Both the position numbers and the translations under genes were made by a program. Below, one piece after another: positions 1-64,000 of a DNA stretch of 64,000 bases (its first letter is position 1; every line of letters starts with the position of its first letter). The stretch comes from Dehalococcoidia bacterium (GTDB taxonomy: Bacteria > Chloroflexota > Dehalococcoidia > DSTF01 > JALHUB01). Location of the stretch: positions 4,014 to 68,013 of the forward strand of contig DAOULP010000114.1 in NCBI GenBank assembly GCA_034420175.1. Direction: 5' to 3'. The notes beneath the pieces were generated by a model, which saw only the letters and a list, made by a program, of their open reading frames with translations, was not told the origin of the DNA and ran no database searches.

Positions 1-692
1 AAGCGCGTGTCCAGCGTGCCCGACTCAGGATCACAGACAAACACCACCTGGAAGATAGGCCGGTGCGCCCGGCGCTCAAGCGTCTTGGTGTCTGTATACT
101 CCAGGCTGGTTTGCGCGTAGTCTTCCGGGAAGGCGAAGTAGTACAGTTTGGTCCCTCGACGGTACACGTCGACGATGCACTCGCGGCCCCGTCCCTCCTT
201 CAGCCGGAAGTATGAGCCGAGCGCGTCACCGAGCTCGGACCTGGCGTCCTCATCGTCTCGAGGTTTGGTCCCCAGAATTCCCTCTTGGCGACGAGCCCAG
301 TAGGTACGTGGAAGGCGGTCGGCCTCACAGAACCGGTATGCGACCTCCGCTACATCGTGATGCTCCAGGAAGATCCATAGGGCCTTGTCGTAGAGGCCCC
401 GCAGGCGTTCAAGGTCGTCCACCAAGTCAAGGTGGTGGTATTCGGCTTCATCAAGGATTGCCTGCATACCCTCTTCCTCTGCCAGCCCGCTGACAAGCTC
501 GAAGTCGCTGTTGACCGGTGCCGCTCGTTCCGGGGGCAGCGCCGACCACGCGTCGAAGATGGGCTGGACATCGGTCTCCGCAAGAGACTCGATATCGAGG
601 TCGCTCAGAAGGTCACGTTCGTGGAAGTAGTGGGCAAGCAGCTTGTTCGAGGCTAGACGCAGGAAGTCGCGGGGCGAGTAGTGTCGGGGCAT
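1..692 (-). CDS. Hypothetical protein, N-terminal 231 codons; the gene continues beyond the window edge
   Basis: ATG at 692 (reverse complement) opens a stop-free frame to position 1 (MPRHYSPRDFLRLASNKLLAHYFHERDLLSDLDIESL...YFAFPEDYAQTSLEYTDT...VFVCDPESG). Checked by manual translation of every 60-nt block. Composition is protein-like, but no motif was recognised. Confidence 0.45.
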   Translation of the reverse strand, partial: MPRHYSPRDFLRLASNKLLAHYFHERDLLSDLDIESLAETDVQPIFDAWSALPPERAAPVNSDFELVSGLAEEEGMQAILDEAEYHHLDLVDDLERLRGLYDKALWIFLEHHDVAEVAYRFCEADRLPRTYWARRQEGILGTKPRDDEDARSELGDALGSYFRLKEGRGRECIVDVYRRGTKLYYFAFPEDYAQTSLEYTDTKTLERRAHRPIFQVVFVCDPESGTLDTR

Positions 693-828
693 TCAATTGA
701 CCTCTTAGAGTAGACTCGGATGCCCCGCCACATCCTGTGCGGATTCTAGCACAAGTGCGCGGCTCCTATGATGTCTCGGTGACATAGCCCCGTTGCACTT
801 CTCCTGGCCCTCGCCGCACGCTGCTGCC

Positions 829-1146
829 ATGCCAGACCGACACCCCCTGACCCGTCCCGCCTTCGTCGAGGAGCTGCAGCAGAACGCTCCTCTCAGGTGG
901 CCTGCGATTTGGGGCTTGACCTGTGCCCACATCGAGGCGTGCCTTGAGGCCACGTACGCTGGGCTGGAGTACCTGCTGGCCATCCCAGAGATGCACCGAA
1001 CCCGGCTGAAGAGGGAGATGAGGCAGGTGCTGAGGGTGATAGTCGAGCAGGGTCCCGAGGGGTTGGCCCGATTGCACGAGCGCGGGTGCCGGGAATCGCC
1101 GGGAGCCGAACGACGGCGTTGCCGGGAGAGGCGACCGTCAGGCTAG
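829..1146 (+). CDS. Small hypothetical protein (~105 aa)
   Basis: ORF 793..1146; the internal Met gives MPDRHPLTRPAFVEELQQNAPLRWPAIWG... It is divergent from the left-edge gene. No motif, weak support. Confidence 0.2.
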   Translation: MPDRHPLTRPAFVEELQQNAPLRWPAIWGLTCAHIEACLEATYAGLEYLLAIPEMHRTRLKREMRQVLRVIVEQGPEGLARLHERGCRESPGAERRRCRERRPSG

Positions 1147-1202
1147 GTCGTCAGCGTTGCATTGGCGACTCCGGGCGCGTGCCCAGGCTCTGCCGAATTG
1201 CG

Positions 1203-2195
1203 TCATCTTTCCAGAGGCTCGAGATCAACCGACACGCCAGCAGCCTTCCAGGCCAGGGCTAAACCCTCGGCGTCCGTGGGAACGTCGAACACGGCGGCTG
1301 TGCAGCCAGTGAACCCGGCGCCTACCCATCCCTCGGGTGCGTCGCAGCCGACAGTATCGGCCGCGTCGCCGCTTATGCCGAAGTAGTCTCCTTCGTAGTC
1401 CGCTACCTCCCATTGGCGTTCTCGTTCGTCGGTGAGGACCAGCTCATCGTTGATCTGCGTGCTCGGCTGCATTCGCCGGTTGAGGTCGCTGGCAACCTCA
1501 TAGTAGACGACAATGAACTTCCCTCGAGCCCGTTGGGTGCCTTCGAATTCTGAGTCGATAGTCGATCGGGTCTCGACATCGGTGACCTGGAAGGAGATGG
1601 TACCGGAGAGAGAGTCCTCACCATACAGTTTGGGCAGGTCTTCAGCCTCCACCTCGAAGCTCTCGCCCACCGTGATGGTCGTCAGCTCCGAGATCTCCAC
1701 GGTCTCCTGATCCTCTTCAAAGAAGCCCCCGCTGTCCTCGCTTGGCGCGAAGCCTTCGCAGTCCGTGATGCGCCACTTGCCGTCCTCTCGTACCAGCGTC
1801 TCGGGCTCCTCCTCGCCCTCCGCCGCTTCGACCTCCTCGCCGTCCACCATGAGCACGCTTCGGAGCGTCACGACTGCTCGATCGCCTTCGTACTCTAGAA
1901 CGTCCACACCGGTGATCTCAATCTCCCAATCCTCGCCGATGAAGGCGCGGGCAAAGAGCATGGAGCCCATGAAGTCTTCCAGGCTGGTCTCCTCCCTACA
2001 GCCCTCGGAAAGAAACGTGTAGGCCTTCGCGATCTCATTCTGGCTCAGCGCCTCGGCGAAGGCTCGAACGTCACGCTCAATCTCAGTCTTTGCATCGGTG
2101 GTACCAAGGGGCCCGCCTTCCCCGTCTCCGCAGGCCGATGCCAGGGCCGCCAGCACGAGGAGCACCAGGCAGAAAACGAGCCTCATGTCAAACAC
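1203..2195 (-). CDS. Secreted acidic lipoprotein, function unknown
   Basis: N-terminus MRLVFCLVLLVLAALASACGDGEGG has a hydrophobic core plus a lipobox-like ASAC-G. The mature part is acidic and E/D-rich with no catalytic motif. Confidence 0.6.
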   Translation of the reverse strand: MFDMRLVFCLVLLVLAALASACGDGEGGPLGTTDAKTEIERDVRAFAEALSQNEIAKAYTFLSEGCREETSLEDFMGSMLFARAFIGEDWEIEITGVDVLEYEGDRAVVTLRSVLMVDGEEVEAAEGEEEPETLVREDGKWRITDCEGFAPSEDSGGFFEEDQETVEISELTTITVGESFEVEAEDLPKLYGEDSLSGTISFQVTDVETRSTIDSEFEGTQRARGKFIVVYYEVASDLNRRMQPSTQINDELVLTDERERQWEVADYEGDYFGISGDAADTVGCDAPEGWVGAGFTGCTAAVFDVPTDAEGLALAWKAAGVSVDLEPLER

Positions 2196-2365
2196 CTCCG
2201 TCGTTTACGATTCGACCTGCAGCATTATACTCGCTCCGCATGGTTCCGTGGACGTGTTCTGTTCCCTCGCGCTCTTGCTGCTGAAAGGTCAGGGAACAGG
2301 CCGGCCCTGGTAGAGGCAGCAGGTGGCCTCGCCTCATCAGCCTTCGCCGGTAGCCAAGGAAGGGA

Positions 2366-3364
2366 CTACACCCCTATCGCCTCCGCCACCTTGCCCCAGC
2401 CACGGTCCTCCTGCCCCTCCAGCCGCCTGAGGTACACCGTCGTCACCGCCAATGAGGAGTGGTCCAGGAAGCGGCTCACGTCCTCCACCGTCTCCCCCAC
2501 GTCCCGCCTGAGCTTGGCGGCGGCGTGGCGCAGGATGTGGACCCCGGCCGGGGGCAGTCCCGCCTTCTTGAGGTACCGCCTGAGGTTGCCGTAGAAGGTG
2601 CCGCTGGTGACGCCGCGGCCGTTGCGGGTGCTGGAGGGCCATAGGGACTCGTCCGGGCTCATGGTGGCCAGGTCCTTGCCGAAGGCGGCGAGCGTCGCCT
2701 GGATGGCCTCGAAGGCCGGGCGCGGGAGTTCCCGCTTCCCTTGCTTCCCGCCCTTGCCCCGGTAGGTGTAGAACAACCCACCTGTCTGAGAGATGTCGCC
2801 TGCCGTGAGGTTCAGGACCTCTGAGCGGCGCCGGCCGGTCAGGGTGAGGGTGAGGATGATGGCCCGGTCCCGCAGGCCGGTTGGCGTGTCCGGAACCACC
2901 TCCAGCAGCCGCCGGATCTCCTCGGCGCTGAGGCCTCGGGGCGGGCTGAGGGAGGTCTTGGGCCGCTCGATGGCGTCGCAGGGGTTGGCACCGATGATCT
3001 CCATCCGGATCAGGAAGCGGTAGAAGGAGGACAGGCAGGCCAGCCGGGCCCCGATGGTGACGGGGGAGGGCTCCTTGCCTGAGAGGCCCTTCCCGTAGGC
3101 CCAGGCGAAGACCTCCTGGCTGGTGACCTTGTCTGGGGGCTTGCCCAGGGAGCTGAAGAAGTGCTGGAGCATGCGGGAGTAGCCCTCGACGGTGCGTCGG
3201 GAGCCTGAGCGGCGCTCCTTCTCGGCGAGGAAGGCGTAGAGGGTGCGTTCCCAGGCATGGGCCGAATCGTCGTGGAATACAAGCTGGCCGTCCATCACCG
3301 TGCCTCCTTTGGCTGGGCTTGGGCACGCGCGGTCGCCCCGGTCGCTGGGTATCTCGATAGTCAT
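2366..3364 (-). CDS. Tyrosine site-specific recombinase/integrase (copy 1) with a replaced N-terminus
   Basis: C-terminal catalytic region HILRHAAAKLRRD...HSSLAVTTVYL fits the R...HxxR...Y signature. It is ~90% identical in nucleotides to the gene at 46087..47013 from codon ~38 onward. The first 37 codons (MTIEIPSDRGDRACPSPAKGGTVMDGQLVFHDDSAHA) are unrelated to copy 2. The start ATG overlaps the upstream gene's stop (ATGA). Confidence 0.85.
   Translation of the reverse strand: MTIEIPSDRGDRACPSPAKGGTVMDGQLVFHDDSAHAWERTLYAFLAEKERRSGSRRTVEGYSRMLQHFFSSLGKPPDKVTSQEVFAWAYGKGLSGKEPSPVTIGARLACLSSFYRFLIRMEIIGANPCDAIERPKTSLSPPRGLSAEEIRRLLEVVPDTPTGLRDRAIILTLTLTGRRRSEVLNLTAGDISQTGGLFYTYRGKGGKQGKRELPRPAFEAIQATLAAFGKDLATMSPDESLWPSSTRNGRGVTSGTFYGNLRRYLKKAGLPPAGVHILRHAAAKLRRDVGETVEDVSRFLDHSSLAVTTVYLRRLEGQEDRGWGKVAEAIGV
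3214..3254. repeat. 41-bp direct repeat (copy A) flanking the insertion in integrase 1; copy B at 4684..4724
   Basis: GCTCCTTCTCGGCGAGGAAGGCGTAGAGGGTGCGTTCCCAG occurs at 3214-3254 and at 4684-4724. Both copies align to integrase 2 (46935-46975). The flanks diverge in int1 downstream of 3254 and in the remnant upstream of 4684. Confidence 0.7.
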
Positions 3365-4683
3365 TGGGCCGACGGACCAGTAGCGACCGAGGGAGGCGAC
3401 CGCAACGTGGCTGGGGTCCCCTTCGCATCCCCGCGGCGCGTCACCAGCGTTCCCATGTTCATGTCCACAAGGAAGCGAGGTGAGCCCATCAACTCAGCAA
3501 AGGTCCCCATCTCAACGAGGGCTGGGAGGTACGTAGCTGCGATCGTCAAGTCGAGCGTCTCAGTAAGCCACCCTGGCGGCCGCTCATGATTCACAACGTG
3601 CCTAGCGTAACGAGCTAGACCGCTGACAAGCAGGTCGGCGGCCTGCACCAGCGGGCATTCCTCCGACTTCACCATCACTATCGATTCGACGCATTCGAAA
3701 GCGAACACCATTGTCCGACCGTTCGACAAACGCAGCTCGACGTTCGACTTGGCCCCCTTGTGGAGGTCAAACGCCCACTGATAGCCGCGAGAGAATTCCT
3801 GCGACTCATCATGATAGATGCGTACCGGCTGCATCCCGTAATGGCGCGACAGGGACTCCAGCAGAGACAGGAACGACGCGAGCACAGGGACGTTCACCGT
3901 CCCAAGGGCCCGGGAGGGAAGGCTTGCATTCACCGCTCGTTCGTCAACCGCCACCCTGTCTAGACTGGGTATCGATGCCCTGAACCAGGCCGCCAGACGT
4001 AGTTCGCCCTTCAGTTCGAAGACGGTGGTAAGTCTCAGCGCACAACGGGCCAGCCCTTCGGCATCCTGAGAGCGATAAGCTGCCGCGAATTCGTGGAGCA
4101 ACTCATCATGCATTTCGCTGATCTCGTTCGCCAGTTCCTGCTTCGTTTTCGCGTCGTTGTAGAAGTCCCAAGGAACGCGAGCGTTGTAGAAGGGGTCAAG
4201 GTACGTTTCGACGATCTTGCCAGCGATCCAGTACCTCTTCTCAGTAATGCTGAACACTGGCATCGCACCCGCTCTGCCCATCGCTCGCATGAAGTCAGTG
4301 AAGGCCGATTGGCCCTTCAGAGTTCGGACGACCTTCGTAGCATGGATCTCCTTGGCTCCCAGGCCCAGTCGTTCAGACAGCTTCCAGACGACCTGCTCAG
4401 CCCGCTGTACATACTGCCGAGGGACGAGCCACCCGCCCAATACGTACACGGGTTGGGATGCGTCAAGGAGATTGGGCCCGCTGTTGCCGGATTCATCGCA
4501 GTAGACATGGGCGGCACGGTCGAAACGCGGCGGCGCTACAGGCCGCGTTGTCCGCCGCTTCGTCCTCTTCCTCCTCTGCTGCTTCTTAGCCATGTTGCCA
4601 GCCTATACGCACGACGCAAGTAGTGCCAAGCTTGACGCGTCTGGAAGCGACTGGGGATGCTGCAGTTGTGACCCACCCGGCTG
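3255..4683. mobile_element. 1.47-kb insertion/replacement segment within the 5' end of integrase 1
   Basis: Bounded by the 41-bp direct repeats. Carries the DUF3800-like gene plus a new 37-codon integrase N-terminus. The original integrase N-terminus and promoter are displaced to 4684-4830. Confidence 0.45.
3361..4593 (-). CDS. DUF3800-like protein (410 aa) on the insert inside integrase 1
   Basis: After a basic N-terminus (MAKKQQRRKRTKRR) comes HVYCDESGNSGP, resembling the N-terminal D-E-S-G motif of DUF3800 proteins. The assignment is from memory, not an HMM. The gene lies entirely within the 1.47-kb segment bounded by the 41-bp direct repeats. Its stop overlaps the integrase start (ATGA). 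Confidence 0.5.
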   Translation of the reverse strand: MAKKQQRRKRTKRRTTRPVAPPRFDRAAHVYCDESGNSGPNLLDASQPVYVLGGWLVPRQYVQRAEQVVWKLSERLGLGAKEIHATKVVRTLKGQSAFTDFMRAMGRAGAMPVFSITEKRYWIAGKIVETYLDPFYNARVPWDFYNDAKTKQELANEISEMHDELLHEFAAAYRSQDAEGLARCALRLTTVFELKGELRLAAWFRASIPSLDRVAVDERAVNASLPSRALGTVNVPVLASFLSLLESLSRHYGMQPVRIYHDESQEFSRGYQWAFDLHKGAKSNVELRLSNGRTMVFAFECVESIVMVKSEECPLVQAADLLVSGLARYARHVVNHERPPGWLTETLDLTIAATYLPALVEMGTFAELMGSPRFLVDMNMGTLVTRRGDAKGTPATLRSPPSVATGPSAQ

Positions 4684-4760
4684 CTCCTTCTCGGCGAGGA
4701 AGGCGTAGAGGGTGCGTTCCCAGCCGGCGGCGTCTTGGAAGGGTGAGAGGGTAGTAGTCA
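4684..4760 (-). pseudogene. Displaced N-terminal remnant of the integrase (26 codons)
   Basis: Reverse complement reads MTTTLSPFQDAAGWERTLYAFLAEKE. This matches integrase 2's N-terminus (MATTIAPFQDAAGWERTLYAFLAEKE). Upstream homology stops at 4684. Confidence 0.65.
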
Positions 4761-4761
4761 T

Positions 4762-4830
4762 GACCGGTCTCCTCGCGCTAGAATCGTTGCGACCATATTG
4801 CGTTAGTGTGCGAGGAAGTCAAGTCGGGCT
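4762..4830. promoter_or_regulatory. Conserved integrase-upstream region (putative promoter/operator); second copy at 47015..47078
   Basis: CTCCTCGCGCTAGAATCGT..GACCATATTGCG.T.GTGTGCGAGGAAGTCAAG is nearly identical upstream of both integrase N-terminal segments. It contains a TAGAAT -10-like hexamer on the integrase coding strand's complement and a GAGGAG RBS for the integrase. Confidence 0.4.
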
Positions 4831-4869
4831 ACGAAGCCAGCTCGGAAGGACCTGCCGCTGGGGGACTCC

Positions 4870-5709
4870 ATGATTGACCTGCCCCTCGACCGTGCGCTTG
4901 AAGAAGACGAACTCAACGCAGCCGTGGCGGAGGCTCTCATCAATGATCGTTTGCATCCAGATGTCGATGTTCCGTTCCAGGTAGGCGAGTTTCTTCCGCG
5001 ACTCGGACGCCGTGAACCGGGTTTTCAGAGCGAGTTCTTTTCGGCGAATGGCGGACAAGAAGCCTTGGACCGGAGAGTTGCCGCGTATTGCTGGCGCCTC
5101 GTCGTGCTTGGATACCTTGTCCCGGAGAGGGCAGGATTCGCTGTCACGGAATCAGGGCGCCGATTCCTGGGGGAGTGCGCCGACGACGGACACATGGTCT
5201 TGACCTCAGACGGACTCGTCCGGCGTCTAGCCGAGCGCTGCCCAGGACTGGATCCGGTTACTTCACGCTATGCTGGCCTGGCCCATGAGTGCCTCCTTGC
5301 GGGCCACTACCATGCGTCTGTTGTGTTGTTGGGCGTTGCCTCAGAGGCAGCGCTCGAGCGACTCGCGACCAGCGCCGAAAGGGTGCTGTCCGGGACGGGG
5401 ATGAGGCTCCCTCGGCGCGGTGACAGCGCGGCGCTGACCCTTGATTGGTTGGAGCAGGTCTTTGGCACTCATCGCAAAGCGATCAAGAAGCTGCTTGACA
5501 CGGCCACAGTGGATTCGCGGTGGGTGGGCGATCTTCCTCGACTCCTCGGTACTGGGACTGCCATCAGGCTCACGAGGAATGAGGCCGGACATCCCAGTGA
5601 CACAGTGATACATCGTGATACCGCATTGGGGCTCTTTGTACTCTTCCCACGGATGGCGGAGGCAGCGTTTGCCACGGCCGCTGCTCTCGACGCGGTACCG
5701 TCAAGTTGA
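4870..5709 (+). CDS. Hypothetical protein (279 aa) with a C-terminal R-N-x3-H (HEPN-like) motif
   Basis: ATG at 4870. ...AIRLTRNEAGHPSDTVIHRD contains R-N-E-A-G-H, the Rx4H spacing of HEPN RNase motifs. The motif is short and the assignment tentative. Same strand, 250 bp upstream of the DGQHR gene. A competing minus-strand ORF (4819..5058) overlaps the 5' end. Confidence 0.45.
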   Translation: MIDLPLDRALEEDELNAAVAEALINDRLHPDVDVPFQVGEFLPRLGRREPGFQSEFFSANGGQEALDRRVAAYCWRLVVLGYLVPERAGFAVTESGRRFLGECADDGHMVLTSDGLVRRLAERCPGLDPVTSRYAGLAHECLLAGHYHASVVLLGVASEAALERLATSAERVLSGTGMRLPRRGDSAALTLDWLEQVFGTHRKAIKKLLDTATVDSRWVGDLPRLLGTGTAIRLTRNEAGHPSDTVIHRDTALGLFVLFPRMAEAAFATAAALDAVPSS

Positions 5710-5960
5710 CTTCGCATCTGCACGTGATGAACCTCACGGTGGAGCGGTCGGTTGTCCATCACCATGACCTGATAGTATGCCATGGAGGAACGCGAGCATC
5801 GAGCCCGCAACTTCCATCATCTGGTGCGTGGGATCGACCCGCGGTGCGGGCGACCTCTCGGCTTGCCCACATCACAGTTGTCAGCGGTGCTCATACACTA
5901 GGACGCACCGCGGCTGTATAATGCCACCAGGGTTGTGCCGTTGGAGTAGGTGCAGACGCG

Positions 5961-7478
5961 ATGAAAAGGATTCAGGCCATCCGAGTAGCGCAGTGGCTCG
6001 AGCTATGGGACAAGTTCGAGTATCGGGTAGAAGCTCGGCAGCGGAAGCCAGACCCCTATTTCTACGTGGCGTCCTTTCCGGCCGTTCTGTTGAGAAGGCT
6101 TTCTGGGGTACGGCGCCGCGTTGCCAAGGGACCACGAGCGGAAGATATCGGGATTCAGCGAGGGCACGACGTCGAACGTTCCGATGCCATCGGACGCTTT
6201 GTTCGTGCAGGATACCCGTGGGCTACCCTCAATACCGCGCAGCAGGAGCGATTCCCGGAACTCCAGAAGCCTGGCTGGCTCCCAACCGCAATCGTCGCGA
6301 ATCTGGTCAGCGATTCAACCGAGCGAAGCGGCCAGAGGCCAGATCCCCGCGATCTGATCCAGCTCGAGACGGAAGACGACGGAACGGCGGAGCTCATTCT
6401 TCCTGGAGGCGCCAAGTCGCCCAGATGGAAGCCGAAGGGGAAGATCCACCCAATCGAGATCATCGACGGCCAGCACCGGCTCTACGCCTTCGAGGAACAG
6501 GAGCCGTTGAAAGGGGACTTCGAACTGCCGGTAGTTCTCTTTTGCGACCTCGATATCAGCTGGCAGGCCTACTTGTTCTGGACGATCAACATCACCCCCA
6601 AGCGAATCAGCCCCTCACTAGCCTACGACCTCTACCCGCTGTTGCGCACTGAGGACTGGTTGCAGCAGGTGGAAGGCCCCATGGCCTATAGAGAGACCCG
6701 GGCGCAGGAGCTAACAGAGGCACTCTGGGGACATCCGGAAAGCCCTTGGCAAGGCCGGATCGGAATGCTTGGTCGGGAGCGAGGAAAGGTGACGCAGGCG
6801 GCCTTCGTTAGATCGCTCACCTTGAGCTTCGTTCGTGGCTGGGAGGGAGCCGGCAGGCGCACGGGTGGTCTGTTCGGCACAGCCCTCTCGAAGGATCAGA
6901 CAGATGTGCTGCCGTGGAGTCGTCCGCAGCAGGCGGCCTACCTCATCTTCCTGTGGTCGAAGCTGGAGGAAGCGATTCGGGAATCCAGGGATGAGTGGGT
7001 GACATATCTTCGCGAGAAGACACCTGTCGATGGAAATGTGCCCGACAGCGACCCCGCGTTTACTGGAAGGTTTGCCCTGCTGGCGACCGACCAGGGAGTG
7101 AGAGGCTTCCTGCAAGTCTGCAATGACATCTCCTACGTCATGAGGGACGAGGCGAACTTCCGTGCCTGGAGACGGGATCCCAAGAAGGATGCTGTGGACT
7201 ACGGGGAGGTGTCGGCTGCCCTTCGCGAACTCCGAACAAAGGAGACAAGGATCTCTAGGTTCGTCAGTCGCCTCACCAGTGAAATGGCGAGCTTCGACTG
7301 GCGATCAGCTGCGACCCCAGACTTGCCAGAACAGGTCTTCCACAAGCAGGCGATCTACCGAGGCGGGCCCGGCTACAAGGAAGTCCGCAGGCAGCTTCTT
7401 CATCACCTCGCTCGTGGCAGCGTCGGAGACCTCGCCTCGAGCGCTCGGAAGGTCATCCAGGCGATGGGTTACGAATAG
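5961..7478 (+). CDS. DGQHR-domain protein (DndB/DpdB/SspB-like, ParB-nuclease superfamily)
   Basis: Literal motif ...IHPIEIIDGQHRLYAFEE... A GGAGTAGG RBS precedes the ATG. 505 aa. The next gene starts 4 nt after the stop. Confidence 0.85.
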   Translation: MKRIQAIRVAQWLELWDKFEYRVEARQRKPDPYFYVASFPAVLLRRLSGVRRRVAKGPRAEDIGIQRGHDVERSDAIGRFVRAGYPWATLNTAQQERFPELQKPGWLPTAIVANLVSDSTERSGQRPDPRDLIQLETEDDGTAELILPGGAKSPRWKPKGKIHPIEIIDGQHRLYAFEEQEPLKGDFELPVVLFCDLDISWQAYLFWTINITPKRISPSLAYDLYPLLRTEDWLQQVEGPMAYRETRAQELTEALWGHPESPWQGRIGMLGRERGKVTQAAFVRSLTLSFVRGWEGAGRRTGGLFGTALSKDQTDVLPWSRPQQAAYLIFLWSKLEEAIRESRDEWVTYLREKTPVDGNVPDSDPAFTGRFALLATDQGVRGFLQVCNDISYVMRDEANFRAWRRDPKKDAVDYGEVSAALRELRTKETRISRFVSRLTSEMASFDWRSAATPDLPEQVFHKQAIYRGGPGYKEVRRQLLHHLARGSVGDLASSARKVIQAMGYE

Positions 7479-7481
7479 TCG

Positions 7482-8792
7482 ATGCCAGTGGGCTCGTTGC
7501 CTCCACGGGCGGTTGTCCTGGCTCAAGCCGGCTCGCGAGCTTGTGTAGCTGACACGCTCAGAAGAACACGTCAGCGTCTTCGTCGCTGGAACAGGTTCCT
7601 CAACAAGAAGCATCCATATCGCCGCGACGTGGTGGACGCCCTGAAACACCTTCCAATCGACGCCGGCAGACTCTGCGAATACATCGCCTGCTCAGGTCCC
7701 TTGCATCTACTTGATGGCTGGGGCTACCTGTCGCGGGCGTTCGACAGCGTCGCCCACGGCGACCGCGCTGCAGCCATACACCTCGCCTACTACGCTGAGT
7801 TGCGAGCCGCCGTGTCATTGCTCGCTTCCGAAGGCATGGGGGTGTTCAATACGCGCCACGTCGCGGTTGACGCAAACAGCAACGCTATGGACTGGGCGGG
7901 GAGGCCAACACACAAGGCTGCCTGGGAGCTTCTGACTGCCTGGGCAGACGAAAAGGGTCGCGCCGAAACAATTCTGTCAGCCATCCGGGTGGAGTCACGA
8001 AGCCTTGTCGACTGGCTGATGGTGGCCAATGTCTCGGCAAACGTTAGCTCTACCGTCGCCAGTGACTGGCTCAGCGCCTGGAGTGTCGATCTCCAGGATT
8101 TTACCGAGGATCTTTCCCTTCGCAACGAGATGAGCTACCGTCCCAGCCGCATTCGGGCGCCAGAGCCGCCTCCCGTCAACGTGGAGGAGGAGATCCTGGA
8201 CCCCATTTTCAGAACGTGGGAGGCGCTCGAGCCATCATCCGACAAGAGTGGTATTTCCTTAGACGCAATGTTGTTGCGGCGTGCGATGGAGCACGTCTTC
8301 AAGCGCGGGTGGGCCTATGCGGCAGTCTGGGAGGACTTTGCTGGTCGGTTGGAAGGCACAGCATCGGGGGGACTACTGGAGTACTTGCTCGAAGACGAAC
8401 CGTCTGGTGCATACGTGTTCGACGCTGCGGCAGATCGCGCAACTCCGACTCGAAGGGCAGGGGCGATTCTGGCTCGTGCCATGCTGTTGCTGCGCCTCGC
8501 ATCCGCGAGCAACGCGCATCTCCTATGGACCGCCGGCGTATCGAAGGACGACCTAGCCTTTTGGTGGGAAGCGCATGGGAGGGACAGTGGACTATGGGGC
8601 GACCCCTCGGAGATCGACGATTTCGCCGACCTGTGGGCCAATGTCCGGCGAGACTTGGATGAGATCACAGATATCCTGAGCGAGGGGTCTGGGCCGAGAA
8701 CCGTCCACGAGATCTCCGCAACGATTGGTGGCCTCGCTGCCCTCACCGAGTTCACACGTGCCCCTCTCTGGCTCCTTGGGCTGGAATCGTAG
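7482..8792 (+). CDS. Hypothetical protein (436 aa), operonic partner of the DGQHR protein and the MTase
   Basis: Tightly packed: 4 nt after the DGQHR stop and 11 nt before the MTase start. No recognisable motif and no P-loop. Confidence 0.65.
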   Translation: MPVGSLPPRAVVLAQAGSRACVADTLRRTRQRLRRWNRFLNKKHPYRRDVVDALKHLPIDAGRLCEYIACSGPLHLLDGWGYLSRAFDSVAHGDRAAAIHLAYYAELRAAVSLLASEGMGVFNTRHVAVDANSNAMDWAGRPTHKAAWELLTAWADEKGRAETILSAIRVESRSLVDWLMVANVSANVSSTVASDWLSAWSVDLQDFTEDLSLRNEMSYRPSRIRAPEPPPVNVEEEILDPIFRTWEALEPSSDKSGISLDAMLLRRAMEHVFKRGWAYAAVWEDFAGRLEGTASGGLLEYLLEDEPSGAYVFDAAADRATPTRRAGAILARAMLLLRLASASNAHLLWTAGVSKDDLAFWWEAHGRDSGLWGDPSEIDDFADLWANVRRDLDEITDILSEGSGPRTVHEISATIGGLAALTEFTRAPLWLLGLES

Positions 8793-8803
8793 GGCGAAGA
8801 GGC

Positions 8804-10066
8804 ATGCGTCCACACGGTATCCCTAGTGCCGGGGTTCTCCTGGGCGATGCCCGTAGGCTAAGAGAGTACTTTGGCTCGCTTCGGCCACAGCCACGGACCG
8901 TCATAACATCCCCGCCATACCTCGACCTACAGGACTACCGGGTAGCCGGCCAGATTGGCTTCGGCCAGTCTCAGGAAGAGTATCTGAACGACTTGCGCGA
9001 CGTGTTCCAAGCGTGTGCCGAGATCACGACCGAAGATGCCACGATGTGGTTGGTAGTTGGCGCTGTGCGAAGGAACGCTGAGCTGGTCCAGCTGCCAGCC
9101 TTGCTGGCTCAGTGCGCTCACGCCGCGGGCTGGATCCAGCGTGAGCAGGTTACTTGGGAGAAGGGCAAGTCTTTGCCGTGGACCAAGCACGGGGAGTTGC
9201 GCGACGTGACCGAGCAGGCACTGCTCTTGTCCAAGACCAAGTGCTTTCGCTTTGACCTCGACCAACTGCTGTCGTCCGAGCCAAGTTCCGTCTGGTGGCG
9301 CCGGTACCCTGAGCGCTACTCGCCGGCCGGCCGACGCCCCACCAATCTCTGGAGCATTCCCATCCCCACGCAGGGTTCCTGGCGGGACGGACCCAATCAC
9401 GCCTGCCCGTTCCCACAGGAATTGACGTACAGGATGCTCGCTCTCGTCACGGCGGCCGGAGACGCAGTACTGGATCCCTTCGCCGGCGTGGGCTCAGTTC
9501 CCGCCATGGCCAACGCGATGGGGCGCGCAGGATATGGCCTAGAGATCTGCGAACGTTACGTTGCAGCATACCCAGCCACCCTGCGGACTGCACAGCACTG
9601 GCTCAAGAAGCGCCATGCTGACAACAGACAGGACAGGGAGCGGCGGGCAGAGTTCTCGCGCGTGATCATCCAACTCCGCCTACTGAAGTATGCACGGCTC
9701 GTGGCGTCCCATCTCAGGAAGCGGGGGAACTCTGTGGTCTGGCTACGCGTTCGAAGACGCCCGACCACCCCCAGCGAACCCTTCAAGATAGTCGTGGCTG
9801 ACTTTGACATAGTCGTGGAGGACGGAGAGCCAGATCCCCAGATAGTCGACGCCGCGACGGCCGCAGCAACGAAGCGCCCCTTGTCGAAGTTCGGCATTCA
9901 GCCTCACTTCCGAATCTCGAGAGCTAGCGACGCCGTGCGTTCAGGCTATTGGTATCGAGGAGGGAAGTTCTGGCTTACCCCAACCAGGACGCCGCCGGGT
10001 GGCGATGGTCCACACGTCGTAGCGAGCTTCTGGCCCAATGCTGACGGCCTGGGAGAGCAGCATTAG
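8804..10066 (+). CDS. Beta-class DNA methyltransferase (N6-adenine or N4-cytosine), with a ~170-aa C-terminal extension of unknown function
   Basis: Motif IV TVITSPPYLDLQDY precedes motif I VLDPFAGVGSV...GRAGYGLEI. Motif IV before motif I is the beta-class order. Confidence 0.85.
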   Translation: MRPHGIPSAGVLLGDARRLREYFGSLRPQPRTVITSPPYLDLQDYRVAGQIGFGQSQEEYLNDLRDVFQACAEITTEDATMWLVVGAVRRNAELVQLPALLAQCAHAAGWIQREQVTWEKGKSLPWTKHGELRDVTEQALLLSKTKCFRFDLDQLLSSEPSSVWWRRYPERYSPAGRRPTNLWSIPIPTQGSWRDGPNHACPFPQELTYRMLALVTAAGDAVLDPFAGVGSVPAMANAMGRAGYGLEICERYVAAYPATLRTAQHWLKKRHADNRQDRERRAEFSRVIIQLRLLKYARLVASHLRKRGNSVVWLRVRRRPTTPSEPFKIVVADFDIVVEDGEPDPQIVDAATAAATKRPLSKFGIQPHFRISRASDAVRSGYWYRGGKFWLTPTRTPPGGDGPHVVASFWPNADGLGEQH

Positions 10067-11174
10067 GCCTGTCCCCTTGGCGCCGCTGAGCAGTTAGTGA
10101 CGTTGCCCCCGAGTGCTGACTACGTCCAATCTTCGGTGTCGACCCTTGGCGGGTTGCGACAGGGTCGCTGCCGTGTAGCGGGCCCTATCCCCTCTCTGTA
10201 GGGTGGTGCGCTGGGCACAGCAAGACAGGCTGACCCGACGTATCCCCTTCGTACCCACTAACCCCACGTGGTGTGGCATCGGAGTCCGGCGTGACTCTGC
10301 GGGTCAGCGCCGGACTCCAGACGGGCCATCGGTGTCCTGGTGCCGGCGCGTCTTCTGCGTATTCCTTGGGCCATCCCTGTGTGACGTGCCTGACAGAGCG
10401 GCCCGGACCCAAGAGGCTACCCTGTGGTCACTGATCGTGCGTGCGATACGGGCAGCATCGGTGGCGTGGCACCGTCCCCAACAAGCGCCGCAGGGACAGG
10501 GAGAATGGTCACCCAACAACTGGCGCAGATCATCATTCAGGAACGTAGGCCAGAGGTCGACGGACTCCACCTTGAGCAGCAGGCGCAGACGGACGGTCCG
10601 GTGACGGTGACAGGGCTGCGCTTCTTGACCAGCGCCACCGATCTGCCAGCACGCGCGATTCAGGAGCCGGGCACTACCATCCGTGTCTGGAACGTTCACA
10701 CCTTGAGTTGCCTGACGCAGCAGGGTCCCTCGCCAGTACGGGGTAGACCAGCCCGACACACGCCCTAACCGCGCCCTCGGTCTTGGAGTCCAAGCGGCTT
10801 GCCCGCTCAGGCGGCGGCGAGGAGGGACAGCCGCAGGCGGTGGATTGGACCCACGCGAAACTGATTGGGGATGTTGGAGAACTCCCCTTCGAAAGGGAGA
10901 ATCCTCCTTTCCTACGGCCGCGTCAATGTGGACTGAAGGCAGGGGACGACTTCGGCACCAGTCCCTGCCAGCAGCATACGCAGTACGCAATGGCGAGTCT
11001 GATTCTGACCAGCTGGGTCTGCCCGATGCCTGCAACAAAGTGCAGCTCTCCCGCGGTCTTGCAGCGCAGAGCACTTTGCTCTACTATAGGCAGCGTTCTC
11101 CTCAGGATACCAGCATCAGACTAGTGCCGGGTGGAAGTGCACAACCTGGCGCGTTGGCACGGAGGTCGGCAACG

Positions 11175-14100
11175 ATGCAGCCTTCTCCCAACCCCAAGGC
11201 AGCCTTCGTTGTGAAGCACCATGAGGCCCTCTGTGAGGTCGCGGAGCGCATCAAAGCAGCTCGACCCGATCTGATCGTCGCGCTGGCTCGGAAGGGTCCG
11301 CGCCTCGGGGAGTTAGCTGCCGAATTTGGGATACCGATCTTCCCCGGCGGCGTCCCGGTGGTCTGCGAAAGAGCTTTGCCGTTTCTTGATGCTGGTTCGC
11401 TGCGACGCGTTGTCGTCTTTGACGACGCCGTCATCTGGGGCGGCACCTTGAGAGATACCATCGCGAATCATGTTCTTGAGGGTGCCGACGTAACTCCAAT
11501 CGTGCTTGCGGCCTCTAGATCGAGAGATCCTTCCTTGGTTCCCGGACTGCAACACGTGCTTGATCTCTCTGAGCAGGAAGCGACGGCGTTTAGTACGGAG
11601 CTAGTCGAGGCCTTCCACCTCCTGGCCAAACCCTACAGCGTCGACCACCCCATACTTGAAGTACCACTGTCCCACATTTCAGCGCTGTCCGAAGACGACA
11701 TCTGTGAAGCAGCGAGGAACGATCTGGCTGCCCAGGTCTTCAGACTCACCCAGCCGTTTGAGCGACGCGATGGCCTCTGCAACGTCGTACTGAATCGGCC
11801 AGAACTGCCAGGGTGGCATCTGGTCTGTGGGCCGACATCCGAGCCCTTGCATCTGTTCAAGATAAGATTCTTTGGGAATCGAGGAAGAGATGTTCTTAGG
11901 GTCACCCCCATGCTCATCTTCCGAGCACGCCGGGATGACCTAGCCTCTGGCAAGTTCGTCGCAGCCAAGGCCTTTCCTTCCCTGGCGTCCATCTTTGCAG
12001 ATGCGAGGCAGTTGATTGCCCAAAGCAGCGGCTTTGACGACGAGGGGCTATGTGCTCTCTACAGGCTACAGATGTATCTCGCAGAGCTGTCGCTCGGACT
12101 GCTTTTCGTCCTCTGGCTATGTGATCGTCGTTCCGTGGAGATCCCCGCAGAGATTCAGTCCTGCCTTCCTGCTTGGGACGCCGAGCTTGTCCTGGGGGAG
12201 AAGCTGGCCACGCGAATCCGGGCCGAAAGGAGTTTGCTGGGGGAGGCGATCGCAGTGAGCCGCAGGCCCCATCAGCCTCAGCTGTCTTCGGAGAGTAGCC
12301 ATACGGAGCGCCACAAAGACCGCGACACCGTGTCCGAACTCGAGAGAGATTTCCCGCGCATCGGGGAACGACTGCGGGCGGGGATGTCGCGAGCCCTCTC
12401 GCTCGAGGCCAATGTGTCCGCGCTGTTGAACGCGTTGCGGGAGTGCGACACAGGGACGAGACACCTAGGTTCCTACATACCGAACCGGCTTCATTTCGGC
12501 CTTGCGTTTGGGGAAATCAAGGACATCTTGACGAGATTCGGCATCTCCTTTGAGGATCATCACCTTTCCGGAGTTATCGACTATTTGGTTGACTTCGGAG
12601 TCGGCGTGCCTCTCGTGCAGTCGCGCCCGGACGGAGTCATCGATCGGATAAGTAGGTTCGGCGAGGCTGGGCACGCCATAAGCAAACTGCGCTACGCAGT
12701 CTACACAGCTGTCAATGAATTGCTTAGCCGGCAGCGAGACCTGTCTTCCTCGCATGTTGACGCTCTCCAGCTCACCGTGGTCGACAAAGCGCTGGGCTTC
12801 ATGGCCTTGGTGGGTCAGGCCTCAGGTCAACTTCCGGTCAACGAGCTGGCAGTGAAGCTTGCCTATCATCGATATGGAATAGACTTGCAGGTCGAGGACG
12901 TGTTGAGCGAGGGCCGGCTCCTGCAATGGGCAATCAGCGAGCAGATCGTCAGCATGGATGGTCCTCGCATTCGCCCAAGTCCGACTTTCGAGCTTCGGTT
13001 CCCACCGGATGAGTCCCCCCTGAATCCGGCCATGGTTGCGCTCATTGCAGGCTCGATGCACTGGTTCGCCGATGCCTCGATTGAGACAAGGGACAGCAGC
13101 AACCGATACCGTACCGCGCTCTCCGTGACCACATGCAATACCGCCAAGAGCACAATAGCAGCTATCAAGGCGACGCTGCGACTGTGGTTTGGTGATGTGT
13201 CTCGCCAGAATGCGCAGGGTTGTCTTGACGCCCTGTATGAGGTTACGCGCCTTCTGAGTGAGAATGCCGACACCGGTCGTTTGCGAAGCGCCTCGGCGGA
13301 CCTTGACCAGCGGTGTCGGAGAGGGCCTGCCGATCTGATGAGCCAATCTCGGCTCAAGCTTGAGGTCTTCCGAGACCTCGATCAGACGCGAAGTCGGTTG
13401 CGCGACATCTATGCTCAAGGGCGAAAGCCCGGTCTTGACACCTTCTATCGCGTGTATGTCGAGCCGCTGCTTGATCCCGCGACCACGGCAGGCCAGGAAA
13501 CCGAGCTTGAGGTCTTGGAGCGGTTGGGGAAGCTCTGCCAGTCGTGGACGACCGTTCTTCGAGAGTGCTCGGACCGAGTGGACGCGGTGCTGGCGGATCG
13601 AGGGGCCTCAGGCGCGAAACTCCGGGGGGCAATCGCTGATACCAATAGGGCCGCGGACGAGTTAGGGGGCAAGTCCCGCGTGTTTCGGACCGTCACCCGA
13701 ATCCCCCCCGTCGACTTGGAGATTCAGGACCGAACTCAGTTGAGGTCAACTCTGGAGCCGGTTCAGAGCGCGCTTGCGCAACTGCTGCAGGAACTCGAGT
13801 CCCTAGTCCGCACAACGGTATTCGCGGACATAGAGGCGACCGTGGAGCCGCTTCCTGAAGACTCGTATGTAGTGACCTACGATCTGATTGCCTCGACGGC
13901 CACCGGTGATACCTATGAGGTAGCGCAGCAACGATCTCATCTGAACTCCCACATCGTTCCGTTCGTCAGAGACCACCTGCGCGAAGTGGACTGTGTGCCC
14001 ACAGGCAATGACGAGAACACCTTTGTGGTGGGAACGGCTCTGAATGCGATGCGACTGGTGGATCAACTGTGCAGCAGCTTGGAGGCGATGGGCGGCTGTG

Positions 14101-14405
14101 CGAGGGTCGGCGTTACCTCAACTGCGACCCGGCAACGGTTATTCCAAGATCGCGTATACAAGACCCTTAGCGGTCAGGCGTTTGTTGTTGCAGCGAGAAT
14201 ACGGGACCTCTACCGAGATGAACAATGGCTGAGAGACGGTAGGTCCCATGTATTCCTAGACGAAATCATGCTTCGGGATCTGAGGGGTGCCCTGGAGTGC
14301 CAAGGCTACCTGGCCTCACTGCAGATCCGGGACGACGAGCCGCGTCAACTGAGAGGAGAGGGGCTTCCCGAGGTCCGCGTATGGGAGTACGTCAGGCAGG
14401 CATGA
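11175..14405 (+). CDS. Large multidomain protein (~1077 aa): N-terminal PRTase-like region plus C-terminal nucleotidyl-cyclase-like region
   Basis: ATG at 11175 has a GGAGG RBS 8 nt upstream. The ORF-track start at 10845 gives low-complexity translation. N-terminus PDLIVALARKGPRLGELAAEFGIP...LRRVVVFDDAVIWGGTLRD matches the type-I PRTase hood and PRPP-loop pattern VxxVDDvxxtGGT. C-terminal ~170 aa YVVTYDLIASTATGD...PTGNDENTFVVG...GVTSTATRQRL...GQAFVVAARIRD follows the motif spacing of class III nucleotidyl cyclases, also seen in GGDEF and palm folds. Both assignments are by eye. Confidence 0.75.
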   Translation: MQPSPNPKAAFVVKHHEALCEVAERIKAARPDLIVALARKGPRLGELAAEFGIPIFPGGVPVVCERALPFLDAGSLRRVVVFDDAVIWGGTLRDTIANHVLEGADVTPIVLAASRSRDPSLVPGLQHVLDLSEQEATAFSTELVEAFHLLAKPYSVDHPILEVPLSHISALSEDDICEAARNDLAAQVFRLTQPFERRDGLCNVVLNRPELPGWHLVCGPTSEPLHLFKIRFFGNRGRDVLRVTPMLIFRARRDDLASGKFVAAKAFPSLASIFADARQLIAQSSGFDDEGLCALYRLQMYLAELSLGLLFVLWLCDRRSVEIPAEIQSCLPAWDAELVLGEKLATRIRAERSLLGEAIAVSRRPHQPQLSSESSHTERHKDRDTVSELERDFPRIGERLRAGMSRALSLEANVSALLNALRECDTGTRHLGSYIPNRLHFGLAFGEIKDILTRFGISFEDHHLSGVIDYLVDFGVGVPLVQSRPDGVIDRISRFGEAGHAISKLRYAVYTAVNELLSRQRDLSSSHVDALQLTVVDKALGFMALVGQASGQLPVNELAVKLAYHRYGIDLQVEDVLSEGRLLQWAISEQIVSMDGPRIRPSPTFELRFPPDESPLNPAMVALIAGSMHWFADASIETRDSSNRYRTALSVTTCNTAKSTIAAIKATLRLWFGDVSRQNAQGCLDALYEVTRLLSENADTGRLRSASADLDQRCRRGPADLMSQSRLKLEVFRDLDQTRSRLRDIYAQGRKPGLDTFYRVYVEPLLDPATTAGQETELEVLERLGKLCQSWTTVLRECSDRVDAVLADRGASGAKLRGAIADTNRAADELGGKSRVFRTVTRIPPVDLEIQDRTQLRSTLEPVQSALAQLLQELESLVRTTVFADIEATVEPLPEDSYVVTYDLIASTATGDTYEVAQQRSHLNSHIVPFVRDHLREVDCVPTGNDENTFVVGTALNAMRLVDQLCSSLEAMGGCARVGVTSTATRQRLFQDRVYKTLSGQAFVVAARIRDLYRDEQWLRDGRSHVFLDEIMLRDLRGALECQGYLASLQIRDDEPRQLRGEGLPEVRVWEYVRQA

Positions 14406-15160
14406 GGCTGGCCTTGGTCCGCAGGCGGTACCGCGATCCACGGTATACGGGTGTCGTTATGCGCGCAGCCGCGGTTGCAGAAAGGGACGTGGTCTTGTCC
14501 GACTGTGCCGTCTGTCTTCGGCGAGGGCTGTGACCGCGGTGGCCTTCTCAGTGGAAGCCGAATGCGCGGAGGGTACGCGGAGCGTCTCTTGACGAGACCA
14601 GCCGGACGGCTCGAGTCGTGGAGAAGAGCTTGAGAGATGGCTGCTGGAGCCGCCGTCGCAGTCGGAGCCAATCTCGTCAGAGCCTGCTCTGCGTGCTTCA
14701 CCCTGGACGCTGCAGCCGTGAGCCAAAACCGAACGCCCCTCTTGCGTTGACGTCTACATCGAGTTCGCTTCCAGTCGTTCGAGTTGCTCGACACGGCAAA
14801 CACACCCTGCGCCCACACCCTCCGTTAGCGGGGACGGTGCTGGCCTGCGGGTCTGGCGGTTCGGTCCAAGGCTACCTCCACTAGGTCTTGGGCTCGAAGT
14901 CGGCGACTGCGGCGTCCCGGCTCGAAGGTGTCCACTGGTTGCCGACCCTGCAGTCAACGCCAGCGCTTTCTTCCACTCGATGGCTGACAGGCCGGGTCGT
15001 CGTCGCTGTGGTCAAGCACCGCGTTCGCTCCTGGGCCGGGCGCCACCATGTTCTCTTAGTGTGCGTTCCACGGCCGCCTGTGAGCCAGAGGCCTCCGCTG
15101 GCCTGAGCGGCTGTCTCGAAGACGCCTGAGGCGTGTCCCCCCGCGCTGGCGCAACTGGGG

Positions 15161-16018
15161 CTAGGGTAGGCTCTCACACGCCTCCGTGTCGCCGTCCCCG
15201 TCCAGTCCGTGCGGGTCCTCGGGATAGAACCGCTCGAAGAACTCTTGCGCCTCCGCCTGCGTCGCGAAGTCTTCGCAGTTGCAGTTGGTTGCCGCACATG
15301 GCGGGAGCCATGGGGTTGGCGTTGGAGTTGGAGACGGAGTCGGCGTTAGTGAGGTCGGCGTTGGCGACAAGGGCGGAGGCGGCGAGGGTGACGGAGGTGG
15401 TGGTTCGGTTCCACAAGGAGCGGTTGGGAGCCTGGTTGCGGATTCCGCTTCGCACCGCAAGTTCGTGAGGTACTCCACTTGGACCCTGACTTGCAGCGGG
15501 TTCGCGCTGCCGTGAGAGAAGGCGCCACGTAGTTCGTATTCTGGAGGATCTTCATCCCAGCAGCTGCCTTCCCTGATCAAGCAGGCCTGACGTTTCACCA
15601 TGGACGGAGCGAAGCTCTCCGGAGGCACCGACACCACCACTCGCGCCGACTCACCTTCCCCTATGACGATCGGCTCCGCCGGGAGCGTCACCGGGACTCC
15701 GTTTGCCGCTCCCTCTACAAGCTCCAGCGACTCAAGCATGGTGGAGCCGTCGCCATCGTTGACCAGGAAGGCCTCCAACTCAGCGGCATTGTCGACGAAG
15801 TAGTAGGCAACGACCTCTTCGTGAGGCGGATCGCCCAGGTCTGTCAGCACCATCTCGTCGACGGATCGCGAGAAGGTCACCCCTGCCCCGGTGATAGTAG
15901 GCGCAGGTCCCTGGAAGAAGGCCTGGTTGACCCACATCGCGTAGGCCGGTATGGCACCGATCAATGCTCCGAGTAGACCGCCGGCCGCCAGACCCAGCAG
16001 GCGTCGAAAGCGTTGCAT
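15161..16018 (-). CDS. Secreted protein with a C-terminal Excalibur Ca-binding domain
   Basis: Signal peptide [27 protein letters not shown], then a PT/SP linker ([28 protein letters not shown]), then [45 protein letters not shown] (Excalibur D-x-D-x-DG-x-x-CE). AAGGGGGTG RBS. Confidence 0.75.
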
Positions 16019-16328
16019 CGCACACCCCCTTAGAGAGAAGCCAAGGAGTGGAACTCAACCCCTTGCTCCCGGTGCCCCTTACACCCACCAACTCACAGCG
16101 TGCCGGACTCTGGGCGGCAGGCCGGGCATTCGCCGCAACGACAGCGTCTGCGTCTTTGGAGTCCCTGTGGCTTCTCACCCCCAGCTTGAGGCACACATCC
16201 CTACCTACACAAGCTCTCACAGGGCACTCCGTTCCCGTCCCCATCCAGGCGGTTCGGGTCGCTTGTGTAGGCTCCGAGGCGGGTCTGGGCCTCTGGCTGC
16301 GTGCTGGGGGGCTGATGCAAGTAGAGAT

Positions 16329-17930
16329 CTAGCCACTTATTCTCGCTTTCAGGACCCCAGACCGGTCCTGTGCGAATATAGCGATAGTGTCTGAGGAGAT
16401 TCGCTGTAGGGTTGGCTCAGACTCAGTCGGCTCAGGTTTACCAGAAGGTGGCTCTTTCGCTTGAACATTGGATAGGGCTGCAAGGAGCCTATCGTCGAGG
16501 GTCTGCTCTGCGACGTCTCTGTCTCTTGTCGTGCGCACCCATACCTCCACCGGGTGATCATTCCTATCCCGTGCCTCGACGCCAAAAAGCACATCATTTC
16601 CGCTCATTTCGATGGTGTCCGGCAGGAGCGTCACGTTCTGGAGTTGGGGCAGGACATCTCTGAGTGCGTCGTCGAAGGGGGGCAATTCGCCCCGATCTGC
16701 CGCCCGGGCCGCTAGTGTGGCCAAGAGAAAGAGATCGGCTTTGCTCCTGAACCACAACTCCCCGACTACGGGAGGCGGCTTGAGGCGATCATCCAACAGT
16801 TTCCCGAGCCACCCTGGCGGGTCAACCGAGAGTGCGTCTGCCTTGCGGTCGTAGGCTTCTGACGAGAGATCGCCGTTCTTGCTGTCTTGGTCGTAAGAGC
16901 TAGGCCGAATCACTGCGAAGGATACACCTGCATCGCTCAAGCGATCCTTCACTCGGTCTGTGTGCCCGACGCCCGTCTGCATGGCCGCCGGCGGGCCAGG
17001 AGACTGCCCGACTAGCGCCAAGGTGTTCTTGCTCATCGTGTCGGATCGAACAGAGCAGGCTTCGTAGAACCTCCTGAGCTTCTCAAGGTCTTCCTGGTGC
17101 TCGGGCTTGATTTCTGCCCCTACTTCGGCTGCTTTCGCCTTGATCTCATCAGTGCGCTCAAGTAACTCTTCGCACGAGGCGTCTAGGCTGGCATCCTTCA
17201 GCCGTTCGGACATCCTCTTAGTGAACTCATCTGTCCCAAGGATGAACTCGAGGGCTTCGTCCTCTTTGCCCTGCTCCGCGAAGTCGTTTGCCTTCAGAAT
17301 CTCCGCCTGCGTCAGACCCGCCACAGCGATCTGGTACAGATAGAAGATACTAGGATCGCCTGCATCCCCCGGCCTGATCGGGTATTCGGCCGCGTCGTCT
17401 ATGCCGGCTACGTTGACGTCGGCATAGACCAATGCCATCATTTCCGCAGCGCTAATCTCGCCGTCTTCCAAGAGTTGTACGATGGCGTCCTCGCGCGGCC
17501 CGATCGGCTGTCCCGCAGTGAACGACGGCCTATACCATCGCGTATCCAGGCTGCCGCCCTCTGAAAGAGCGCCTTCTAGTCCGATGTCTCGCAGATCATA
17601 ATCTGCGTACAAACGATTCAGCATGAGCGCTATTTCAACCTGGATGGCCGGCGAATTATGCTTTTCCTCGAGCACGAAGATGGTTCGGTTCGACGCCCCC
17701 TGTGCGACGTGCATCACTTTGCCGATATCGCCAGCAATGTCTTGAGCCATTGCCTCAAGATCGCCAGGGGTGGCTGTCGGCGCTAGTGTCGAGGCGGGTG
17801 TCAGCGTCGGTGTCGGTGCCTTCGCCTCCTCCGAGCCGCAGGCACTCATGACGAGAAGAACAAGGAGGCCCAGGGCCGCGAGCCCTATGGCCCACACTCT
17901 CTGATGTGGCGCGGAGCTGCCCGTCTTCAT
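16329..17930 (-). CDS. Lipoprotein (533 aa), unknown function; translationally coupled downstream of the TIR-HEAT gene
   Basis: MKTGSSAPHQRVWAIGLAALGLLVLLVMSACGSEE gives a lipobox, followed by a PT-rich linker. Its ATG overlaps the TIR gene stop (AGATGAAG). No catalytic motif recognised. Confidence 0.7.
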   Translation of the reverse strand: MKTGSSAPHQRVWAIGLAALGLLVLLVMSACGSEEAKAPTPTLTPASTLAPTATPGDLEAMAQDIAGDIGKVMHVAQGASNRTIFVLEEKHNSPAIQVEIALMLNRLYADYDLRDIGLEGALSEGGSLDTRWYRPSFTAGQPIGPREDAIVQLLEDGEISAAEMMALVYADVNVAGIDDAAEYPIRPGDAGDPSIFYLYQIAVAGLTQAEILKANDFAEQGKEDEALEFILGTDEFTKRMSERLKDASLDASCEELLERTDEIKAKAAEVGAEIKPEHQEDLEKLRRFYEACSVRSDTMSKNTLALVGQSPGPPAAMQTGVGHTDRVKDRLSDAGVSFAVIRPSSYDQDSKNGDLSSEAYDRKADALSVDPPGWLGKLLDDRLKPPPVVGELWFRSKADLFLLATLAARAADRGELPPFDDALRDVLPQLQNVTLLPDTIEMSGNDVLFGVEARDRNDHPVEVWVRTTRDRDVAEQTLDDRLLAALSNVQAKEPPSGKPEPTESEPTLQRISSDTIAIFAQDRSGVLKARISG

Positions 17931-18655
17931 CTAGAGGCTCCTTTCCTTTGCAGCCCTGTCACGGGAGGACATCGCTCATTCAGGGCGTCCTCGATCCCCA
18001 ACCTTGCATATCGATCGGTTTCCTTGTCCCAAGCTGCTCGTAGAGCGGCGCACGCCTCTTCGGTGCCGATCTGCCCTAACGCGTACGCCAACCAGTATCG
18101 AACTGTCGGATGGGTGTCGCTGTCCACATGGAGCCGGCGGGCGAGGATCGGGACCACAAAAGGATTCCGCAGCTTGGCTAGGTGTTGTGCCGCCTTAGCA
18201 CGAGAGTCAGGGTCACCATGAATCAACAGGGCCACGAGAGTTTGAACTTGGCCGGCTGCCCAGATGCCAGACAGCAGTTCTCCAACGCGCTCATCGAAGC
18301 GAGCTAGATCGCGGAAGTCGACGTAACGCAGAACCTTGAGGTCTGGTGGAACTCTGCACTTCTTGAAGAAGATGGGGATGATCTGGAGGCCCTTGCTGTT
18401 CCGGCACTTGAACGCCTCATCGAGCTCAATGGCGCATGCCTCCGACCTCAATGAGCCTGGAGACAGGATGAACAGGAAGGCGTCGCATTCGTCCTTCACT
18501 CCAGTCTGCATTCGGTGCCTCACATGGTGCCCGGTTAGGATTTGGTCCTCGTCAAGCCAAACACCGACGCCGTTGGCCCGTAGCGCCTCTGCTAGACAGA
18601 TGGCGAAGCCGTGCCCGCCGGCAGACCAGGAATGGCTAATGAAGCACCTACACAT
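17927..18655 (-). CDS. TIR-domain protein with C-terminal HEAT/PBS-lyase-like repeats (cytoplasmic)
   Basis: N-terminus CFISHSWSAGGHGFAICLAEAL...VWLDEDQILTGH...AFLFILSPGSLRSEACAIELDEAF is a TIR-like Rossmann pattern. C-terminus HLAKLRNPFVVPILARRLHVDSDTHPTVRYWLAYALGQIGTEEACAAL is a HEAT-like repeat. No signal peptide. Confidence 0.8.
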   Translation of the reverse strand: MCRCFISHSWSAGGHGFAICLAEALRANGVGVWLDEDQILTGHHVRHRMQTGVKDECDAFLFILSPGSLRSEACAIELDEAFKCRNSKGLQIIPIFFKKCRVPPDLKVLRYVDFRDLARFDERVGELLSGIWAAGQVQTLVALLIHGDPDSRAKAAQHLAKLRNPFVVPILARRLHVDSDTHPTVRYWLAYALGQIGTEEACAALRAAWDKETDRYARLGIEDALNERCPPVTGLQRKGASR

Positions 18656-18741
18656 GCTGAGTCCCGGTGTCGAGTCGCCACGTGACTGTCAGCAACCTCG
18701 TTACTCACAGGCTACGAGCACCGTATGAACAGGTCAACTCG

Positions 18742-19914
18742 TCACGGCAACGACTCGCAGGCGACGCCGTCGCTATTGCCGTCGAGGTTGAAGGGATCGT
18801 CAGGGAACGCTTCGAGGCATGCCTGGGCCTCGGCGTGAGTGTCAAAGTCGGCGCAGTCGCAGTCCGTCGCCGCGCACGGCCCGCAGGCCGGCGGCGTTGT
18901 CGCTGGTGTCGCTGTAGGCAAGGGCGTTGGTGGTGGAGTGCCGCTGATCGTGATGGAGTAGGTGCTGCAGTCGGATGTCAGGACCACCGTGCCGTCGAGG
19001 TCGGTCCGGTAGACTGTCGCGCCGTGGGCAGCCAGGCGGTCCAGCGTGTCCTGGGCAGGGTGACCGTACGAATTGTCGGCACCGACGCTGATGACAGCCT
19101 CGTTGGGGGTCACCGAATCCAGGAAGGCGTTCGTGGTCGACGTGCTGGAGCCGTGATGGCCAACCTTGAGCACTTCGGCGTCCAAATCCACTGAGGAGTC
19201 GGCCAGCATGTCGGCCTCGCTGTCCTCGGTGGCGTCCCCGGTCAGCAGCACGTCCACAGACCCGCATGAGACACGAAGCACAAGGGAGTCGGTGTTGGCG
19301 TCGCCGGACAGTGAAGTGGTGGGGTGGAGGGCCGTCAGGCTCACACCGGCGAACTGTGCTGAGTGGCCCCGCGTGATGGCCTCGGCAGCTAGCCCTTCCG
19401 CAGTGACGGCGTTCGCGAAAGGATCATGCTTGGGCCCACTGCCCTCGACGCCGTTGGTCCACAGGTGCTGCACGTCGTACTGGGCAAGCACACCCGGCAG
19501 ACCGCCGAAGTGGTCCAAGTGGGGATGAGTCAAGACGAGCAGGTCGATGTCGGGAATATCCTGGCCGGCCAGGTAGGTCAGGAGACCTGAGTCTTCGGGG
19601 CCGCCGTCCACGAGGATGTCGTCATCGCCCGCTTCGACCAGGATCGCGTCGCCTTGGCCCACGTCGATGAAGTGGATCTTGAAGCTTGTGGGCGCGGGTG
19701 TCGCAGTTGCAGCTGGCTCGGTGGCCGAAGGGCTGGCGGTCAAGTCCCTAGGTTCGATGGTGGCAACTGGCGTCCCTCCTGTTTGGGTAGGAGTGGTCGT
19801 CTGGACGGGGGAGGGCGTGACCGCCTCGGCATCATCACCGTTGTCGCTTCCGCCACACGAGAGGGAGGCGGTAGTCACAAGCACAACCAGATAGGCAAGA
19901 ACAAGCCGTCTCAT
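18742..19914 (-). CDS. Secreted MBL-fold (ComEC-C-terminal-like) hydrolase lipoprotein with a C-terminal Excalibur domain
   Basis: Start at the second Met (GGAGGAGG RBS): [48 protein letters not shown]...[13 protein letters not shown] is the HxHxDH metallo-beta-lactamase motif. C-terminus [47 protein letters not shown] is Excalibur. Confidence 0.85.
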
Positions 19915-20030
19915 ACTGGGCCTCCTCCAAGCCACGGCTACGTGGCCCTGCCAAATCCCCGGCTTCGGAGACTACTCGGTCGTCTTGCAGGCTGGCGCCC
20001 GCCGCAACGCGTCCGAGCGATCGCGACGGC

Positions 20031-20882
20031 CTACTCCGCCCCGTCGTGCACGAAGACCGCTCTGTCTCTGTTTGTTGCCTCGACCTCCAACTGCGGGATC
20101 TGGCTGTACCCCCCGTGGTCCAGTGACGCTCGGACCTTCCGGAGCAGTTCCTTCCGCGAGACGTGGGGATCTCGCCTCAGATGAACGTTGAAGAAGTAGG
20201 TGAAGGCCCCGTGATACCGCTCATCGATGTAGGCGTCAGCAGACGTCTGGTTCGCCATGCAGCCCGCCCAGAGGATGTGGTGCTTGACGGCCCTCTCCCT
20301 GGCACGACTGGCGAACCTCCTAGCCTCCAGCCCGTCTTCTTCACCGGCGAAGCGAAGATAGAGGTCTGCGGGTGGCGGCAGGTAGCGATTGTGAGTGGGG
20401 TGTTCTGCGGCCAGCTCGGGAGGGGGCGGCAGACCCATCTCTCTCAGCCCCGTTCCGGAGTGGCAGCAGTCAAGGATGACCTCCAGCAGGGCGCCCTCTG
20501 GTACGGGGCCGAGGATGCTGTTGAGGGTGTCGTCGGTGATGTAGGTGTGCCTGTCCCAATTCATGTCATGGGGGCAGATGAGCTCATCCAGGTGATCCTC
20601 AAGCTCCTCATCGTCGTCTCTGTCTCGTATCTGTGAACCGTGCCCGGAGAAGTGGAAGACCAGGAAGTCACCGGACGTGGCCCCCTCCACCAGCCATTCC
20701 AGTCTATGGATGATGTTGTCCTGTGTGGCTCGGCTGTCCGTGAGCACGCGGATTTCCTTCGCCTCGAAGCCGAAGAGGCTGCGAAGAGAGAAGTGCATGT
20801 CAAGGACATCGTTGACGCACCCGCCCAGATCGTTTGCCTCCTTGTACTCATTGATGCCGACCAGTAGAGCCTTCTTGGCCAT
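20031..20882 (-). CDS. Caspase-family (C14) peptidase, standalone, cytoplasmic
   Basis: MAKKALLVGINEY..., catalytic His context FHFSGHGSQ, catalytic Cys context LDCCHSGTG. Perfect AAGGAGGAAG RBS. No signal peptide. Confidence 0.85.
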   Translation of the reverse strand: MAKKALLVGINEYKEANDLGGCVNDVLDMHFSLRSLFGFEAKEIRVLTDSRATQDNIIHRLEWLVEGATSGDFLVFHFSGHGSQIRDRDDDEELEDHLDELICPHDMNWDRHTYITDDTLNSILGPVPEGALLEVILDCCHSGTGLREMGLPPPPELAAEHPTHNRYLPPPADLYLRFAGEEDGLEARRFASRARERAVKHHILWAGCMANQTSADAYIDERYHGAFTYFFNVHLRRDPHVSRKELLRKVRASLDHGGYSQIPQLEVEATNRDRAVFVHDGAE

Positions 20883-21243
20883 TTCTTCCTCCTTGGCAAG
20901 AGCCTAGGGTCTCATGGGTTGACATCCAGCAACCAGAGTCCCGTGCGCCACCTCACCTGTGACGAGCCCTCTCGGTCCGGCCAGCTTCCCGCGTCCGTCC
21001 TTGACCGGCACCCTTCATCAGCTCCTGGGTGACCCTGGCCATCCCTTCTCAACCTGGGATGGCCGCAGGCTAGCCCCGCGGACGCGGGCCGATCTATGAC
21101 CTACTTCACGGAAGGGTGCTTTCTGAGAAGGGGATGGGCGGTTCCTTGGTAGCAGTTGACAGTTGCCCCAGGGGCCAGCGGATGGCCTGTTCCGTGGCCA
21201 TATGATTCCATCGTTGTGTGGCCTGGGCGATATCGCCCGGCCG

Positions 21244-21999
21244 CTAGCCGCACAGGCTCTCACAGGGGATGCCATCGTCGTCCCCGTCGAGCCTGTTGGG
21301 ATCGCCTGGGCAAGCGTTGAACACCTCCATGACCTTGTCGCACGTGCTGAAGTCGCCACAGTTGTACTGATCCCGAGAGCAGTCCACGGTGACCGACGAC
21401 GTAGGTGAGGGCGAGGGTGTCACGTCAAGCGTGGGAGACCCACCGCAACCGGCCGGCGGCGGGTAGTCGCAGGCACCCCAGAGGCCTTGTCCCGCCTGGT
21501 ACGCTTGACACTCCAGGGACTTGAACAAGCCCTCGAACATCGTGTCCGGTGGGTAGGTCTTCACGCGAGCATAGCCCTGCTTGACCAGCTCGGCGTCAAG
21601 GAAGGTCTCACATCCTGGGCTGTTTGGGTCGGTGTCCACCCACACGTAGGCCAGGAGCCGTCCGTATTTGTCGGTGCAGGAGATGTCCCGCAGCAGACAA
21701 ACGCTTCGCCCGTCGAGCAGGCTCTTGGTGAAGGCCGAGGCCTCCGGGCCATAGCACTCCACGGGCTTGCTGGGGTGGACGGTCTCGGGCGTGTCGATGC
21801 CGATCAACCGCACGGTGTAGGTCTGGCCGGGGGCAACGTTGCAGTCGAAGTCGGTCTGGTCGAGCCAGAGGGCCTGCACCTTGAAGGTGTCGCCGTCCGT
21901 CACTTGCGTGACCTGGCCGACAGCGCACCTGGCGCCGGTGCCAAGTACCCCCAGGGTCAGTAGAGCTAGCAGAAGTAAGATGAGCCGGACACGACTCAT
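21244..21999 (-). CDS. Secreted thermonuclease (SNase-like) with a C-terminal Excalibur domain
   Basis: Start at the internal Met with an AAGGAGGAAT RBS: MSRVRLILLLLALLTLGVLGTGARC signal. VRLIGIDTPET...YGRLLAYVW is staphylococcal-nuclease-like. C-terminus DCSRDQYNCGDFSTCDKVMEVFNACPGDPNRLDGDDDGIPCESLCG is Excalibur. Confidence 0.85.
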   Translation of the reverse strand: MSRVRLILLLLALLTLGVLGTGARCAVGQVTQVTDGDTFKVQALWLDQTDFDCNVAPGQTYTVRLIGIDTPETVHPSKPVECYGPEASAFTKSLLDGRSVCLLRDISCTDKYGRLLAYVWVDTDPNSPGCETFLDAELVKQGYARVKTYPPDTMFEGLFKSLECQAYQAGQGLWGACDYPPPAGCGGSPTLDVTPSPSPTSSVTVDCSRDQYNCGDFSTCDKVMEVFNACPGDPNRLDGDDDGIPCESLCG

Positions 22000-22397
22000 G
22001 GCATTCCTCCTTCTCATGCGGCGGGGTGGGTGTGGGGAAGAAGGATGAACGAATATGCCTGCATCAGCATTGTACACCCGCTGTCAAGTAGGAGGGTGTC
22101 TCGCACGATCAACAGCTATTCTGTTGCCGTCGCCATTCCTCCCGCTGGGATGGCCGCAGGCTAGCTCCTCGGATGCGGGCCGATCTATGAGCTACCTCAC
22201 GCAGCGGTGCTTTCCGGGAGGAGGATGGGCGGTCGCTTGGGAGATGCGGACGATGGTACCGGGCGACAACGGCTGGATTGCCCAGCCATCACCATTCACG
22301 GATCGTGTGCGGTCGGTTGGTTCCTGCAGAGGCCAACGAGACGTCAGGGGTGGTCTCAAAGACCACCCCCGTGGTTGAATCGTGGACTGCTGGCTAC

Positions 22398-24095
22398 CTA
22401 CGGGTCTCCCGTGCAGTCCACCACGAACGCCTGGGCCAACACCGTGAGCACGTCGCCCATGTCGATCACGCTGTTGGGAGGGCCAGCGTCCCATGGTGGG
22501 TTTGGCCCAGCGCTGGGCGAGCGGTCGTAGCAGAGGCCCTCCTTGTCAGGGGTGGTGTCTCCGTCCATGTCGCAGGAGCCCTTGACAGTATCGTACGAGA
22601 CGCCATTGGCGTTGGGCGGTCCGCCCTCGTCTGCGAAGGTGTAGAAGAGCACACCGAGCACGTCACCGATGTCCACGATCTGATCCCGTGGGCCGTTGGG
22701 CGTCATGTCTGGGCTGGTCGGGGCTGGCACGTCGTAGAAATCATAGGGGTTGAGGGGGTCGTAGGCACCTGTCGAGCCGGGCTTGGGCACCGGGGCTCCG
22801 GCCGGCTCCTCACTGTCTGCGCAGCCATCGACATCTGTGTCAAGGGAGCACCCATCAGTATGATAGACCTGGAGCTCGTCAAGGCTGGTGAGGCCGTCGG
22901 TATCGGGATCTGCGAGTTCATCGGGAAGAGTGGACGTGCAGCGTCGATGCGCGAAGGGGCCGCCATAAATGCCGTGATCATTCGTCTGGCCCCCCATTCC
23001 CGCGGCAGGCAGATCGTCACTCTCAGGGGAGGGGTCACCCGCGTCAACCGATGGGGAGTCGTAACGAAGGCGGTAGTCCAGGGCTCCTCGGAAACGCGGT
23101 GCTTCGACGATGTCCGTCGGTCCGAGTTCATAGGAGCCGATGGATTGATTGCCGTACAGAGTGTTGTAGGAAGTAGCCGCATGCGAGGGGCCATTGACGG
23201 GATCATCGCTCTCGACAAGCACGGTCTGATTCGAGAGGAAGATGTTGTTGCGCACGGTGGGGAAGGACGGGCCATAGCCGTCATCTGCGAGGAACAAGGC
23301 GGCAGTAGTGCCCTCGAATACGTTGTTGATGAGGTATGGGTTGCTCGTGTAGATCTGCGCGCCGAGAAGAGAGCCGCGAAACACGTTGTTTCGAATCTGC
23401 GGATCAGGCCCGGCTCCTTGAGAAGGAGTGTTGTACCAGCCCCAGTAGCCTACGTGGGTGCATTGGGTAATCAGGTTCGTGAAGGTTCCGCTAGTGTGTT
23501 CGCCGTAGACGCCAGCGGAGCAGTTCCGAAGTTCGAATCCATCGATCACATAGCTGGGGTTGTCCTGATGTTCAACGAGAAGCGCACTAGAACCCCCAGC
23601 GTCTATGACGGTGTTCTCAGCTCCGGCACCAATAAGACTGATGTTCTTGAAGCGGACCCTCACGTTCTCGTGATAGGTGCCTGGGCCGACCTGCACCGTG
23701 TCTCCTGGTTGCGCTGCGTCGACGGCCAGTTGAATTGTGGAATAGTCCTCAGGTACTCGTCTGATAGTACCGGGACGGGGCACAAGAACAAGATCGAGCT
23801 CAGACATGACCCCATTCGTGACGGACACGACCTGAGACGCCTCCGCGTAACCCGGCTTGAAGGCAAAGACCCTGTAGGTCCCAGGGCTTAGATCCTGGAG
23901 TGAGTATTGACCCGCAGAGTCCGTTAGGGTCTCAACGCTGGTTCCTTCCACCCACATGACCGCGGAGCCAAGAGGCACGGCTGACGTGTCCATCACTTGC
24001 CCCGTGACACCCTGCGTGACTGCGCCAATGCCGCTTGGCCACGCGAACGCTGCCAGCAAGCCCACAACCAGTATCCGAGTCAGCGAAGCCTTCAC
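22398..24095 (-). CDS. Secreted protein: CarboxypepD_reg-like domain plus right-handed beta-helix plus a C-terminal dockerin-like module
   Basis: GTG start with a GGAAGGAGG RBS. Signal MKASLTRILVVGLLAAFAWPSGIGA. GQVMDTSAVPLGSAVMWVEG...DSAGQYSLQDLSPGTYRV is transthyretin/Cna-B-like. NNVFRG/NNVFEG/NNIFLS are beta-helix repeats. C-terminal ~120 aa ...DIGDVLGVLFYTFADEGGPPNANGVSYD...VIDMGDVLTVLAQAFVVDCTGDP is the module shared with 24150..26054 and the RHS protein. Confidence 0.75.
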   Translation of the reverse strand: MKASLTRILVVGLLAAFAWPSGIGAVTQGVTGQVMDTSAVPLGSAVMWVEGTSVETLTDSAGQYSLQDLSPGTYRVFAFKPGYAEASQVVSVTNGVMSELDLVLVPRPGTIRRVPEDYSTIQLAVDAAQPGDTVQVGPGTYHENVRVRFKNISLIGAGAENTVIDAGGSSALLVEHQDNPSYVIDGFELRNCSAGVYGEHTSGTFTNLITQCTHVGYWGWYNTPSQGAGPDPQIRNNVFRGSLLGAQIYTSNPYLINNVFEGTTAALFLADDGYGPSFPTVRNNIFLSNQTVLVESDDPVNGPSHAATSYNTLYGNQSIGSYELGPTDIVEAPRFRGALDYRLRYDSPSVDAGDPSPESDDLPAAGMGGQTNDHGIYGGPFAHRRCTSTLPDELADPDTDGLTSLDELQVYHTDGCSLDTDVDGCADSEEPAGAPVPKPGSTGAYDPLNPYDFYDVPAPTSPDMTPNGPRDQIVDIGDVLGVLFYTFADEGGPPNANGVSYDTVKGSCDMDGDTTPDKEGLCYDRSPSAGPNPPWDAGPPNSVIDMGDVLTVLAQAFVVDCTGDP

Positions 24096-24149
24096 GTGAA
24101 ACCTCCTTCCCTGACGGTCGTGCCAGAGTGAGTGGTCAGGGGTCCTCGG

Positions 24150-26054
24150 TTACCCTTGGGGTGCCCCAGTGCAGTCCACCACGAACGCCTGCGCCAGCGC
24201 TGCCAGCACGTCACCGATGTCGATGGCGCCATTGGGCGCACCCGCCGGGTCGATGCCGGTGTCTCCGGACGGACCCAGGCCCGGCGACCGATCGTACTTC
24301 AGTCCCTCCTCTATGTTGTGGGTCGGGCTGGCGTCGTTCACGCTGTCCCCGTTGCCGTCCCAACCCTTGACGCTGTCGTAGTCCACGCCGTTCGCATTGG
24401 GCGGGCCGTTGTCGTCCGCAAAGGAGTAGAACAGAACTGCGAGCACGTCACCGATGTCAACTACCTTGTTGCGTGAACCGTTGGCCCCGTCGACGTCGGC
24501 CTTCGCCGGCACCGGCACGTCGTAGACGTCGTACCAGGCGTCCGGGTCGAAGCTGTCTCCCAGGGCGAACTCCTCGGCATCCGTGCAGCCGTCGTCGTCA
24601 GAGTCGTTGACAGGGTCGTCGCACTGGGTGTCGCCCTCTCGGTCGATGCAGGGGCCCGGCGTTGGGGTGATGGTCGGCGTCGGCGTGGTCGTGGCTGCGA
24701 GAGTCGCGGTGGGAGTAGGCGTCGGGCCGGCCGGGCCTCGGTCATGAACGAAGACATCTTCCTCGCCGTTGGTGTCGCCAGACACGAGGTTGGAGGCGTG
24801 TGAGTCAAAGGAGACATAGCGCCCGTTGGCACTGATCTCCAAGTGGTAGCTGCGCGCGTTGCCCTGGGCGCCCGAACTGTCCACGCTCACCAGCTCGGTG
24901 GATCCGGTCAGCCGGTCGTGGACGAATATGTCTCCCTCCTCGTTGGTATCGTTAGGCACAAGGTTGCTCGCATCGGAGTAGAAGGCGATGTATCGGCCGT
25001 CTCCGCTGCTGGATGGCCAGAAGCTAAGGGAATTGCCTTGGTTCTCGCTTGAGTCGACGCTCACCCTGGCGGTCGTGTCTGTCTGTCGATCGCGGACGAA
25101 GATGTCCATGAACCCGTTGGTGTCGCCTGGCACCAGGTCCGAAGCACCAGAGGCGAATGCCACGAACCGGCCATCCCCACTGATCGATGGGCGCTCGCTG
25201 TTGCCGTTGCCCTCAGTGCCGCCCGGCGTGACACTTGCGCACTCGGTGAGGCCGGTTTCCCGATCGTGGACGAAGACATCTGCTCTGGACACACTCGGGT
25301 TGGTGTCGCACTGACCAGGCGCTAGATTCTTCGCCATGGAATAGAATGCGACGTAGCGACCGTCGAAGCTGAGGGAAGGGTTCCCGCTGCTACTATCGGC
25401 CTCATTGCCGTCCGAGTCGACGCTCACCCGCTCTGTCTCCCCAGTCTCGCGGTCGTGCACAAACACATCCCACGTGCCGTTTGTGTCATCTGGCACGAGG
25501 TTGTCCGCTTCGGTCTGGAAGGCCACATAACGGCCATCCCCGCTGATCACTGGGGGATAGCTCCAGCTGTTTGCCTGTGAACCGGCGCTGTCCACGCTCA
25601 CGAGCTGGGTAGCGCTGGTCTGGCGGTCGCGAACAAAGACATCGTTCTGCCCGTTGGTGTCGCCCGGCACCAGATTGGTGGCATCCGACGAGAACGCCAC
25701 ATACCTGCCGCTGGCACTGAGCGCCTGCCCGTGCTCCCACAGTCGGCTGTGACCATTCGCTTGAACGCCCTCGCTGCTCAAGCTGACTAGCTCTGTGCCC
25801 CCGGTCACTCTATCGCGAAGGAATACATCATACTTGCCGTTGGTGTCGTCCAGAACCAGGTCGGATGCGTAGGACTGGAAAGCCACGTAGCGGCCATCCT
25901 CACTGATGGAGGGATGATCGCTGGCGCCGTTGGCCTGTCCCCCGAGGCTATCGACACTGACCCGCTCGGTGGGGCCTGGGGACGCTTGAGTCTGTACAAC
26001 TGCCGTCCATAGGGCGATGGCTGCGACCGGGAGCAAGAGCGCCTTCTTGGACAT
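24150..26054 (-). CDS. Secreted PD40/TolB-like beta-propeller repeat protein with a C-terminal dockerin-like module
   Basis: Start at MSKKALLLPVAAIALWTAVVQTQA (GGAGGTGG RBS). About 8 repeats of S(I)SGDGRYVAF.S.ASNLVPGDTNG..D(V/I)FVHDR.TG. A TPTPTPT linker follows. C-terminus ...VVDIGDVLAVLFYSFADDNGPPNANGVDYDSVKGWDGNGD...AIDIGDVLAALAQAFVVDCTGAPQG. Confidence 0.8.
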   Translation of the reverse strand: MSKKALLLPVAAIALWTAVVQTQASPGPTERVSVDSLGGQANGASDHPSISEDGRYVAFQSYASDLVLDDTNGKYDVFLRDRVTGGTELVSLSSEGVQANGHSRLWEHGQALSASGRYVAFSSDATNLVPGDTNGQNDVFVRDRQTSATQLVSVDSAGSQANSWSYPPVISGDGRYVAFQTEADNLVPDDTNGTWDVFVHDRETGETERVSVDSDGNEADSSSGNPSLSFDGRYVAFYSMAKNLAPGQCDTNPSVSRADVFVHDRETGLTECASVTPGGTEGNGNSERPSISGDGRFVAFASGASDLVPGDTNGFMDIFVRDRQTDTTARVSVDSSENQGNSLSFWPSSSGDGRYIAFYSDASNLVPNDTNEEGDIFVHDRLTGSTELVSVDSSGAQGNARSYHLEISANGRYVSFDSHASNLVSGDTNGEEDVFVHDRGPAGPTPTPTATLAATTTPTPTITPTPGPCIDREGDTQCDDPVNDSDDDGCTDAEEFALGDSFDPDAWYDVYDVPVPAKADVDGANGSRNKVVDIGDVLAVLFYSFADDNGPPNANGVDYDSVKGWDGNGDSVNDASPTHNIEEGLKYDRSPGLGPSGDTGIDPAGAPNGAIDIGDVLAALAQAFVVDCTGAPQG

Positions 26055-26295
26055 GGGTCCACCTCCACAGAGAAGCATAGCCTCGCTGCCACGCGGCGTG
26101 TCCCGAGTCTACCACGCGCAGTCAAAGGGATCGAGCGCGAACAACGCGACGAACCAGCTCCTAGCTCCGTTCGGAGGGAGCAGGAAACACAATGCTGCCA
26201 TAGTGTGCGGCCAAAGGGCACCAGCCGGTGACGAGCCCAAGACGAGGGGCGGCCGCGCAGGCCGCCCCTCCGTCCTGTGGATGCAGACTCCTTGT

Positions 26296-26550
26296 CTACG
26301 GCGCGGTGCAGTCGATCACGAGCGCCTGCGCCAGCACCGCCAGCACGTCACCAATGTCCACTGTGCGGCTGGGCGGTCTGGCATCGACCGACCAGGGCGG
26401 CTTCCGTTGACTGCCCGCGAACCGCCCGATGGCCGGGTCGTAGTAGCGGGCGCGGAGGTAGTAGAAGTGCGTCTCCTCGTCCCACTGCCCGCTGGTGAAG
26501 CGGAAGTCGGTGTCAGCGGGACCCTCGTAGTGCCTCAGCGCGCCGAACAC
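26296..26550 (-). pseudogene. Displaced chimeric fragment: RHS core-end fused to the tail of the dockerin-like module
   Basis: ...HFRFTSGQWDEETHFYYLRARYYDPAIGRFAGSQ...VDIGDVLAVLAQALVIDCTAP. Nucleotide homology to the other RHS core-ends continues upstream of the nominal ATG, to ~26620. So this is a 3' fragment, not a free-standing gene. Confidence 0.55.
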
Positions 26551-26690
26551 GTCGTACCGATAGCTGCCGGTCCTGCTCCCCGTCCCGTCCGTCAGCTCAG
26601 TCGTCGAGCCTAGGCCGTAGCGCAGGGAGTGCTCCGTGCCGGCCCCGTCGGTCTCCTAGACGAATGCGACGGCGTGAACTGGACGTCGTC

Positions 26691-27095
26691 TCAGCCCCTG
26701 TTCAGCTTCTGGCCCGACCAGCCTTCTCGTTGGATGAGTACCGCCATCCAGACACCCCATGCGGCGAGCAGCGGACAAATGACGACCACAGCCAGCCAAC
26801 CGTCTTCAATGACTCGCCAGGCCAACAGGGGGCCGCCGACGAAAGCCATGCCGCCCGCGAACTGCTGTGCTCTTGAGAACCGCCACCGGAGACGGGTTTG
26901 TGGAGGGGGGGCCGACGCTTCTCTGAATGCCGCCCTCAAGTCGGCCACGTTCGCAGGAAGGGCCATCACCACGATGACACCCGCCACGACGGCCAATACC
27001 CACTGTTGGAAAGCAAGGGCGACGGCGCCTGCCCCCAAGATCCACAGAAGCAGAAAGACCCTTGCCCACAGGCGGCCATCTGTTCCTCGTCGCAT
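26691..27095 (-). CDS. Small integral-membrane protein, putative immunity protein for orphan toxin 2
   Basis: 134 aa with 3-4 hydrophobic helices (LLLWILGAGAVALAF..., VVAGVIVVMALPA..., AVVVICPLLAAWGVWMAVLI). Lies immediately downstream of the orphan RHS C-terminal cassette. Confidence 0.55.
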   Translation of the reverse strand: MRRGTDGRLWARVFLLLWILGAGAVALAFQQWVLAVVAGVIVVMALPANVADLRAAFREASAPPPQTRLRWRFSRAQQFAGGMAFVGGPLLAWRVIEDGWLAVVVICPLLAAWGVWMAVLIQREGWSGQKLNRG

Positions 27096-27110
27096 CGTCC
27101 TCTGTTCCTC

Positions 27111-27755
27111 CTAGTCCGCCAAGCACGATGTCACAACCGGCTCAAGGAGCATGAGAAAGGTCGGGAGCGCCCACGGAGCCGTCTCGGGTTGGACAATGCT
27201 GAGACCCCCGGTACCCGCCGCGACACTTGCAGACGAATAGCAGGCCGGCGACCGGCCGGTCAGCGCATCCCAGATCGAACCCACAACAGAGAACAGACCG
27301 CCTGAACCTTGGCCGGGATCGTAGGGCAGAACCTCGCCGCAAGGACCAACGATGAACGCGGTCGGACTTGCACGCACTGGCCTGGGTGTTGGCGTTGGCG
27401 TCGGCGTGGCTGTGGCTCTCGGCGTCGGCGGGGGTGTCACGCCGAGCTTCTCTCCCATCAGCCTAGGCGCCGGCCGGAATGGCGTCGGAGTGGGAGCGCG
27501 ACAGCTACCCTCGTACTGGAGCCCCCAAGGATCTACGAGGTTACATGGGTTGTTGAGCACATAGGCGTACGGGTTCTGCGACTGGGGCATCTCCGCCAGC
27601 CCCGGCCACGGGTCCCCGCTCACGAACCGCCCGATGGCTGGGTCGTAGTAGCGGGCGCGGAGGTAGTAGAGATCCGTCTCCGCATCCCACTGCTCGCCGG
27701 TGAAGCGGAAGTGGGTGTCAGCCGTCCCATCGTAGTAGCGGAGGGAGCCGAACAC
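27111..27755 (-). CDS. Orphan RHS C-terminal/toxin cassette 2 (no N-terminal RHS body)
   Basis: Begins in the RHS core-end (...HFRFTGEQWDAETDLYYLRARYYDPAIGRFVSGDPWPGL...NPCNLVDPWGL), then a PT linker and a ~100-aa unique tip. Nucleotide homology to the main RHS gene extends upstream to ~27830. Confidence 0.6.
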   Translation of the reverse strand: MFGSLRYYDGTADTHFRFTGEQWDAETDLYYLRARYYDPAIGRFVSGDPWPGLAEMPQSQNPYAYVLNNPCNLVDPWGLQYEGSCRAPTPTPFRPAPRLMGEKLGVTPPPTPRATATPTPTPTPRPVRASPTAFIVGPCGEVLPYDPGQGSGGLFSVVGSIWDALTGRSPACYSSASVAAGTGGLSIVQPETAPWALPTFLMLLEPVVTSCLAD

Positions 27756-27830
27756 ATCATACCGATACTTGCCGGTCCTGCTCCCCGTGCTGTCCGCCAG
27801 CTCAGTCGTCGAGCCCAGCGCCCTCTTCCC

Positions 27831-28208
27831 CTACCTCCTACGCGTGTCCCACCAGAACCCCATCAGGTTCGACAGAAGAAGAACCCCCGCCACTGAGCCG
27901 ATGACGGCAGCATCCCCGCTCACCACTGCCACCAGGGCCAAGATGGCCACCGAGACAACGAGCCGAGGCAGCGGTGCATGGGGGAACCTGCTGGTCAGCC
28001 AACCGGCCACGCCCATCTGCTGAGCCAGAAGACCGCCGATGCCGAACACGGCGAGGAGGTTGATGGCAACTCCCTCCCACAGAGCGAGCACCGCACACGT
28101 CAAGGTCGCCCCGATCGCGACCACGAAGGCAATTGCCCCCGTCCAGACCCTGACTGGCCGGCTGAACCTGTACTTCGTCTCTGCGCCTTGCGCTGGCGGG
28201 GAGCTCAT
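27831..28208 (-). CDS. Membrane protein, putative cognate immunity for the main RHS toxin
   Basis: ATG overlaps the RHS stop (AGATGAGC). ~125 aa with three hydrophobic helices (AIAFVVAIGATLTCAVLAL..., LLAVFGIGGLLAQQMGVAGWL, LVVSVAILALVAVV...). The ORF-track upstream extension lies inside the RHS gene and is rejected. Confidence 0.6.
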   Translation of the reverse strand: MSSPPAQGAETKYRFSRPVRVWTGAIAFVVAIGATLTCAVLALWEGVAINLLAVFGIGGLLAQQMGVAGWLTSRFPHAPLPRLVVSVAILALVAVVSGDAAVIGSVAGVLLLSNLMGFWWDTRRR

Positions 28209-31200
28209 CTTGTCACCGAGCACGCCGCTCCCGTCCTGATAGCCAGGGCCTGGTAGGCACCGTACTGCAGAGGCCCGGACCAAAGCGGCACGCCCTCCGG
28301 GGTGCTGACGACGAGGAAAGCGCTCCACCCAGTCAAGGCTACCGCATTGGCATAGCAGAGGGGAGTGCGGGTCGTGGCGAAATCCCACGCGGGATCCACC
28401 AGATGGCGATACACAAGAGTATAGGGGTGATAGTCCCGATAGGCTCTCACAATGTCCCCCCAGTCGATCCCCCACCCGCCGCCAGAAGGCGGGGCGACCA
28501 ATCGGGAGTTGAGGCAGGCACCGCCAGCGATCACCGGGCCACAGAGCGAGATCGCGCCCACTGGAGTCGGCGTAGGTGTCCCGAATGCCCTGCCCTCCAC
28601 GTTGCACAGTCCCCACGGGTCAACCCACCTGACCGGGTTGTTCAGCACGTAGGCGTAGGGGTTCTGCGACTGAGGGAACTGCGCCAACCCCGGCCACGGG
28701 TCCTGACTCACGAACCGCCCGATGGCCGGGTCGTAGTAGCGGGCGCGGAGGTAGTAGAAGTCCGTCTCCTCGTCCCACTGCTCGCCGGTGAAGCGGAAGT
28801 GGGTGTCAGCAGGGCCCTCGTATTCCCTCGCCGCGCCGAACACGTCGTACCGATAGGTCCCGGTCCTGCTCCCCGTCCCGTCCGCCAGCTCACTCGTCGA
28901 GCCCAGGCCGTCGTACAGGTAGTACGTCGCCGTCTCCCCCTCCACCTGCGAGATCAGGTCCAGGCCGTAGACGTAGTAGGTCGTCCCGCCAGCCGCCGTC
29001 TCCTGGAGGATCACGGGCAGGGCCGAGCCGGCGTCCCAGATGTAGTCGGTCGTCGCCCCGTCCACCGTGCGGCTGACGCGCAGGCCGTCGCCGTTGTACT
29101 CGTAGGTCGAGGTCACACCATTGACCGTCGCCTCGATGAGCCGATTCTCGTGATCGTACTCGAAGGTGTCCGCTCCGCGGTCGGTCTGGTTGCCGTTGTC
29201 GTCGTACTCGTAGTCCACAGCACCGTCACCGCTGCAGCCGACCACAAACGTCTGCGCCAGCACCGCCCCCACATCACTCATGTCGATGGCGCTGTTGGGT
29301 GGGCCCGCCGGGTCGATGCCGGTCTCCGGGTCCGGGCCCAAGCCAGGCGAGCGGTCGTACTCGATCCCATCGGCCACGCCGTCGGGCGGAATGTCGGCGA
29401 CCGTGTCTCCGTTGGTGTCGATCCCCTTGTCGGAGTCGTAGTCCACGCCGTTGGCGTTGGGGGGCCCGCCTTCTTCGGTCCAGACGTAGAACAGCACCGC
29501 CATCACGTCACCGATGTCCACACCTCCCGTCTTGGTGCCATTGGCTGCAGGGTCTGCCCTGGCAGGTACGGGCACGTCGTAGACATCGTAGTAGGCGTTG
29601 GGGTCGAAGACGCCGCCCAGGGCCGCCTCCTCGCTCTGGGTGCAGCCGTCGCCGTCGGCGTCCAGTGAGCTGTAGGCGCTCTCCATCTGGTGGGCGTCGT
29701 CGTACTCAGAGGGGTTGTCCCACTTCCAGAGCCGATTGCCGACCTCGTCGTAGTGGTAGGTGTCGAGCTGCGACTCAAGGTTCACGACGTTCCTCAGGCG
29801 GTAGAGCTGGTCGTAGGTGTAGTCGGTGTAGTCCGTCACATCACTAGTATCGGTCAGTTGCGTCCGGTTCCCCACGGCGTCCATGTCGTAGGAGAAGGAG
29901 GAGATGAGGACAGGAGGGTCACCAGGGCCCTCGTTGACGAGGCTCTCCAGGCGGTCGGCGTTGTCGTACGAGTAGGTTGAGACCACGTCGTTGGGAAGAG
30001 TCGCGTCAGCAAGCAGCCTCGCGTCGTCGTACGTGTACGTCGTGACTGCTTCGTTCCAGTCTGTCACTGTCTCCAGGTTGTGCGCCTCATCGTAGGCGTA
30101 CTCGACCTCGTTGCTTCCACCCGGGTAGGTGATAGAGGTCCGGTTGCCAACGTTGTCGTATCCGTAGGCGACCGTGCGCGAGCCGGGGAAGGTAACGGAG
30201 GTCAGGCGGTCCACGTCGTCGTAGTCATAGCTGGTGGTGCCGCTCCCGTCCTCCATCGTCTCGCGGTTGCCCACGGCGTCGTAGGCGAAGGACACGTCGT
30301 CCGTGCCGGCGGGGTAGTCGATGTCGGTGAGGCGGTTGGCGGCATCGTAGGTGTAGGTCGTGGTCTGCTCGTTGCCATCGGTGCGCTCAGTGACGTTGCC
30401 GGCGGCGTCGTAGTCGTAGGAGGTGACGCGGCTGAGGGGATCGGTCACGGACTCCAGCCGGTTGAGGGCGTCGTAGGCGTAGGTGGTGGTCTCGTCGCGG
30501 GCGTCGGTCACCGACGTGCGGTTGCCGTTGTCGTCGTAGCCGTAGGTAGTGCTCTGACCCAGGGCGTCTATCACCTCGACCAGCCGGTCGGCGTCATCAT
30601 AGCCGTAGATGACCGAGGGACAGCCGTCGTCCTCCACCGTGTCGCTGTCGTCGTCGACACCATTGCCCGTGCCGGCCGAGCCGCAGTCATCGCCAGTCTC
30701 GGCGTCCCCGACGGTCTCCCGATTGGCGTCGGTGACGGTCTTGAGGCTCCCCTTGGCGTCATAGGTGTAGGTAGTGACGTTGTCCAGGTTGTCGGTGGCA
30801 GTGACGACGTTGTTCTGAGCGTCGTAGGCATAGGTGGTGGTATGGCCGAGCTCGTTGGTGGACGTGAGCAGGCGGCCGCCCAGGTCATAGGTGAAGGTCG
30901 TCTGGGGAGGGTCCTGGTGTCCGGAGAAGCGGGGGTCTGTGACAGCGGTCTGGTTGCCGTAGTCGTCATAGTCAAACTCGGTGGTGTTGCCGGTGCAGTC
31001 GGTGAGTGTGGTGGACTCGATGAGCTCCGTCACGAGGCCGGTGTCGTCGACGGTGAAGCAGATGCGGGCCTTGGTGGCGCCGCCGTCGTCCTTGCGGATG
31101 ACCTCAGTGACGTTCCCGTCGCCGTCGTACACGTAGTCGGCCTGCCGGCCCAGAGGGTCGGTTGCGAGGTCTACGTCGTTGTTGGCGGTGTAGATGAACT

Positions 31201-33250
31201 CCCAGTCGACGCCGCCCTGCGCCAGGTCGCAGTTGGCGTCGGTGTTGAGGGCGTCGATGATCTGCGTGACGTTGCCATAGGAGTCGTAGTCGTAGGCGGT
31301 CTTGTGGCCTTCCTGGTCGGTGACGCAGGTAGGGTTGTTGTCAGAGTCGTAGTCGTAGTGGACGACGCCGCTCAGCGCGTCCGTGACGTCCGTTGTGCGG
31401 AAGGACGTGTCAAAGTCGTACGTGCTCTTGTGGCCGAGCGGGTCCACCACGACGGTCTGCCCTGGGTCAGGCTCGGGCGTGACGCCGGGGCAGTTCTCGG
31501 TCTCGTTTCCGTAGGCGGGTTCAGTGCCGTAGTAGATGCAAGTCACGTGCTCCTCGGCGTCCCACTGCTCGGCGACACGGTTGGCCGTGTCGTAGAAGTT
31601 GCGGCTGGCGACGTGGCCGTTGGCGTCGGTGAGCGAGGTCATACGGTGGCTATCGTACTCGTAGGCGGTGGTGCCGCTCTTGACGTCCGTGACGGTGACG
31701 AGGTCGCCGGTGCCGGCGCCGTAGGCGAACTCCACAGTCCTGGTGTCGGGAGAGGCCAGAGGATCGGTGACGCTGGTGATCTGGTCGGGGTAGTTGCCGT
31801 TCTCGTAGCCGAACGTGAGGGCTCGGTCGCTGGAGTCCGTCACCGACGAGAGTCGGTCGCTGCCATCGTAGGCGAGCGTTGTCGTGTTGTCGTTGCGGTC
31901 CCTGATGTACTCCAGCCTTCCGTCCTCACTGAAGTCGTAGCTGATCTGTGACTTGGTGGTGAGCGTGTAGGTATCGTCCGGGTTCTGGACGAGGGTGTCG
32001 TAGTTGCCGGGAGGGGCCGTGAAGGAGCCGCCGTCAAGGTGGAAGTAGGCGGTGCCGCCGTGGGCGTACCTGACGCTGACCGAGCCGTCATCGTCGATGC
32101 GCAGCGAGGCGGAGTAGGTGTGGCTCCAGTGGGGGCCCAGGTCACCGACGTAGCTGGACAGAGACAGGTACCTCCTCGTGAACTCCAACGGGACCCCCCT
32201 GCCGGGAATGAGCAGGTCGGTGTGCGAGTGCATCGACTGGCCGGTGGTGGTGTCGAAGGGGTCCCCATCGGTGGCGCTGTGCCAGTCCGGCGCTGATATC
32301 CGCGCCAGCTGATCGGCAGCCACGTTGTCCACGGCGCTGGTGCCGACGGACGAGTGGAACGTGATGATGACGTTCTTGTCGACGTAGGCGTCGCCGACAT
32401 CCAAGACCTTGGTCGTCCAGGCCCTGCTACACGCCGAGCACTGGACGGTGTCCTCGTAGAGCAGGGGTATCGTTTCGGTCGACTCCCATACCTGGATCAC
32501 CAGCTCATGATCGTCCACTTCCGGGAAGGCGTAGTCGACCTCTATCCAACGGGCTGCCAGCACGAACTCCTCCGAGACCAGCCAGCCGCGAAAGAGAGGA
32601 TGCGCCCCGTGGGAGGCATCACTCGCCAACGTCACGTCCTCGGCCTCCCACGCGACGACCACGTCGTGCTGGGTGCCAACATCATCGACTTCGATTGTCC
32701 CGGAGTACGCTTCCACGCGGATTGTGACCGTCTTCCCCCACCAAGGCCCTAGGATGGGAATCGACTTCTCAACCCACGTCTGGCTACATTCGGGGCCGCT
32801 GCAGTCGATGAGCACCCAGGATCCCAACTCCTCGCCCCCCTCGCCGCCATCGAGGATCTTCACCTCAGCATGATTGGTCCCAGGCGTTGGCGCCTGCCAG
32901 CGGAGCCGAACCGCCTCGGTCCCCGGGTCCTGAGTCAGCTCGTAGGCGGAGGACTCAATGTAGCCGCTGGGGCTGATGGTTGCGTACCCGCCCTCGAACG
33001 ACGCTCCGGCGTACGTCCAATGGTCGTCACCAGCGGAGAAGTCGTAGTTGAGGGGCGGCGATCCAATCTCAACTGAGGGAGCGTCGAACGTGTTATTGAC
33101 CGGTGCCACGGTCGTTGCGCCGGATGCGGCTTCCGCCCGGCGCGGCGTATCGTGTGCGGCGGGGAGCCCAAGGCGGGCGGGGGCACTCGTGTTGGAGACC
33201 ACCAGAAGAGCGCTGAGAACGAAACCAGCAAGGAGAAGTCGGCGAAGCAT
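28205..33250 (-). CDS. RHS/YD-repeat polymorphic toxin (~1681 aa) with an embedded dockerin-like module and a unique C-terminal toxin tip
   Basis: Start taken at MLRRLLLAGFVLSALLVVSNTSAPA, a signal-like sequence. Dozens of YD repeats (YxYDxxGN...), then the core-end FRFTGEQWDEETDFYYLRARYYDPAIGRFVSQDPWPGL...DPWGL, then a ~140-aa C-terminal domain. Residues ~1240-1400 carry ...VDIGDVMAVLFYVWTEEGGPPNANGVDYDSDKG...AIDMSDVGAVLAQTFVVGCSGDG. Confidence 0.9.
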   Translation of the reverse strand: MLRRLLLAGFVLSALLVVSNTSAPARLGLPAAHDTPRRAEAASGATTVAPVNNTFDAPSVEIGSPPLNYDFSAGDDHWTYAGASFEGGYATISPSGYIESSAYELTQDPGTEAVRLRWQAPTPGTNHAEVKILDGGEGGEELGSWVLIDCSGPECSQTWVEKSIPILGPWWGKTVTIRVEAYSGTIEVDDVGTQHDVVVAWEAEDVTLASDASHGAHPLFRGWLVSEEFVLAARWIEVDYAFPEVDDHELVIQVWESTETIPLLYEDTVQCSACSRAWTTKVLDVGDAYVDKNVIITFHSSVGTSAVDNVAADQLARISAPDWHSATDGDPFDTTTGQSMHSHTDLLIPGRGVPLEFTRRYLSLSSYVGDLGPHWSHTYSASLRIDDDGSVSVRYAHGGTAYFHLDGGSFTAPPGNYDTLVQNPDDTYTLTTKSQISYDFSEDGRLEYIRDRNDNTTTLAYDGSDRLSSVTDSSDRALTFGYENGNYPDQITSVTDPLASPDTRTVEFAYGAGTGDLVTVTDVKSGTTAYEYDSHRMTSLTDANGHVASRNFYDTANRVAEQWDAEEHVTCIYYGTEPAYGNETENCPGVTPEPDPGQTVVVDPLGHKSTYDFDTSFRTTDVTDALSGVVHYDYDSDNNPTCVTDQEGHKTAYDYDSYGNVTQIIDALNTDANCDLAQGGVDWEFIYTANNDVDLATDPLGRQADYVYDGDGNVTEVIRKDDGGATKARICFTVDDTGLVTELIESTTLTDCTGNTTEFDYDDYGNQTAVTDPRFSGHQDPPQTTFTYDLGGRLLTSTNELGHTTTYAYDAQNNVVTATDNLDNVTTYTYDAKGSLKTVTDANRETVGDAETGDDCGSAGTGNGVDDDSDTVEDDGCPSVIYGYDDADRLVEVIDALGQSTTYGYDDNGNRTSVTDARDETTTYAYDALNRLESVTDPLSRVTSYDYDAAGNVTERTDGNEQTTTYTYDAANRLTDIDYPAGTDDVSFAYDAVGNRETMEDGSGTTSYDYDDVDRLTSVTFPGSRTVAYGYDNVGNRTSITYPGGSNEVEYAYDEAHNLETVTDWNEAVTTYTYDDARLLADATLPNDVVSTYSYDNADRLESLVNEGPGDPPVLISSFSYDMDAVGNRTQLTDTSDVTDYTDYTYDQLYRLRNVVNLESQLDTYHYDEVGNRLWKWDNPSEYDDAHQMESAYSSLDADGDGCTQSEEAALGGVFDPNAYYDVYDVPVPARADPAANGTKTGGVDIGDVMAVLFYVWTEEGGPPNANGVDYDSDKGIDTNGDTVADIPPDGVADGIEYDRSPGLGPDPETGIDPAGPPNSAIDMSDVGAVLAQTFVVGCSGDGAVDYEYDDNGNQTDRGADTFEYDHENRLIEATVNGVTSTYEYNGDGLRVSRTVDGATTDYIWDAGSALPVILQETAAGGTTYYVYGLDLISQVEGETATYYLYDGLGSTSELADGTGSRTGTYRYDVFGAAREYEGPADTHFRFTGEQWDEETDFYYLRARYYDPAIGRFVSQDPWPGLAQFPQSQNPYAYVLNNPVRWVDPWGLCNVEGRAFGTPTPTPVGAISLCGPVIAGGACLNSRLVAPPSGGGWGIDWGDIVRAYRDYHPYTLVYRHLVDPAWDFATTRTPLCYANAVALTGWSAFLVVSTPEGVPLWSGPLQYGAYQALAIRTGAACSVTR
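28696..28920. repeat. RHS core-end recombination repeat (copy C); copies A at ~26411..26620 and B at ~27611..27830
   Basis: ~210-bp near-identical stretches (GAACCGCCCGATGGC.GGGTCGTAGTAGCGGGCGCGGAGGTAGTAGA...GGTGAAGCGGAAGT.GGTGTCAGC...) in direct orientation at the three RHS core-end positions. Confidence 0.7.
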
Positions 33251-33663
33251 GGCTTCCTCCCTGTACCCTGCACGCCGGCCAGGCGGATCCAGACGGTTGA
33301 CCCAGATGCTGTTCACGATGAGAGGACTATGGCTCGTAGACGGTCCACCAGGTAGGAACCAAAAGCCGAGTAAGACTAACCCGCGGCGTTCCGCGCTGTC
33401 AAGCGATAACCTATCAGGATAACATAAGATCGGAGGCACGCGTTTCTGCGCTCAAAGAGGGTACGCCTCTCGTACCGGGTGTGCGGTCGTGGCTGGCGGT
33501 GCCCGCATTGTGGCGGCACCACGCGCTATGGGGTCATGGTGTGCGCTGCTTCGGCCTCCCGGAATCGCCTCGGGTTGCTGGGAGTCACACGGGAGAGGGG
33601 GAATGCGATACTCACAAACGAGACCCGCCGTTGGCGATCGCTATGCCGTAGGGCCCGGTCCCG

Positions 33664-35181
33664 CTAGTCCTCGGCCGCCCGCCGAATGGCCTCCCTCAGT
33701 CGGGCGACGTCGTCCTCGTCGACACCGGGAAGGTCCAAGGGTCCAACGTAGCTCTGGACCGACTCGTGGAGCTCCCTGAGCTTCTCCTTGCCCTCGGTGA
33801 TCGCTCGCCGCTCCTGGGGGCGGGCCAGGTCCTCCCCCTCGAACTCCGCCGACATCTCGTCCAGCACCTGCTCCACCGCCAGCAGCTCCCGCCACCTTAG
33901 CTCGATGCCTTCTTGGAGGTGGGTGGTCAGGGCCTCGGCGACCTCGTTGCGGCCGGAAGAGCCCTTCCGCGGCACGCCGAGCTGGTGGCTCAGGTGGTCG
34001 AGGCCCAGGCCCAGGGGAGCGTGCTGCATGGCCTGGTGGGCGGCCTCTCGGGCCCGGCGCAACCGTCGCACCTCGTCCGCCTTCGAGTCGGGCAGGACAT
34101 CGAAGCGCAGCCCCCAGTCGGGGAACACCGGCACCGGCTCACCGATCCAGTCGTAGAAGGAGCCGCTGTTGACATAAAGGCGACGGCCTCGGCGGGTGCC
34201 GGCCAGGGTTCCTTCCTCCACCAACCGGGCCAGCTCCAGAGTCTTCTCCTTGCGCACCCGCTTCCAGGCCGCCTCCTTCACCAGCGGCTCGTCGTCCCCT
34301 TCCTGGGGCTCTAGGTCTTCATCGGTCCATCCCTCGTACCTCTCGGCCAGCACCTCAGCGAGCTCGGAGGCGGGGACCATCTCCTCGCGGGCCGCCGCCA
34401 GCCGCTGCTGGTAGTCGCTTCTGGTGATGGGCTCCTTGGTGTGGAGGGCGATGTAGGAACCCAGGTCCATCGCCCTGATGGCCCAGAGGTGAAGGGAGAG
34501 GAGCCACCCGTAGCGGGCGTTGAGGAGCTCCAGTGCCTGCCGGAGAATGATCACGTAGAGGGAGACGACCTCGTAGGCTCCTCTCATGAGGCGGATGTAG
34601 TGGTTGAACTCGGAGGCTTGGTGGGGCGGCATCTTGGAGCGGGGCTCGGGGTGCTCGGGCACGCCCTCCTTCCAGGCCCGGAGGACGAGGACGGCCCGCT
34701 CCCTGGCGGTGAGGGCGGGGGCGAGCTTGTTGAGCCTGCCTTCGATGCTCACCGTCGCCACCCCCAATGGCGACCTCGGCCAGTGGCGGCGCTCTCCTGC
34801 AGCCGGGGGAACAGCAGGGACTCCAGGGATCGGACCCTCTCCTCGAGCTCGCCGGCCTCCAGGGCCTTGAGGGAGACCTGGGCCAGGTAGGCGAGGGTGC
34901 GGGAGCGGGCGATGGAGTTCTCCAGGCTGAGGGTGTCCAATACCGCGATCTCCAAAAGCCTGCGGACCTCCTCCACGCTGCCAAGGCCCTCGAAGTCGTA
35001 GGCCCCGGAGGGTCACCTTCTCCTTGCGGCGGCGCAGCCCGCCGAGGCGCCGGGCCTCTGTCGCCTCCTCGGCGTGGTCGGGGGAGTGCCAGAAGCAGAA
35101 GTCGCCGTCGCGGAGCGCCGCCTGGCGGCAGGGCTCTCCGCTCTCGTTCCGGGCCTTACAGGTGCGTTCGGCCATAAGCAC
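33664..35181 (-). pseudogene. Satellite/phage-like hypothetical protein (~505 aa, N-terminal zinc-ribbon-like CxxxC...CxxH), apparently double-frameshifted
   Basis: N-terminus MAERTCKARNESGEPCRQAALRDGDFCFWH and the C-terminal ~330 aa are protein-like. The middle segment in this frame is P/G/R-rich junk. A protein-like translation (AYDFEGLGSVEEVRRLLEIAVLDTLSLENSIARSRTLAYLAQVSLKALEAGELEERV...) exists in the +1 frame between a CCGGGG run at ~34985 and a GGGGG run at ~34770. Confidence 0.5.
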
Positions 35182-35310
35182 TCATAACCTCTGCTTATCG
35201 GGGGCGATGCTTATCCCCTGGTGGCGCACCATCAAGCGATAGTGTGGTGCCTCTGTGTACGAGGCAGACCCCCGCGTGGGGGATCTGCTCTCCGGGACTC
35301 TGGGCCGCGG

Positions 35311-35760
35311 CTAGGCCGTGGGCTCCGGGTCGTCGTTCCTGTGGCCCTCGGGGCAGGCCTCGGGCTCTTGGCCGTCCCCGACCACGAAGCCCTTCTGGCA
35401 GGCGGAGCACCAGTAGCGGACCTGACCCTCCTCCAGCCCTTGCTGGTTGGGGAGCTTCTTGATGGTCCGGAACTTGGAGCCCTTCCCCTTGCCCTTTGGC
35501 TTGGACTCCTTGGCGGCCGGCTCCTGTCCCTCCAGGGACCAGAACCGCCAGCCGTTGCAGGCGACACCGCCCATGACGGCGCTGCCTGCTGAGGAGGGGC
35601 TCTTGAACTCCTTCCCGTTGAGGTCGGGGTGGTCGGGGCAGTCGAGCTTGAAGCCGACCTTGTCGTCCTCCCCGGCCGTGACCACACACGCGTAGGTGTG
35701 GCCCTTGTACTTCGCCGCCAGGCGGGTCCCCGCTTCCAGCTTCCTGTTTTCGAGTGCCAT
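35311..35760 (-). CDS. Hypothetical protein (149 aa), K/G-rich middle, C-terminal CxxC
   Basis: Clean ORF on the same strand as the satellite genes. No motif assignment. Confidence 0.5.
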   Translation of the reverse strand: MALENRKLEAGTRLAAKYKGHTYACVVTAGEDDKVGFKLDCPDHPDLNGKEFKSPSSAGSAVMGGVACNGWRFWSLEGQEPAAKESKPKGKGKGSKFRTIKKLPNQQGLEEGQVRYWCSACQKGFVVGDGQEPEACPEGHRNDDPEPTA

Positions 35761-35811
35761 TGGGCACCTCCTTTCTTGGTGGTCGATACATCACTCGGCG
35801 TCGAGAGGAAG

Positions 35812-37065
35812 TCAACGGGGTGTGTCCCCCTTCTTTGGACTCAGTTCTGCCTTCAGACCGGTGAAGGCCTCCCAACGGGCGAGCACGACCCGGCAATAGT
35901 GGGGGTCGAGCTCCATCCCGTAGCAGACGCGGCCGGTACGCTCGGCGGCGATGAGGGTGCTGCCTGAGCCCAGGAACAGGTCCAGCACCACGTCCCCCGC
36001 CCGGCTGCTGTTCTCGATGGCGCGCTCCACCAAGGCCAGGGGCTTCATGGTTGGGTGCAGGGCCGACTCCGCCGGCCGGTCGATGGTCCAGACGTCGCCC
36101 TGGTCTCTGTCCCCGCACCAGTGGTGGTCGGCGCCGTCGCGCCAGCCGTACCAGATGGGCTCGTACTGGCGCTGGTAGTCGGCCCTTCCCAGGACGAAGC
36201 GGTCCTTGGCCCAGATGATGGTGTCGGACCAGTGGCCTCCCAGTTCCCCGAGGACGCGGGAGACGGTGGGCCACTCCCTGGTGGACATGCAGACGTAGAG
36301 GGCGCCGTCGACCGCGTCCAGCAAGTTCCTCGCCCACGCCCGGCAGAAGGACTCCCACTCCTGGGGAGGGAGGGCGTCGTTCTGGATGCGCCTCTTGCGG
36401 GCGCCGCGTTGCTGGCCGCCGTGGTCCCCGTAGGCCACGTTGTAGGGCGGGTCGGTGAAGGCCATCTGAGCGTTACGGACGTCCAGCAGGCGCCGTACGT
36501 CGCCCACGTCGGCGGCGTCGCCGCATAGCAACCGGTGGTCCCCCAACCGCCACAGGTCGCCGCGTTTCGCAACAGGGGCGGCACGTGCGGCTTCCAGGGC
36601 GGCATCGAGGTCGAAGGACTCGGGCCTCTCTCGTTTCTCCCTGTGGTCCAAGCTCCTGAGGAGCTTCGCCAGCTCCTCCTCGGTGAAGCCGGTGAGGGTG
36701 AGGTCGAGATCTTCAGACGGCTGAAGATCGGCCAGCAGCCGGGCGAGGAGCTCTTGGTCCCAGGTGCCGGAGATCTTGTTGAGAGCCAGGTTGAGCAGAT
36801 GGGCCTTCTCGGGGGAGAGGTCGACGAAGATGACCGGCACCGTCTTGAGGCCCAGCTTGCGGGCGGCGAGGAGTCTTTGGTGGCCGCCGATCACGATTCG
36901 GTCATCGTGTCTGGCGATGATGGGGTCGACGAGGCCGAACTCGCGGATGCTGCGGGTGAGGGCCTCCAGCTCGGCGTCGGAGATCCGCCGGGGGTTGGCC
37001 GGGTCGGGGTGGAGGTCGTCGATGGGGACCTGCTCTACGGTGGGTGTGGCTGTCGCCGCGGTCAT
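35812..37065 (-). CDS. ParB-like nuclease domain / DNA methyltransferase fusion (beta-class, DPPY)
   Basis: Start at MTAATATP with a GGAGTGAGGAG RBS. N-terminus PIDDLHPDPANPRRISDAELEALTRSIREFGLVDPIIA...GGHQRLLAARKLG is the ParB N-terminal domain. FTDPPYNVAYG is MTase motif IV. VVLDLFLGSGSTLIAAERTGRVCYGMELDPHY is motif I. Confidence 0.85.
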   Translation of the reverse strand: MTAATATPTVEQVPIDDLHPDPANPRRISDAELEALTRSIREFGLVDPIIARHDDRIVIGGHQRLLAARKLGLKTVPVIFVDLSPEKAHLLNLALNKISGTWDQELLARLLADLQPSEDLDLTLTGFTEEELAKLLRSLDHREKRERPESFDLDAALEAARAAPVAKRGDLWRLGDHRLLCGDAADVGDVRRLLDVRNAQMAFTDPPYNVAYGDHGGQQRGARKRRIQNDALPPQEWESFCRAWARNLLDAVDGALYVCMSTREWPTVSRVLGELGGHWSDTIIWAKDRFVLGRADYQRQYEPIWYGWRDGADHHWCGDRDQGDVWTIDRPAESALHPTMKPLALVERAIENSSRAGDVVLDLFLGSGSTLIAAERTGRVCYGMELDPHYCRVVLARWEAFTGLKAELSPKKGDTPR

Positions 37066-37070
37066 TCTCC

Positions 37071-37544
37071 TCACTCCTGCACCATCCTTCTGTACTCCTC
37101 GATCGCCACCACGGCCGGGCTCTCTCCCTCCTCCTGCGGCTGCTCGTGCCCGATGCCGGCCCGCAGCCGTGCCATAGGGCTCAGGCACAGTTGGCGGCCC
37201 AGCTCCGCCAGGGTCTCCTCCGCGTCCCGCTTCATGAACCAGAGGGGGTTACGCACCAGGTGCCCGCGTGCTCCCTTCAGCAGCTTCCCTGACTGCTGCA
37301 ACAGCCTCTGGAGCTCACGCCAGTCCGCCCAGGCTTGGCAGTACCTGATGAGGACGGCCCTGTCGATGGAGGAGAGAAGCTCTGCCGCCTTCAGCTCCCC
37401 GACGATGCGACGCCACTCGGCCTTCGCCTCGGGCGGGAGGTCCCTCGGCATGGCTGGACGGCCCACCATGACCGACTTGCCGCTGGTCTGGCGGCGGTTG
37501 CGGCGGCGGGCGTAGGGCTTGGGTAGCGGTCCTCTCTCACCCAT
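37071..37544 (-). CDS. Phage terminase small subunit, P27 family-like
   Basis: ...LPPEAKAEWRRIVGELKAAELLSSIDRAVLIRYCQAWADWRE...LVRNPLWFMKRDAEETLAELGRQLCLSPMARLR matches the P27-family pattern (W...L...D...L..YC.AW...NP...elGLTP.sR.RL). Confidence 0.75.
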   Translation of the reverse strand: MGERGPLPKPYARRRNRRQTSGKSVMVGRPAMPRDLPPEAKAEWRRIVGELKAAELLSSIDRAVLIRYCQAWADWRELQRLLQQSGKLLKGARGHLVRNPLWFMKRDAEETLAELGRQLCLSPMARLRAGIGHEQPQEEGESPAVVAIEEYRRMVQE

Positions 37545-37681
37545 TCAGCAGCCCTTCCTCTCCATGTGATCTTTTCTGGGAAAACCCGTACAGGGTCTCA
37601 GATTGGGCTGGCAGCGCTCGGCGTCCGCCGTCGAGCCCAAAAACATCGACCGCCTCCCCCCGGTCCCCAGAGCGGGGCTCC

Positions 37682-38002
37682 CTAGCGTCCACGGCTGGCC
37701 TCACGCACTGCCGCCTCGAAGGCCGAGATGATGGACCAGTTGACGAGGACCAGGAGGCGGTCATCCGGCAGCCCTCGCAGGGACTTCGGCAGGTGGGGGC
37801 GTAGCTCGGCCAGCACAGAGGCCACCGTCCGGTCCAGGGGTACTCCCAGCGCGACGAGGAGTTCCGCCTTGTGGTCGTGGAGGGCCCGGCGCAGGTCCTC
37901 CGGAAGGGGGCTCGCCCTGCCACGCACCAGCAGCCGGTCGTTCTCCACCACCAGGTCGGCGTCGTGGGCCCGCACCTTCTCGATGATCTCGATGGCGTTC
38001 AC
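37682..38002 (-). CDS. Small hypothetical protein (106 aa) between the primase and the small terminase
   Basis: Protein-like ORF (MNAIEIIEKVRAHDADLVVENDRLLVRG...). Its stop overlaps the primase region by 4 nt. Confidence 0.45.
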   Translation of the reverse strand: MNAIEIIEKVRAHDADLVVENDRLLVRGRASPLPEDLRRALHDHKAELLVALGVPLDRTVASVLAELRPHLPKSLRGLPDDRLLVLVNWSIISAFEAAVREASRGR

Positions 38003-40638
38003 GTGACCTCCTCTACCCAGGCGGGCTCTTCCTCGTCAGAGCGAAGTTGCGGGACGTTGTGCGGGACGTTGGAGGGTACCAGAGCCGAAGGTCCCGCGGG
38101 ATCGGCGCTGGTCTTGAATCTGTCTGCGGGACCTGCGGGACGTTGCGGGACGTTTGACGCGGTTCCTTCCACATCTTGTTCTGGAGATGTTCTTCGCGCG
38201 TGGAGGTCGGAAAAAGGTCCCGCAAGGTACCGCACGTCCCGCAACTGAATCTGAGAATCGGTGTCTTCTTGCGGGACGTTGGCCGAAATCTGCGGGACGT
38301 TGAGGGCAAGGTCCCGCATTCCCGAAGCCTCTAAGTGGTACATCGTCGCCTTCTCGTGCGCGTCGGCTTGGGTGCGGACCACCAACTCACCGAAGCAGCG
38401 GTCCCGGCGTCGCCGCAGCGCCAGCCCGAGGCGGGTCGTCAGCGCCCGGTCAGTGGCGTCGTCCTTCGCCCCACCGAAGACCGACGGCAACAGTTCCTGA
38501 TCACGGCACAGGGCGTACAGGTCGCCAGCCTTCACCGGCGTCTCTGTGTGCGCTTCCCACCAGGCACTGACGAACAGACGCCACTCCTCGGTCTCGGCGT
38601 CGGTCCGGGCGTAGAGCTCCTCCCGGTTCTCGAGAAACCCGCCGATGCTTGCCGCCTGCAGGATGCCCCCGACAACCGACGACCACGCTTCATAGGATCC
38701 CAAGGGCACCCCGTCCCAGGCGGGCCGCCCGCAAGCGATCCAGTGTTGGACGAGCACCAGGAACGCCCATACCAGTTCGTGACGGTGACGTCGCAGCCAG
38801 GCTGGAAGATCTGGGTGACGGAACGAGGTCCGCTGCCAGGGTCGGTCTACTCGGGCGTCCAGCCGGACCCACACTGTCCTCCGGGCGATCTCGTTGTCGA
38901 GCTGCAGGTTGTTGCCGGTAGCCAGCCAGACACAGCGAATCGGCAGTTCGACGATCTGGTTCCGGCCGAGGATTCGGTCCGACCACTGGCGGGCCGTCAG
39001 GGCCGCCGCGAGTGCGGCCGACCGGAGCGGCCGCTTGACGTTGTCGAGGAGCACAACCGGCAGGCCGGCGCAGAGACTGGAGGTGATCCGCTTTCGCATC
39101 TCCTCCTCGTGCCGGGTCTCCGTCATCACGGCGGGCGGCATGCCCAGGGCGACGATCCCGATGCCGTGGGCCAGCAGGCCCTTGCCGGTGCCGGCCACCG
39201 GACAGTCAATGGCGAACAGGGGAGTTGGCCCGTCTATCAGCTCTCGGGCAACAGCCGTGAGGGGTGTGGCGACCGTGTTGGCACAGGAGGCCTCGTCCAC
39301 GAAGGGGAAGTCGCTCAGCCATTCCAGCCTGACGATCTCCTTCGCCCGCTGCAGATCGGTGGCGTCTGGCCTTTCGGCGACGGACGGCAGTGCCTCGCCG
39401 CTCGGCTCGTAGTAGAGGCCGGTGTCCCGCTGGTAGCCCGCCTCGGTGACCAGCGAGCCGTTGGCCGCGAAGACCGGCGTCTTGACCACGCCGCGAAGGA
39501 TGGGTAGAGGGCGGGGGAGCGCAAGCATGTCTTCGACCACCTCCTTCGGCGGCCAGGCGGGCCGCAGTCCTTCCTTGCTCTGCCGCAGCCACTCAGCAGA
39601 GCGGTCCAGCCGCCCGCGGAGGCCAGCCGGGGTCAGGTGAGAGATGCGAGCGCAGCCGTCGTCGTCGCGCCCGATCTCGGCGATGACGCCGCCGTGGCGG
39701 AACAGTACTGGAGGAGAGTCGCTGCCCAGGAGCGCATCCCAGCCGTCCTGGGCGAGCGCGTGGAGACGGCGGTCGGTGACCATGATCCGTCGCTGCTTGC
39801 CCAACACCATCACCGGATCGTGGGTGGGCCGCCGCTCACGCCCCTCGATGAAGTGCGTCCCGATGTCCAGGAGTTCGCTCTCCGGCAGCGGGGGTGAGCA
39901 CTGCCGTTTGTTGACGACCTGCAGCAGATCGATAAGCGTCTCCGCCGCCATCCCCTCCACCCAGACCTTGGCGGCGTACGAAACCAGCGCATTGTGGCGG
40001 CCCCCACCCTCGTGGACGATACCGGCCAGTGCCTCGTAGTCTCGGCGGCCGTCTGGCTGCTCGGAGGCGAGGGCGAACCTGAAGGCGGGCAGCAGCCTGG
40101 CGAGCCAGGCAACGGGGTCGTCCACCTCCATCGGTGCTATCCCGTCAGGGCTCAAACGGACGTACGGCCTGCCCCCGATGACGCTTGGCGGGACGAGGAC
40201 GTAGGCGCGGGCGGCCTTGAGTTCACCCAGCTTGCGTCCATCCTGGAGGTGGAGGGTCCGAGACTGGACGGGTGCTGACGAAACGGCGACAATGTGGAGG
40301 CCTTCACGAGGGGTTCGGATGATCTCGGTCGTCAGGGGGAGAGCGACATCCTTGACGAGTTCCTCGGCCACGTCTGGTAGGTCGATGTCGATGCGAGGGG
40401 CCTGGTCGGTGCAGACAGCGAGGTTGGCGGAGGGCCACCTCTGCCACCAGCCCTGGATGGTGTCAGGGTCGGAGGTAGCGTCGTCAAGTCCGTTCTTGGT
40501 GAGGGGGTGCTTGCCGGGAGACGGGCAGGCCGCCGCTTTGGGGCACTGGCAGAGGCCGTCGTCATCGGTCCACCAAATCGGTAGCACACACGGGCCCACG
40601 CGGGAGCGCCCCAAGGCGGCCTCCAGCAGCGGGTTCAT
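37999..40638 (-). CDS. Bifunctional primase-polymerase (PrimPol N-terminal domain) / P4-alpha-like replication protein
   Basis: N-terminus ...PGKHPLTKNGLDDATSDPDTIQGWWQRWPSANLAVCTDQAPRIDIDLPD is the PrimPol signature. Central ...DCPVAGTGKGLLAHG is a P-loop-like motif. The C-terminal tail contains NVPQ repeats encoded by the iteron array. Confidence 0.85.
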   Translation of the reverse strand: MNPLLEAALGRSRVGPCVLPIWWTDDDGLCQCPKAAACPSPGKHPLTKNGLDDATSDPDTIQGWWQRWPSANLAVCTDQAPRIDIDLPDVAEELVKDVALPLTTEIIRTPREGLHIVAVSSAPVQSRTLHLQDGRKLGELKAARAYVLVPPSVIGGRPYVRLSPDGIAPMEVDDPVAWLARLLPAFRFALASEQPDGRRDYEALAGIVHEGGGRHNALVSYAAKVWVEGMAAETLIDLLQVVNKRQCSPPLPESELLDIGTHFIEGRERRPTHDPVMVLGKQRRIMVTDRRLHALAQDGWDALLGSDSPPVLFRHGGVIAEIGRDDDGCARISHLTPAGLRGRLDRSAEWLRQSKEGLRPAWPPKEVVEDMLALPRPLPILRGVVKTPVFAANGSLVTEAGYQRDTGLYYEPSGEALPSVAERPDATDLQRAKEIVRLEWLSDFPFVDEASCANTVATPLTAVARELIDGPTPLFAIDCPVAGTGKGLLAHGIGIVALGMPPAVMTETRHEEEMRKRITSSLCAGLPVVLLDNVKRPLRSAALAAALTARQWSDRILGRNQIVELPIRCVWLATGNNLQLDNEIARRTVWVRLDARVDRPWQRTSFRHPDLPAWLRRHRHELVWAFLVLVQHWIACGRPAWDGVPLGSYEAWSSVVGGILQAASIGGFLENREELYARTDAETEEWRLFVSAWWEAHTETPVKAGDLYALCRDQELLPSVFGGAKDDATDRALTTRLGLALRRRRDRCFGELVVRTQADAHEKATMYHLEASGMRDLALNVPQISANVPQEDTDSQIQLRDVRYLAGPFSDLHARRTSPEQDVEGTASNVPQRPAGPADRFKTSADPAGPSALVPSNVPHNVPQLRSDEEEPAWVEEVT
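38040..38330. repeat. Iteron array, putative replication origin: >=10 copies of TGCGGGAC(G/C)T in both orientations
   Basis: TTGCGGGACGTT at 38047, 38059, 38133, 38144, 38269 and 38290. Inverted copies (ACGTCCCGCA / GGTCCCGCA) at ~38091, 38215, 38236 and 38308. They lie within the last ~100 codons of the primase gene. Confidence 0.65.
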
Positions 40639-40681
40639 AGCGCGACCACCCTCTGGAGCTTGGTGTAGTTCTGACTCGCAC

Positions 40682-41161
40682 GCGTGCCCCTGCGGCTTCT
40701 ACCAGGACCCGACGAAGGAGTGTAGCTGCAGTGAATCGACGGTCAGCCGCTACCAGAAGCGGATATCCGGGCCGCTCATGGACCGCGTGGACATCTTCGT
40801 CGAAGTGCCGCGCGTGGACTACGAGAAGCTGGCCGCCGAGACGGCCGGCGAGCCTTCGGCCGCGGTTCGCGCCCGGGTAGAGGGCGGCCGGCGGGTCCAG
40901 GGGGCCCGCTTCGAGGGCAGCCGCCTGGCGTGCAACGCCGAGATGGGCCCGACGGAGGTGCGGGAGTTCTGTCAGGACCGGCTGGAGGAGTCCGCACGCT
41001 CCCTCCTTCGGTTGGCCATGCAGCAGTTGGCGCTGTCGGCGCGGGCCTTTCACCGGGTGCTCAAGCTCGCTCGCACCATCGCCGACCTTGCCAGCCAAGA
41101 AGAGATCGCCTCTCAGCACGTGGCGGAGGCGATCCAGTACCGGAACCGAGGCCGTGCCTGA
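40682..41161 (+). pseudogene. comM: 3' fragment (~158 codons) of comM/yifB (Mg-chelatase-like AAA+ protein)
   Basis: ARPCGFYQDPTKECSCSESTVSRYQKRISGPLMDRVDIFVEVPRVDYEKL...FHRVLKLARTIADLASQEEIASQHVAEAIQYR aligns by eye with the YifB/ComM C-terminus (CxCG..GDP...C.C......Y..RiSGPllDRiDl.veVp...). No N-terminal AAA+/Lon part is found anywhere in the window. Confidence 0.8.
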
Positions 41162-41210
41162 GGCCGCGGACGGACTCGTCCGCGGCTGCCATTGGAAGAG
41201 GTGAACTCGT

Positions 41211-42593
41211 ATGAATCGATTCGTGTTGTTCGTAGTGGTCTTTGCGCTGGTGCTCGCGGCGTGCGGGGGGAACGGCGAGCCCGCCGGCCCGACCCAGCCT
41301 GCTGAAGATGGTGCTCCCTCCGGTCCGGTAAGCATCACCTTCTGGCACTCGGAGACGGCGTCGTCCAGCGACAACCTCGTGAAGCTCATCGATCGGTTTA
41401 ACGCCTCCCAGGACGAGGTGAAGGTGGAGCCCATCTTTCAGGGCACCGACGCCGACCTGACGCTCAAGCTCATAGCCGGTCTCTCCGGCGGGAACGTACC
41501 GGCGGTCGCCTACGCGTCAGAGCCGTACACGCAGACGATGATCGATAGCCAGCAGATAATCCCCATCCAGGAGTACGTCGACCGCGACGGCTATGACCTC
41601 TCGGATATCGCCGCGCCGGCGCTCGCCTACTACACCGTTGACGACACCCTCTACGCGATGCCGTACAGCCTGGCGGTGCCGCTCATGTACTACAACAAGA
41701 TCCCATTCCGAGAGGTGGGGCTCGACCCGGAGCAGCCGCCTCGAGACCTTGACGAAGCACGGGCCGCATCGGAGAAGCTCCTGCAGAGGGACTCGGCCGG
41801 CAACATCACCCGTCACGGCTTCGCGCTGGAGATTCACCCCTGGTACATGGAGCTCATACTGGCCGGCGCCGGCGAGCTCTATGTGAACAACGAGAACGGG
41901 AGGGAAGGCGTCGCCACGGAGGTCGCGTTCGACAACGACGCCGGCCGGACGCTGTTCCAGTGGTGGCACGACATGGTTGCCGAGGGCCTGGCTCTGAACG
42001 TCGGTGTGGACCCCAGCGGCGCCAACGGCCTGCTGGCGGTTGGCGCTGGACAGGCTGTCATGGTCTTCAGCACCTCGTCCGCGCTGCGTTCGATCTTCGA
42101 TGTCCTGGAGACGGGACTAGAGGGCCTCGAGCTGGGCGTCGCGCCCGTTCCGGGCATCCCCGGGGCGGTGCCGGAGGGTTCGCCCGGTGTCTACTCTCGG
42201 GCGCTGTGGATCATGAGCCCGCGCCCGGAAGCGGAGCAGGAGGCGGGCTGGAAGTTCATTCAGTGGCTGATGGAGCCGGAGCAGCAGGCGGAGTGGTTCG
42301 CGGGAAGCGGGTACCTCCCCGTACGCGAGTCTGCCTACGACCAGCCGGCGGCGCAAGATACCATCGCTAGCTACCCGGAGTTCCAGATACCGGTCGACCT
42401 ATTCGCGAAGACGGCGACAACGACGGCTGCCCTCGGTCCCCTCCTTGGTCCCTTCCAACAGGTGCGGGAAGCCGTCATTGATGCTATCGAGAGCTTGGTA
42501 TCCGGCAGCGCCGACCCGGACCAGGCGATGGACGCCGCGGTCAAGGCGGGGAACGCTGCCATCGACGAGTACAACCGCCGTCTCGACCGCTGA
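41211..42593 (+). CDS. ABC transporter extracellular solute-binding lipoprotein (family 1, sugar-type)
   Basis: MNRFVLFVVVFALVLAACGG lipobox. Overall SBP-family-1 pattern (..ITFWH...W...F..AS.NLVKLIDRFN...). Its RBS lies within the comM fragment's end. Confidence 0.8.
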   Translation: MNRFVLFVVVFALVLAACGGNGEPAGPTQPAEDGAPSGPVSITFWHSETASSSDNLVKLIDRFNASQDEVKVEPIFQGTDADLTLKLIAGLSGGNVPAVAYASEPYTQTMIDSQQIIPIQEYVDRDGYDLSDIAAPALAYYTVDDTLYAMPYSLAVPLMYYNKIPFREVGLDPEQPPRDLDEARAASEKLLQRDSAGNITRHGFALEIHPWYMELILAGAGELYVNNENGREGVATEVAFDNDAGRTLFQWWHDMVAEGLALNVGVDPSGANGLLAVGAGQAVMVFSTSSALRSIFDVLETGLEGLELGVAPVPGIPGAVPEGSPGVYSRALWIMSPRPEAEQEAGWKFIQWLMEPEQQAEWFAGSGYLPVRESAYDQPAAQDTIASYPEFQIPVDLFAKTATTTAALGPLLGPFQQVREAVIDAIESLVSGSADPDQAMDAAVKAGNAAIDEYNRRLDR

Positions 42594-42830
42594 GCGTGTG
42601 GTGAAGCGAGAGAGCCTCGCCCTCGACCCACCGTGACCAGTGGCGCTCTGGGCGAGGTGTTGGTGGCGGCGGTGCGCAGGCATCTCTGGCCGTGCGGCCG
42701 TCCCCAGCCCCTGACGCGACTCCGTCGCCCAGTTGGCTGCGGACAGTATCCAGGACCAAGCGCCGGCATCGGATCATCGGGCCGAACATGCTCTTGCCAG
42801 GCTCTGTGCTCCGGTCTAAGATCAGGTAGT

Positions 42831-42906
42831 GCCCCCGTAGCTCAGTTGGATAGAGCACCGGCCTCCGGAGCCGGGTGCGTGGGTTCGAGTCCCGCCGGGG
42901 GTACCA
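42831..42906 (+). tRNA. tRNA-Arg (anticodon CCG), CCA encoded
   Basis: GCCCCCGTAGCTCAGTTGGATAGAGCACCGGCCTCCGGAGCCGGGTGCGTGGGTTCGAGTCCCGCCGGGGGTACCA. Cloverleaf has a 7-bp acceptor stem, D-arm GCTC/GAGC, anticodon stem CCGGC/GCCGG with loop CTCCGGA, and T-arm GGG..TTCGAGT..CCC. Confidence 0.85.
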
Positions 42907-44341
42907 TACCCACACAAGTTGGTCGGCACATATCACGCCGAATCACAAACAGCGGCTCGAACTCCGGCCACGGGCGGACCCAGAGCCGCTTGCCGCGAGT
43001 ATCTATCCTCACCCACTGGAACAAGATGCGGCAGGCCTCCCGCCGCTCTTCCATCGTCATCCCGTTCCACACCTGGCCGATGCTGGTCAGCCGCTCTCCG
43101 GCGAAGCGGACGACGTCCGGAGAGCCGACCGGTAGCCGGGCGAGACGATCATCGATGGCCTGCAGCTGAAGCCGCCATTCCTGCTCGGACAGCGCTGCTT
43201 CGACGTAGGCCATCGTGGCTCTCCGCTTCTTGGCCTCCAGTTCCGTTCGCTCACCGTCGTCGTGCTTGGGCAAGCGTCGCGCTTCGCGGTCGATCTCCGC
43301 CAGCCAGTCGCGGTCCATCGCCATCTCGTGGATGATTCGGTCGACCTCGGCCTCCGCCTGCTCGCACCGCCACATAGCCCCAGCGATGGGGCAGGGATCC
43401 CCGCGCAGGTGGGAAGTCTCCCGGTAGTAGGCGTATCGGTTGCCCGTCCCTGACTTGGTTTGGTGGATCGGTCCGTCGCACTCAGAGCACCGGGCGAGGC
43501 CCGAGAGCATTCGCGGCTGCCGGGCGTGAGAGGACTGCCTCCGCACGCGCTGTTGAGCTGCCAGCCACAGGTCCTCCGTGGTGATGGCCTCGTGCGCTCC
43601 CCGGCGGCGCTCGCCCTTGTAGTGCACGAATCCGGCGTAGAAGTCGTTCTCGATGATCGACTGCACAGCGGAGACTGTGAACGTCGTGTGGCCCTGCTTG
43701 GAGTGCGGGCGGAGTCCCTGCGCGTTCCAGCGGCGGGCGATCTCCGTGTAGCCCGCGCCGGCGGCATAGTCGCGCACGGCTTCCGCGATCGCTGCTGCCT
43801 CCTCGGGCACCGGCACCAGCGGATGCTTGGTGGTTTCCCCCCTGCGATAGCCAAATGGAACATCCCCGACATGTAGCCCCAGCTCGAACCGCTCCCGCAT
43901 CGACTTCTTGATGTGGAAGCTCATCTTGCGAGACCAGTACGAGCCAAGGCTCAGGTCGATGCCGAGCATCATGCGCCCTTCGGGCGTGTGGTAGTCAATG
44001 TCGGGGCTAGAGGCGTTGACGAGTTTGATGTCGTTCCGATCGAGGAGATTGAAGATACCGTGTCCCAATTCCTCGTCGCGGGCGAAGCGGCTTAGGTCGT
44101 GCACAAGCAGGACATCGATGACGTGTTGCTCCACGTCACGCTTGATATCAAGCATCGTCTTGCGCTTGCCGATTTCGTTGGTGAAGGCGGATTCACCGGC
44201 GCCGATGTACTCGCGGACCACCTGCCAGCCTCTTTGCCGACAGAGGTTCCCAATCACCCGGCGCTGGGCGTCCAGCGACAGTCGCTCGCTCAATGCCTGA
44301 TCGGCGTCACTCACTCGGAGAAGCCGGCCCGCTCGTGTCAT
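42842..44341 (-). CDS. Large serine recombinase (integrase); the ORF's last ~21 codons overlap the tRNA-Arg gene
   Basis: N-terminal resolvase catalytic domain LLRVSDADQALSERLSLDAQRR...VVREYIGAGESAF...IDVLLVHDLSRFAR. Recombinase domain ...GDVPFGYRR...F.R. Zn-ribbon-like LARCSECDGPIH. A coiled-coil follows. Confidence 0.85.
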   Translation of the reverse strand: MTRAGRLLRVSDADQALSERLSLDAQRRVIGNLCRQRGWQVVREYIGAGESAFTNEIGKRKTMLDIKRDVEQHVIDVLLVHDLSRFARDEELGHGIFNLLDRNDIKLVNASSPDIDYHTPEGRMMLGIDLSLGSYWSRKMSFHIKKSMRERFELGLHVGDVPFGYRRGETTKHPLVPVPEEAAAIAEAVRDYAAGAGYTEIARRWNAQGLRPHSKQGHTTFTVSAVQSIIENDFYAGFVHYKGERRRGAHEAITTEDLWLAAQQRVRRQSSHARQPRMLSGLARCSECDGPIHQTKSGTGNRYAYYRETSHLRGDPCPIAGAMWRCEQAEAEVDRIIHEMAMDRDWLAEIDREARRLPKHDDGERTELEAKKRRATMAYVEAALSEQEWRLQLQAIDDRLARLPVGSPDVVRFAGERLTSIGQVWNGMTMEERREACRILFQWVRIDTRGKRLWVRPWPEFEPLFVIRRDMCRPTCVGMVPPAGLEPTHPAPEAGALSN

Positions 44342-44573
44342 GCTCCGCTATCTGCTCCATCAATTGCCTGCGCCAGGACCGCACCAGCAGTTCCGCCAGC
44401 CGGTCCCGCCGGGCGCTACCAATCTCCCGATGGCATCGGTGGTATATGGGCGTAACCCTTGGCAAGAAGTCAACCGTTCCGTCCAAACAAACAAGGCTCC
44501 CTCGAACCCTTCCCAGGTCCGATGGGGGCCTCTCCGCCACCCCGAGCGACGTATCAGGTTGTCCCAGTCAATC

Positions 44574-44801
44574 CTAGAGCTTCGGCTCTAGGTCGATCTC
44601 AAGCTCGCCGTTCCTCCTTTTGCGCCAGGTCAGCCGCCCGTAGTCGAGCGATCGCAAGAGCACGCCACGGTTGGCTTCCAGCTTCTGCTTTATGGCCTCA
44701 ACCAACTGGTCCACGAGCCGGGCGCGCTCGTCCACCATACCCTCACGTTGCTTCCATGCGCTCTGCCAGCGCTGGCTGAACGTAGACCTTCTCCCGTCCA
44801 T
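44574..44801 (-). CDS. Small hypothetical protein (75 aa) between ImmA and the serine recombinase
   Basis: Protein-like ORF (…MVDERARLVDQLVEAIKQKLEANRGVLLRSLDYGRLTW…). Function unknown; it may be a recombination directionality or regulatory factor. Inference only. Confidence 0.3.
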   Translation of the reverse strand: MDGRRSTFSQRWQSAWKQREGMVDERARLVDQLVEAIKQKLEANRGVLLRSLDYGRLTWRKRRNGELEIDLEPKL

Positions 44802-45489
44802 CTTCCCTGTTCACTACGATCCACCCTTCAAGGGTCAACTGCGTGACGAGAGCGGAGATGTTGGCCCCGATGTCCCCCGCTGCTCGGTAGAGCAGCGGCC
44901 AAGCACCAGGAGCTGGGCCGGATGAACGACAGCCCAGACGGCAGAGCCTCTGGAAGGACTCTGACCGGGCCAGAGCTGGCAGCGAAATGGCCGCGGCGCG
45001 CCCCGCCTCCTCCGCCCAGAACTCCCGCTGCTGCTCCTCAGGAGGGGCGCCACGCCTCAGCGAGCGGTGGCAAGTGATGACCGGGCCAGCCTCGAATCCG
45101 GGCAGCGAAGACTGCGGAGCCACCTTCAGCATGTCTAGGTCACGCACCACGTGTATGACCTCGTGCCACTTGCCCACGTTCTGCACGCCCTCTGCGTCCT
45201 TCACGCCGGGGATTTGCCCCGTCAGCGTGTTCACCCGCACCGCCGGCCGGCCATCCTCCCATCGGGTTTCGGCGAATCGGTTGTCCCCCAGTGGCACGTA
45301 TCGCAGGTCTACACCCAGGAAGTCAGTGAGGAGCTCGTCCACGACCTTGGCGGGCGGGGGCGGCACGGCGACACCGTACTCGCGCTGGTACTCCCCGAGG
45401 AGACCATCTCTCAGCCTCCGGCCAAAGGCCCACGCTTCCTCTCGGACCTTGCGTCTCCCGTCAGCCTTCGGTGTCATCGTCCTCGCCAT
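44743..45489 (-). CDS. ImmA/IrrE-family zinc metallopeptidase
   Basis: HEVIHVV is an HExxH motif in the typical ImmA context (...AETRWEDGRPAVRVN...). Start chosen at the internal Met (MARTMTPK) to limit overlap with the upstream HTH gene. Confidence 0.7.
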   Translation of the reverse strand: MARTMTPKADGRRKVREEAWAFGRRLRDGLLGEYQREYGVAVPPPPAKVVDELLTDFLGVDLRYVPLGDNRFAETRWEDGRPAVRVNTLTGQIPGVKDAEGVQNVGKWHEVIHVVRDLDMLKVAPQSSLPGFEAGPVITCHRSLRRGAPPEEQQREFWAEEAGRAAAISLPALARSESFQRLCRLGCRSSGPAPGAWPLLYRAAGDIGANISALVTQLTLEGWIVVNREDGREKVYVQPALAERMEAT

Positions 45490-46018
45490 GGAGGCTCTGG
45501 AGCAGGTTCGCCACAGCGGCCCGCCGCCCCCTCTCAAGCTGCAGAAGCTGTTGAATGGCTCTGGCTGTGCTCCTGGCTTCTGCTTCTGGAAGGCCGACCT
45601 CCCGCGCCAGGGCCAAAGCACGAGGATCGACCTCCTCACCCGTGCCACGGAGAGAACTGTCGCCACTGGCCGACCTCCGCAGCGCCGTCTGTCCCACCCT
45701 ATCCCCTTCGCCAACCATGCGATCCAGGATCTGACGCGGCAGACAATCCGCCAGCTCCAGCATCAGTTTCAGATCCCCGCCGAGTGCATCGGCGATTCGG
45801 GCCACGGTGTCCGCCTTGGGCACTGTTGAGTCGTTCTCAACTCGCGACAAGTGAGAGTACGACAGGCCCGTCCGGTCCGCGACCGTCTGCAGGCTGCATT
45901 TCTGCCCTCGCCTTAGGCGCCGGATGTACTCTCCCAGGGACAGTTGAGCATCCATCTCGAGCAGATGGTAGCACAGGTTGCTGTACAGCGCAATAGTTGC
46001 CAGAGAAGATTTCTTCAC
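45461..46018 (-). CDS. XRE-family helix-turn-helix transcriptional regulator (ImmR-like)
   Basis: LGEYIRRLRRGQKCSLQTVADRTGLSYSHLSRVENDSTVPKADTVARIADALGGDL is a canonical HTH_3. Paired with ImmA downstream. Confidence 0.75.
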   Translation of the reverse strand: MKKSSLATIALYSNLCYHLLEMDAQLSLGEYIRRLRRGQKCSLQTVADRTGLSYSHLSRVENDSTVPKADTVARIADALGGDLKLMLELADCLPRQILDRMVGEGDRVGQTALRRSASGDSSLRGTGEEVDPRALALAREVGLPEAEARSTARAIQQLLQLERGRRAAVANLLQSLHGEDDDTEG

Positions 46019-46086
46019 CCGCTATCGTGATTGTGTCAGAAGTCCGAGTTCAGGCCGGCGTCGCCTGCTGTCCAGCCGGAGCACGA

Positions 46087-47013
46087 CTACACCCCAATAG
46101 CCTCCGCTACCTTCCCCCAGCTCCGATCCTCCTGCCCCTCCAGCCGCCGGAGGTACACCGTCGTCACGGCCAGCGAGCTGTGGTCCAGGAACCGGCTCAC
46201 GTCCTCCACCGTCTCTCCCACGTCCCGCCTGAGCTTGGCCGCGGCGTGCCGCAGGATGTGGACACCAGCGGGGGGCAGTCCCGCCTTCCTGAGATACCGC
46301 CTGAGGTTGCCGTAGAAGGTGCCGCTGGTGACGCCCCGTCCGTTGCGGGTGCTAGAGGGCCACAGTGACTCGTCCGGGCTCACTGTCGCCAGGTCCTTGC
46401 CGAAGGCTGCCAGCGCCACCTGGATGGCCTCGAAGGCCGGGCGAGGCAGCTCCCGCTTGCCCTGCTTGCCGCCCTTGCCCCGATAGGTGTAGAACAGCCC
46501 GCCAGCCTGGGAGATGTCGCCTGCCGTCAGGTTCAGGACCTCGGAGCGGCGCCGGCCGGTCAGGGTGAGGGTGAGGATGATGGCCCGGTCCCGCAGGCCA
46601 GTCGCCGTGTCAGGGATCACGTCCAGCAGTCGTCGAATCTCCTCGGCGCTGAGTCCTCGGGGCGGGCTGAGGGAGGTCTTGGGGCGCTCGATCGCATCGC
46701 AGGGGTTGGACGCGACGATCTCCATCCGGATCAGGAAGCGGTAGAAGGAGGAGAGGCAGGCCAGCCGGGCCCCGATGGTGACGGGCGAGGGCTCCTTGCC
46801 TGACAGCCCCTTGCCGTAGGCCCAGGCGAAGACCTCCTGGCTCGTGACCTGATGGGGCGGCTTGCCCAGGGTGCCGAAGAAGTGCTGGAGCATTCTGGAG
46901 TAGCCCTCGACGGTGCGGCGGGAGCCTGAGCGGCGCTCCTTCTCGGCGAGGAAGGCGTAGAGGGTACGTTCCCAGCCGGCGGCGTCCTGGAAGGGTGCGA
47001 TGGTGGTAGCCAT
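46087..47013 (-). CDS. Tyrosine site-specific recombinase/integrase (copy 2, intact)
   Basis: MATTIAPFQDAAGWERTLYAFLAEKERRSGSRRTVEGYSRMLQHFF...HILRHAAAKLRRD...HSSLAVTTVYL. ~90% identical in nucleotides to 2366..3254. GAGGAG RBS. Confidence 0.9.
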   Translation of the reverse strand: MATTIAPFQDAAGWERTLYAFLAEKERRSGSRRTVEGYSRMLQHFFGTLGKPPHQVTSQEVFAWAYGKGLSGKEPSPVTIGARLACLSSFYRFLIRMEIVASNPCDAIERPKTSLSPPRGLSAEEIRRLLDVIPDTATGLRDRAIILTLTLTGRRRSEVLNLTAGDISQAGGLFYTYRGKGGKQGKRELPRPAFEAIQVALAAFGKDLATVSPDESLWPSSTRNGRGVTSGTFYGNLRRYLRKAGLPPAGVHILRHAAAKLRRDVGETVEDVSRFLDHSSLAVTTVYLRRLEGQEDRSWGKVAEAIGV

Positions 47014-47057
47014 GGTCGGTCTCCTCGCGCTAGAATCGTCATGACCATATTGCGATT

Positions 47058-47870
47058 GTGTGCGAGGAAGTCAAGCAAGGCAGTCAACCCCGGGTGAGCC
47101 GCTTCGCCGACCTTCTAGCAGAGTCCTTCCCTTCGATCGCCGCGAGTCCCGTGGATAGCTCGTGCCTGCTCTCGAAGCACTACCATCACGACCGGCCAGA
47201 GCTCGATCCCATATCCGAGGCCGTGGAGATCGTGGACACGTTCGGCCAGCGTGGAGCTCTGGTACGACGGCTCAGACTCCAACACCCGTCAGGAGATGTG
47301 CACAAAGAGCAGTTCGACTTGCGGGCCCTGGACGTGATGACGGAAGCCTGCGCGTTCGCTTGGGCCGCGACGGTGGCGCTGCTCGGGACGCCTTCGTTTG
47401 TTGACCAGGATGGCGCTCCGGACCTGCTCTGCGACTCTGGCTGGTGGGTCGAGGCCAAGGGAATCCATGAGTCGCGTGAGGAAAGTGAGCTGCGGCGTCG
47501 GATGCTCGCGACAGGTGAGATCACCGGGGGCCCGGTGCAGGGTCCGGGCCCCGGCCTCGTGGCCAAGTTCCGGTCGGCCTTTGGGGACGCCTACCGCAAG
47601 TTCCAACGTCAGGGGAATGGGCTCCTGGCCGTGTTCTTCAACCTGACATCGCTTGACATTGCCCAGTGGGCGATGAAGGACGACGTCTTGGCCGATCTCG
47701 TTCGGAGCATAGATTCCATGACCCGGGCGGTGCCAAGTACCGCCGTCACATTGTGCTACGCCTACGATTGGAGGCGATCCTGGTGGCGACCCGACATTGA
47801 ATCGCCGACGGGGGCCCTGCCCTCACAGGCCAAACACGAGGTGGACGATGAGAACTCCCCTGCTCTCTGA
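47058..47870 (+). CDS. Hypothetical protein (~260-270 aa), divergent from integrase 2
   Basis: GTG start within the conserved integrase-upstream region (an alternative GTG lies ~47091). Protein-like throughout. No motif recognised. Confidence 0.5.
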   Translation: MCEEVKQGSQPRVSRFADLLAESFPSIAASPVDSSCLLSKHYHHDRPELDPISEAVEIVDTFGQRGALVRRLRLQHPSGDVHKEQFDLRALDVMTEACAFAWAATVALLGTPSFVDQDGAPDLLCDSGWWVEAKGIHESREESELRRRMLATGEITGGPVQGPGPGLVAKFRSAFGDAYRKFQRQGNGLLAVFFNLTSLDIAQWAMKDDVLADLVRSIDSMTRAVPSTAVTLCYAYDWRRSWWRPDIESPTGALPSQAKHEVDDENSPAL

Positions 47871-48633
47871 TTGGATATGGGTAAGGCCCGGGCTGGTTCT
47901 CGCTGCCGCCGTGCTCGGGTACGGTGCATGGGCTGGCGTTTCGAGAGACCCTTGGTTCGACAATGGGGAGCAATTCCTGGCAGCTTTCGCGATCGCCTTG
48001 GCTGTCCTGGCTGTCTGTCCAGTCATACTGGCGTGGGGGAGCTCGCCTACTCCTCTGATAGAAGCAGCCACAACTCTCCCAAGACCCATTCGGGTTCAGG
48101 AACTCGCGGTGCATCATCTGGCGGTGTGGAACTATGAGGTTCGGCCTGCCATTCGTCCGCTGGTGCTGCGTGTGGCGCCGGAAGGGTGCCAGATTAGGGT
48201 CCGATACACAAACGTCGAGACGCAAGGGCAGATGTTGGGGGCCGAGTGGCTATTGGCCCGCTGGAATGACAACCAGGAACCGGTGACGGAGGTCGGTGGC
48301 CACCTAAGTCTGCCCTCGATGATACGCAATCGCCGACTGCAGCCCAAGCTGTTCCCGAGTGAACCGAAGGGGCATCGCAATGCGTATCCGTTCACAGTTG
48401 CGTTTGCCATCAAGCGTCGCGGCGATGAATGCTTCTATCACTTCTGCGACGAGTCCTACCAGTGGGGGGGCGATGAGGGCTTGTGGCTCAACCCTGACTG
48501 GAGACTGCCCAAAGGGACCTACCGGGTGGACGTCGAACTCACGGGATATGGTCTGGTTCATCCATCAGCCGCCGCCTTCCGCCTCCGCAATGAAGGCCCG
48601 CGGCATGAGGACTTTGTTCTCGAACCTTGGTGA
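47848..48633 (+). CDS. Membrane-anchored hypothetical protein (two N-terminal TM helices plus a soluble domain)
   Basis: ATG (MRTPLLSDWIWVRPGLVLAAAVLGYGAW...FLAAFAIALAVLAVCPVILAW) overlaps the upstream gene's end by ~20 nt. The C-terminal ~200 aa are of unknown function. Confidence 0.5.
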   Translation: MRTPLLSDWIWVRPGLVLAAAVLGYGAWAGVSRDPWFDNGEQFLAAFAIALAVLAVCPVILAWGSSPTPLIEAATTLPRPIRVQELAVHHLAVWNYEVRPAIRPLVLRVAPEGCQIRVRYTNVETQGQMLGAEWLLARWNDNQEPVTEVGGHLSLPSMIRNRRLQPKLFPSEPKGHRNAYPFTVAFAIKRRGDECFYHFCDESYQWGGDEGLWLNPDWRLPKGTYRVDVELTGYGLVHPSAAAFRLRNEGPRHEDFVLEPW

Positions 48634-48816
48634 GGGTGAGCAGAGCTCCGAGGGGAAGGGACATCGGACCACGCACGATGACCTGATCGTGGGTGCCCAG
48701 CCCCGCCTCAGGGCGCGCACGAGCCCCAATGACGGCATGCCGCGGGTGTCCGAGTCGCCTTGCCATCAGACTGGCGCGGACGCATAATTGCGTCGCTCGG
48801 GGGACGTGTACATGTC

Positions 48817-51800
48817 ATGTGCGCCATCGAACGACGGCTAGAGGAGTGGAAGCGGCGCCTTCTTGACTTGTCTGGGCGCAACCCGTTGCTGTACTTCGGG
48901 CGAACCCGAAGAACAGCGGTCCAGATCACCTCGCCGTCAGTCGTCGACCTCTGCAACGGACTCTGGGATGGGAGGCGACTTCGTTTCCCTGAGCCGCATC
49001 AGGGTACACTCCTCGATCTGCTTGCCTCCGAGGAGGAAGAGGATGGCTCCAGGCGGGCTCAGTCTCGGCCTGGCGACGTTGAGACGCCGCTGGATGTGGA
49101 TGACCTCCAGCGCAAGTTGAGTCGCCTCCGGTCACAAGCGCGCAGCTCCATCGAAGAACAAGGGATAAACACCCTCTACCTGGCAGTGGGGATGTTAGAG
49201 TGGCGCGAGTCAGATTCCGCCGAAGAGCACGTGCGATCCCCTTTGGTCCTGATTCCCGTGGCGCTGAGGTACGAGCGCAACAGGCCGTTCCTGTTGGAGG
49301 CACTCGACGAGGACATTGCGAACAACGCGGCACTGGGGTATCGACTGGAACTCGACTACCACATGCAGCTGCCTGCCCTGCCTGACCCGGAGCAACTAAC
49401 GGGCGAGGCTGTGCGGGCTTATCTAGCCGACGTCGAACGCCTGGTAGTCGGGCGGGGCTGGCGGGTTCTGCGGGAATCCTGGATAAGCATCTTCTCCTTC
49501 GAAAGCCTGGTGCTCTATCGCGACATTGCGGACAACGCCGAACGGTACTCTGCGCACCCGGTTCTGCAGTGGCTTGCTGGAGATACGAAGCCGGACGATG
49601 GGGGTACGGTGGACCTGAGCGATACGGACTCCACGGTGGATCCGGGCGAGGTCTTCCCAGTGCTGGATGCGGACGACAGCGAGCTAGAGGTCCTTCTGAG
49701 AGCGAGATCGGGCCAGAACCTGGTGGTCCACGGGCCTCCGGGTACTGGCAAGAGTCAGACCATCGCCAATCTGATAGCTCAAAGCGTGCGGGACAGGAAG
49801 ACCGTCCTCTTCGTGAGCAGGAAGATGGCAGCCCTCGAGGTAGTATACGACCGGCTGCAACGGGCCGGCCTTGAAGATGTGTGTCTGGAGGTCCACAGCC
49901 ACCGGTCGAACAAGCGGGAGGTCATACGAAGGCTAAATGACTCTCTGGAGCGCGGGCCGTTTCGCGCTGCTTACGCTGCGGAGGAGTTCGCCCGGCTCAG
50001 CAGATTGAGAGAGAGGCTCAATGCCTACGCAAGGGCTCTGCGACAGCCAGCCGACGCCAGAGGACGTTTCCCCTACCAGATCTACGGGGTCTTGGCCAAG
50101 CTCTGGGATGCTCCAAGTGTGAAGGCCCCGGTTGCCTCCAGGGAAGCGGTTGAGCTCAATCCACAACGGGAGGATGAACTGACGTCGGCGATTCAGCAGC
50201 TCGCAGACTTGGCTCATGTCTTTGACGGTATGGACAGTCATCCCTGGCGGGGTGCCGCTGTTCGGAGGGTCGACCCGCAATCCCGACTACAGCTTGAGGA
50301 CTCACTGCGAGCTGCTTCGCGGACCTTGCCTGACATCGTCTCAGTCTGGGGCCCCTTGGCGGATCTGACAGGCCTGGCGGGGCCTTCCTGTGCGCTTCAG
50401 GTCCCGCGGGCTGCCGCGGTTGCGGAACACCTCACCTCGACGCCCCGCCTACCTGGGAGCCTCTCCACACTGGCCTCGGACGAGATCGCCACTCTGGCCC
50501 GCAGAGTGCGCCGCATTAGCAAACGCCGCACGCGGATGCTCGAGGCGCGGGAGCGGTACCGGGAGCACTTCTCTGATCAGGTCCTGGACCTCCCGGTCGC
50601 TGAAATCGAAGAGCGTTACCGGACGGCGTATCGGGCCATCATTCGCTTTCTGATGCCATCCTATCGGCGAGATGCCGCTCAATTGCGCTCCGTGTCAGCC
50701 ACGGGTGCGCCCATCCGCTTCGGCGCGGCCGCCGAGGGGCTTGCTGCATGCGTTGAGTACATAGGACACCGGGGGTGGCTGACTTCCCAGGCGGAGTCGC
50801 TCCGCGATGTTCTTGGGCTCCTGGTGGAGGATGGCGCCGATAGCGCCTGGCAGGACATCGAGGGTGCGCTCGATTGGATAAGTCAACTCCTGCGATTGCT
50901 CGAATCGGACGCCTTGCCCGAAGCACTTAGTCAAACGGCAGACCGAAGTGCGCCGGCCCTGCGGGATGCCTCGAGTGGCACACTTGAGGATCTGACGCGG
51001 GCGTGGTCCCAGCTTCAGCCGTGTGTCGAGTTCCTCACGGGAGTCTTCCCCGAGGGCTTTGACGGAACACAGATCGAGTCATTCCAGTTCCCTCACCTGC
51101 TGGTGCAAACCAGCAACTGGCTCTCCTCGCTGTCCACGCTGGACGAGTGGGCCAGCTTCCGTCGTGCTCTCGATAGCTGCGAGCATCTTGGTCTGTCTCC
51201 CTTCATTGAGGACGCAAGAGACCGGGATGTGCAAGGGAGTCAACTCCCCAACGCGTTCAAGAAGGCGCTTGCCGCCGCTTGGATTACCGACGTGCAAAGC
51301 CGAGTGCCCGTACTCGCCGACTTCAATCCAGCTGAGTACGATAGACTACGCCAGGAGTTCCAACACCTGGATAGGGGGCTCCGGCGAGCGGCTGTCCATG
51401 CCACGTTGGCTAGTGCCACGGCTCAGCGACCGGAGACTGCCGCTGGTGTGGTAGCTGCCTCAGAAATAGGGATCCTCCGTCGGCAAGGCCAGTTACAGCG
51501 GCGCCACCTCCCGCTCCGGAGGCTCTTCACCGCGACACCGACCCTACTGCCAGTCCTCAAGCCGTGTCTATTGATGAGCCCGCTTTCGGTGGCGAGCTAC
51601 CTCCCCCAAGGCGTGCTCCGATTCGACCTCGTCATCTTCGACGAGGCGTCGCAGATTCCTCCGGAGGAGGCAGTCGGTGCCATAGTGCGAGGCCGTCAGG
51701 TCGTGGTGGCAGGTGACGAGAAGCAACTGCCGCCAACAAGCTTCTTCAGGGCGATGGTGGAGGACGAGGCGTCGAGCGACGACGAGGAAGAAGACCTGAC

Positions 51801-53847
51801 ACCCCTGACTGACAGCATCTTGGAGGAGTGTGTACCGCTCTTTCCCGAAGCCTACCTGTGCTGGCACTACAGGAGTCGTCACGAGAGCCTCATTGCCTTT
51901 TCCAACCGGGAGTTCTACGACCAGCGGCTCATCACATTCCCATCCCCGGATCAGAATGCCAGTGACGGTGGGGTCAGCTTCGTTCATGTGGCTGAAGGCG
52001 TCTTCGACCGAGGTGCTTCCAAGACGAACCGTGCGGAGGCTCGTCGAGTGGCCGAGATGGTCATCGATCATCTCAGAAGATGGCCGACTCGTTCCCTTGG
52101 TGTCATCACGATGAGCCTCTCACAGCAGGAGGCAGTCGACCGTGAGCTCTTTCGCTTGCGGTCGGAGAATCCAGACCTCGAAGAGGCTTTTTCGGAGGAC
52201 CGCTTCGAGCACCTCTTCGTCAAGAACCTTGAGCGCGTTCAGGGTGACGAGCGGGATGCGATCATCATCAGCCTGGGCTATGGCCGGAGTCACGATGGCG
52301 TACTTCGCATGCAGTTCGGTCCCCTTAGCCGCCCTGGCGGTCAGCGACGGCTGAATGTGGGCGTCACCAGGGGCAAGCTTCAGACAGCCCTTGTGAGCTC
52401 ACTGTTGCCCCAGGATCTCGACCTGACTCGTCTAACGACTGGAAGCCGGGACGTCGCAGTTCTCCAGCGCTATATGGAGTATGCAGCCAACGGCGGGCGT
52501 TTCTCGCCGGAGCCTTCCGAGTCCGTAGGCGAGCCAGAGTCTGAATTTGAGGAAGCGGTTCTTGAGCGGCTCACAAGGGAGGGGTTGGCGGTAGATCCGC
52601 AGGTTGGCGCATCATCGTTTCGTATCGATATGGCGATCCGTCATCCGGACCGCCCCGCACGATATATCCTCGGTGTCGAGTGCGACGGCGCCGCCTTCCA
52701 CCGCACGAAGACGGCCAGAGAGCGCGACCGGCTGCGGCAAGAAGTGCTGGAAGGGCTCGGCTGGAGGATCTTCCGAATCTGGTCTCCCGACTGGCTGCGC
52801 GACCCGGACCGTGTGGCGAGCCAAGTGACAGAGCTTGTAGACGAGCTGCGCCACACTGACGATCCAGGCATGCCGGCGTCAAATCCCGGCGCAAAGGCCG
52901 CATCCTCAGAGGAGGAGGCGCCCCCAGCCGACGACGAACTCTCGGATTGGATGGCACGTACGGGAGACGACGCAAGACAGGTGGACGGCAGCGCGCACGA
53001 CAAGCCAGAGATCTTCCCTGAGTACCAGAAGCACGTCCCGCGTGCCCAGCAGCCGCGGGATACGTTCTACTGGGCACCGGTGAGGACAATCGAGGGTCTG
53101 GTTGTGGATGCGGTCGATGTCGAGGCGCCGGTACACCAATCTGTGGTCGCGCAGCGAGTCGCCGGTGCCTTCGGCATCAGCAGAGTCGGACGGAACGTCC
53201 GAAGCATCGTCAACCGGGCTATCCAAGCTGCCGTCAGGGATGAACGAGTACGCCTGCGAGAGGAATTCCTTTGGCGTCCCGCCGACGATGAAGTGACGCC
53301 GAGGCATCCGAAGCGCGGGGAGACTCCGCGGCGGATATCGGAGATCGCACGTGAAGAGGTTGCGGCGGCTATCGAGTGGGTGCTTCGTCAGCACATGGGG
53401 ATGCCGCGGGAAGAGGTGGTACGCCAGGTCGCTCGCGGGTTGGGCTACGATCGCGTTGGCCATCACGTGCAGCGGCACATCGATGGGACTGTGGCGTGGC
53501 TGCTTGAGGGACAGCGCCTTGTTCAACGCGGCCAGGTAATCTCCCTGCCAAGGAGAGCCATTGAGGCTCGTGAACCGGTGTCACTCAGTCCTCAGAAGCG
53601 TGCCAAACGGGTACCCCCTAGGGCCGAGACCACACCAAGGATGAACAGAAGCGATCCGTTGACCGAAGTGGTGCAACGTGTGCTGTCCATGAACCTCTCA
53701 TTAGTGGACCAGCGTTCTAAGGGAGGGGCGCTTTGGGTCATCGGAGGAGAATCCCTGCGCAACCTGCTTTCCCCCCATGGCTTCAAGTTCGCCCCGAACG
53801 GAAGTCGAGCGACCAAGCACCGGCCGGCTTGGTACAGAAGCAACTAG
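48817..53847 (+). CDS. Giant SF1 (Upf1-like) helicase with DUF4011-like N-terminus, Vsr/DUF559-like endonuclease domain and C-terminal extension (~1676 aa)
   Basis: Start at MCAIERRLEEWKRRLLDLSGRNPLLYF (the ORF-track TTG start at 48760 is also possible). Walker A LVVHGPPGTGKSQTIANLI. Motif II VIFDEASQ plus VVAGDEKQLPP. YRSRHESLI, then VQGDERDAIIISLGYGR...RRLNVGVTRGK is the AAA_12-like C-terminal RecA domain. Then ...RIDMAIRHPDRPARYILGVECDGAAFH...WRIFRIWSPDW is a Vsr/DUF559-like restriction-endonuclease fold. A DUF3320-like tail follows. DUF assignments are from memory. Confidence 0.85.
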   Translation: MCAIERRLEEWKRRLLDLSGRNPLLYFGRTRRTAVQITSPSVVDLCNGLWDGRRLRFPEPHQGTLLDLLASEEEEDGSRRAQSRPGDVETPLDVDDLQRKLSRLRSQARSSIEEQGINTLYLAVGMLEWRESDSAEEHVRSPLVLIPVALRYERNRPFLLEALDEDIANNAALGYRLELDYHMQLPALPDPEQLTGEAVRAYLADVERLVVGRGWRVLRESWISIFSFESLVLYRDIADNAERYSAHPVLQWLAGDTKPDDGGTVDLSDTDSTVDPGEVFPVLDADDSELEVLLRARSGQNLVVHGPPGTGKSQTIANLIAQSVRDRKTVLFVSRKMAALEVVYDRLQRAGLEDVCLEVHSHRSNKREVIRRLNDSLERGPFRAAYAAEEFARLSRLRERLNAYARALRQPADARGRFPYQIYGVLAKLWDAPSVKAPVASREAVELNPQREDELTSAIQQLADLAHVFDGMDSHPWRGAAVRRVDPQSRLQLEDSLRAASRTLPDIVSVWGPLADLTGLAGPSCALQVPRAAAVAEHLTSTPRLPGSLSTLASDEIATLARRVRRISKRRTRMLEARERYREHFSDQVLDLPVAEIEERYRTAYRAIIRFLMPSYRRDAAQLRSVSATGAPIRFGAAAEGLAACVEYIGHRGWLTSQAESLRDVLGLLVEDGADSAWQDIEGALDWISQLLRLLESDALPEALSQTADRSAPALRDASSGTLEDLTRAWSQLQPCVEFLTGVFPEGFDGTQIESFQFPHLLVQTSNWLSSLSTLDEWASFRRALDSCEHLGLSPFIEDARDRDVQGSQLPNAFKKALAAAWITDVQSRVPVLADFNPAEYDRLRQEFQHLDRGLRRAAVHATLASATAQRPETAAGVVAASEIGILRRQGQLQRRHLPLRRLFTATPTLLPVLKPCLLMSPLSVASYLPQGVLRFDLVIFDEASQIPPEEAVGAIVRGRQVVVAGDEKQLPPTSFFRAMVEDEASSDDEEEDLTPLTDSILEECVPLFPEAYLCWHYRSRHESLIAFSNREFYDQRLITFPSPDQNASDGGVSFVHVAEGVFDRGASKTNRAEARRVAEMVIDHLRRWPTRSLGVITMSLSQQEAVDRELFRLRSENPDLEEAFSEDRFEHLFVKNLERVQGDERDAIIISLGYGRSHDGVLRMQFGPLSRPGGQRRLNVGVTRGKLQTALVSSLLPQDLDLTRLTTGSRDVAVLQRYMEYAANGGRFSPEPSESVGEPESEFEEAVLERLTREGLAVDPQVGASSFRIDMAIRHPDRPARYILGVECDGAAFHRTKTARERDRLRQEVLEGLGWRIFRIWSPDWLRDPDRVASQVTELVDELRHTDDPGMPASNPGAKAASSEEEAPPADDELSDWMARTGDDARQVDGSAHDKPEIFPEYQKHVPRAQQPRDTFYWAPVRTIEGLVVDAVDVEAPVHQSVVAQRVAGAFGISRVGRNVRSIVNRAIQAAVRDERVRLREEFLWRPADDEVTPRHPKRGETPRRISEIAREEVAAAIEWVLRQHMGMPREEVVRQVARGLGYDRVGHHVQRHIDGTVAWLLEGQRLVQRGQVISLPRRAIEAREPVSLSPQKRAKRVPPRAETTPRMNRSDPLTEVVQRVLSMNLSLVDQRSKGGALWVIGGESLRNLLSPHGFKFAPNGSRATKHRPAWYRSN

Positions 53848-54201
53848 GTTGACCGACCCTGTGGTCCAGACTTCGGCAACACCTGCCTGATCATCCCACC
53901 ACCGTGCCAGACCAGGTCCGCTGTCGCGGTCCGCGTCGCGTCTCGTGTCCGCCCGCTTTGCTGGTCCATGGCGGCGGAGCGGGGCAGTCTGAGCACTCGC
54001 CGAAGTTGCCTGTCACCATCCCCACCCAATGTGCGTTCACATCGAAGGCGGTCGAGCCAGACGTGGCGGTGGCCCAGGCCAGGCGCCGCGTGCCCCTGCG
54101 TTCCGGTAGCGGATGTTGGGCGATCCCTAACCTTGACGAACTGCGGAGCCGCGGCAAGAATGGTTGCGTATCGATCCGCAGGCTGAAGCGCGAAAGACCG
54201 A

Positions 54202-55473
54202 GTGGCAGCCATGACCGCGTTCAGATTCGTCCATACCGGTGACCTGCACCTCGACAGCCCCTTCGTCGGGCTCCAGGACATCGACGAGCGAGTGGCGCGC
54301 GAGCTACGGGAGGCCACGTTTCAGACCTTTGACCGCATCGTTGCCCTCTGCCTTGAGGGCAACGCCGACTTCCTCCTAGTCGCGGGGGACATCTATGATG
54401 GCCGTGACCGAAGTCTGCGAGCCCAACTACGGTTTCGGGATGGCCTCAGGCGTCTGAGCGAGGCAGGAATCTCCAGCTTCATCGTTCATGGCAACCACGA
54501 TCCGCTGGACACCTGGGCCGCGACCCTGGAATGGCCGGACGGTGTCCATGTCTTTGATGGAGATTCGGTCACGGCCCAGCCGGTTGAACGCAACGGCGAG
54601 ACGATCTCGCACGTGTACGGCATCAGCTACGCCACACAGGAAGTCAGAGAGAATCTCGCCAAGAGGTTTCGGCGGACCGAGGATGGCCCCTTCGCCATTG
54701 GACTGCTTCACTGCAACGTTGGCGATGACACCGGCCACGAGCCGTACGCTCCATGCAACCTGCAAGACTTGACCCGAGCTGGCATGGACTACTGGGCTCT
54801 CGGGCACGTGCACAACCACCGCATCCTGTCCATCAGGGACCCGATGATCGTGTACCCCGGCAATCCGCAGGGGCGAAACCCGCGCGAGCTGGGAGCGCGA
54901 GGATGCTACGTCGTCGAAGTCGATGAGACGGGCCACCCGACCGCCCAGTTCGTCGCCGTGGACACGGTCTGCTGGCTATGGGAGTCCGTGCCGATCGGGG
55001 AGCTTGGCACGGACGAGGAGCTAGTTTCGGTGGTCGAACGGACCTGCCAGCGGATGCGGGAGGAAGCTGAGGGCCGCTCGGTCGTCGGTCGCCTAAGTCT
55101 TACCGGTCGGGGTCCCGCCTACACGTCTCTGGCACGGCCTGGATTTGTCACCGGACTCCTCGAATCGATACGAGAGACGGAAGGCGCCGATGATCCGTTC
55201 GTCTGGATTGAACGTCTGGAAGTGGACACCCGACCGCCTCTCGACCTGGAAGCTCGCCGCGCCGGTCAGGATTTCGTGGCCGATCTTCTGACCCTGACTG
55301 AGGGCTACCGCTGGGATCCAGAGCACCTCCAATCTCTTCGGCAGCACCTCGAGCCTTTGTTCCTTCGCCGCGGACAGCGATACCTAGAAGACCCAACTGA
55401 CGAAGAGCTTACCCGATGGCTGGACAGGGCCGAGGCGATGTGTGCCGATCTGCTTACGGACGAGGAAAGCTGA
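54202..55473 (+). CDS. SbcD/Mre11-family metallophosphoesterase (YhaO-like)
   Basis: Motifs FVHTGDLHLDSPF, LLVAGDIYDG, FIVHGNHDP, GHVHN. Its stop overlaps the next gene's ATG (ATGA). Confidence 0.85.
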   Translation: MAAMTAFRFVHTGDLHLDSPFVGLQDIDERVARELREATFQTFDRIVALCLEGNADFLLVAGDIYDGRDRSLRAQLRFRDGLRRLSEAGISSFIVHGNHDPLDTWAATLEWPDGVHVFDGDSVTAQPVERNGETISHVYGISYATQEVRENLAKRFRRTEDGPFAIGLLHCNVGDDTGHEPYAPCNLQDLTRAGMDYWALGHVHNHRILSIRDPMIVYPGNPQGRNPRELGARGCYVVEVDETGHPTAQFVAVDTVCWLWESVPIGELGTDEELVSVVERTCQRMREEAEGRSVVGRLSLTGRGPAYTSLARPGFVTGLLESIRETEGADDPFVWIERLEVDTRPPLDLEARRAGQDFVADLLTLTEGYRWDPEHLQSLRQHLEPLFLRRGQRYLEDPTDEELTRWLDRAEAMCADLLTDEES

Positions 55474-58400
55474 TGCGCGTCGAGCGAATCTACATCGACG
55501 GATATGGCATCTTTGGGGACTTCACCCTGGACGAGCTATCCCCAAGGATGACGGTGCTCGTGGGCCCGAACGAGTCCGGGAAGACCACTCTCCTCTCCTT
55601 CATTCGCACGATCCTGTTTGGCTTCCTGGGCAAGCGGAGTGAGAACCCGTGCGAACCTCTGCGAGGTGGCCGGCACGGCGGTCGCATCTTCGTCACGGAC
55701 GATCGAGATGAGTCGTATGTGATTGAGCGCTTCGCCGGTCCGAAAGGCGGCGCACTTGCACTCACGCTCCCGAGCGGGGCCCCTGGCAGCGCCGCGGACC
55801 TGGCCGACCTGCTCGGTCACGCCTCCCGGGACCTCTTCCGCAACGTATTTGCCTTCAGCCTGGTGGAGCTCCAGACCTTCGACACTCTACGCAGCGAGGA
55901 CGTGCGAACCCGTATCTACGGCGCGGGGTTGGGTGCTGGGCGTCTTGACCTCCCCGAGATCGAGAAGAAGGTGCAGCAGGCCCGCGAGAGTCTATTCAAG
56001 GAGGGCGGCAGTGCACAGATCATCGCCGGGTTGATCCACAAGGCCGACGACGACCGCGCGCGGTTGCGCGCTCTCAGCGGACAGGTGGCGGAGCACGACC
56101 GCCTGCGCAGGTCGCTCGAAGGCCTGAGTCTTGCGATTGAGACGAAGCGGGAGGAGCGTCGAACCCAGCAAGCCGCGGTCTCCCACATCTCAAACCTCGT
56201 TACCGCGTGGGCCGACTGGACCGAGTTCCAGTCGGCGCAAGAGCGCCTAGGGGAGCTGCCTCAGGTCACCCGGTTCCCCGCTGACGGGATCGCGAGGCTG
56301 GAGCGTTTCGTCCAGCAGCACGACAATCTCGAGGAAAGGATCGAAGAGCTCCGAGGCGACATCACCCGCGCCGAGCAGGAGATTCACAGTACCGAAGTGG
56401 ATGAACGAGTCCTGGAGCAGGCGGCCGAGATCGAGGGACTCAAGCGGGGCCTGGACAGGTACGAGTCGGCCAGGAGTGACCTGCCAAGGCGGCAAACCGA
56501 GATCGAGGGCGCCTTGGATGGTCTTGAGGAGGAACTGAGGGGTCTGGGCACCGGCTGGGACGAGGCGCGCGTCAACGCATTCGATACGTCCCTTCCCACC
56601 CGTGAGGCCGTGCGGGGCTTTGGCGAGCAGCTCGAGGACAGCGCCAGCCGACTGCACGACGCTGAGCGGGATGCGGAGCATGCCCGGCAGAGTCTGCAGG
56701 GCACACGCTCCGAGCACGGTCGCCTGGAGCAGGAACTGAAGGAACTCGGGGAGCCGCCGGAGCGGGACCGTGGAATCCTTGACGAACGCCGGCGCAAGCT
56801 GCGGGAACTGCGCGGTATCCTCTCAGCTCATGCCACGAGTCAACAGAAGCTGGAGCACTTGGAGGAGCGCAAGGTTGACCTAAGCTCGCGAATCGAATGG
56901 CTCGGACGACAAGCAGCACGCAAGGCGCATTCGCTGTCAACGTGGCCCGCCATCGCCCTGCCTTTGGGCGGGAGCGCCATTGCTGCGGTGCTCGCGGTTT
57001 TGGTCGGATGGGTTACTGCGGTGGTGATCTCCGTGAGCGGCCTGGTCGCGGGTCTGATCTACGCCGGTCTGCGCATCTGGCTGAAGACACGTGCCGGGCT
57101 CGAACTGATCGACGCAGAACTGGAGAGCCTGTACGGCCAGCTGGCCGGCATCGAGAAGCAGGCGACCGCGGTCAATTCCGACGTCAAGGAAGAGGCCAAC
57201 TCGATGGAGCGTCTGGCCCAAGATGTTGGATTCCACGGCGCCGATACGCGGAACCTCGACGCTGCAGACGATGCGCTAGAGAGGGACATCGAGACTCTGA
57301 GAGAGTGGGAAGCTGCCGGCCAGCGGGTCAAGGAGGCTACCCAGCGGATCGAGGGACTGGAGGAACATGTACGGAAGGCAGAGGAGGCGGCTAGTCGAGC
57401 TCAGAGCCATGACCAGAAGGCGAGGGAGGCCTGGGATGCGTGGCTGGGCAGCCGCAACATTGACCTGACAACGAGCCCCGACACATGCCTGGAGCTGCTC
57501 TCGCGGGTGGACACCCTTCGGGGGAAAGTCAAGGCGATCGATGGCCTGAGAACGCGGATAGGCGCAATTGAGAAAGCGTTGCTGGATTTCGAAGAGCGAA
57601 CGAACCTGGTACGCCAAGCGTGCGACCGACAGGCCGAGGACCGGAGCGGCTTCCCCCGCGCGACTGATGAACTGATCGAAGCATCCAACGCCGCGCGGCA
57701 GGATTCCGAGCGCGTTAGACAGCTGCGAGAGGAGATTGAGACAGCTGCCAGCAGGAAGAAGACCCGCGAGACGACGGCCAAGGAAGTGGAGGCGGGTATT
57801 TCGGGGCTGTTGTCGGAGGCGGGCGCTGCTAACCAAGAGGACTTCCGCCATCGAGCGGACATCTTTAGCGAGCGCGAGAAGCTGCTGCAGGCTGTCAGGG
57901 AGCGCCGCAGGAACTTGGAGCGGATCGCCGGACGCGACAGGGTCCTTGAGGCGTTCATGAAAGAACTCGAGACCGCCGACCCCGAACAGCTGTACCAGGC
58001 GAAGCAGGAGGCCGAGGAGTGGCTCGCGAGCACCGAGGAAGAACTGGCGACGATGGAGCGTGAGAAGGGTCAAGTGATGGAGCAACTCCGCCAGCTCGAG
58101 ACACAAGAGGAGTCATCCAGGCTTCGACTGCGACTCTCGGTGCTGAGAGAGCAGATCAGTGCCGAGGCGGAGAAGTGGTCCGTGCTGACGATCGCGAAGG
58201 CGATGCTCGAGGAAACACGACTGAAGTACGAGAGGGAACGCCAGCCGGCCGTGATTCAGGAAGCTCAGGCCTTCTTCTCGAGCTTCACCAATGGCAGATA
58301 CGTACGCATCTTCTCACTGCCCGGCGAGAATCGCGTCGAAGTAGAGGACCAGACGGGAGCGAGGAAGGACATCCCCGATCTCAGCCGCGGCACTGCCGAA

Positions 58401-58652
58401 CAGCTCTATCTTGCCCTCCGCTTCGGTCTCGTGCGCGAGTTCGCTAGACGAGCTGAGCCACTGCCAGTGGTGATGGACGACATCCTCGTCAACTTCGACC
58501 CCGAGCGGGCGCGCGAGGCGTGCCGCGCGCTTGGTGGACTATCGAAAGATCAGCAGGTGTTGCTCTTCACATGCCATCCGGAGACAGTCGAGTTGCTGCA
58601 GTCCGAGGTGCAGGACTGCAAGGTCATCGAACTCCATCTCGAAAACAGGTAG
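55473..58652 (+). CDS. SbcC/Rad50-like AAA ATPase with long coiled coils (YhaN-like)
   Basis: MRVERIYIDGYGIFGDF...TVLVGPNESGKTTLLSFIRTILFG is the Walker A. ~800 aa of coiled coil with two central hydrophobic segments (AIALPLGGSAIAAVLAVLVGWVTAVVISVSGLVAGLIYAGL). C-terminus ...LYLALRFGL...PVVMDDILVNFD is the signature/Walker B/D-loop. Confidence 0.85.
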   Translation: MRVERIYIDGYGIFGDFTLDELSPRMTVLVGPNESGKTTLLSFIRTILFGFLGKRSENPCEPLRGGRHGGRIFVTDDRDESYVIERFAGPKGGALALTLPSGAPGSAADLADLLGHASRDLFRNVFAFSLVELQTFDTLRSEDVRTRIYGAGLGAGRLDLPEIEKKVQQARESLFKEGGSAQIIAGLIHKADDDRARLRALSGQVAEHDRLRRSLEGLSLAIETKREERRTQQAAVSHISNLVTAWADWTEFQSAQERLGELPQVTRFPADGIARLERFVQQHDNLEERIEELRGDITRAEQEIHSTEVDERVLEQAAEIEGLKRGLDRYESARSDLPRRQTEIEGALDGLEEELRGLGTGWDEARVNAFDTSLPTREAVRGFGEQLEDSASRLHDAERDAEHARQSLQGTRSEHGRLEQELKELGEPPERDRGILDERRRKLRELRGILSAHATSQQKLEHLEERKVDLSSRIEWLGRQAARKAHSLSTWPAIALPLGGSAIAAVLAVLVGWVTAVVISVSGLVAGLIYAGLRIWLKTRAGLELIDAELESLYGQLAGIEKQATAVNSDVKEEANSMERLAQDVGFHGADTRNLDAADDALERDIETLREWEAAGQRVKEATQRIEGLEEHVRKAEEAASRAQSHDQKAREAWDAWLGSRNIDLTTSPDTCLELLSRVDTLRGKVKAIDGLRTRIGAIEKALLDFEERTNLVRQACDRQAEDRSGFPRATDELIEASNAARQDSERVRQLREEIETAASRKKTRETTAKEVEAGISGLLSEAGAANQEDFRHRADIFSEREKLLQAVRERRRNLERIAGRDRVLEAFMKELETADPEQLYQAKQEAEEWLASTEEELATMEREKGQVMEQLRQLETQEESSRLRLRLSVLREQISAEAEKWSVLTIAKAMLEETRLKYERERQPAVIQEAQAFFSSFTNGRYVRIFSLPGENRVEVEDQTGARKDIPDLSRGTAEQLYLALRFGLVREFARRAEPLPVVMDDILVNFDPERAREACRALGGLSKDQQVLLFTCHPETVELLQSEVQDCKVIELHLENR

Positions 58653-59510
58653 CACCGCCTGCGACACCCGCAGCTTGCGGGCTCATGCGCGCGCGTTTGG
58701 GGGCCTTGGGAATCCCGGTCGAGTACAGCGGGAATCGTGAGACGTCACTGATACTGCCCAGGGACTCCCCGCCTCCGAGCGTATTGCTGCGCCAAGACGC
58801 GCTGCTGGCTCAGTCGCGAAATGCGGACGTCCCATGTGCCGCATGGCCCGGCGGGGCGAGAGCGGAGCCGCTCTCCCAGTGGGCTCCGCAAGCATCACAG
58901 GTCCCAGAAGAACCGCGCAACTACGGAACGAAAGAACCTCTCTCGGACCATCCTGGATGCGATTTCTGATGCTGGCGGAGAGCTGTTGCGGCGGTGAGTC
59001 CAACGAGGATTTCACGGCCGCAGCGCAGCATTGCAGGAACGGTTCGATTGAACCCCCTCGGCACAGTATGCAGACTCAGTGGGGTTTCTTGGCGCCCACA
59101 CCATTTGGCCATAGTGTGGTCTTGGCAAGCTCGTCAAGTGTCAACGCTGACCGCAGCGGCGCGTCTGTCGGCTGTGTGCCTTGGAACCCGCCGACCCCTT
59201 CACCTCCCCCCGAGCAGCATTCTGAGGTGCGCACTGCTGTGGTTGAGGTTCCCGCCGTTCAGGGGTCGGTCTGCGACAGCAGGGCGCGAGTCTGATGCCG
59301 CCTAGTGGCCTCGGCGATCGCGCTTTCGCGCTCGCTGGTCAGAAGGCCGAGAACAGCGGCGTCGTCCTCGGAGGGGACAGACAAGACGAGGCTGCCATCG
59401 CGTGGCAGTCACTGTTGTTGTGGGCTACAGGAGGGATAGCAGGAGTCGACCCAACAGCTCCACGTCAAGGTGTCCGCCACCGTGCCCCGTCGCCGTTCGA
59501 TGCGGCCTCC

Positions 59511-60347
59511 TCAGGTTCGCGGCACGCGCCGGCCGGAAACTCCAGGCCCCGAGAACAAGCCAGACGCAATCAACACGCCACTGGCCATGATGCCCAAGAC
59601 GGCCCCCGGTGCCTCTGACCAAGGAACAGGCGAATACCAGAGGAATGCCTCTGTTCTGGTCCCGTACCAAGTGATTCCAAGGCCCACCAAGCCTAGCATC
59701 AGGTAGGTCACGGCCACCACACCAGACCGCTGCTGAGATTGCGACAGCGCTCGGGAAAGGGCCAGAAGAGCACCAACGACACCCACCACAGGTATCAGCA
59801 GGACCACACTGTACATACGTAGGCCTTCGCCGGTGAGGCATGGCCTGCCAAACAAGGGATCGGTGCAGCTGACAAGCGACCACCACGCGTTGGCGAGGCT
59901 AACAGACCTGCGCGCTCCGTCATCCCACCATGTGCCAACGGCTGGGATGAAGAACGACCCCGCTAGAGCTGCGCTGCCGCCGAGCGCAAGCAAGTCAGGT
60001 ACCCACGTGGTCCTTGTAGCCGCCGAGTCACTGCTCGGGCTGGCCTCGCGAGCCTTTGCTGCCCGCGCTGGACCGGTGTCATCTGCCGTCGGCGCATTGG
60101 AGCACTCATAGCAGTGGCCAGGTCGCCGCGTACGCAGCTTGTCGGTCACACCAAGAACCTTGCCGCAGGACGCGCAGGTTTCGAGAGGCGGCAGCGGCTT
60201 GGGCTCCTCGCGAGGTCCTGGCGACGGAGCATAGTTCCAACGACGCTCGGCAAAGCAGGAATTGCAGAGCCTTGGCATCCGCGACTTCTCCTCTACAGAC
60301 AGATCGAGCCTGCCACACCCCTCGCATCCGCCCCGTGTGTGCGCCAT
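59511..60347 (-). CDS. Membrane protein with N-terminal double zinc-ribbon (CxxC...CxxC x2)
   Basis: MAHTRGGCEGCGRLD...CNSCF...CASCGKV...CYECS, followed by 4-5 hydrophobic helices. Function unknown. Confidence 0.5.
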   Translation of the reverse strand: MAHTRGGCEGCGRLDLSVEEKSRMPRLCNSCFAERRWNYAPSPGPREEPKPLPPLETCASCGKVLGVTDKLRTRRPGHCYECSNAPTADDTGPARAAKAREASPSSDSAATRTTWVPDLLALGGSAALAGSFFIPAVGTWWDDGARRSVSLANAWWSLVSCTDPLFGRPCLTGEGLRMYSVVLLIPVVGVVGALLALSRALSQSQQRSGVVAVTYLMLGLVGLGITWYGTRTEAFLWYSPVPWSEAPGAVLGIMASGVLIASGLFSGPGVSGRRVPRT

Positions 60348-60642
60348 GATTAACCCCCCTCTGGTGGAGCGCGCCAGGCGGAGGGTTCGCTATGTGCCGT
60401 TGCCCGGCGCCTGAGTCCGCGCGCAACCCCGATTGTGCTTGATTCATTGGCTTCAGGAATCCACTCACGAAGGCTAACCCCGTGGGGCGTACACCTTCGC
60501 CAACACCGCCAGTCCCCGGCCGGCTCAGCTCGCCTAAGAGCCACCATGTTCTCATGGTGTATGAGGTCGCGGATACCCGTCATGGGGGCCGCGCAGGCGC
60601 GCGGGTTGGGACGCTCAGCGGAACACAAGGGTGGGGCGTCAG

Positions 60643-61143
60643 TCATTGTGATATTTCGTATAGGCTGTTACCAAGCGATAGCAGCAGACATATCCTCGCT
60701 GCCCGACGCGGCTGAGGTAGGCCAACGTTCACTTCGAGACCGGCCTTCCTCGCTTCAGGAAGATAGGGGCAAGCTTGCTGTCTGCGGGTCGCTCTGCGTC
60801 GTCGCCAGTCAAGACGGGTACCAGGGTATTCAACCGCGTTGAAGCTTCGCGCCCTAGGTGCAAAGGCGTCTTCACCCGCTACTGCTGCGGCTCTCCAGCC
60901 GTAGGCTCGGGCGAACAGGCCGGCCAGCACGGCAAAGACTGCAATGAGCACGCCGATCCCGGAAAGCACAACGGTGACCGTCGGACCGATGCCCAGCAAC
61001 GCGGGCGCCGTCCGCCAGCTCGCGGCTCTGAGTTCGGTCGAGTCCAATTTGTCCTGCAGGCGCGCGCTCGCCCTGTCAAGCATCACACCTGCCTTCCCGG
61101 ACGGCGCAGCGTATCCAGCCCGCCCCCGCCAGGTAGCCGACAA
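60643..61143 (-). CDS. Possible small membrane protein; the true extent is probably shorter, from the internal MLDRASARL
   Basis: One clear TM helix (LLGIGPTVTVVLSGIGVLIAVFAVLAGLFA). The C-terminal half of the ORF is low quality. Confidence 0.3.
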   Translation of the reverse strand: MSATWRGRAGYAAPSGKAGVMLDRASARLQDKLDSTELRAASWRTAPALLGIGPTVTVVLSGIGVLIAVFAVLAGLFARAYGWRAAAVAGEDAFAPRARSFNAVEYPGTRLDWRRRRATRRQQACPYLPEARKAGLEVNVGLPQPRRAARICLLLSLGNSLYEISQ

Positions 61144-61732
61144 TCACAGGGGCGCCCAGCACCCGCAGCGCCCACAGCCAAACGGCGACCAGGGCTCTGT
61201 ACGTCGACCCCTCCGTGGTCAGCAGGCTGACAGAAGCGAAAGCCAGGACGTCGGCCGAAACGAGGCTGCGTGCCGCTGCCCCGACTGACGAGGCGGAGGG
61301 CCGCCGGTCGGCGATCCAGATGCGGATGATTGCCGAGAAGATGCCGAATCCGGCCAGGAGGCCGCCACGTACCGTCCCGCTCACCTTCGACCGGCCCAGG
61401 CGCCGCCTGCGCCCCGTCTCCACTTCGACTATCGTGAGGCCGCGCAACGCTGCCTTGGCGACCATCTCCGCGGTCCAACCGTGCCAACGCTCGCGCAGCG
61501 CCAGCGACTGGAGCGTGCCGGGATGGATTACCTCGAAGGACTGCAGGTCGCTTGGAGGGGTGCACCAGGACACGAGGCGTATGAGCGACGTGAGAGCAGT
61601 GTTGCCTAGGCGCTGATGCCAGGGCATCGCTCCCGGCTTAACGGCTCCTGCCCGAATAGCCAGCGTCACTGCCGCTTCGCCGCGCAGCACGGGCTCCAGC
61701 AGCTCACCAAGCCGGGGCGGCTCGTCGCTCAC
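61076..61732 (-). pseudogene. GT2-family glycosyltransferase C-terminal fragment; the N-terminal DxD region is absent
   Basis: ...WHQRLGNTALTSLIRLVSW...LQSFEVIHPGTL...LTIVEVETGRRRR resembles the C-terminal two-thirds of DPM1-like GT2 enzymes. The ORF begins 4 nt inside the preceding gene's end, leaving no room for the catalytic N-terminus. Confidence 0.45.
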
Positions 61733-63666
61733 TGACGGAAATCAGCGAGCCTGGCAGCCTCCAGCAGGTGGGTGTTGGCGGCGCGGCTGCGCCCCAGTGA
61801 CTCGTAGATCGCTGCGGCCTGTCGACGCACCGAGATGTTGTTCGGATCAAGCCGAACTGCGCTCTCAACTAGGCGCGAAACGCCTGAAGGGGGGACATGC
61901 CCAAGCACTGACATCTTCGCAAGAGCAGAGGCCTCTAGGAGAGTGCTGTGGGCCTCTGGGTGAAACAGTCCGTTGGCAGCGTGATAGTCATTGGCAGCGG
62001 CCGTCAAGCCAGGGATCGGGTCAGCAGAGGAGAGTGCCAGCGCTTCGCGATACTGGGCTAGCTGCACCAAGTAGCGCCGCTGAGCCGGATTGAACAGCGT
62101 TGCACGCTGTGCGAGCCGAACAGCGTCTTGGTAGTCGCCTGCCCTCGCCGCGTCTTGGGCTTGACCGGCCGACACGTCGGCCCACAGCCACACGGCAGAG
62201 CCAACAATAAAGACCAAGCCGGCCACAGCCGATGACAGGCCCACCGCCGCCCAGAGCCGCGGCGGCATCTGGGCCGATGTGCCGGGACTGCTGCCTGACT
62301 TGGCGGCCGCCACTCCCAACCCCACCAGCACCCACAACACCCACGTGCTCGTTGCTTCAGCGTAGCCGAAGAACAAAGCAGCAAGATATGACGCCGCTCC
62401 CACAAGAAGGCCAGCGCTCAGGAGTCTCACATCCGTATTCGTTGCGGCGCGGTAGAACCGTACCTGTACGGCTCCGACTGCGCCGAGCAACAGCACGAAA
62501 GCAGCTAGGCCAACCAGCCCAGTGCCGGTTGCGACATCGAGGAAGACGTTGTGAGCACTCTCGGGGCGCACGTTTGCTGAGCCGATGCCCGGCAGGTCTG
62601 CCGAACGGTACTCCCCGAAGATCGCTCCCAATGAATCCTGGCCGGCTCCTAGCAGTGGCCTGTCGCCAATCATCTGGAACGACAAGCGCCATAGGCCAAG
62701 ACGCGCCGCGACGGGTGTCTCCTCTAGATCCCCAGACGAGGTAAGGCGGTCCCAACTGCCGGACAACGTCGCTCGCACTGGTCCTATGACGACGAGTATG
62801 AGGACCAGGGCGAGAACAGGAGCCAAGAACCACGCCGTCAGGGCTTCTCGTCGTCGACACCAGGATCCCATCCAGCGTTGGGGTCGGCCGGCACACAATA
62901 TCATGAGCGCGATGCCTAGGCCCGCGCCCAACCAGGCGGCCCGGCTGAGGGTGAAGAGTATCGCCGCCAGGACGGCGGCGAGGAGGAGAGCCAAACTGAT
63001 GCGCGACTGTCGGCGGGAGGCCAGCAACAACGCCATGATTACAGGGACGGTCGCCGCCAGAAAGGCACCCAGGAAGTTTGGTTGCGCAAAGGTGGATCCA
63101 ACCCTACCGGGTGGTAGACCTTGCCATTGCACCCAGTCGAGGCCGGCCTTCTGAATGACCGCATAGACACTCGTTCCCAAGGCACCAAGCGCCAACGCCC
63201 AGCAGACCAGTTTCACCTGGATCAGTGACCTTGCGGACAAGACCACCAAGCCGAAGAGCATCAAGTAGAGAAGCTGACTGGCCAGTCCCTGATAACGTTG
63301 GTATTCGCCGATGATGCTGGACCGGGGGTCGAGGGATAGTCCCGCCGCCAGCACGTTGGCACCCGCGTATGGCAAGATTGCCAGCAGCACCCCCACGTGT
63401 GGCTCAGGCCGCGTTCTTGCCCTGGCCAAGCGCAAGCCCACGACCAGCCAGCCACTCCCAACCAGCGCCGCGTTCGTGGCCAACTTGGGAAGGCTCACCT
63501 GGTCTTGCAGCGGAGTGACAACAACCAGAGGAGTGACGGCGCATAGTATCAGAAGGAGGGGCATTGCCCCTTCCAGGGCAGCACCGTCTCTCACGTTCGG
63601 TTCCGCTGTCACGCCGAATCCGGCTGTCTCCCGGGACGAGCACCCTGTTCGCGGCCTATGATGCAA
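61729..63666 (-). CDS. O-antigen ligase/polymerase-like polytopic membrane protein with C-terminal TPR repeats
   Basis: >=10 hydrophobic helices. ...FTLSRAAWLGAGLG... is Wzy_C-like. The C-terminal ~170 aa are TPR-like (…AARAGDYQDAVRLAQRATLFNP...). The start is probably the internal MPLLLILCAV. Confidence 0.7.
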   Translation of the reverse strand: MHHRPRTGCSSRETAGFGVTAEPNVRDGAALEGAMPLLLILCAVTPLVVVTPLQDQVSLPKLATNAALVGSGWLVVGLRLARARTRPEPHVGVLLAILPYAGANVLAAGLSLDPRSSIIGEYQRYQGLASQLLYLMLFGLVVLSARSLIQVKLVCWALALGALGTSVYAVIQKAGLDWVQWQGLPPGRVGSTFAQPNFLGAFLAATVPVIMALLLASRRQSRISLALLLAAVLAAILFTLSRAAWLGAGLGIALMILCAGRPQRWMGSWCRRREALTAWFLAPVLALVLILVVIGPVRATLSGSWDRLTSSGDLEETPVAARLGLWRLSFQMIGDRPLLGAGQDSLGAIFGEYRSADLPGIGSANVRPESAHNVFLDVATGTGLVGLAAFVLLLGAVGAVQVRFYRAATNTDVRLLSAGLLVGAASYLAALFFGYAEATSTWVLWVLVGLGVAAAKSGSSPGTSAQMPPRLWAAVGLSSAVAGLVFIVGSAVWLWADVSAGQAQDAARAGDYQDAVRLAQRATLFNPAQRRYLVQLAQYREALALSSADPIPGLTAAANDYHAANGLFHPEAHSTLLEASALAKMSVLGHVPPSGVSRLVESAVRLDPNNISVRRQAAAIYESLGRSRAANTHLLEAARLADFRQ

Positions 63667-64000
63667 AGGCAGCCCCCGACCGGCTCGTTCCGAGCACGCG
63701 CGAAACAGACTACAGGCTGGTCACCTGCTGGGACACTTTGCCACGGCTTGGTGGCAGGGCCAAGCCTGCGAGCAGGCGGAACATGGGGGTGAAGGGGGAA
63801 GTGCAAACCAGGACCAGCGAGGAAGGCGACATTGCCTGCGGCCCGCTGGCTGATGGTAAATCGACACCAAGGCCTCTCAGCAGCAATGCGACGACGAATA
63901 TCCCGAGAAGCTCCCGCGAGAGCAGTACTGGAGCTCTGGCCGGGCTTGGGGATCGACTTCGCGCGATCGTCGTGGCCACAGCCACGCTCGGTCTGCGGAC

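Follow-up and report, generated by a model that had tools for sequence, protein, structure and literature searches.

A comM-inserted island of a Chloroflexota bacterium, probably a PICI-like phage satellite, with its replication and packaging genes at attR

To our knowledge, nearly all known phage satellites and satellite-like islands come from Proteobacteria and Firmicutes. The Chloroflexota are abundant environmental bacteria, mostly uncultured. When the full-text literature was searched for "Chloroflex" together with "phage satellite", five papers matched, and neither term occurred in the title or abstract of the three listed. By the SatelliteFinder definition (de Sousa et al. 2023, PMC10085698), PICIs and SaPIs have a core set consisting of an integrase (tyrosine or serine, exchangeably), a primase-replicase, a small terminase (TerS), a regulation module beside the integrase and a capsid-morphogenesis gene. 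The median PICI size is 9.5 kb and the maximum about 28 kb (PMC10085698). Within the phylum, the ssrA islands of Dehalococcoides, which are IMEs with the serine recombinase DsiB, were proposed to depend on a phage or the host for transfer (McMurdie et al. 2011, PMC3146451).

We analyzed a 64-kb stretch of Chloroflexota DNA (the window) and its left flank, to which negative coordinates refer; the MAG contig used for both was CAZWDW010000003.1 (GCA_964632905.1). On sequence evidence, a large serine recombinase (LSR) inserted an island precisely into comM of this bacterium. The block at 33664-40638 is best read as the part of this apparently intact island that serves replication and packaging, situated at its attR end; the island is probably a PICI-like satellite that uses helper capsids. 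The features are as follows.

-3990 to -1368: left end of the element, on the same contig (comM 5' fragment, attL core TGCCC, 526-aa LSR)
-2948 to -1368: cognate LSR, 526 aa; Pfam Resolvase, Recombinase and Zn_ribbon_recom
1-40684: part of the element inside the window; the attL core, cognate LSR and comM 5' fragment lie outside
2366-3295, minus strand: Xer-like tyrosine recombinase, 309 aa; core gene conserved in the element family, always 3-5 kb from the LSR
3361-33439: cargo, about 30 kb, of defense genes, toxin genes and unknowns
33664-34761, minus strand: conserved helical protein, 365 aa; last gene of the conserved module
34749-35181, minus strand: DUF5763 Zn-ribbon gene, N-terminus at 35010-35181
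35311-35760, minus strand: RAMA/DUF2924/DUF4357-like protein, 149 aa; conserved in L030, L035, L118, L119 and L120
35812-37065, minus strand: ParB_N and N6_N4_Mtase fusion (ParB-MTase), 417 aa; phrog_498, 1.8e-143
37071-37544, minus strand: TerS of the P27 family ("type B"); Pfam Terminase_4, 2.5e-23
37682-38002, minus strand: TubC_N-like protein, 106 aa; start overlaps the primase stop
37999-40638, minus strand: primase, 879 aa; Prim-Pol (3e-20) and PriCT_1 (1.5e-4) at the N-terminus
38048-38318: iteron array, putative origin, located in the 3' end of the primase gene; A[C/G]GTCCCGCA occurs 10 times, counting both orientations
40635-40689, minus strand: element-side arm of attR; in the attP form, the last 16 LSR residues (TRASQNYTKLQRVVAL), with the TGA overlapping the primase ATG
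40685-40689: attR core TGCCC, identical to the attL core at -2937
40682-41161 (40685-41161 from the attR core on), plus strand: comM/yifB 3' fragment, last 159 codons (about 350-509), cut from the 5' part by the insertion
42842-44221: second large serine recombinase, of a neighboring island at tRNA-Arg
46087-47013: Xer-like tyrosine recombinase

The first-pass annotation had described a block of a primase, a small ORF, a P27 TerS, a ParB-MTase and two unknowns, one with a Zn-ribbon, and had seen no capsid or tail gene. Each of these points held: the module genes lie where it had placed them, all co-oriented on the minus strand, the Zn-ribbon is the DUF5763 N-terminus, and family scans detected no capsid or tail gene in the block or in the rest of the element. 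Its boundaries of 33664-41161 were too narrow, since the whole element is 43,622 bp (43.6 kb) with comM halves on both flanks; its fallback of a larger composite island was the correct one. It had also called the block a degenerate remnant of P4/PICI type. The att sites are precise, however, the LSR, primase and TerS are intact, and a relative occurs in near-identical integrated and attP configurations. Membership of P4 or PICI likewise failed, with no P4-type helicase domain, psu/sid/delta, AlpA/Stl-type regulator or capsid-morphogenesis gene and a size about four times the PICI median.

Judged by its gene content, the element is consistent with the logic of a PICI-like satellite, but it falls in none of the satellite families described. 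It resembles PICIs in having an integrase, a primase-replicase and TerS, in lacking structural and lysis genes, and in its accessory defense cargo; its order in the attP form (integrase, pri-rep, terS) is the PICI order. In contrast, the integrase is a serine and not a tyrosine recombinase, and int and pri stand on either side of the att site, so that integration splits the element core. No regulation module was recognized beside the integrase and no capsid-morphogenesis gene in the element, and 43,622 bp compares with about 10 kb, and at most 28 kb, for PICIs. The relation was traced at the level of shared Pfam families, and satellites are not known to have been described from the host phylum. 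cfPICIs encode their own major capsid, portal, protease and head-tail adaptors plus HNH-TerS-TerL; here HNH-TerS-TerL was found only in relatives, and capsid or portal genes in neither the relatives nor the element. With P4 the element shares a multidomain primase-helicase, an origin of repeated short motifs and the satellite lifestyle proposed here. It differs from P4 in lacking the P4-family primase C-terminus (D5_N/DUF5906, TIGR01613-type) and psu, delta, sid, eps and alpA by Pfam and NCBIfam, in its serine rather than tyrosine integrase, and in being four times larger.

The ssrA islands are in the same phylum and also carry tens of kb of cargo without capsid or conjugation genes, a ParB-domain protein, a DNA-modification gene and a large protein with an N-terminal primase-like domain. 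Their LSR of about 530-540 aa sits at attL with its 3' end overlapping the att site (PMC3146451), as it does here, so that in both cases the stop codon lies in host DNA. However, they target ssrA and not comM. Their six-gene module beside attL (dsiB-dsiA-recF-parB-mom-700aa) is replaced here by other genes adjoining the LSR, and we saw no small DsiA-type serine recombinase, RecF-like gene, Mom gene or embedded tRNA-like locus. Genes for replication and packaging (ParB-MTase, primase, TerS) are instead found at the other end of the element, beside attR. Tycheposons of Prochlorococcus (Hackl et al., bioRxiv 2020.12.28.424599), compared by description, likewise have a site-specific integrase (tyrosine or sometimes large serine), primase/helicase replication genes, terS ("PICI-like") or large cargo, and a modular core-plus-cargo design. 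They differ in mostly targeting tRNA genes through a specific tyrosine-recombinase clade, and their PICI-like and cargo types are usually separate, whereas TerS and 30 kb of cargo occur together here.

Insertion in comM and extent of the element

The comM fragment beside the primase start, first estimated at about 158 codons, comprises the last 159. It matches only positions 348-499 of the 499-position YifB model TIGR00368 (NCBIfam), and Pfam Mg_chelatase 158-206/207 and Mg_chelatase_C. The missing 349 codons abut the 526-aa LSR on the same MAG contig, at a distance of 2.9 kb from the left edge of the window. A tblastn search of the window with the N-terminus of an intact ComM gave no match, which excluded a rearrangement of comM within the window. 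The attL, the attR and the intact attB of a relative (L005) have the common core TGCCC. Excision in silico produced a 1530-nt ORF encoding a 509-aa ComM that aligned without gaps (1-509/1-509) to intact ComM proteins, at 93% to P0002 and 88% to P0001; only then did comM match TIGR00368 over its full length, with ChlI, AAA+ and Mg_chelatase_C domains. The insertion point is at about comM codon 349, and the attB junction reconstructed in silico reads …ATGAATCCATGCCCCTGCGGCTTC…. The earlier suggestion of an insertion into comM was therefore borne out, and its alternative of a partial comM deletion was not, because the 5' part was found and excision restored the 509-aa ORF. Insertion would inactivate ComM and excision would restore it.

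Because the comM 5' part and the LSR lie at the other end, the TGCCC core is shared and excision restores ComM, the block is placed at the attR end of a 43,622-bp element. The only att junctions in the genome are 43.6 kb apart and bracket the whole region. The nearest integrase had been put 30 kb from the block, but the second large serine recombinase is closer, at 42842-44221; the window also holds two Xer-like recombinases, and the cognate LSR lies to its left. Homologues of the Xer-like recombinase at the left end were found beside comM-LSRs in six relatives (L031, L115, L116, L117, L123 and L156). The comM-inserted family is recurrent in the clade: 18 of the 120 closest ComM homologues were cut to 343-376 aa in the same codon region, and in all four truncated loci that were checked an LSR follows directly, at the same site. 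Searches of the literature for serine recombinases that target comM returned only false matches such as "pers. comm."

Among the cargo genes are those for an RHS toxin of 1744 aa, for proteins of DUF3800, TIR-HEAT, caspase, SNase, PD40 and MBL-fold type, for a DndB/DpdB-like protein plus N6/N4 MTase, and for unknowns. Neither structural phage families nor conjugation families were detected in the cargo, and in ORFs of 120 aa or longer Pfam and PHROG scans found no capsid, portal, tail or lysis families in the element, which thus lacks the head, tail and lysis modules of a complete temperate prophage. Several large cargo proteins are without annotation, so an unrecognized transfer function among them is possible.

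The attP configuration

In the integrated form, the LSR reading frame continues through the att core to a stop codon within comM, giving the C-terminus …AMGMDS. The attP lies inside the LSR gene (junction …GACTCGCACGCGTGCCCATGGCGTCAGG…), and in its reconstruction the LSR is extended beyond the junction glycine by a conserved tail of 16 residues, and its stop codon overlaps the primase start (ATGA). This tail (motif G-T-R-x-G-Q-N-Y-x-x-L-x-R-V-V-x-L) was open and conserved in frame in five diverged arms, with overlaps of ATGA, GTGA or TTGA. Variable sites in the tail arms numbered 5, 5 and 10 by codon position; constraint on the att arm at the DNA level may account for part of the conservation. 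An attP-type tail was present in 14 of 120 LSR homologues from the protein database, and the rest end in comM-antisense sequence.

In nature, the attP junction was found in relatives only (L122/L123 and L125/L156). In L122 the LSR and primase overlap by 4 nt, whereas L029 and L030 have the comM 3' part next to the primase; from the core onward L122 is 99.97% identical to L030/L029, and thus both the integrated and the attP states exist. Another relative (L125/L156) has the same LSR-primase configuration. The attP-form unit in metagenome contigs is LSR-primase-TubC_N-TerS-MTase, co-oriented. These contigs could be tandem arrays or concatemers instead of free circles, and one attP-type LSR (P0324) was on a 318-kb contig. 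The exact attP pattern of the element had no match in IMG/VR, both junctions in a second sample were integrated forms, an IMG/VR scan with the LSR found only a 34% relative, and an exact sequence look-up of P0007 returned no record.

These attP-form contigs make the true LSR C-terminus readable, a point that the 2011 paper on the ssrA islands left open: the integrase gene ends beyond attP, overlapping the primase start. This arrangement suggests a simple mechanism coupling excision to replication. Excision-dependent gene arrangements include the joint-spanning transcription of Tn916 and the SSV1-type integrases that are split by integration. As in those elements, circularization creates a gene or operon continuity that is absent when integrated; here, however, the exchange is confined to the final 16 codons of a serine recombinase, and its stop codon overlaps the beginning of a primase operon.

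No recombination directionality factor was recognized in the element. The genes adjoining the LSR (195 aa and 405 aa) had no Pfam match and a single PHROG family of unknown function, and no AlpA/MerR/Stl-type regulator or HTH was matched beside the LSR with Pfam or PHROGs. HTH_3 or HTH_17 genes occupy the LSR-adjacent position in some relatives.

The replication-packaging module and its relatives

A primase with an origin had been proposed at first pass, and the iteron array supports it. Seven iterons are exact copies, confined to 271 bp and found nowhere else in the 64 kb; L030, L118, L119 and L122 have the same array, and distant primases have different repeats. The C-terminal domain of the primase has a P-loop and matches phage proteins, and the primase had no match to PDB sequences. 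A sigma-70 promoter scan of 33300-41300 gave no site, a result of little weight as the scan is not validated for Chloroflexota.

TerS scored 79 bits against the P27-family model TIGR01558 (NCBIfam; cut-off 45.6) and is 36% identical to the "type A" TerS of L030; TerL is absent from this copy of the element. An additional C near 35010-35013 causes a 1-nt frameshift that splits the DUF5763 gene, which is a single ORF of 133-142 aa in relatives. The 365-aa protein has syntenic homologues in L035 (60%), L119 and L120, no Pfam, PHROG, NCBIfam or PDB match, and an unusable single-sequence AlphaFold model (pLDDT 43.7).

The primase-TerS-MTase module was syntenic in at least 10 Chloroflexota contigs (L029, L030, L035, L036, L037, L038, L118, L119, L120 and L124), never with structural genes. 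The signature of replication genes plus TerS without structural genes, noted at first pass, is thus real and conserved across many relatives. This synteny holds from 52% to 100% protein identity, and no portal, capsid or tail genes were found up to 10 kb from either end in the relatives examined. Packaging configurations among relatives were TerS alone, two TerS paralogues, or HNH-TerS-TerL. The closest TerS relatives (79-81%) were all in sibling elements; in the scan for a helper-phage TerS, matches on phage contigs were at most 37% identical, with no close phage TerS.

Proposed life cycle, alternatives and the neighboring island

In the proposed life cycle, transcription and translation of the LSR after excision would cross attP into the primase operon, and the primase-helicase would fire at the iteron origin and amplify the circle. 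As in PICI-like satellites, the stand-alone P27-type TerS would recruit the large terminase and procapsids of a helper, so that the island, of about phage-genome size, would be packaged and transduced. The ParB-MTase would methylate element DNA against restriction, and the middle section of roughly 30 kb would serve as defense and toxin cargo. More tentatively, the element may represent a previously undescribed family of large, cargo-laden Chloroflexota satellites. With attP inside the serine-integrase gene, excision would complete the integrase and join its stop to the start of the primase-TerS operon; because of this fusion, replication and packaging may be excision-gated. The TerS, two-TerS and HNH-TerS-TerL cassettes would be swapped to match different helper phages, and ComM, the transformation helicase, would be turned off and on by reversible insertion.

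The att sites, LSR and origin would fit equally well an integrative, replicative island that is not a satellite, an IME like the ssrA islands, that excises, replicates from the iteron origin and moves by transformation, vesicles or generalized transduction, with TerS as a relic or a DNA-binding or regulatory protein. The TerS scan identified no helper phage, no packaging was seen, and in size and cargo the element resembles the ssrA islands, proposed IMEs dependent on host or phage transfer (PMC3146451). Yet TerS was kept in every relative examined despite 50-100% module divergence, and three alternative packaging configurations occur, which together argue for selection on a packaging function and not decay. 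We therefore regard a non-satellite island as a rather doubtful, though serious, alternative to the satellite.

A former prophage that lost its head, tail and lysis genes and received island cargo in their place is improbable. The HK97-style HNH-TerS-TerL trio in relatives, the frameshifted DUF5763 gene, and the fact that ParB-MTases of this type are common beside terminases in viral contigs point toward it, but portal, capsid and tail genes are missing from the relatives within up to 10 kb of either end and the structural-gene-free synteny is conserved over the identity range given above. The exact att sites, the intact LSR and the 99.97%-identical relative in both junction states also argue against decay. 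Less probable still is a self-contained P4/PICI-like remnant of roughly 7.5 kb, lacking an integrase and unrelated to the flanking 35 kb. L119 does have a 7-kb module between non-phage genes with no recombinase within 10 kb; however, here the only att junctions bracket the whole 43.6-kb region, in the attP form the LSR stop and the primase start are fused, and the genes that define P4 and PICIs are absent.

Read as a probable satellite, the element points to a satellite-like family in Chloroflexota. It is a vehicle for about 30 kb of defense and toxin genes and, if phage-borne, would be a significant route of defense-gene exchange in the phylum. Its well-defined set of attB, attP and LSR is a candidate new integrase tool.

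The second large serine recombinase was considered as the cognate integrase and rejected, having only 26% identity to comM-site LSRs over 270 residues. The Rfam scan detected a tRNA alone, and no tandem duplicate of the tRNA-Arg 3' end, which would set the right limit of the neighboring island, was found in the window. The ORF of this recombinase runs into tRNA-Arg, and the recombinase belongs to that separate island.

The comM insertion and its limits

The ORF map and Pfam, PHROG and NCBIfam scans confirmed every gene that the first-pass annotation had named on the minus strand of this block.

Genes of the block (window coordinates)
33664-34761, minus, 365-aa unknown
35010-35181, minus, start of a DUF5763 Zn-ribbon gene
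35311-35760, minus, RAMA/DUF2924-like ORF
35812-37065, minus, ParB_N-N6/N4 methyltransferase (phrog_498, 1.8e-143)
37071-37544, minus, P27-family small terminase, TerS (TIGR01558, 79 bits vs a cut-off of 45.6)
37682-38002, minus, TubC_N-like ORF, 106 aa
37999-40638, minus, primase, 879 aa (Prim-Pol 3e-20, PriCT_1)
40682-41161, plus, comM 3' fragment

The C-terminal half of the primase matched phage 'DNA polymerase/primase' PHROGs. Comparison with relatives resolved what had been read as a single 505-aa ORF at 33664-35181 into two genes and a frameshift, with one surplus C near 35010-35013 splitting a 133-142-aa gene of the DUF5763 family. The closest genome match, an 'uncultured Chloroflexia' MAG (L005, 86% ComM identity), has several apparent frameshifts in housekeeping genes at 7755-10530 (comM, isopropylmalate/isocitrate dehydrogenase), a sign that MAGs of this family carry homopolymer errors from sequencing; the DUF5763 frameshift may therefore be a sequencing error.

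Because the comM ORF matched the 499-position YifB/ComM model only from 348 to 499, it represents the last ~159 codons, and only this 3' end lies beyond the primase start, as had been proposed. The N-terminal 340 residues of L005 ComM had no match anywhere in the 64-kb window. The sequence was extended leftward on contig CAZWDW010000003.1 (246 kb; MAG GCA_964632905.1), which carries the window sequence and was entered at an exactly called gene close to the left window edge. The comM 5' part was found there, preceded by relA/spoT and an isocitrate/isopropylmalate-type dehydrogenase, the same housekeeping genes as in relatives. It is followed, in convergent orientation, by a 526-aa large serine recombinase (LSR), contrary to the earlier view that no integrase lay in or near the element. 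The comM junction of the window is also present in an independent short-read assembly. In L005, full-length comM is directly followed by tRNA-Arg.

Junctions of the element
comM 5' fragment: window -3990 to -2890 (left of the window), from the leftward walk
attL: …ATGAATCCATGCCC / ATGGCGTCAGGAAC…
attR: …GACTCGCACGCG / TGCCCCTGCGGCTTC…
attB, intact, L005: …ATGAACCCCTGCCCCTGCGGCTTC…

Both element junctions share the 5-nt core TGCCC. Removal in silico of the 43,622 bp between the cores gave a 1530-nt ORF of 509 aa that aligned with intact ComM proteins from 1-509 to 1-509, gap-free, at 93% and 88% identity. Integration was therefore precise, conservative and without deletion of comM sequence; the earlier reading, that the element appeared to have inserted into, or deleted part of, comM, stands only as to insertion. 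An element-borne duplicate of comM was ruled out, since both halves join into this gap-free ORF. The att cores, rather than 33664 and 41161, limit the element, and the block is its attR end; the fallback reading of a larger composite island was correct, and the term 'remnant' was rejected.

An integrase gene that spans attP, and a putative origin

In the integrated form, the LSR ORF runs through the attL core and ends in …PDAMGMDS at a TAG that belongs to comM. Once the circle is reconstructed, the ORF instead reads on as …PDAMG-TRASQNYTKLQRVVAL, and its TGA overlaps the primase ATG (ATGA). Diverged relatives keep the tail frame open in their attR arms as well, where it ends in GTRASQNYSRLQRVVAL with a GTGA overlap in contigs L030/L029 and in GTRAGQNYSRLQRVVQL with a TTGA overlap in L118; L124 and L125 have the same pattern. 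Variable sites in the tail arm numbered 5, 5 and 10 by codon position, concentrated at third positions. Among 120 LSR homologues from the protein database, 14 end in the tail G[T/I]RxGQNYxxLxRVVxL and the remainder in comM-antisense sequence. One tail-bearing LSR (P0262) is on contig L122, where it overlaps the primase by 4 nt, with a TubC_N gene and HNH following. From the core onward, L122 and L030/L029 are 99.97% identical over 3459 bp, but L030/L029 carry comM3'-primase where L122 carries LSR-primase; one element was thus assembled in both the integrated and the attP junction states. Concatemers or tandem arrays can also be the source of attP-type junctions on contigs. L156, a second relative and a whole 10.6-kb IMG/VR contig, carries in one orientation a tyrosine recombinase, three ORFs, LSR, primase, TerS and ParB-MTase.

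A different conserved open frame (…GRVEI.GI…R..A.GVA, then stop) precedes the primase in contigs L119 (9700-9852) and L037 (2100-2251), where the primase does not adjoin comM. Its stop overlaps the primase ATG, which suggests that another type of integrase and att site uses the same stop/start coupling.

Ten copies of A[C/G]GTCCCGCA, 7 of them exact and with both orientations represented, lie in the final 300 bp of the primase gene. There was no exact copy elsewhere in the 64-kb window; with one mismatch, there were 21 matches in the window vs 7.5 ± 3.1 in shuffles. Number and order of the copies are kept in L030, L118, L119 and L122, and more distant primases have different repeats at the same place. 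Conservation in close relatives and replacement in distant ones is the behavior expected of initiator-specific iterons. We consider the element limits, LSR, att sites, origin and attP-spanning gene arrangement close to certain.

Satellite-like content and known systems

At least 10 contigs share, in synteny and at 52-100% identity, the module primase-(TubC_N)-packaging cassette-ParB-MTase-RAMA-DUF5763-~360-aa protein.

Packaging cassettes (TerL, large terminase)
TerS alone: window, L119, L120
Two TerS paralogues, 36% identical to each other: L037, L038
TerS-HNH-TerS: L118, L124
HNH-TerS-TerL: L029, L030, L035, L036

On contigs with the module, no structural gene followed it within up to 10 kb. 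Between attL and attR, no family for capsid, portal, tail, lysis or conjugation was detected by Pfam, PHROG or PADLOC. The satellite-like gene logic first proposed, primase and TerS without structural genes, is borne out across these contigs. No helper phage was found, TerS matches on phage contigs being at most 37% identical, and we put the chance that the element works like a satellite at about even.

The P4/PICI label was not retained. PICIs have the core order integrase, pri-rep, terS and lack structural genes (PMC10085698), and the element shares both features in its attP form; however, it is ~4x larger than typical PICIs, and neither an AlpA/Stl regulator nor a capsid-morphogenesis gene was recognised in it. 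It also lacks P4 genes and a P4-type primase C-terminus. Tycheposons are a further comparator. Of the known systems, the ssrA genomic islands of Dehalococcoides are the best match; like the element, they carry a modification gene and encode a ParB-domain protein and a large protein whose N-terminal domain is primase-like, and they lack transfer genes, with phage or host transfer proposed (PMC3146451). That study left open the true stop codon of the ssrA-island integrase; that of the comM-family integrase can now be read from attP-form contigs. The element is akin to two known kinds, LSR islands and PICI-like elements, both essentially undescribed in Chloroflexota; the excision-completed integrase and primase junction is its unusual feature. 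Both 'Chloroflex' and 'phage satellite' occur in the full text of 5 papers, and in none of the three listed is either term in the title or abstract.

Element content, attL to attR
Left end: LSR, 195-aa protein, 405-aa protein, lipoprotein, tyrosine recombinase (2366-3295)
~30 kb cargo: DUF3800, DndB/DpdB-like + MTase, TIR-HEAT, caspase, SNase, 1744-aa RHS toxin, unknowns
Right end: the block

At 5961-14405 a plus-strand cluster combines a DndB/DpdB-like protein with an unknown of 387-436 aa, an N6/N4 methyltransferase and a 1186-aa protein that has no annotation. The only PADLOC matches were weak DpdB and generic MTase ones, and the cluster may be an uncharacterised modification-based defence system. 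The RHS/YD-repeat toxin gene (28205-33439) immediately adjoins the conserved module; small unannotated ORFs downstream of it (27111-28616) could be its immunity genes. A 42-nt direct repeat (3214-3255 and 4683-4724), part of the left recombinase gene's 5' coding region, flanks the DUF3800 gene, and it looks as if a cassette had entered the recombinase's own 5' end through site-specific recombination. L122 and L123 have analogous 117-nt repeats of the recombinase 3' end around a 577-aa gene.

Recurrent insertion in comM and the neighboring island

Of the 120 best ComM homologues in the clade, 18 measure 343-376 aa and end before the C-terminal domain. All 4 of these examined (L031, L115, L116, L117) have an LSR of ~530-550 aa immediately downstream, at the same nucleotide position; behind it, as in the source, come two or three small genes and then a Xer-like tyrosine recombinase of ~310 aa. 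L117, another Chloroflexota contig, holds a complete 7.3-kb element (2982-10315) with both comM halves at its flanks. This element, a minimal or decayed representative of the same insertion-site family, has two LSRs, one per end, HipA_2/DUF3037, a tyrosine recombinase in truncated form and a TubC_N protein; primase and TerS are absent.

To the right of comM, 41187-42789 holds an ABC-type solute-binding protein gene (41211-42593) before tRNA-Arg(CCG) (42831-42906); since comM directly precedes tRNA-Arg in L005, this gene was either inserted here or deleted in L005. A second island lies directly 3' of the tRNA and extends rightward to ~58650; its far end was not found within the window. Its 459-aa LSR (42842-44221, minus) has an ORF that enters the tRNA in antisense and terminates within it, the same design of an integrase overlapping att. 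Genes of 75 and 248 aa, an HTH gene and a Xer-like recombinase (46087-47013) follow, the layout of the L115 comM element; this recombinase is 91% identical to the copy at 2366-3295. Among the island's cargo are a DUF4011/AAA_11-12/MTES_1575 helicase-nuclease of 1695 aa and an SbcCD-like pair.

Follow-up and report, generated by a model that had tools for sequence, protein, structure and literature searches.

A PDC-S37-type helicase-nuclease and a YhaO/YhaN-like gene pair beside an integrase in a Dehalococcoidia genome, probably two independent units

Single proteins that join a helicase to a nuclease are known among phage defences. Hhe, which Gao et al. 2020 were reportedly the first to describe, is one of this kind and acts as a single gene; it restricts T7 and Bas63 mutants, and its triggers are T7 DNA-metabolism genes. 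The related PDC-S37 is a single-gene phage-defence candidate of PADLOC (PADLOC-DB v2), a family for which our literature search found no experimental test of any member, and for ProA (NCBIfam NF058533) the search found no source publication. To our knowledge, neither ProA-type helicases nor SbcEF-like nuclease/ATPase pairs have a known mechanism. SbcE is defined as an SMC-like, hook-less protein whose hydrophobic central domain contains a proline (PMC2811018), and the role of SbcE/SbcF in double-strand-break repair or competence comes from Bacillus subtilis genetics (PMC2811018). Here we compare these systems with a locus in a 64,000-nt stretch of Dehalococcoidia DNA (the window). We read its interval as two independent functional units that are neighbours by happenstance, a defence-type unit flanking an integrase and an SbcEF-type repair operon, and give this reading a probability of roughly two in three.

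The genes of the preliminary description all proved real, their ORFs, Pfam domains and motifs being recovered, and the integrase that it placed beside them was found at the same position. The features are as follows.

46087-47013, minus strand, tyrosine integrase int2, 308 aa (Pfam Phage_integrase and SAM_1)
47043-47075, plus strand, 33-nt motif GACCATATTGCGaTtGTGTGCGAGGAAGTCAAG, some 30 nt upstream of the ATG of the integrase
47058-47870, plus strand, PD-(D/E)xK nuclease-like gene (homologue family signature and AF2 topology)
48109-48633, plus strand, small gene with an uncharacterised product, 174 aa per the assembly call
48817-53847, plus strand, helicase-nuclease, 1676 aa (Pfam, PADLOC and NCBIfam matches)
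54133-54161, plus strand, promoter-like site TTGACG-17-AAGAAT, after the helicase and ahead of the pair (consensus scan)
54211-55473, plus strand, YhaO/SbcF-like Mre11-family metallophosphoesterase, 420 aa (Pfam Metallophos)
55473-58652, plus strand, YhaN/SbcE-like SMC-type ABC ATPase, 1059 aa (Pfam AAA_27 and AAA_23)

The helicase ORF is called identically in assembly GCA_964632905.1. Four Pfam families scored above their gathering cut-offs, DUF4011, AAA_11/AAA_12, MTES_1575 (with DUF559 also matching) and DUF3320, which agrees with the earlier outline of a DUF4011 region, an Upf1-like SF1 motor, a Vsr/DUF559-like nuclease and a C-terminal extension; the three helicase motifs quoted there were found as well. 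The protein thus carries the marks of the DUF4011/DUF3320 helicase-nuclease superfamily, Upf1-like motifs included. MTES_1575 is a Vsr-family restriction endonuclease domain and DUF3320 overlaps winged-helix (wHTH) domains. Along the protein, the parts are arranged as follows.

aa 14-177 (nt 48856-49347), DUF4011
aa 306-313 (nt 49732-49755), Walker A motif GPPGTGKS
aa 942-945, DEAS motif
residue 966, GDEKQLPP motif
aa 1011-1194, AAA_12
aa 1244-1339 (nt 52546-52833), Vsr-like MTES_1575 nuclease
aa 1415-1463 (nt 53059-53205), DUF3320/wHTH
to aa 1676, clade-specific C-terminal tail

A confident model was obtained for the N-terminal 310 aa containing DUF4011 (pLDDT 84), and a Foldseek search with it gave no PDB match (best E 0.07).

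Among the curated families, PDC-S37 gave a full-length match (E=0, 1405 bits, residues 22-1595 against profile positions 5-1545 of 1550). The window protein has the size and domain order of this family and differs from it by an extra tail of about 80 aa (~1595-1676) that is common to its closest relatives only. The ProA profile aligned at 1327 bits over positions 357-1903 only, below the equivalog cut-off of 1500 bits with full-length coverage required, while the positive controls L128 and L173 passed at 1860 and 2144 bits. Homology to ProA extends across the whole window protein, with the helicase, Vsr-like nuclease and DUF3320 regions in common, but the first 356 profile positions are missing, and true ProA proteins (L128, Mesorhizobium) have about 2000 aa. 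Hhe (NF042953, PADLOC PDLC02194) is more distant, at 872 bits against an equivalog cut-off of 2000. It shares the DUF4011 label, the SF1 helicase core, the Vsr-like nuclease and the single-gene organisation, and the C-terminal two-fifths align; the N-terminal half, however, is assigned to another subfamily because only residues 690-1369, the best stretch, align well. On these alignments we classify the helicase-nuclease as a PDC-S37-type protein, a sister of ProA and Hhe with a short N-terminus.

The surroundings of the helicase are those of a recurrent integrase. The int2 gene shares 90.7% nucleotide identity with a second copy at 2364-3254/4678-4823 and 96% amino acid identity with a third copy from a different contig of this genome, and it belongs to a multi-copy family of more than 100 clusters at 76-96% amino acid identity. 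In an alignment of four copies, homology ends exactly at the 33-nt motif, whose 18-nt core GTGTGCGAGGAAGTCAAG has two exact matches in the window against 0.09 expected. The motif was also found in loci L003, L005 and L184 and in two copies in L185/L186, and it was absent from every searched locus that has the nuclease/ATPase pair only. Its role may be that of a recombination site or of a promoter/operator. We rejected an integron-like reading, as the window has one copy of the motif per integrase and no attC-like repeat after the helicase. Further integrase copies carry other defence-type genes at the equivalent position. Island borders defined by att repeats were likewise rejected: the tRNA-Arg 3' end and flank repeats were not found again at 42.8-62 kb, where the search returned chance 11-12-mers only and gave no right-hand limit for the integrase-associated region. 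The tRNA-Arg was the sole match of an Rfam scan. In the empty-site comparison, neither flank of the window was common to any relative of the nuclease/ATPase pair. GC content is uninformative as an island marker here because the entire window is variable DNA.

For the two nearest homologues of the helicase (72% identity), the distance to the same integrase or the 33-nt motif is 2-6 kb, and their neighbours are GmrSD, a Type ISP restriction enzyme, an OLD-like ATPase and RNase_T. Of six plasmid helicase loci, several adjoin CRISPR, DUF4297-HerA or SIR2 genes, and the helicase of L005 is near an AddAB-like pair. The proposal that the helicase serves defence is thus supported by family membership, through the PDC-S37 match, the sister relation to ProA and Hhe and the defence region attached to the integrase, and an anti-phage role appears plausible from sequence. 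It is not certain, because the DUF4011 gene is core in Pseudomonas aeruginosa, being present in every isolate, and family members elsewhere adjoin MutS and Ku or, in L128, have RecQ on one side and the pair on the other, beyond which a UvrD-family gene follows. These contexts, together with recurrence of the helicase locus in Ralstonia megaplasmid records (118 match, with a uniform pattern in all 10 matches listed), would fit a role in genome maintenance rather than immunity, the locus then being a loose DNA-repair cluster. We consider this very unlikely for the window protein, as its own clade follows the integrase among restriction and abortive-infection-type genes, the plasmid homologues stand beside CRISPR-Cas, DUF4297-HerA and SIR2, and Hhe and ProA are named as anti-phage in curated libraries, with phage restriction reported for Hhe as above.

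Between the integrase and the helicase lie two small genes, neither of which has a Pfam, PADLOC or NCBIfam match. The first (47058-47870), listed before as unknown, is not without features: its family, about 130 clusters, has an E...PD...ExK signature, in which E96, D122, E132 and K134 are invariant. Its AF2 model (pLDDT 90) has an alpha-beta-beta-beta-alpha-beta topology around these four residues, and the product is a PD-(D/E)xK nuclease-like protein. The GC3 of 0.75 is typical for coding sequence. Alignments with the homologues in the 130 clusters begin at residue 14, and translation probably starts about 13 codons into the frame. The gene has no homologue in L003-L007 and is not kept beside the helicase in relatives. 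The second gene had been described as membrane-anchored, and a hydrophobic segment is indeed present, but in the 278-aa frame only, which requires the upstream start at 47797. The start differs between two assemblies: the call in GCA_964632905.1 is the 174-aa frame listed above, and the longer readings of 261 or 278 aa add the hydrophobic N-terminus. Because GC is flat across codon positions in this extension (GC1/2/3 of 0.62/0.59/0.62), the upstream stretch is probably noncoding.

Of the two genes that follow the helicase, the metallophosphoesterase scored 56 bits with Pfam Metallophos, contains all five Mre11/SbcD motifs (D11-x-H13, D60, N95-H96, H167 and H199-x-H201) and matched Mre11 structures in the PDB at E ~4e-9. 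The ATPase scored 61 bits with AAA_27 (PF13514; cut-off 22), matched AAA_23 as well and has the Walker A motif GPNESGKT, the signature LSRGT and the Walker B motif VVMDD; its only PDB match is in the P-loop region. Long coiled coils surround a central hydrophobic hairpin at aa 491-537 (nt 56943-57083), starting with WPAIALP, and the window protein has no CxxC zinc hook. All 120 homologues compared have the hairpin, and a central CxxC occurs in just one of them. Motifs and Pfam matches thus confirm the earlier description of an SbcD/YhaO-like phosphoesterase with an SbcC/YhaN-like ATPase bearing a hydrophobic hairpin, and the homologues of the latter are named YhaN by JGI and "YhaN family protein" by NCBI. 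The two genes are coupled, though not by the ATGA given before: they overlap by 1 nt in TGATG, with GAGGA upstream.

This pair resembles B. subtilis SbcE/SbcF in gene order, the SbcD-like nuclease gene lying immediately upstream of the ATPase gene, and in an SMC-like ATPase with coiled coils of ~300-450 aa, no CxxC and a conserved hydrophobic centre containing proline. The differences are an identity to Bacillaceae homologues of just 24-28% (ATPase) and 33-36% (nuclease), no yhaM-like HD gene downstream and a Chloroflexota MAG as host; the likeness is one of sequence, the function being experimentally known in B. subtilis only. With canonical SbcCD/Mre11-Rad50 the pair shares the calcineurin-fold nuclease and its motifs and the coiled-coil ABC ATPase, but it has no zinc hook and its scores with the family models are far below the cut-offs (sbcd, 50.6 against 77.65; Rad50/Mre11 models, 16-44 bits against 500-1087). 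By these sequence features, we assign the pair to the YhaO/YhaN (SbcF/SbcE) class.

Lamassu, Gabija and Hachiman, to which the interval had been compared, resemble it broadly in joining an SMC/ABC ATPase or helicase to a nuclease, and membership in each was rejected on PADLOC scores. The best LmuB match reached 47.9 bits and was partial, over the coiled coil only, and LmuA did not match the Metallophos protein. GajA matched at residues 20-74 (the P-loop) only and without TOPRIM, and GajB matched the helicase at E=0.008. Neither HamA nor HamB was among the PADLOC results listed. Compared with Lamassu and Gabija, the window has no LmuA, LmuC or GajB-like partner.

In about 160 loci, drawn from many phyla, the nuclease and ATPase genes remain paired. 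The nuclease gene directly precedes that of the ATPase in 75 of 79 genome loci, as it does in all metagenome loci with sufficient upstream sequence. Within 76 loci, the neighbours of the pair match 133 different Pfam families, with adh_short and glycosyltransferases the most common, and no integrase, transposase or restriction-modification family is among the 25 most frequent. The suggestion that the pair serves defence rather than housekeeping repair is therefore not borne out, as its neighbours are heterogeneous and mostly metabolic and the pair fits B. subtilis SbcE/SbcF. The preliminary description had also stated what would indicate core repair genes, namely that these be the only SbcCD-like genes of the genome and be syntenic in relatives outside mobile contexts; of this, we found only relatives outside mobile contexts, with a housekeeping context in L010-L013 and the order yhaO-yhaN-HD(yhaM) in a lactobacillus record.

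The pair may be accessory in this clade, because its four closest relatives (the window, L014, L008 and L009) all lie no more than 10 kb from defence or mobile genes and about 237 plasmid records carry homologues. In L014 the pair borders Gabija-like OLD and UvrD genes and an Eco57I-type restriction enzyme, in L008 NERD-UvrD and NOV_C, and in L009 plasmid-type genes, PIN and GIY-YIG. An anti-phage or anti-plasmid system independent of the helicase, destroying linear or hairpin foreign DNA, would agree with these contexts and with the threat that Mre11-Rad50 poses to hairpin-ended phage genomes, against which phages encode inhibitors, as described in a recent report (10.1101/2025.06.15.659773). 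We nevertheless regard such a system as improbable: PADLOC has no model specific to the pair, the best being the 48-bit partial LmuB coiled-coil match, its immediate neighbours in the 76 loci are mostly metabolic, and the pair also occurs in some housekeeping or DNA-repair contexts (hisB/holB/nusB, AlkB with an exonuclease, and yhaM).

The idea of a single three-gene defence module was not supported. None of the 11 other helicase loci, which include the two nearest homologues, six plasmid loci and three chromosomal loci, has the pair beside the helicase, and of about 155 other pair loci one has a full-length helicase beside it and one a helicase remnant. Conserved co-occurrence in relatives, as expected of an obligate system, is thus not seen, since relatives of the helicase do without the pair and the pair is widespread, mostly among metabolic and repair genes. 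Within the window, the helicase and the pair are separated by 364 nt containing the promoter-like site at 54133-54161, and a second such site is ahead of the helicase at 48760-48788. The scan used the consensus only and gave 3 sites against 1.7 expected; the site before the pair is consistent with a separate transcription unit.

A full-length helicase passing as ProA equivalog is nevertheless immediately beside the pair, in divergent orientation, in L128 (Sericytochromatia; 1860 bits) and on three Mesorhizobium plasmids (AR10, M. amorphae and M. loti; 2144 bits), and a SAR202 genome (L152) has a helicase remnant 2.2 kb from the pair. Mesorhizobium sp. 131-3-5 has both on separate plasmids. The adjacency is more than expected under a naive chance model for two low-copy families. 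It could reflect cooperation of the helicase-nuclease and the SbcEF-like complex as a three-gene defence or repair system, in which opening or nicking of DNA is followed by degradation of the ends, like RecBCD/AddAB after restriction, and the proximity of the helicase to an AddAB-like pair in L005 and its recurrence beside the pair in unrelated lineages, in the same direction in the window (Chloroflexota) and divergently in L128, point the same way. Such cooperation seems unlikely given that more than 95% of the loci for either partner are without the other, that most rhizobial plasmids have only one of the two, that orientation and spacing vary among the cases, that the gap in the window holds a promoter-like site and that the nearest relatives of the helicase and of the pair are unlinked. 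A looser version, in which ProA/PDC-S37 helicase-nucleases and SbcE/SbcF-like complexes are facultative partners, adjacent in at least three phyla (Chloroflexota, Sericytochromatia and Mesorhizobium plasmids), we hold to be just as doubtful.

Two independent units thus remain our preferred reading, and the activities, the trigger and the anti-phage role we infer for them are these. The first unit (~47.04-53.85 kb) would be the variable, defence-type flank of a conserved tyrosine integrase, with the PD-(D/E)xK nuclease-like gene, the small gene and the single-polypeptide DUF4011/DUF3320 helicase-nuclease. In the latter, the C-terminal winged-helix region (DUF3320) would bind DNA, the Upf1-like SF1 motor translocate along it and the Vsr-like PD-(D/E)xK domain cut it. 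Judged from Hhe, what triggers the enzyme is probably not a specific phage protein but some product that arises as phage DNA replicates or recombines. The second unit (54.13-58.65 kb) would be a translationally coupled YhaO/YhaN (SbcF/SbcE) operon, likely with its own promoter, encoding a putative Mre11-type Mn-dependent nuclease and a Rad50/SbcC-like ABC ATPase whose coiled-coil arms are predicted to meet at the hydrophobic hairpin instead of a zinc hook. Together they may process DNA ends and hairpins in an ATP-dependent manner in double-strand-break repair, as in B. subtilis.

For the most part the locus is unremarkable: a family of helicase-nuclease defence candidates, catalogued but still uncharacterised, gains a member from Chloroflexota. 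The recognition that the adjacent Mre11/Rad50-like genes belong to the widespread SbcEF class, and are not a new defence partner, averts a false call of a new system. As a marker of defence hotspots in Dehalococcoidia-like genomes, the integrase and its 33-nt border motif look reusable. The rare yet repeated adjacency of ProA and SbcEF offers a testable hypothesis on how either protein works: if they are facultative partners, the helicase-nuclease would make ends or nicks that the hook-less, possibly membrane-tethered SbcEF complex degrades or repairs, which would connect an anti-phage family with a poorly understood repair complex in a way not described before.

The gene calls of assembly GCA_964632905.1, in which the window lies in reverse orientation on contig CAZWDW010000003.1, give the interval the same structure as the preliminary description, which as a whole was confirmed with small corrections:

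47058-47870, first small upstream gene, 270 aa
48109-48633, second small upstream gene, 174 aa
48817-53847, helicase-nuclease, 1676 aa
54211-55473, metallophosphoesterase, the nuclease of the pair, 420 aa
55473-58652, ATPase of the pair, 1059 aa

The genes of the pair overlap by 1 base (agcTGATGcgc), with GAGGA just 5' of the overlap, and are predicted to be translationally coupled, as proposed earlier, though not by the ATGA then named. Two ORFs past the ATPase gene (58834-59618; 153 and 107 aa) show flat codon-position GC, were called as genes in only one of two assemblies and are probably non-coding.

The helicase matched the Pfam families DUF4011, AAA_11/AAA_12, MTES_1575 (also DUF559) and DUF3320, and contains GPPGTGKS at residue 306, DEAS at 942 and GDEKQLPP at 966, an insert of ~630 residues separating motifs I and II. 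The DUF4011 region, the Upf1-like motifs and the Vsr/DUF559-like nuclease noticed at first were all recovered, and the PDB sequence matches were Upf1, IGHMBP2 and Nam7. MTES_1575 has a Vsr-family restriction-endonuclease fold, DUF3320 overlaps winged-helix domains, and proteins of this type have been proposed to act by direct recognition of invading DNA and to need no modification partner (Anantharaman et al. 2013). The N-terminal 310 residues have a confident predicted fold (pLDDT 84), for which Foldseek found no match among solved structures. The C-terminal tail is clade-specific, common only to the closest relatives (57-72% identity); its residues ~1584-1660 (window ~53566-53796) show weak similarity to the "EH signature" region at the C-terminus of ZorC (E=1.9e-4).

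This family is very large (>6500 clusters). The PADLOC candidate PDC-S37 matched the helicase end to end at 1405 bits, the next-best PADLOC match being a partial one to Hhe (600 bits). The NCBIfam models scored below their cut-offs, at 1327 bits for ProA (cut-off 1500; profile positions 1-356 missing) and 872 bits for Hhe (cut-off 2000). By these scores the helicase belongs to the PDC-S37 subfamily. ProA and Hhe, both named as anti-phage proteins, are its sisters and not its orthologues, and the helicase adds a new member to a known family of defence candidates. The hhe gene has been handled as a single-gene helicase and nuclease defence, and the triggers found were T7 DNA-metabolism genes (2024 preprint).

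The pair is missing at the loci of both nearest helicase relatives, P0003 and P0002 (72% identity). The P0003 helicase adjoins an RNase_T gene and an integrase that shares 91% identity with the second window integrase (int2; 46087-47013, minus strand), and the P0002 helicase neighbours GmrSD, a Type ISP restriction enzyme, an OLD-family ATPase and an AddAB-like pair, with a remnant of the 5' end of an int2-type integrase 6 kb away. Six plasmid-borne homologues adjoin CRISPR-Cas I-E, DUF4297-HerA, SIR2, RecD-like or WYL genes and transposases, and three chromosomal ones lie amid ordinary genes, one adjoining MutS and one near Ku; the pair was found at none of these nine loci. The two small upstream genes are likewise not kept beside the helicase in relatives.

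The tyrosine integrase is very conserved, with at least three copies in this genome and >100 protein clusters of 76-96% identity in Dehalococcoidia-like metagenomes. In an alignment of both window copies (int1 and int2) with the copy at L003 and the remnant at L005, the loci of the two closest helicase relatives, homology ends at a conserved 33-nt motif, GACCATATTGCGnTnGTGTGCGAGGAAGTCAAG, which precedes the integrase start by ~30 nt. The motif was also found at two further integrase loci, L184 and L185/L186, and borders the 5' side of every integrase copy; its 18-nt core has 2 exact matches in the window vs. 0.09 expected. The copies with their motifs, and the genes past the motif where these were compared, are as follows:

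Window 2364-4823, int1; past the motif, a DndB/DpdB-like protein, a methyltransferase and a 1186-aa protein
Window 46085-47075, int2; past the motif, the 270-aa gene, the 174-aa gene and the helicase
L184 5928-6916; past the motif, Dcm and Vsr
L003 17147-18140
L185/L186 6080-9930; past the motif (L185), Nmad2, SLFN_AlbA_2 and an Eco57I-type enzyme

At L185/L186, two tandem degenerate motif copies bracket the Nmad2 gene. The defence-type genes past the motif differ copy by copy. On the 3' side the copies share their gene content: an HTH or MarR protein comes with a small conserved protein, and several copies also have a large serine recombinase. The helicase thus belongs to an integrase-associated defence hotspot. 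The integrase and motif resemble a defence hotspot marked by a recombinase, or else an integron-like platform, and the helicase-side flank of int2 may be cargo carried within the mobile element or a region preferred as a target; a search for att repeats around the int2 region found none.

The 5' end of int1 is split by a 1.4-kb insertion (3255-4677; ORF 3361-4593, minus strand) encoding a DUF3800 protein, with a 45-bp duplication (3210-3254 = 4678-4723). At L185-L187, an 80%-identical DUF3800 gene lies at the same place beside the integrase, whose N-terminus is also duplicated, and the insertion looks like a small element targeting the 5' end of this integrase. The window holds further clusters:

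4870-14405, plus strand, downstream of int1: DndB/DpdB-like protein (5961-7478), 436-aa unknown protein, N6/N4 DNA methyltransferase (8804-10066) and 1186-aa protein without family match (10845-14405)
16329-22077, minus strand, defence or effector-type genes: 533-aa unknown protein; TIR-HEAT (17927-18655); metallo-beta-lactamase with LmuA/Avs1a-like matches, its DNA 75% identical to an L003 gene (18742-19935); caspase-like peptidase (20031-20882); secreted SNase-Excalibur nuclease (21244-22077)
28205-40638: RHS-repeat toxin (1744 aa), ParB-N6/N4 methyltransferase fusion (35812-37188) and 879-aa Prim-Pol/PriCT protein (37999-40638)
42831-42906, tRNA-Arg
42962-44341, large serine recombinase

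The first is possibly an uncharacterised defence operon linked to modification, and the genes at 28205-40638 suggest a further mobile element on the upstream side of the tRNA-Arg and the large serine recombinase.

The 270-aa protein has ~130 homologue clusters, aligning from residue 14, in a family of unannotated members of ~240 aa. Nothing significant was found in Pfam, PADLOC, NCBIfam or Foldseek-PDB. Its invariant residues E96, D122, E132 and K134 follow the order helix-E ... P-D ... E-x-K, and the strand and helix order of the confident model (pLDDT 90) fits a PD-(D/E)xK core, from which we infer a nuclease-like protein of that type.

The nuclease of the pair has all Mre11/SbcD motifs and matched archaeal Mre11 structures (E ~4e-9); it scored under every SbcD and Mre11 family cut-off. 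The ATPase matched AAA_27 and AAA_23 and has Walker A, signature, Walker B and H-loop, no CxxC, and a strongly hydrophobic central segment of 47 residues. Such a segment was present in 120 of 120 retrieved homologues, at relative position 0.45-0.48, and a central CxxC in only one. Homologues are named YhaN in source databases. In Bacillus subtilis, SbcE (YhaN) and its partner SbcF (YhaO) were defined by a central domain that is unique, hydrophobic and contains a conserved proline, by the lack of CxxC and by an SbcD-like gene upstream (Krishnamurthy et al., PMC2811018). The window pair shares those defining features and is a new member of this known class; it is not demonstrably defensive.

Loci with an ATPase relative were collected from metagenomes (80 loci) and from species-representative genomes (79 loci), the latter covering Chloroflexota, Acidobacteriota, Nitrospirota, Gemmatimonadota, Planctomycetota, Bacillota, Pseudomonadota and methanogenic archaea. 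The nuclease gene was directly upstream of the ATPase wherever sequence was available, including 75 of the 79 genome loci, and neither the 33-nt motif nor homologues of the small flanking genes occurred at any of the loci. Direct neighbours in 76 pair loci fell into 133 different Pfam families, most commonly short-chain dehydrogenases, glycosyltransferases and transporters. The closest pair relatives share no synteny:

L014, 79% identity: a pst-phoU operon on one side and, on the other, a Gabija-like pair with an Eco57I-type enzyme
L008, 71%: beside NERD-UvrD, DUF2779 and NOV_C genes
L009, 55%: beside plasmid-type genes
L010-L013, 46%: amid hisB, holB, nusB and rpmF

In plasmid and other records the pair also occurs near AlkB and an exonuclease, near a PD-(D/E)xK nuclease and a helicase, and in the classical yhaO-yhaN-HD gene order.

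By its constant pairing and varied neighbours, the pair is an autonomous, ancient two-gene unit, found most often in the company of ordinary or DNA-repair genes. The earlier interpretation is supported in part: the helicase belongs to a known defence-candidate family and lies at an integrase-linked defence hotspot; no module shared by helicase and pair could be demonstrated.

Helicases and pairs of these kinds do meet elsewhere. In a Candidatus Sericytochromatia genome (L128, 27-16310), the single genome locus with a full-length helicase adjoining the pair, a 2000-aa helicase directly and divergently adjoins it; RecQ is the outer neighbour of the helicase, and a UvrD-family helicase that of the pair. 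The divergent order recurs on plasmids of Mesorhizobium sp. AR10 (L173, 2387-13441), M. amorphae and M. loti NZP2037, and the L128 and AR10 helicases pass the ProA equivalog cut-off (1860 and 2144 bits). At a SAR202 locus, 2.2 kb separate the pair from a helicase/nuclease remnant of 384 aa. Most rhizobial plasmids carry helicase or pair alone, and one strain has them on different plasmids. With one copy assumed in ~1/5 of genomes, ~3000 genes per genome and only immediate neighbours counted, ~0.02 chance adjacencies are expected in ~170 loci vs. 2 independent cases seen (window excluded), a rough estimate that ignores accessory-gene clustering and the small gene space of plasmids. We take this excess as a lead that falls short of evidence for a system; the sole unusual element is that ProA-type helicases and SbcEF-like pairs lie side by side repeatedly and across phyla.
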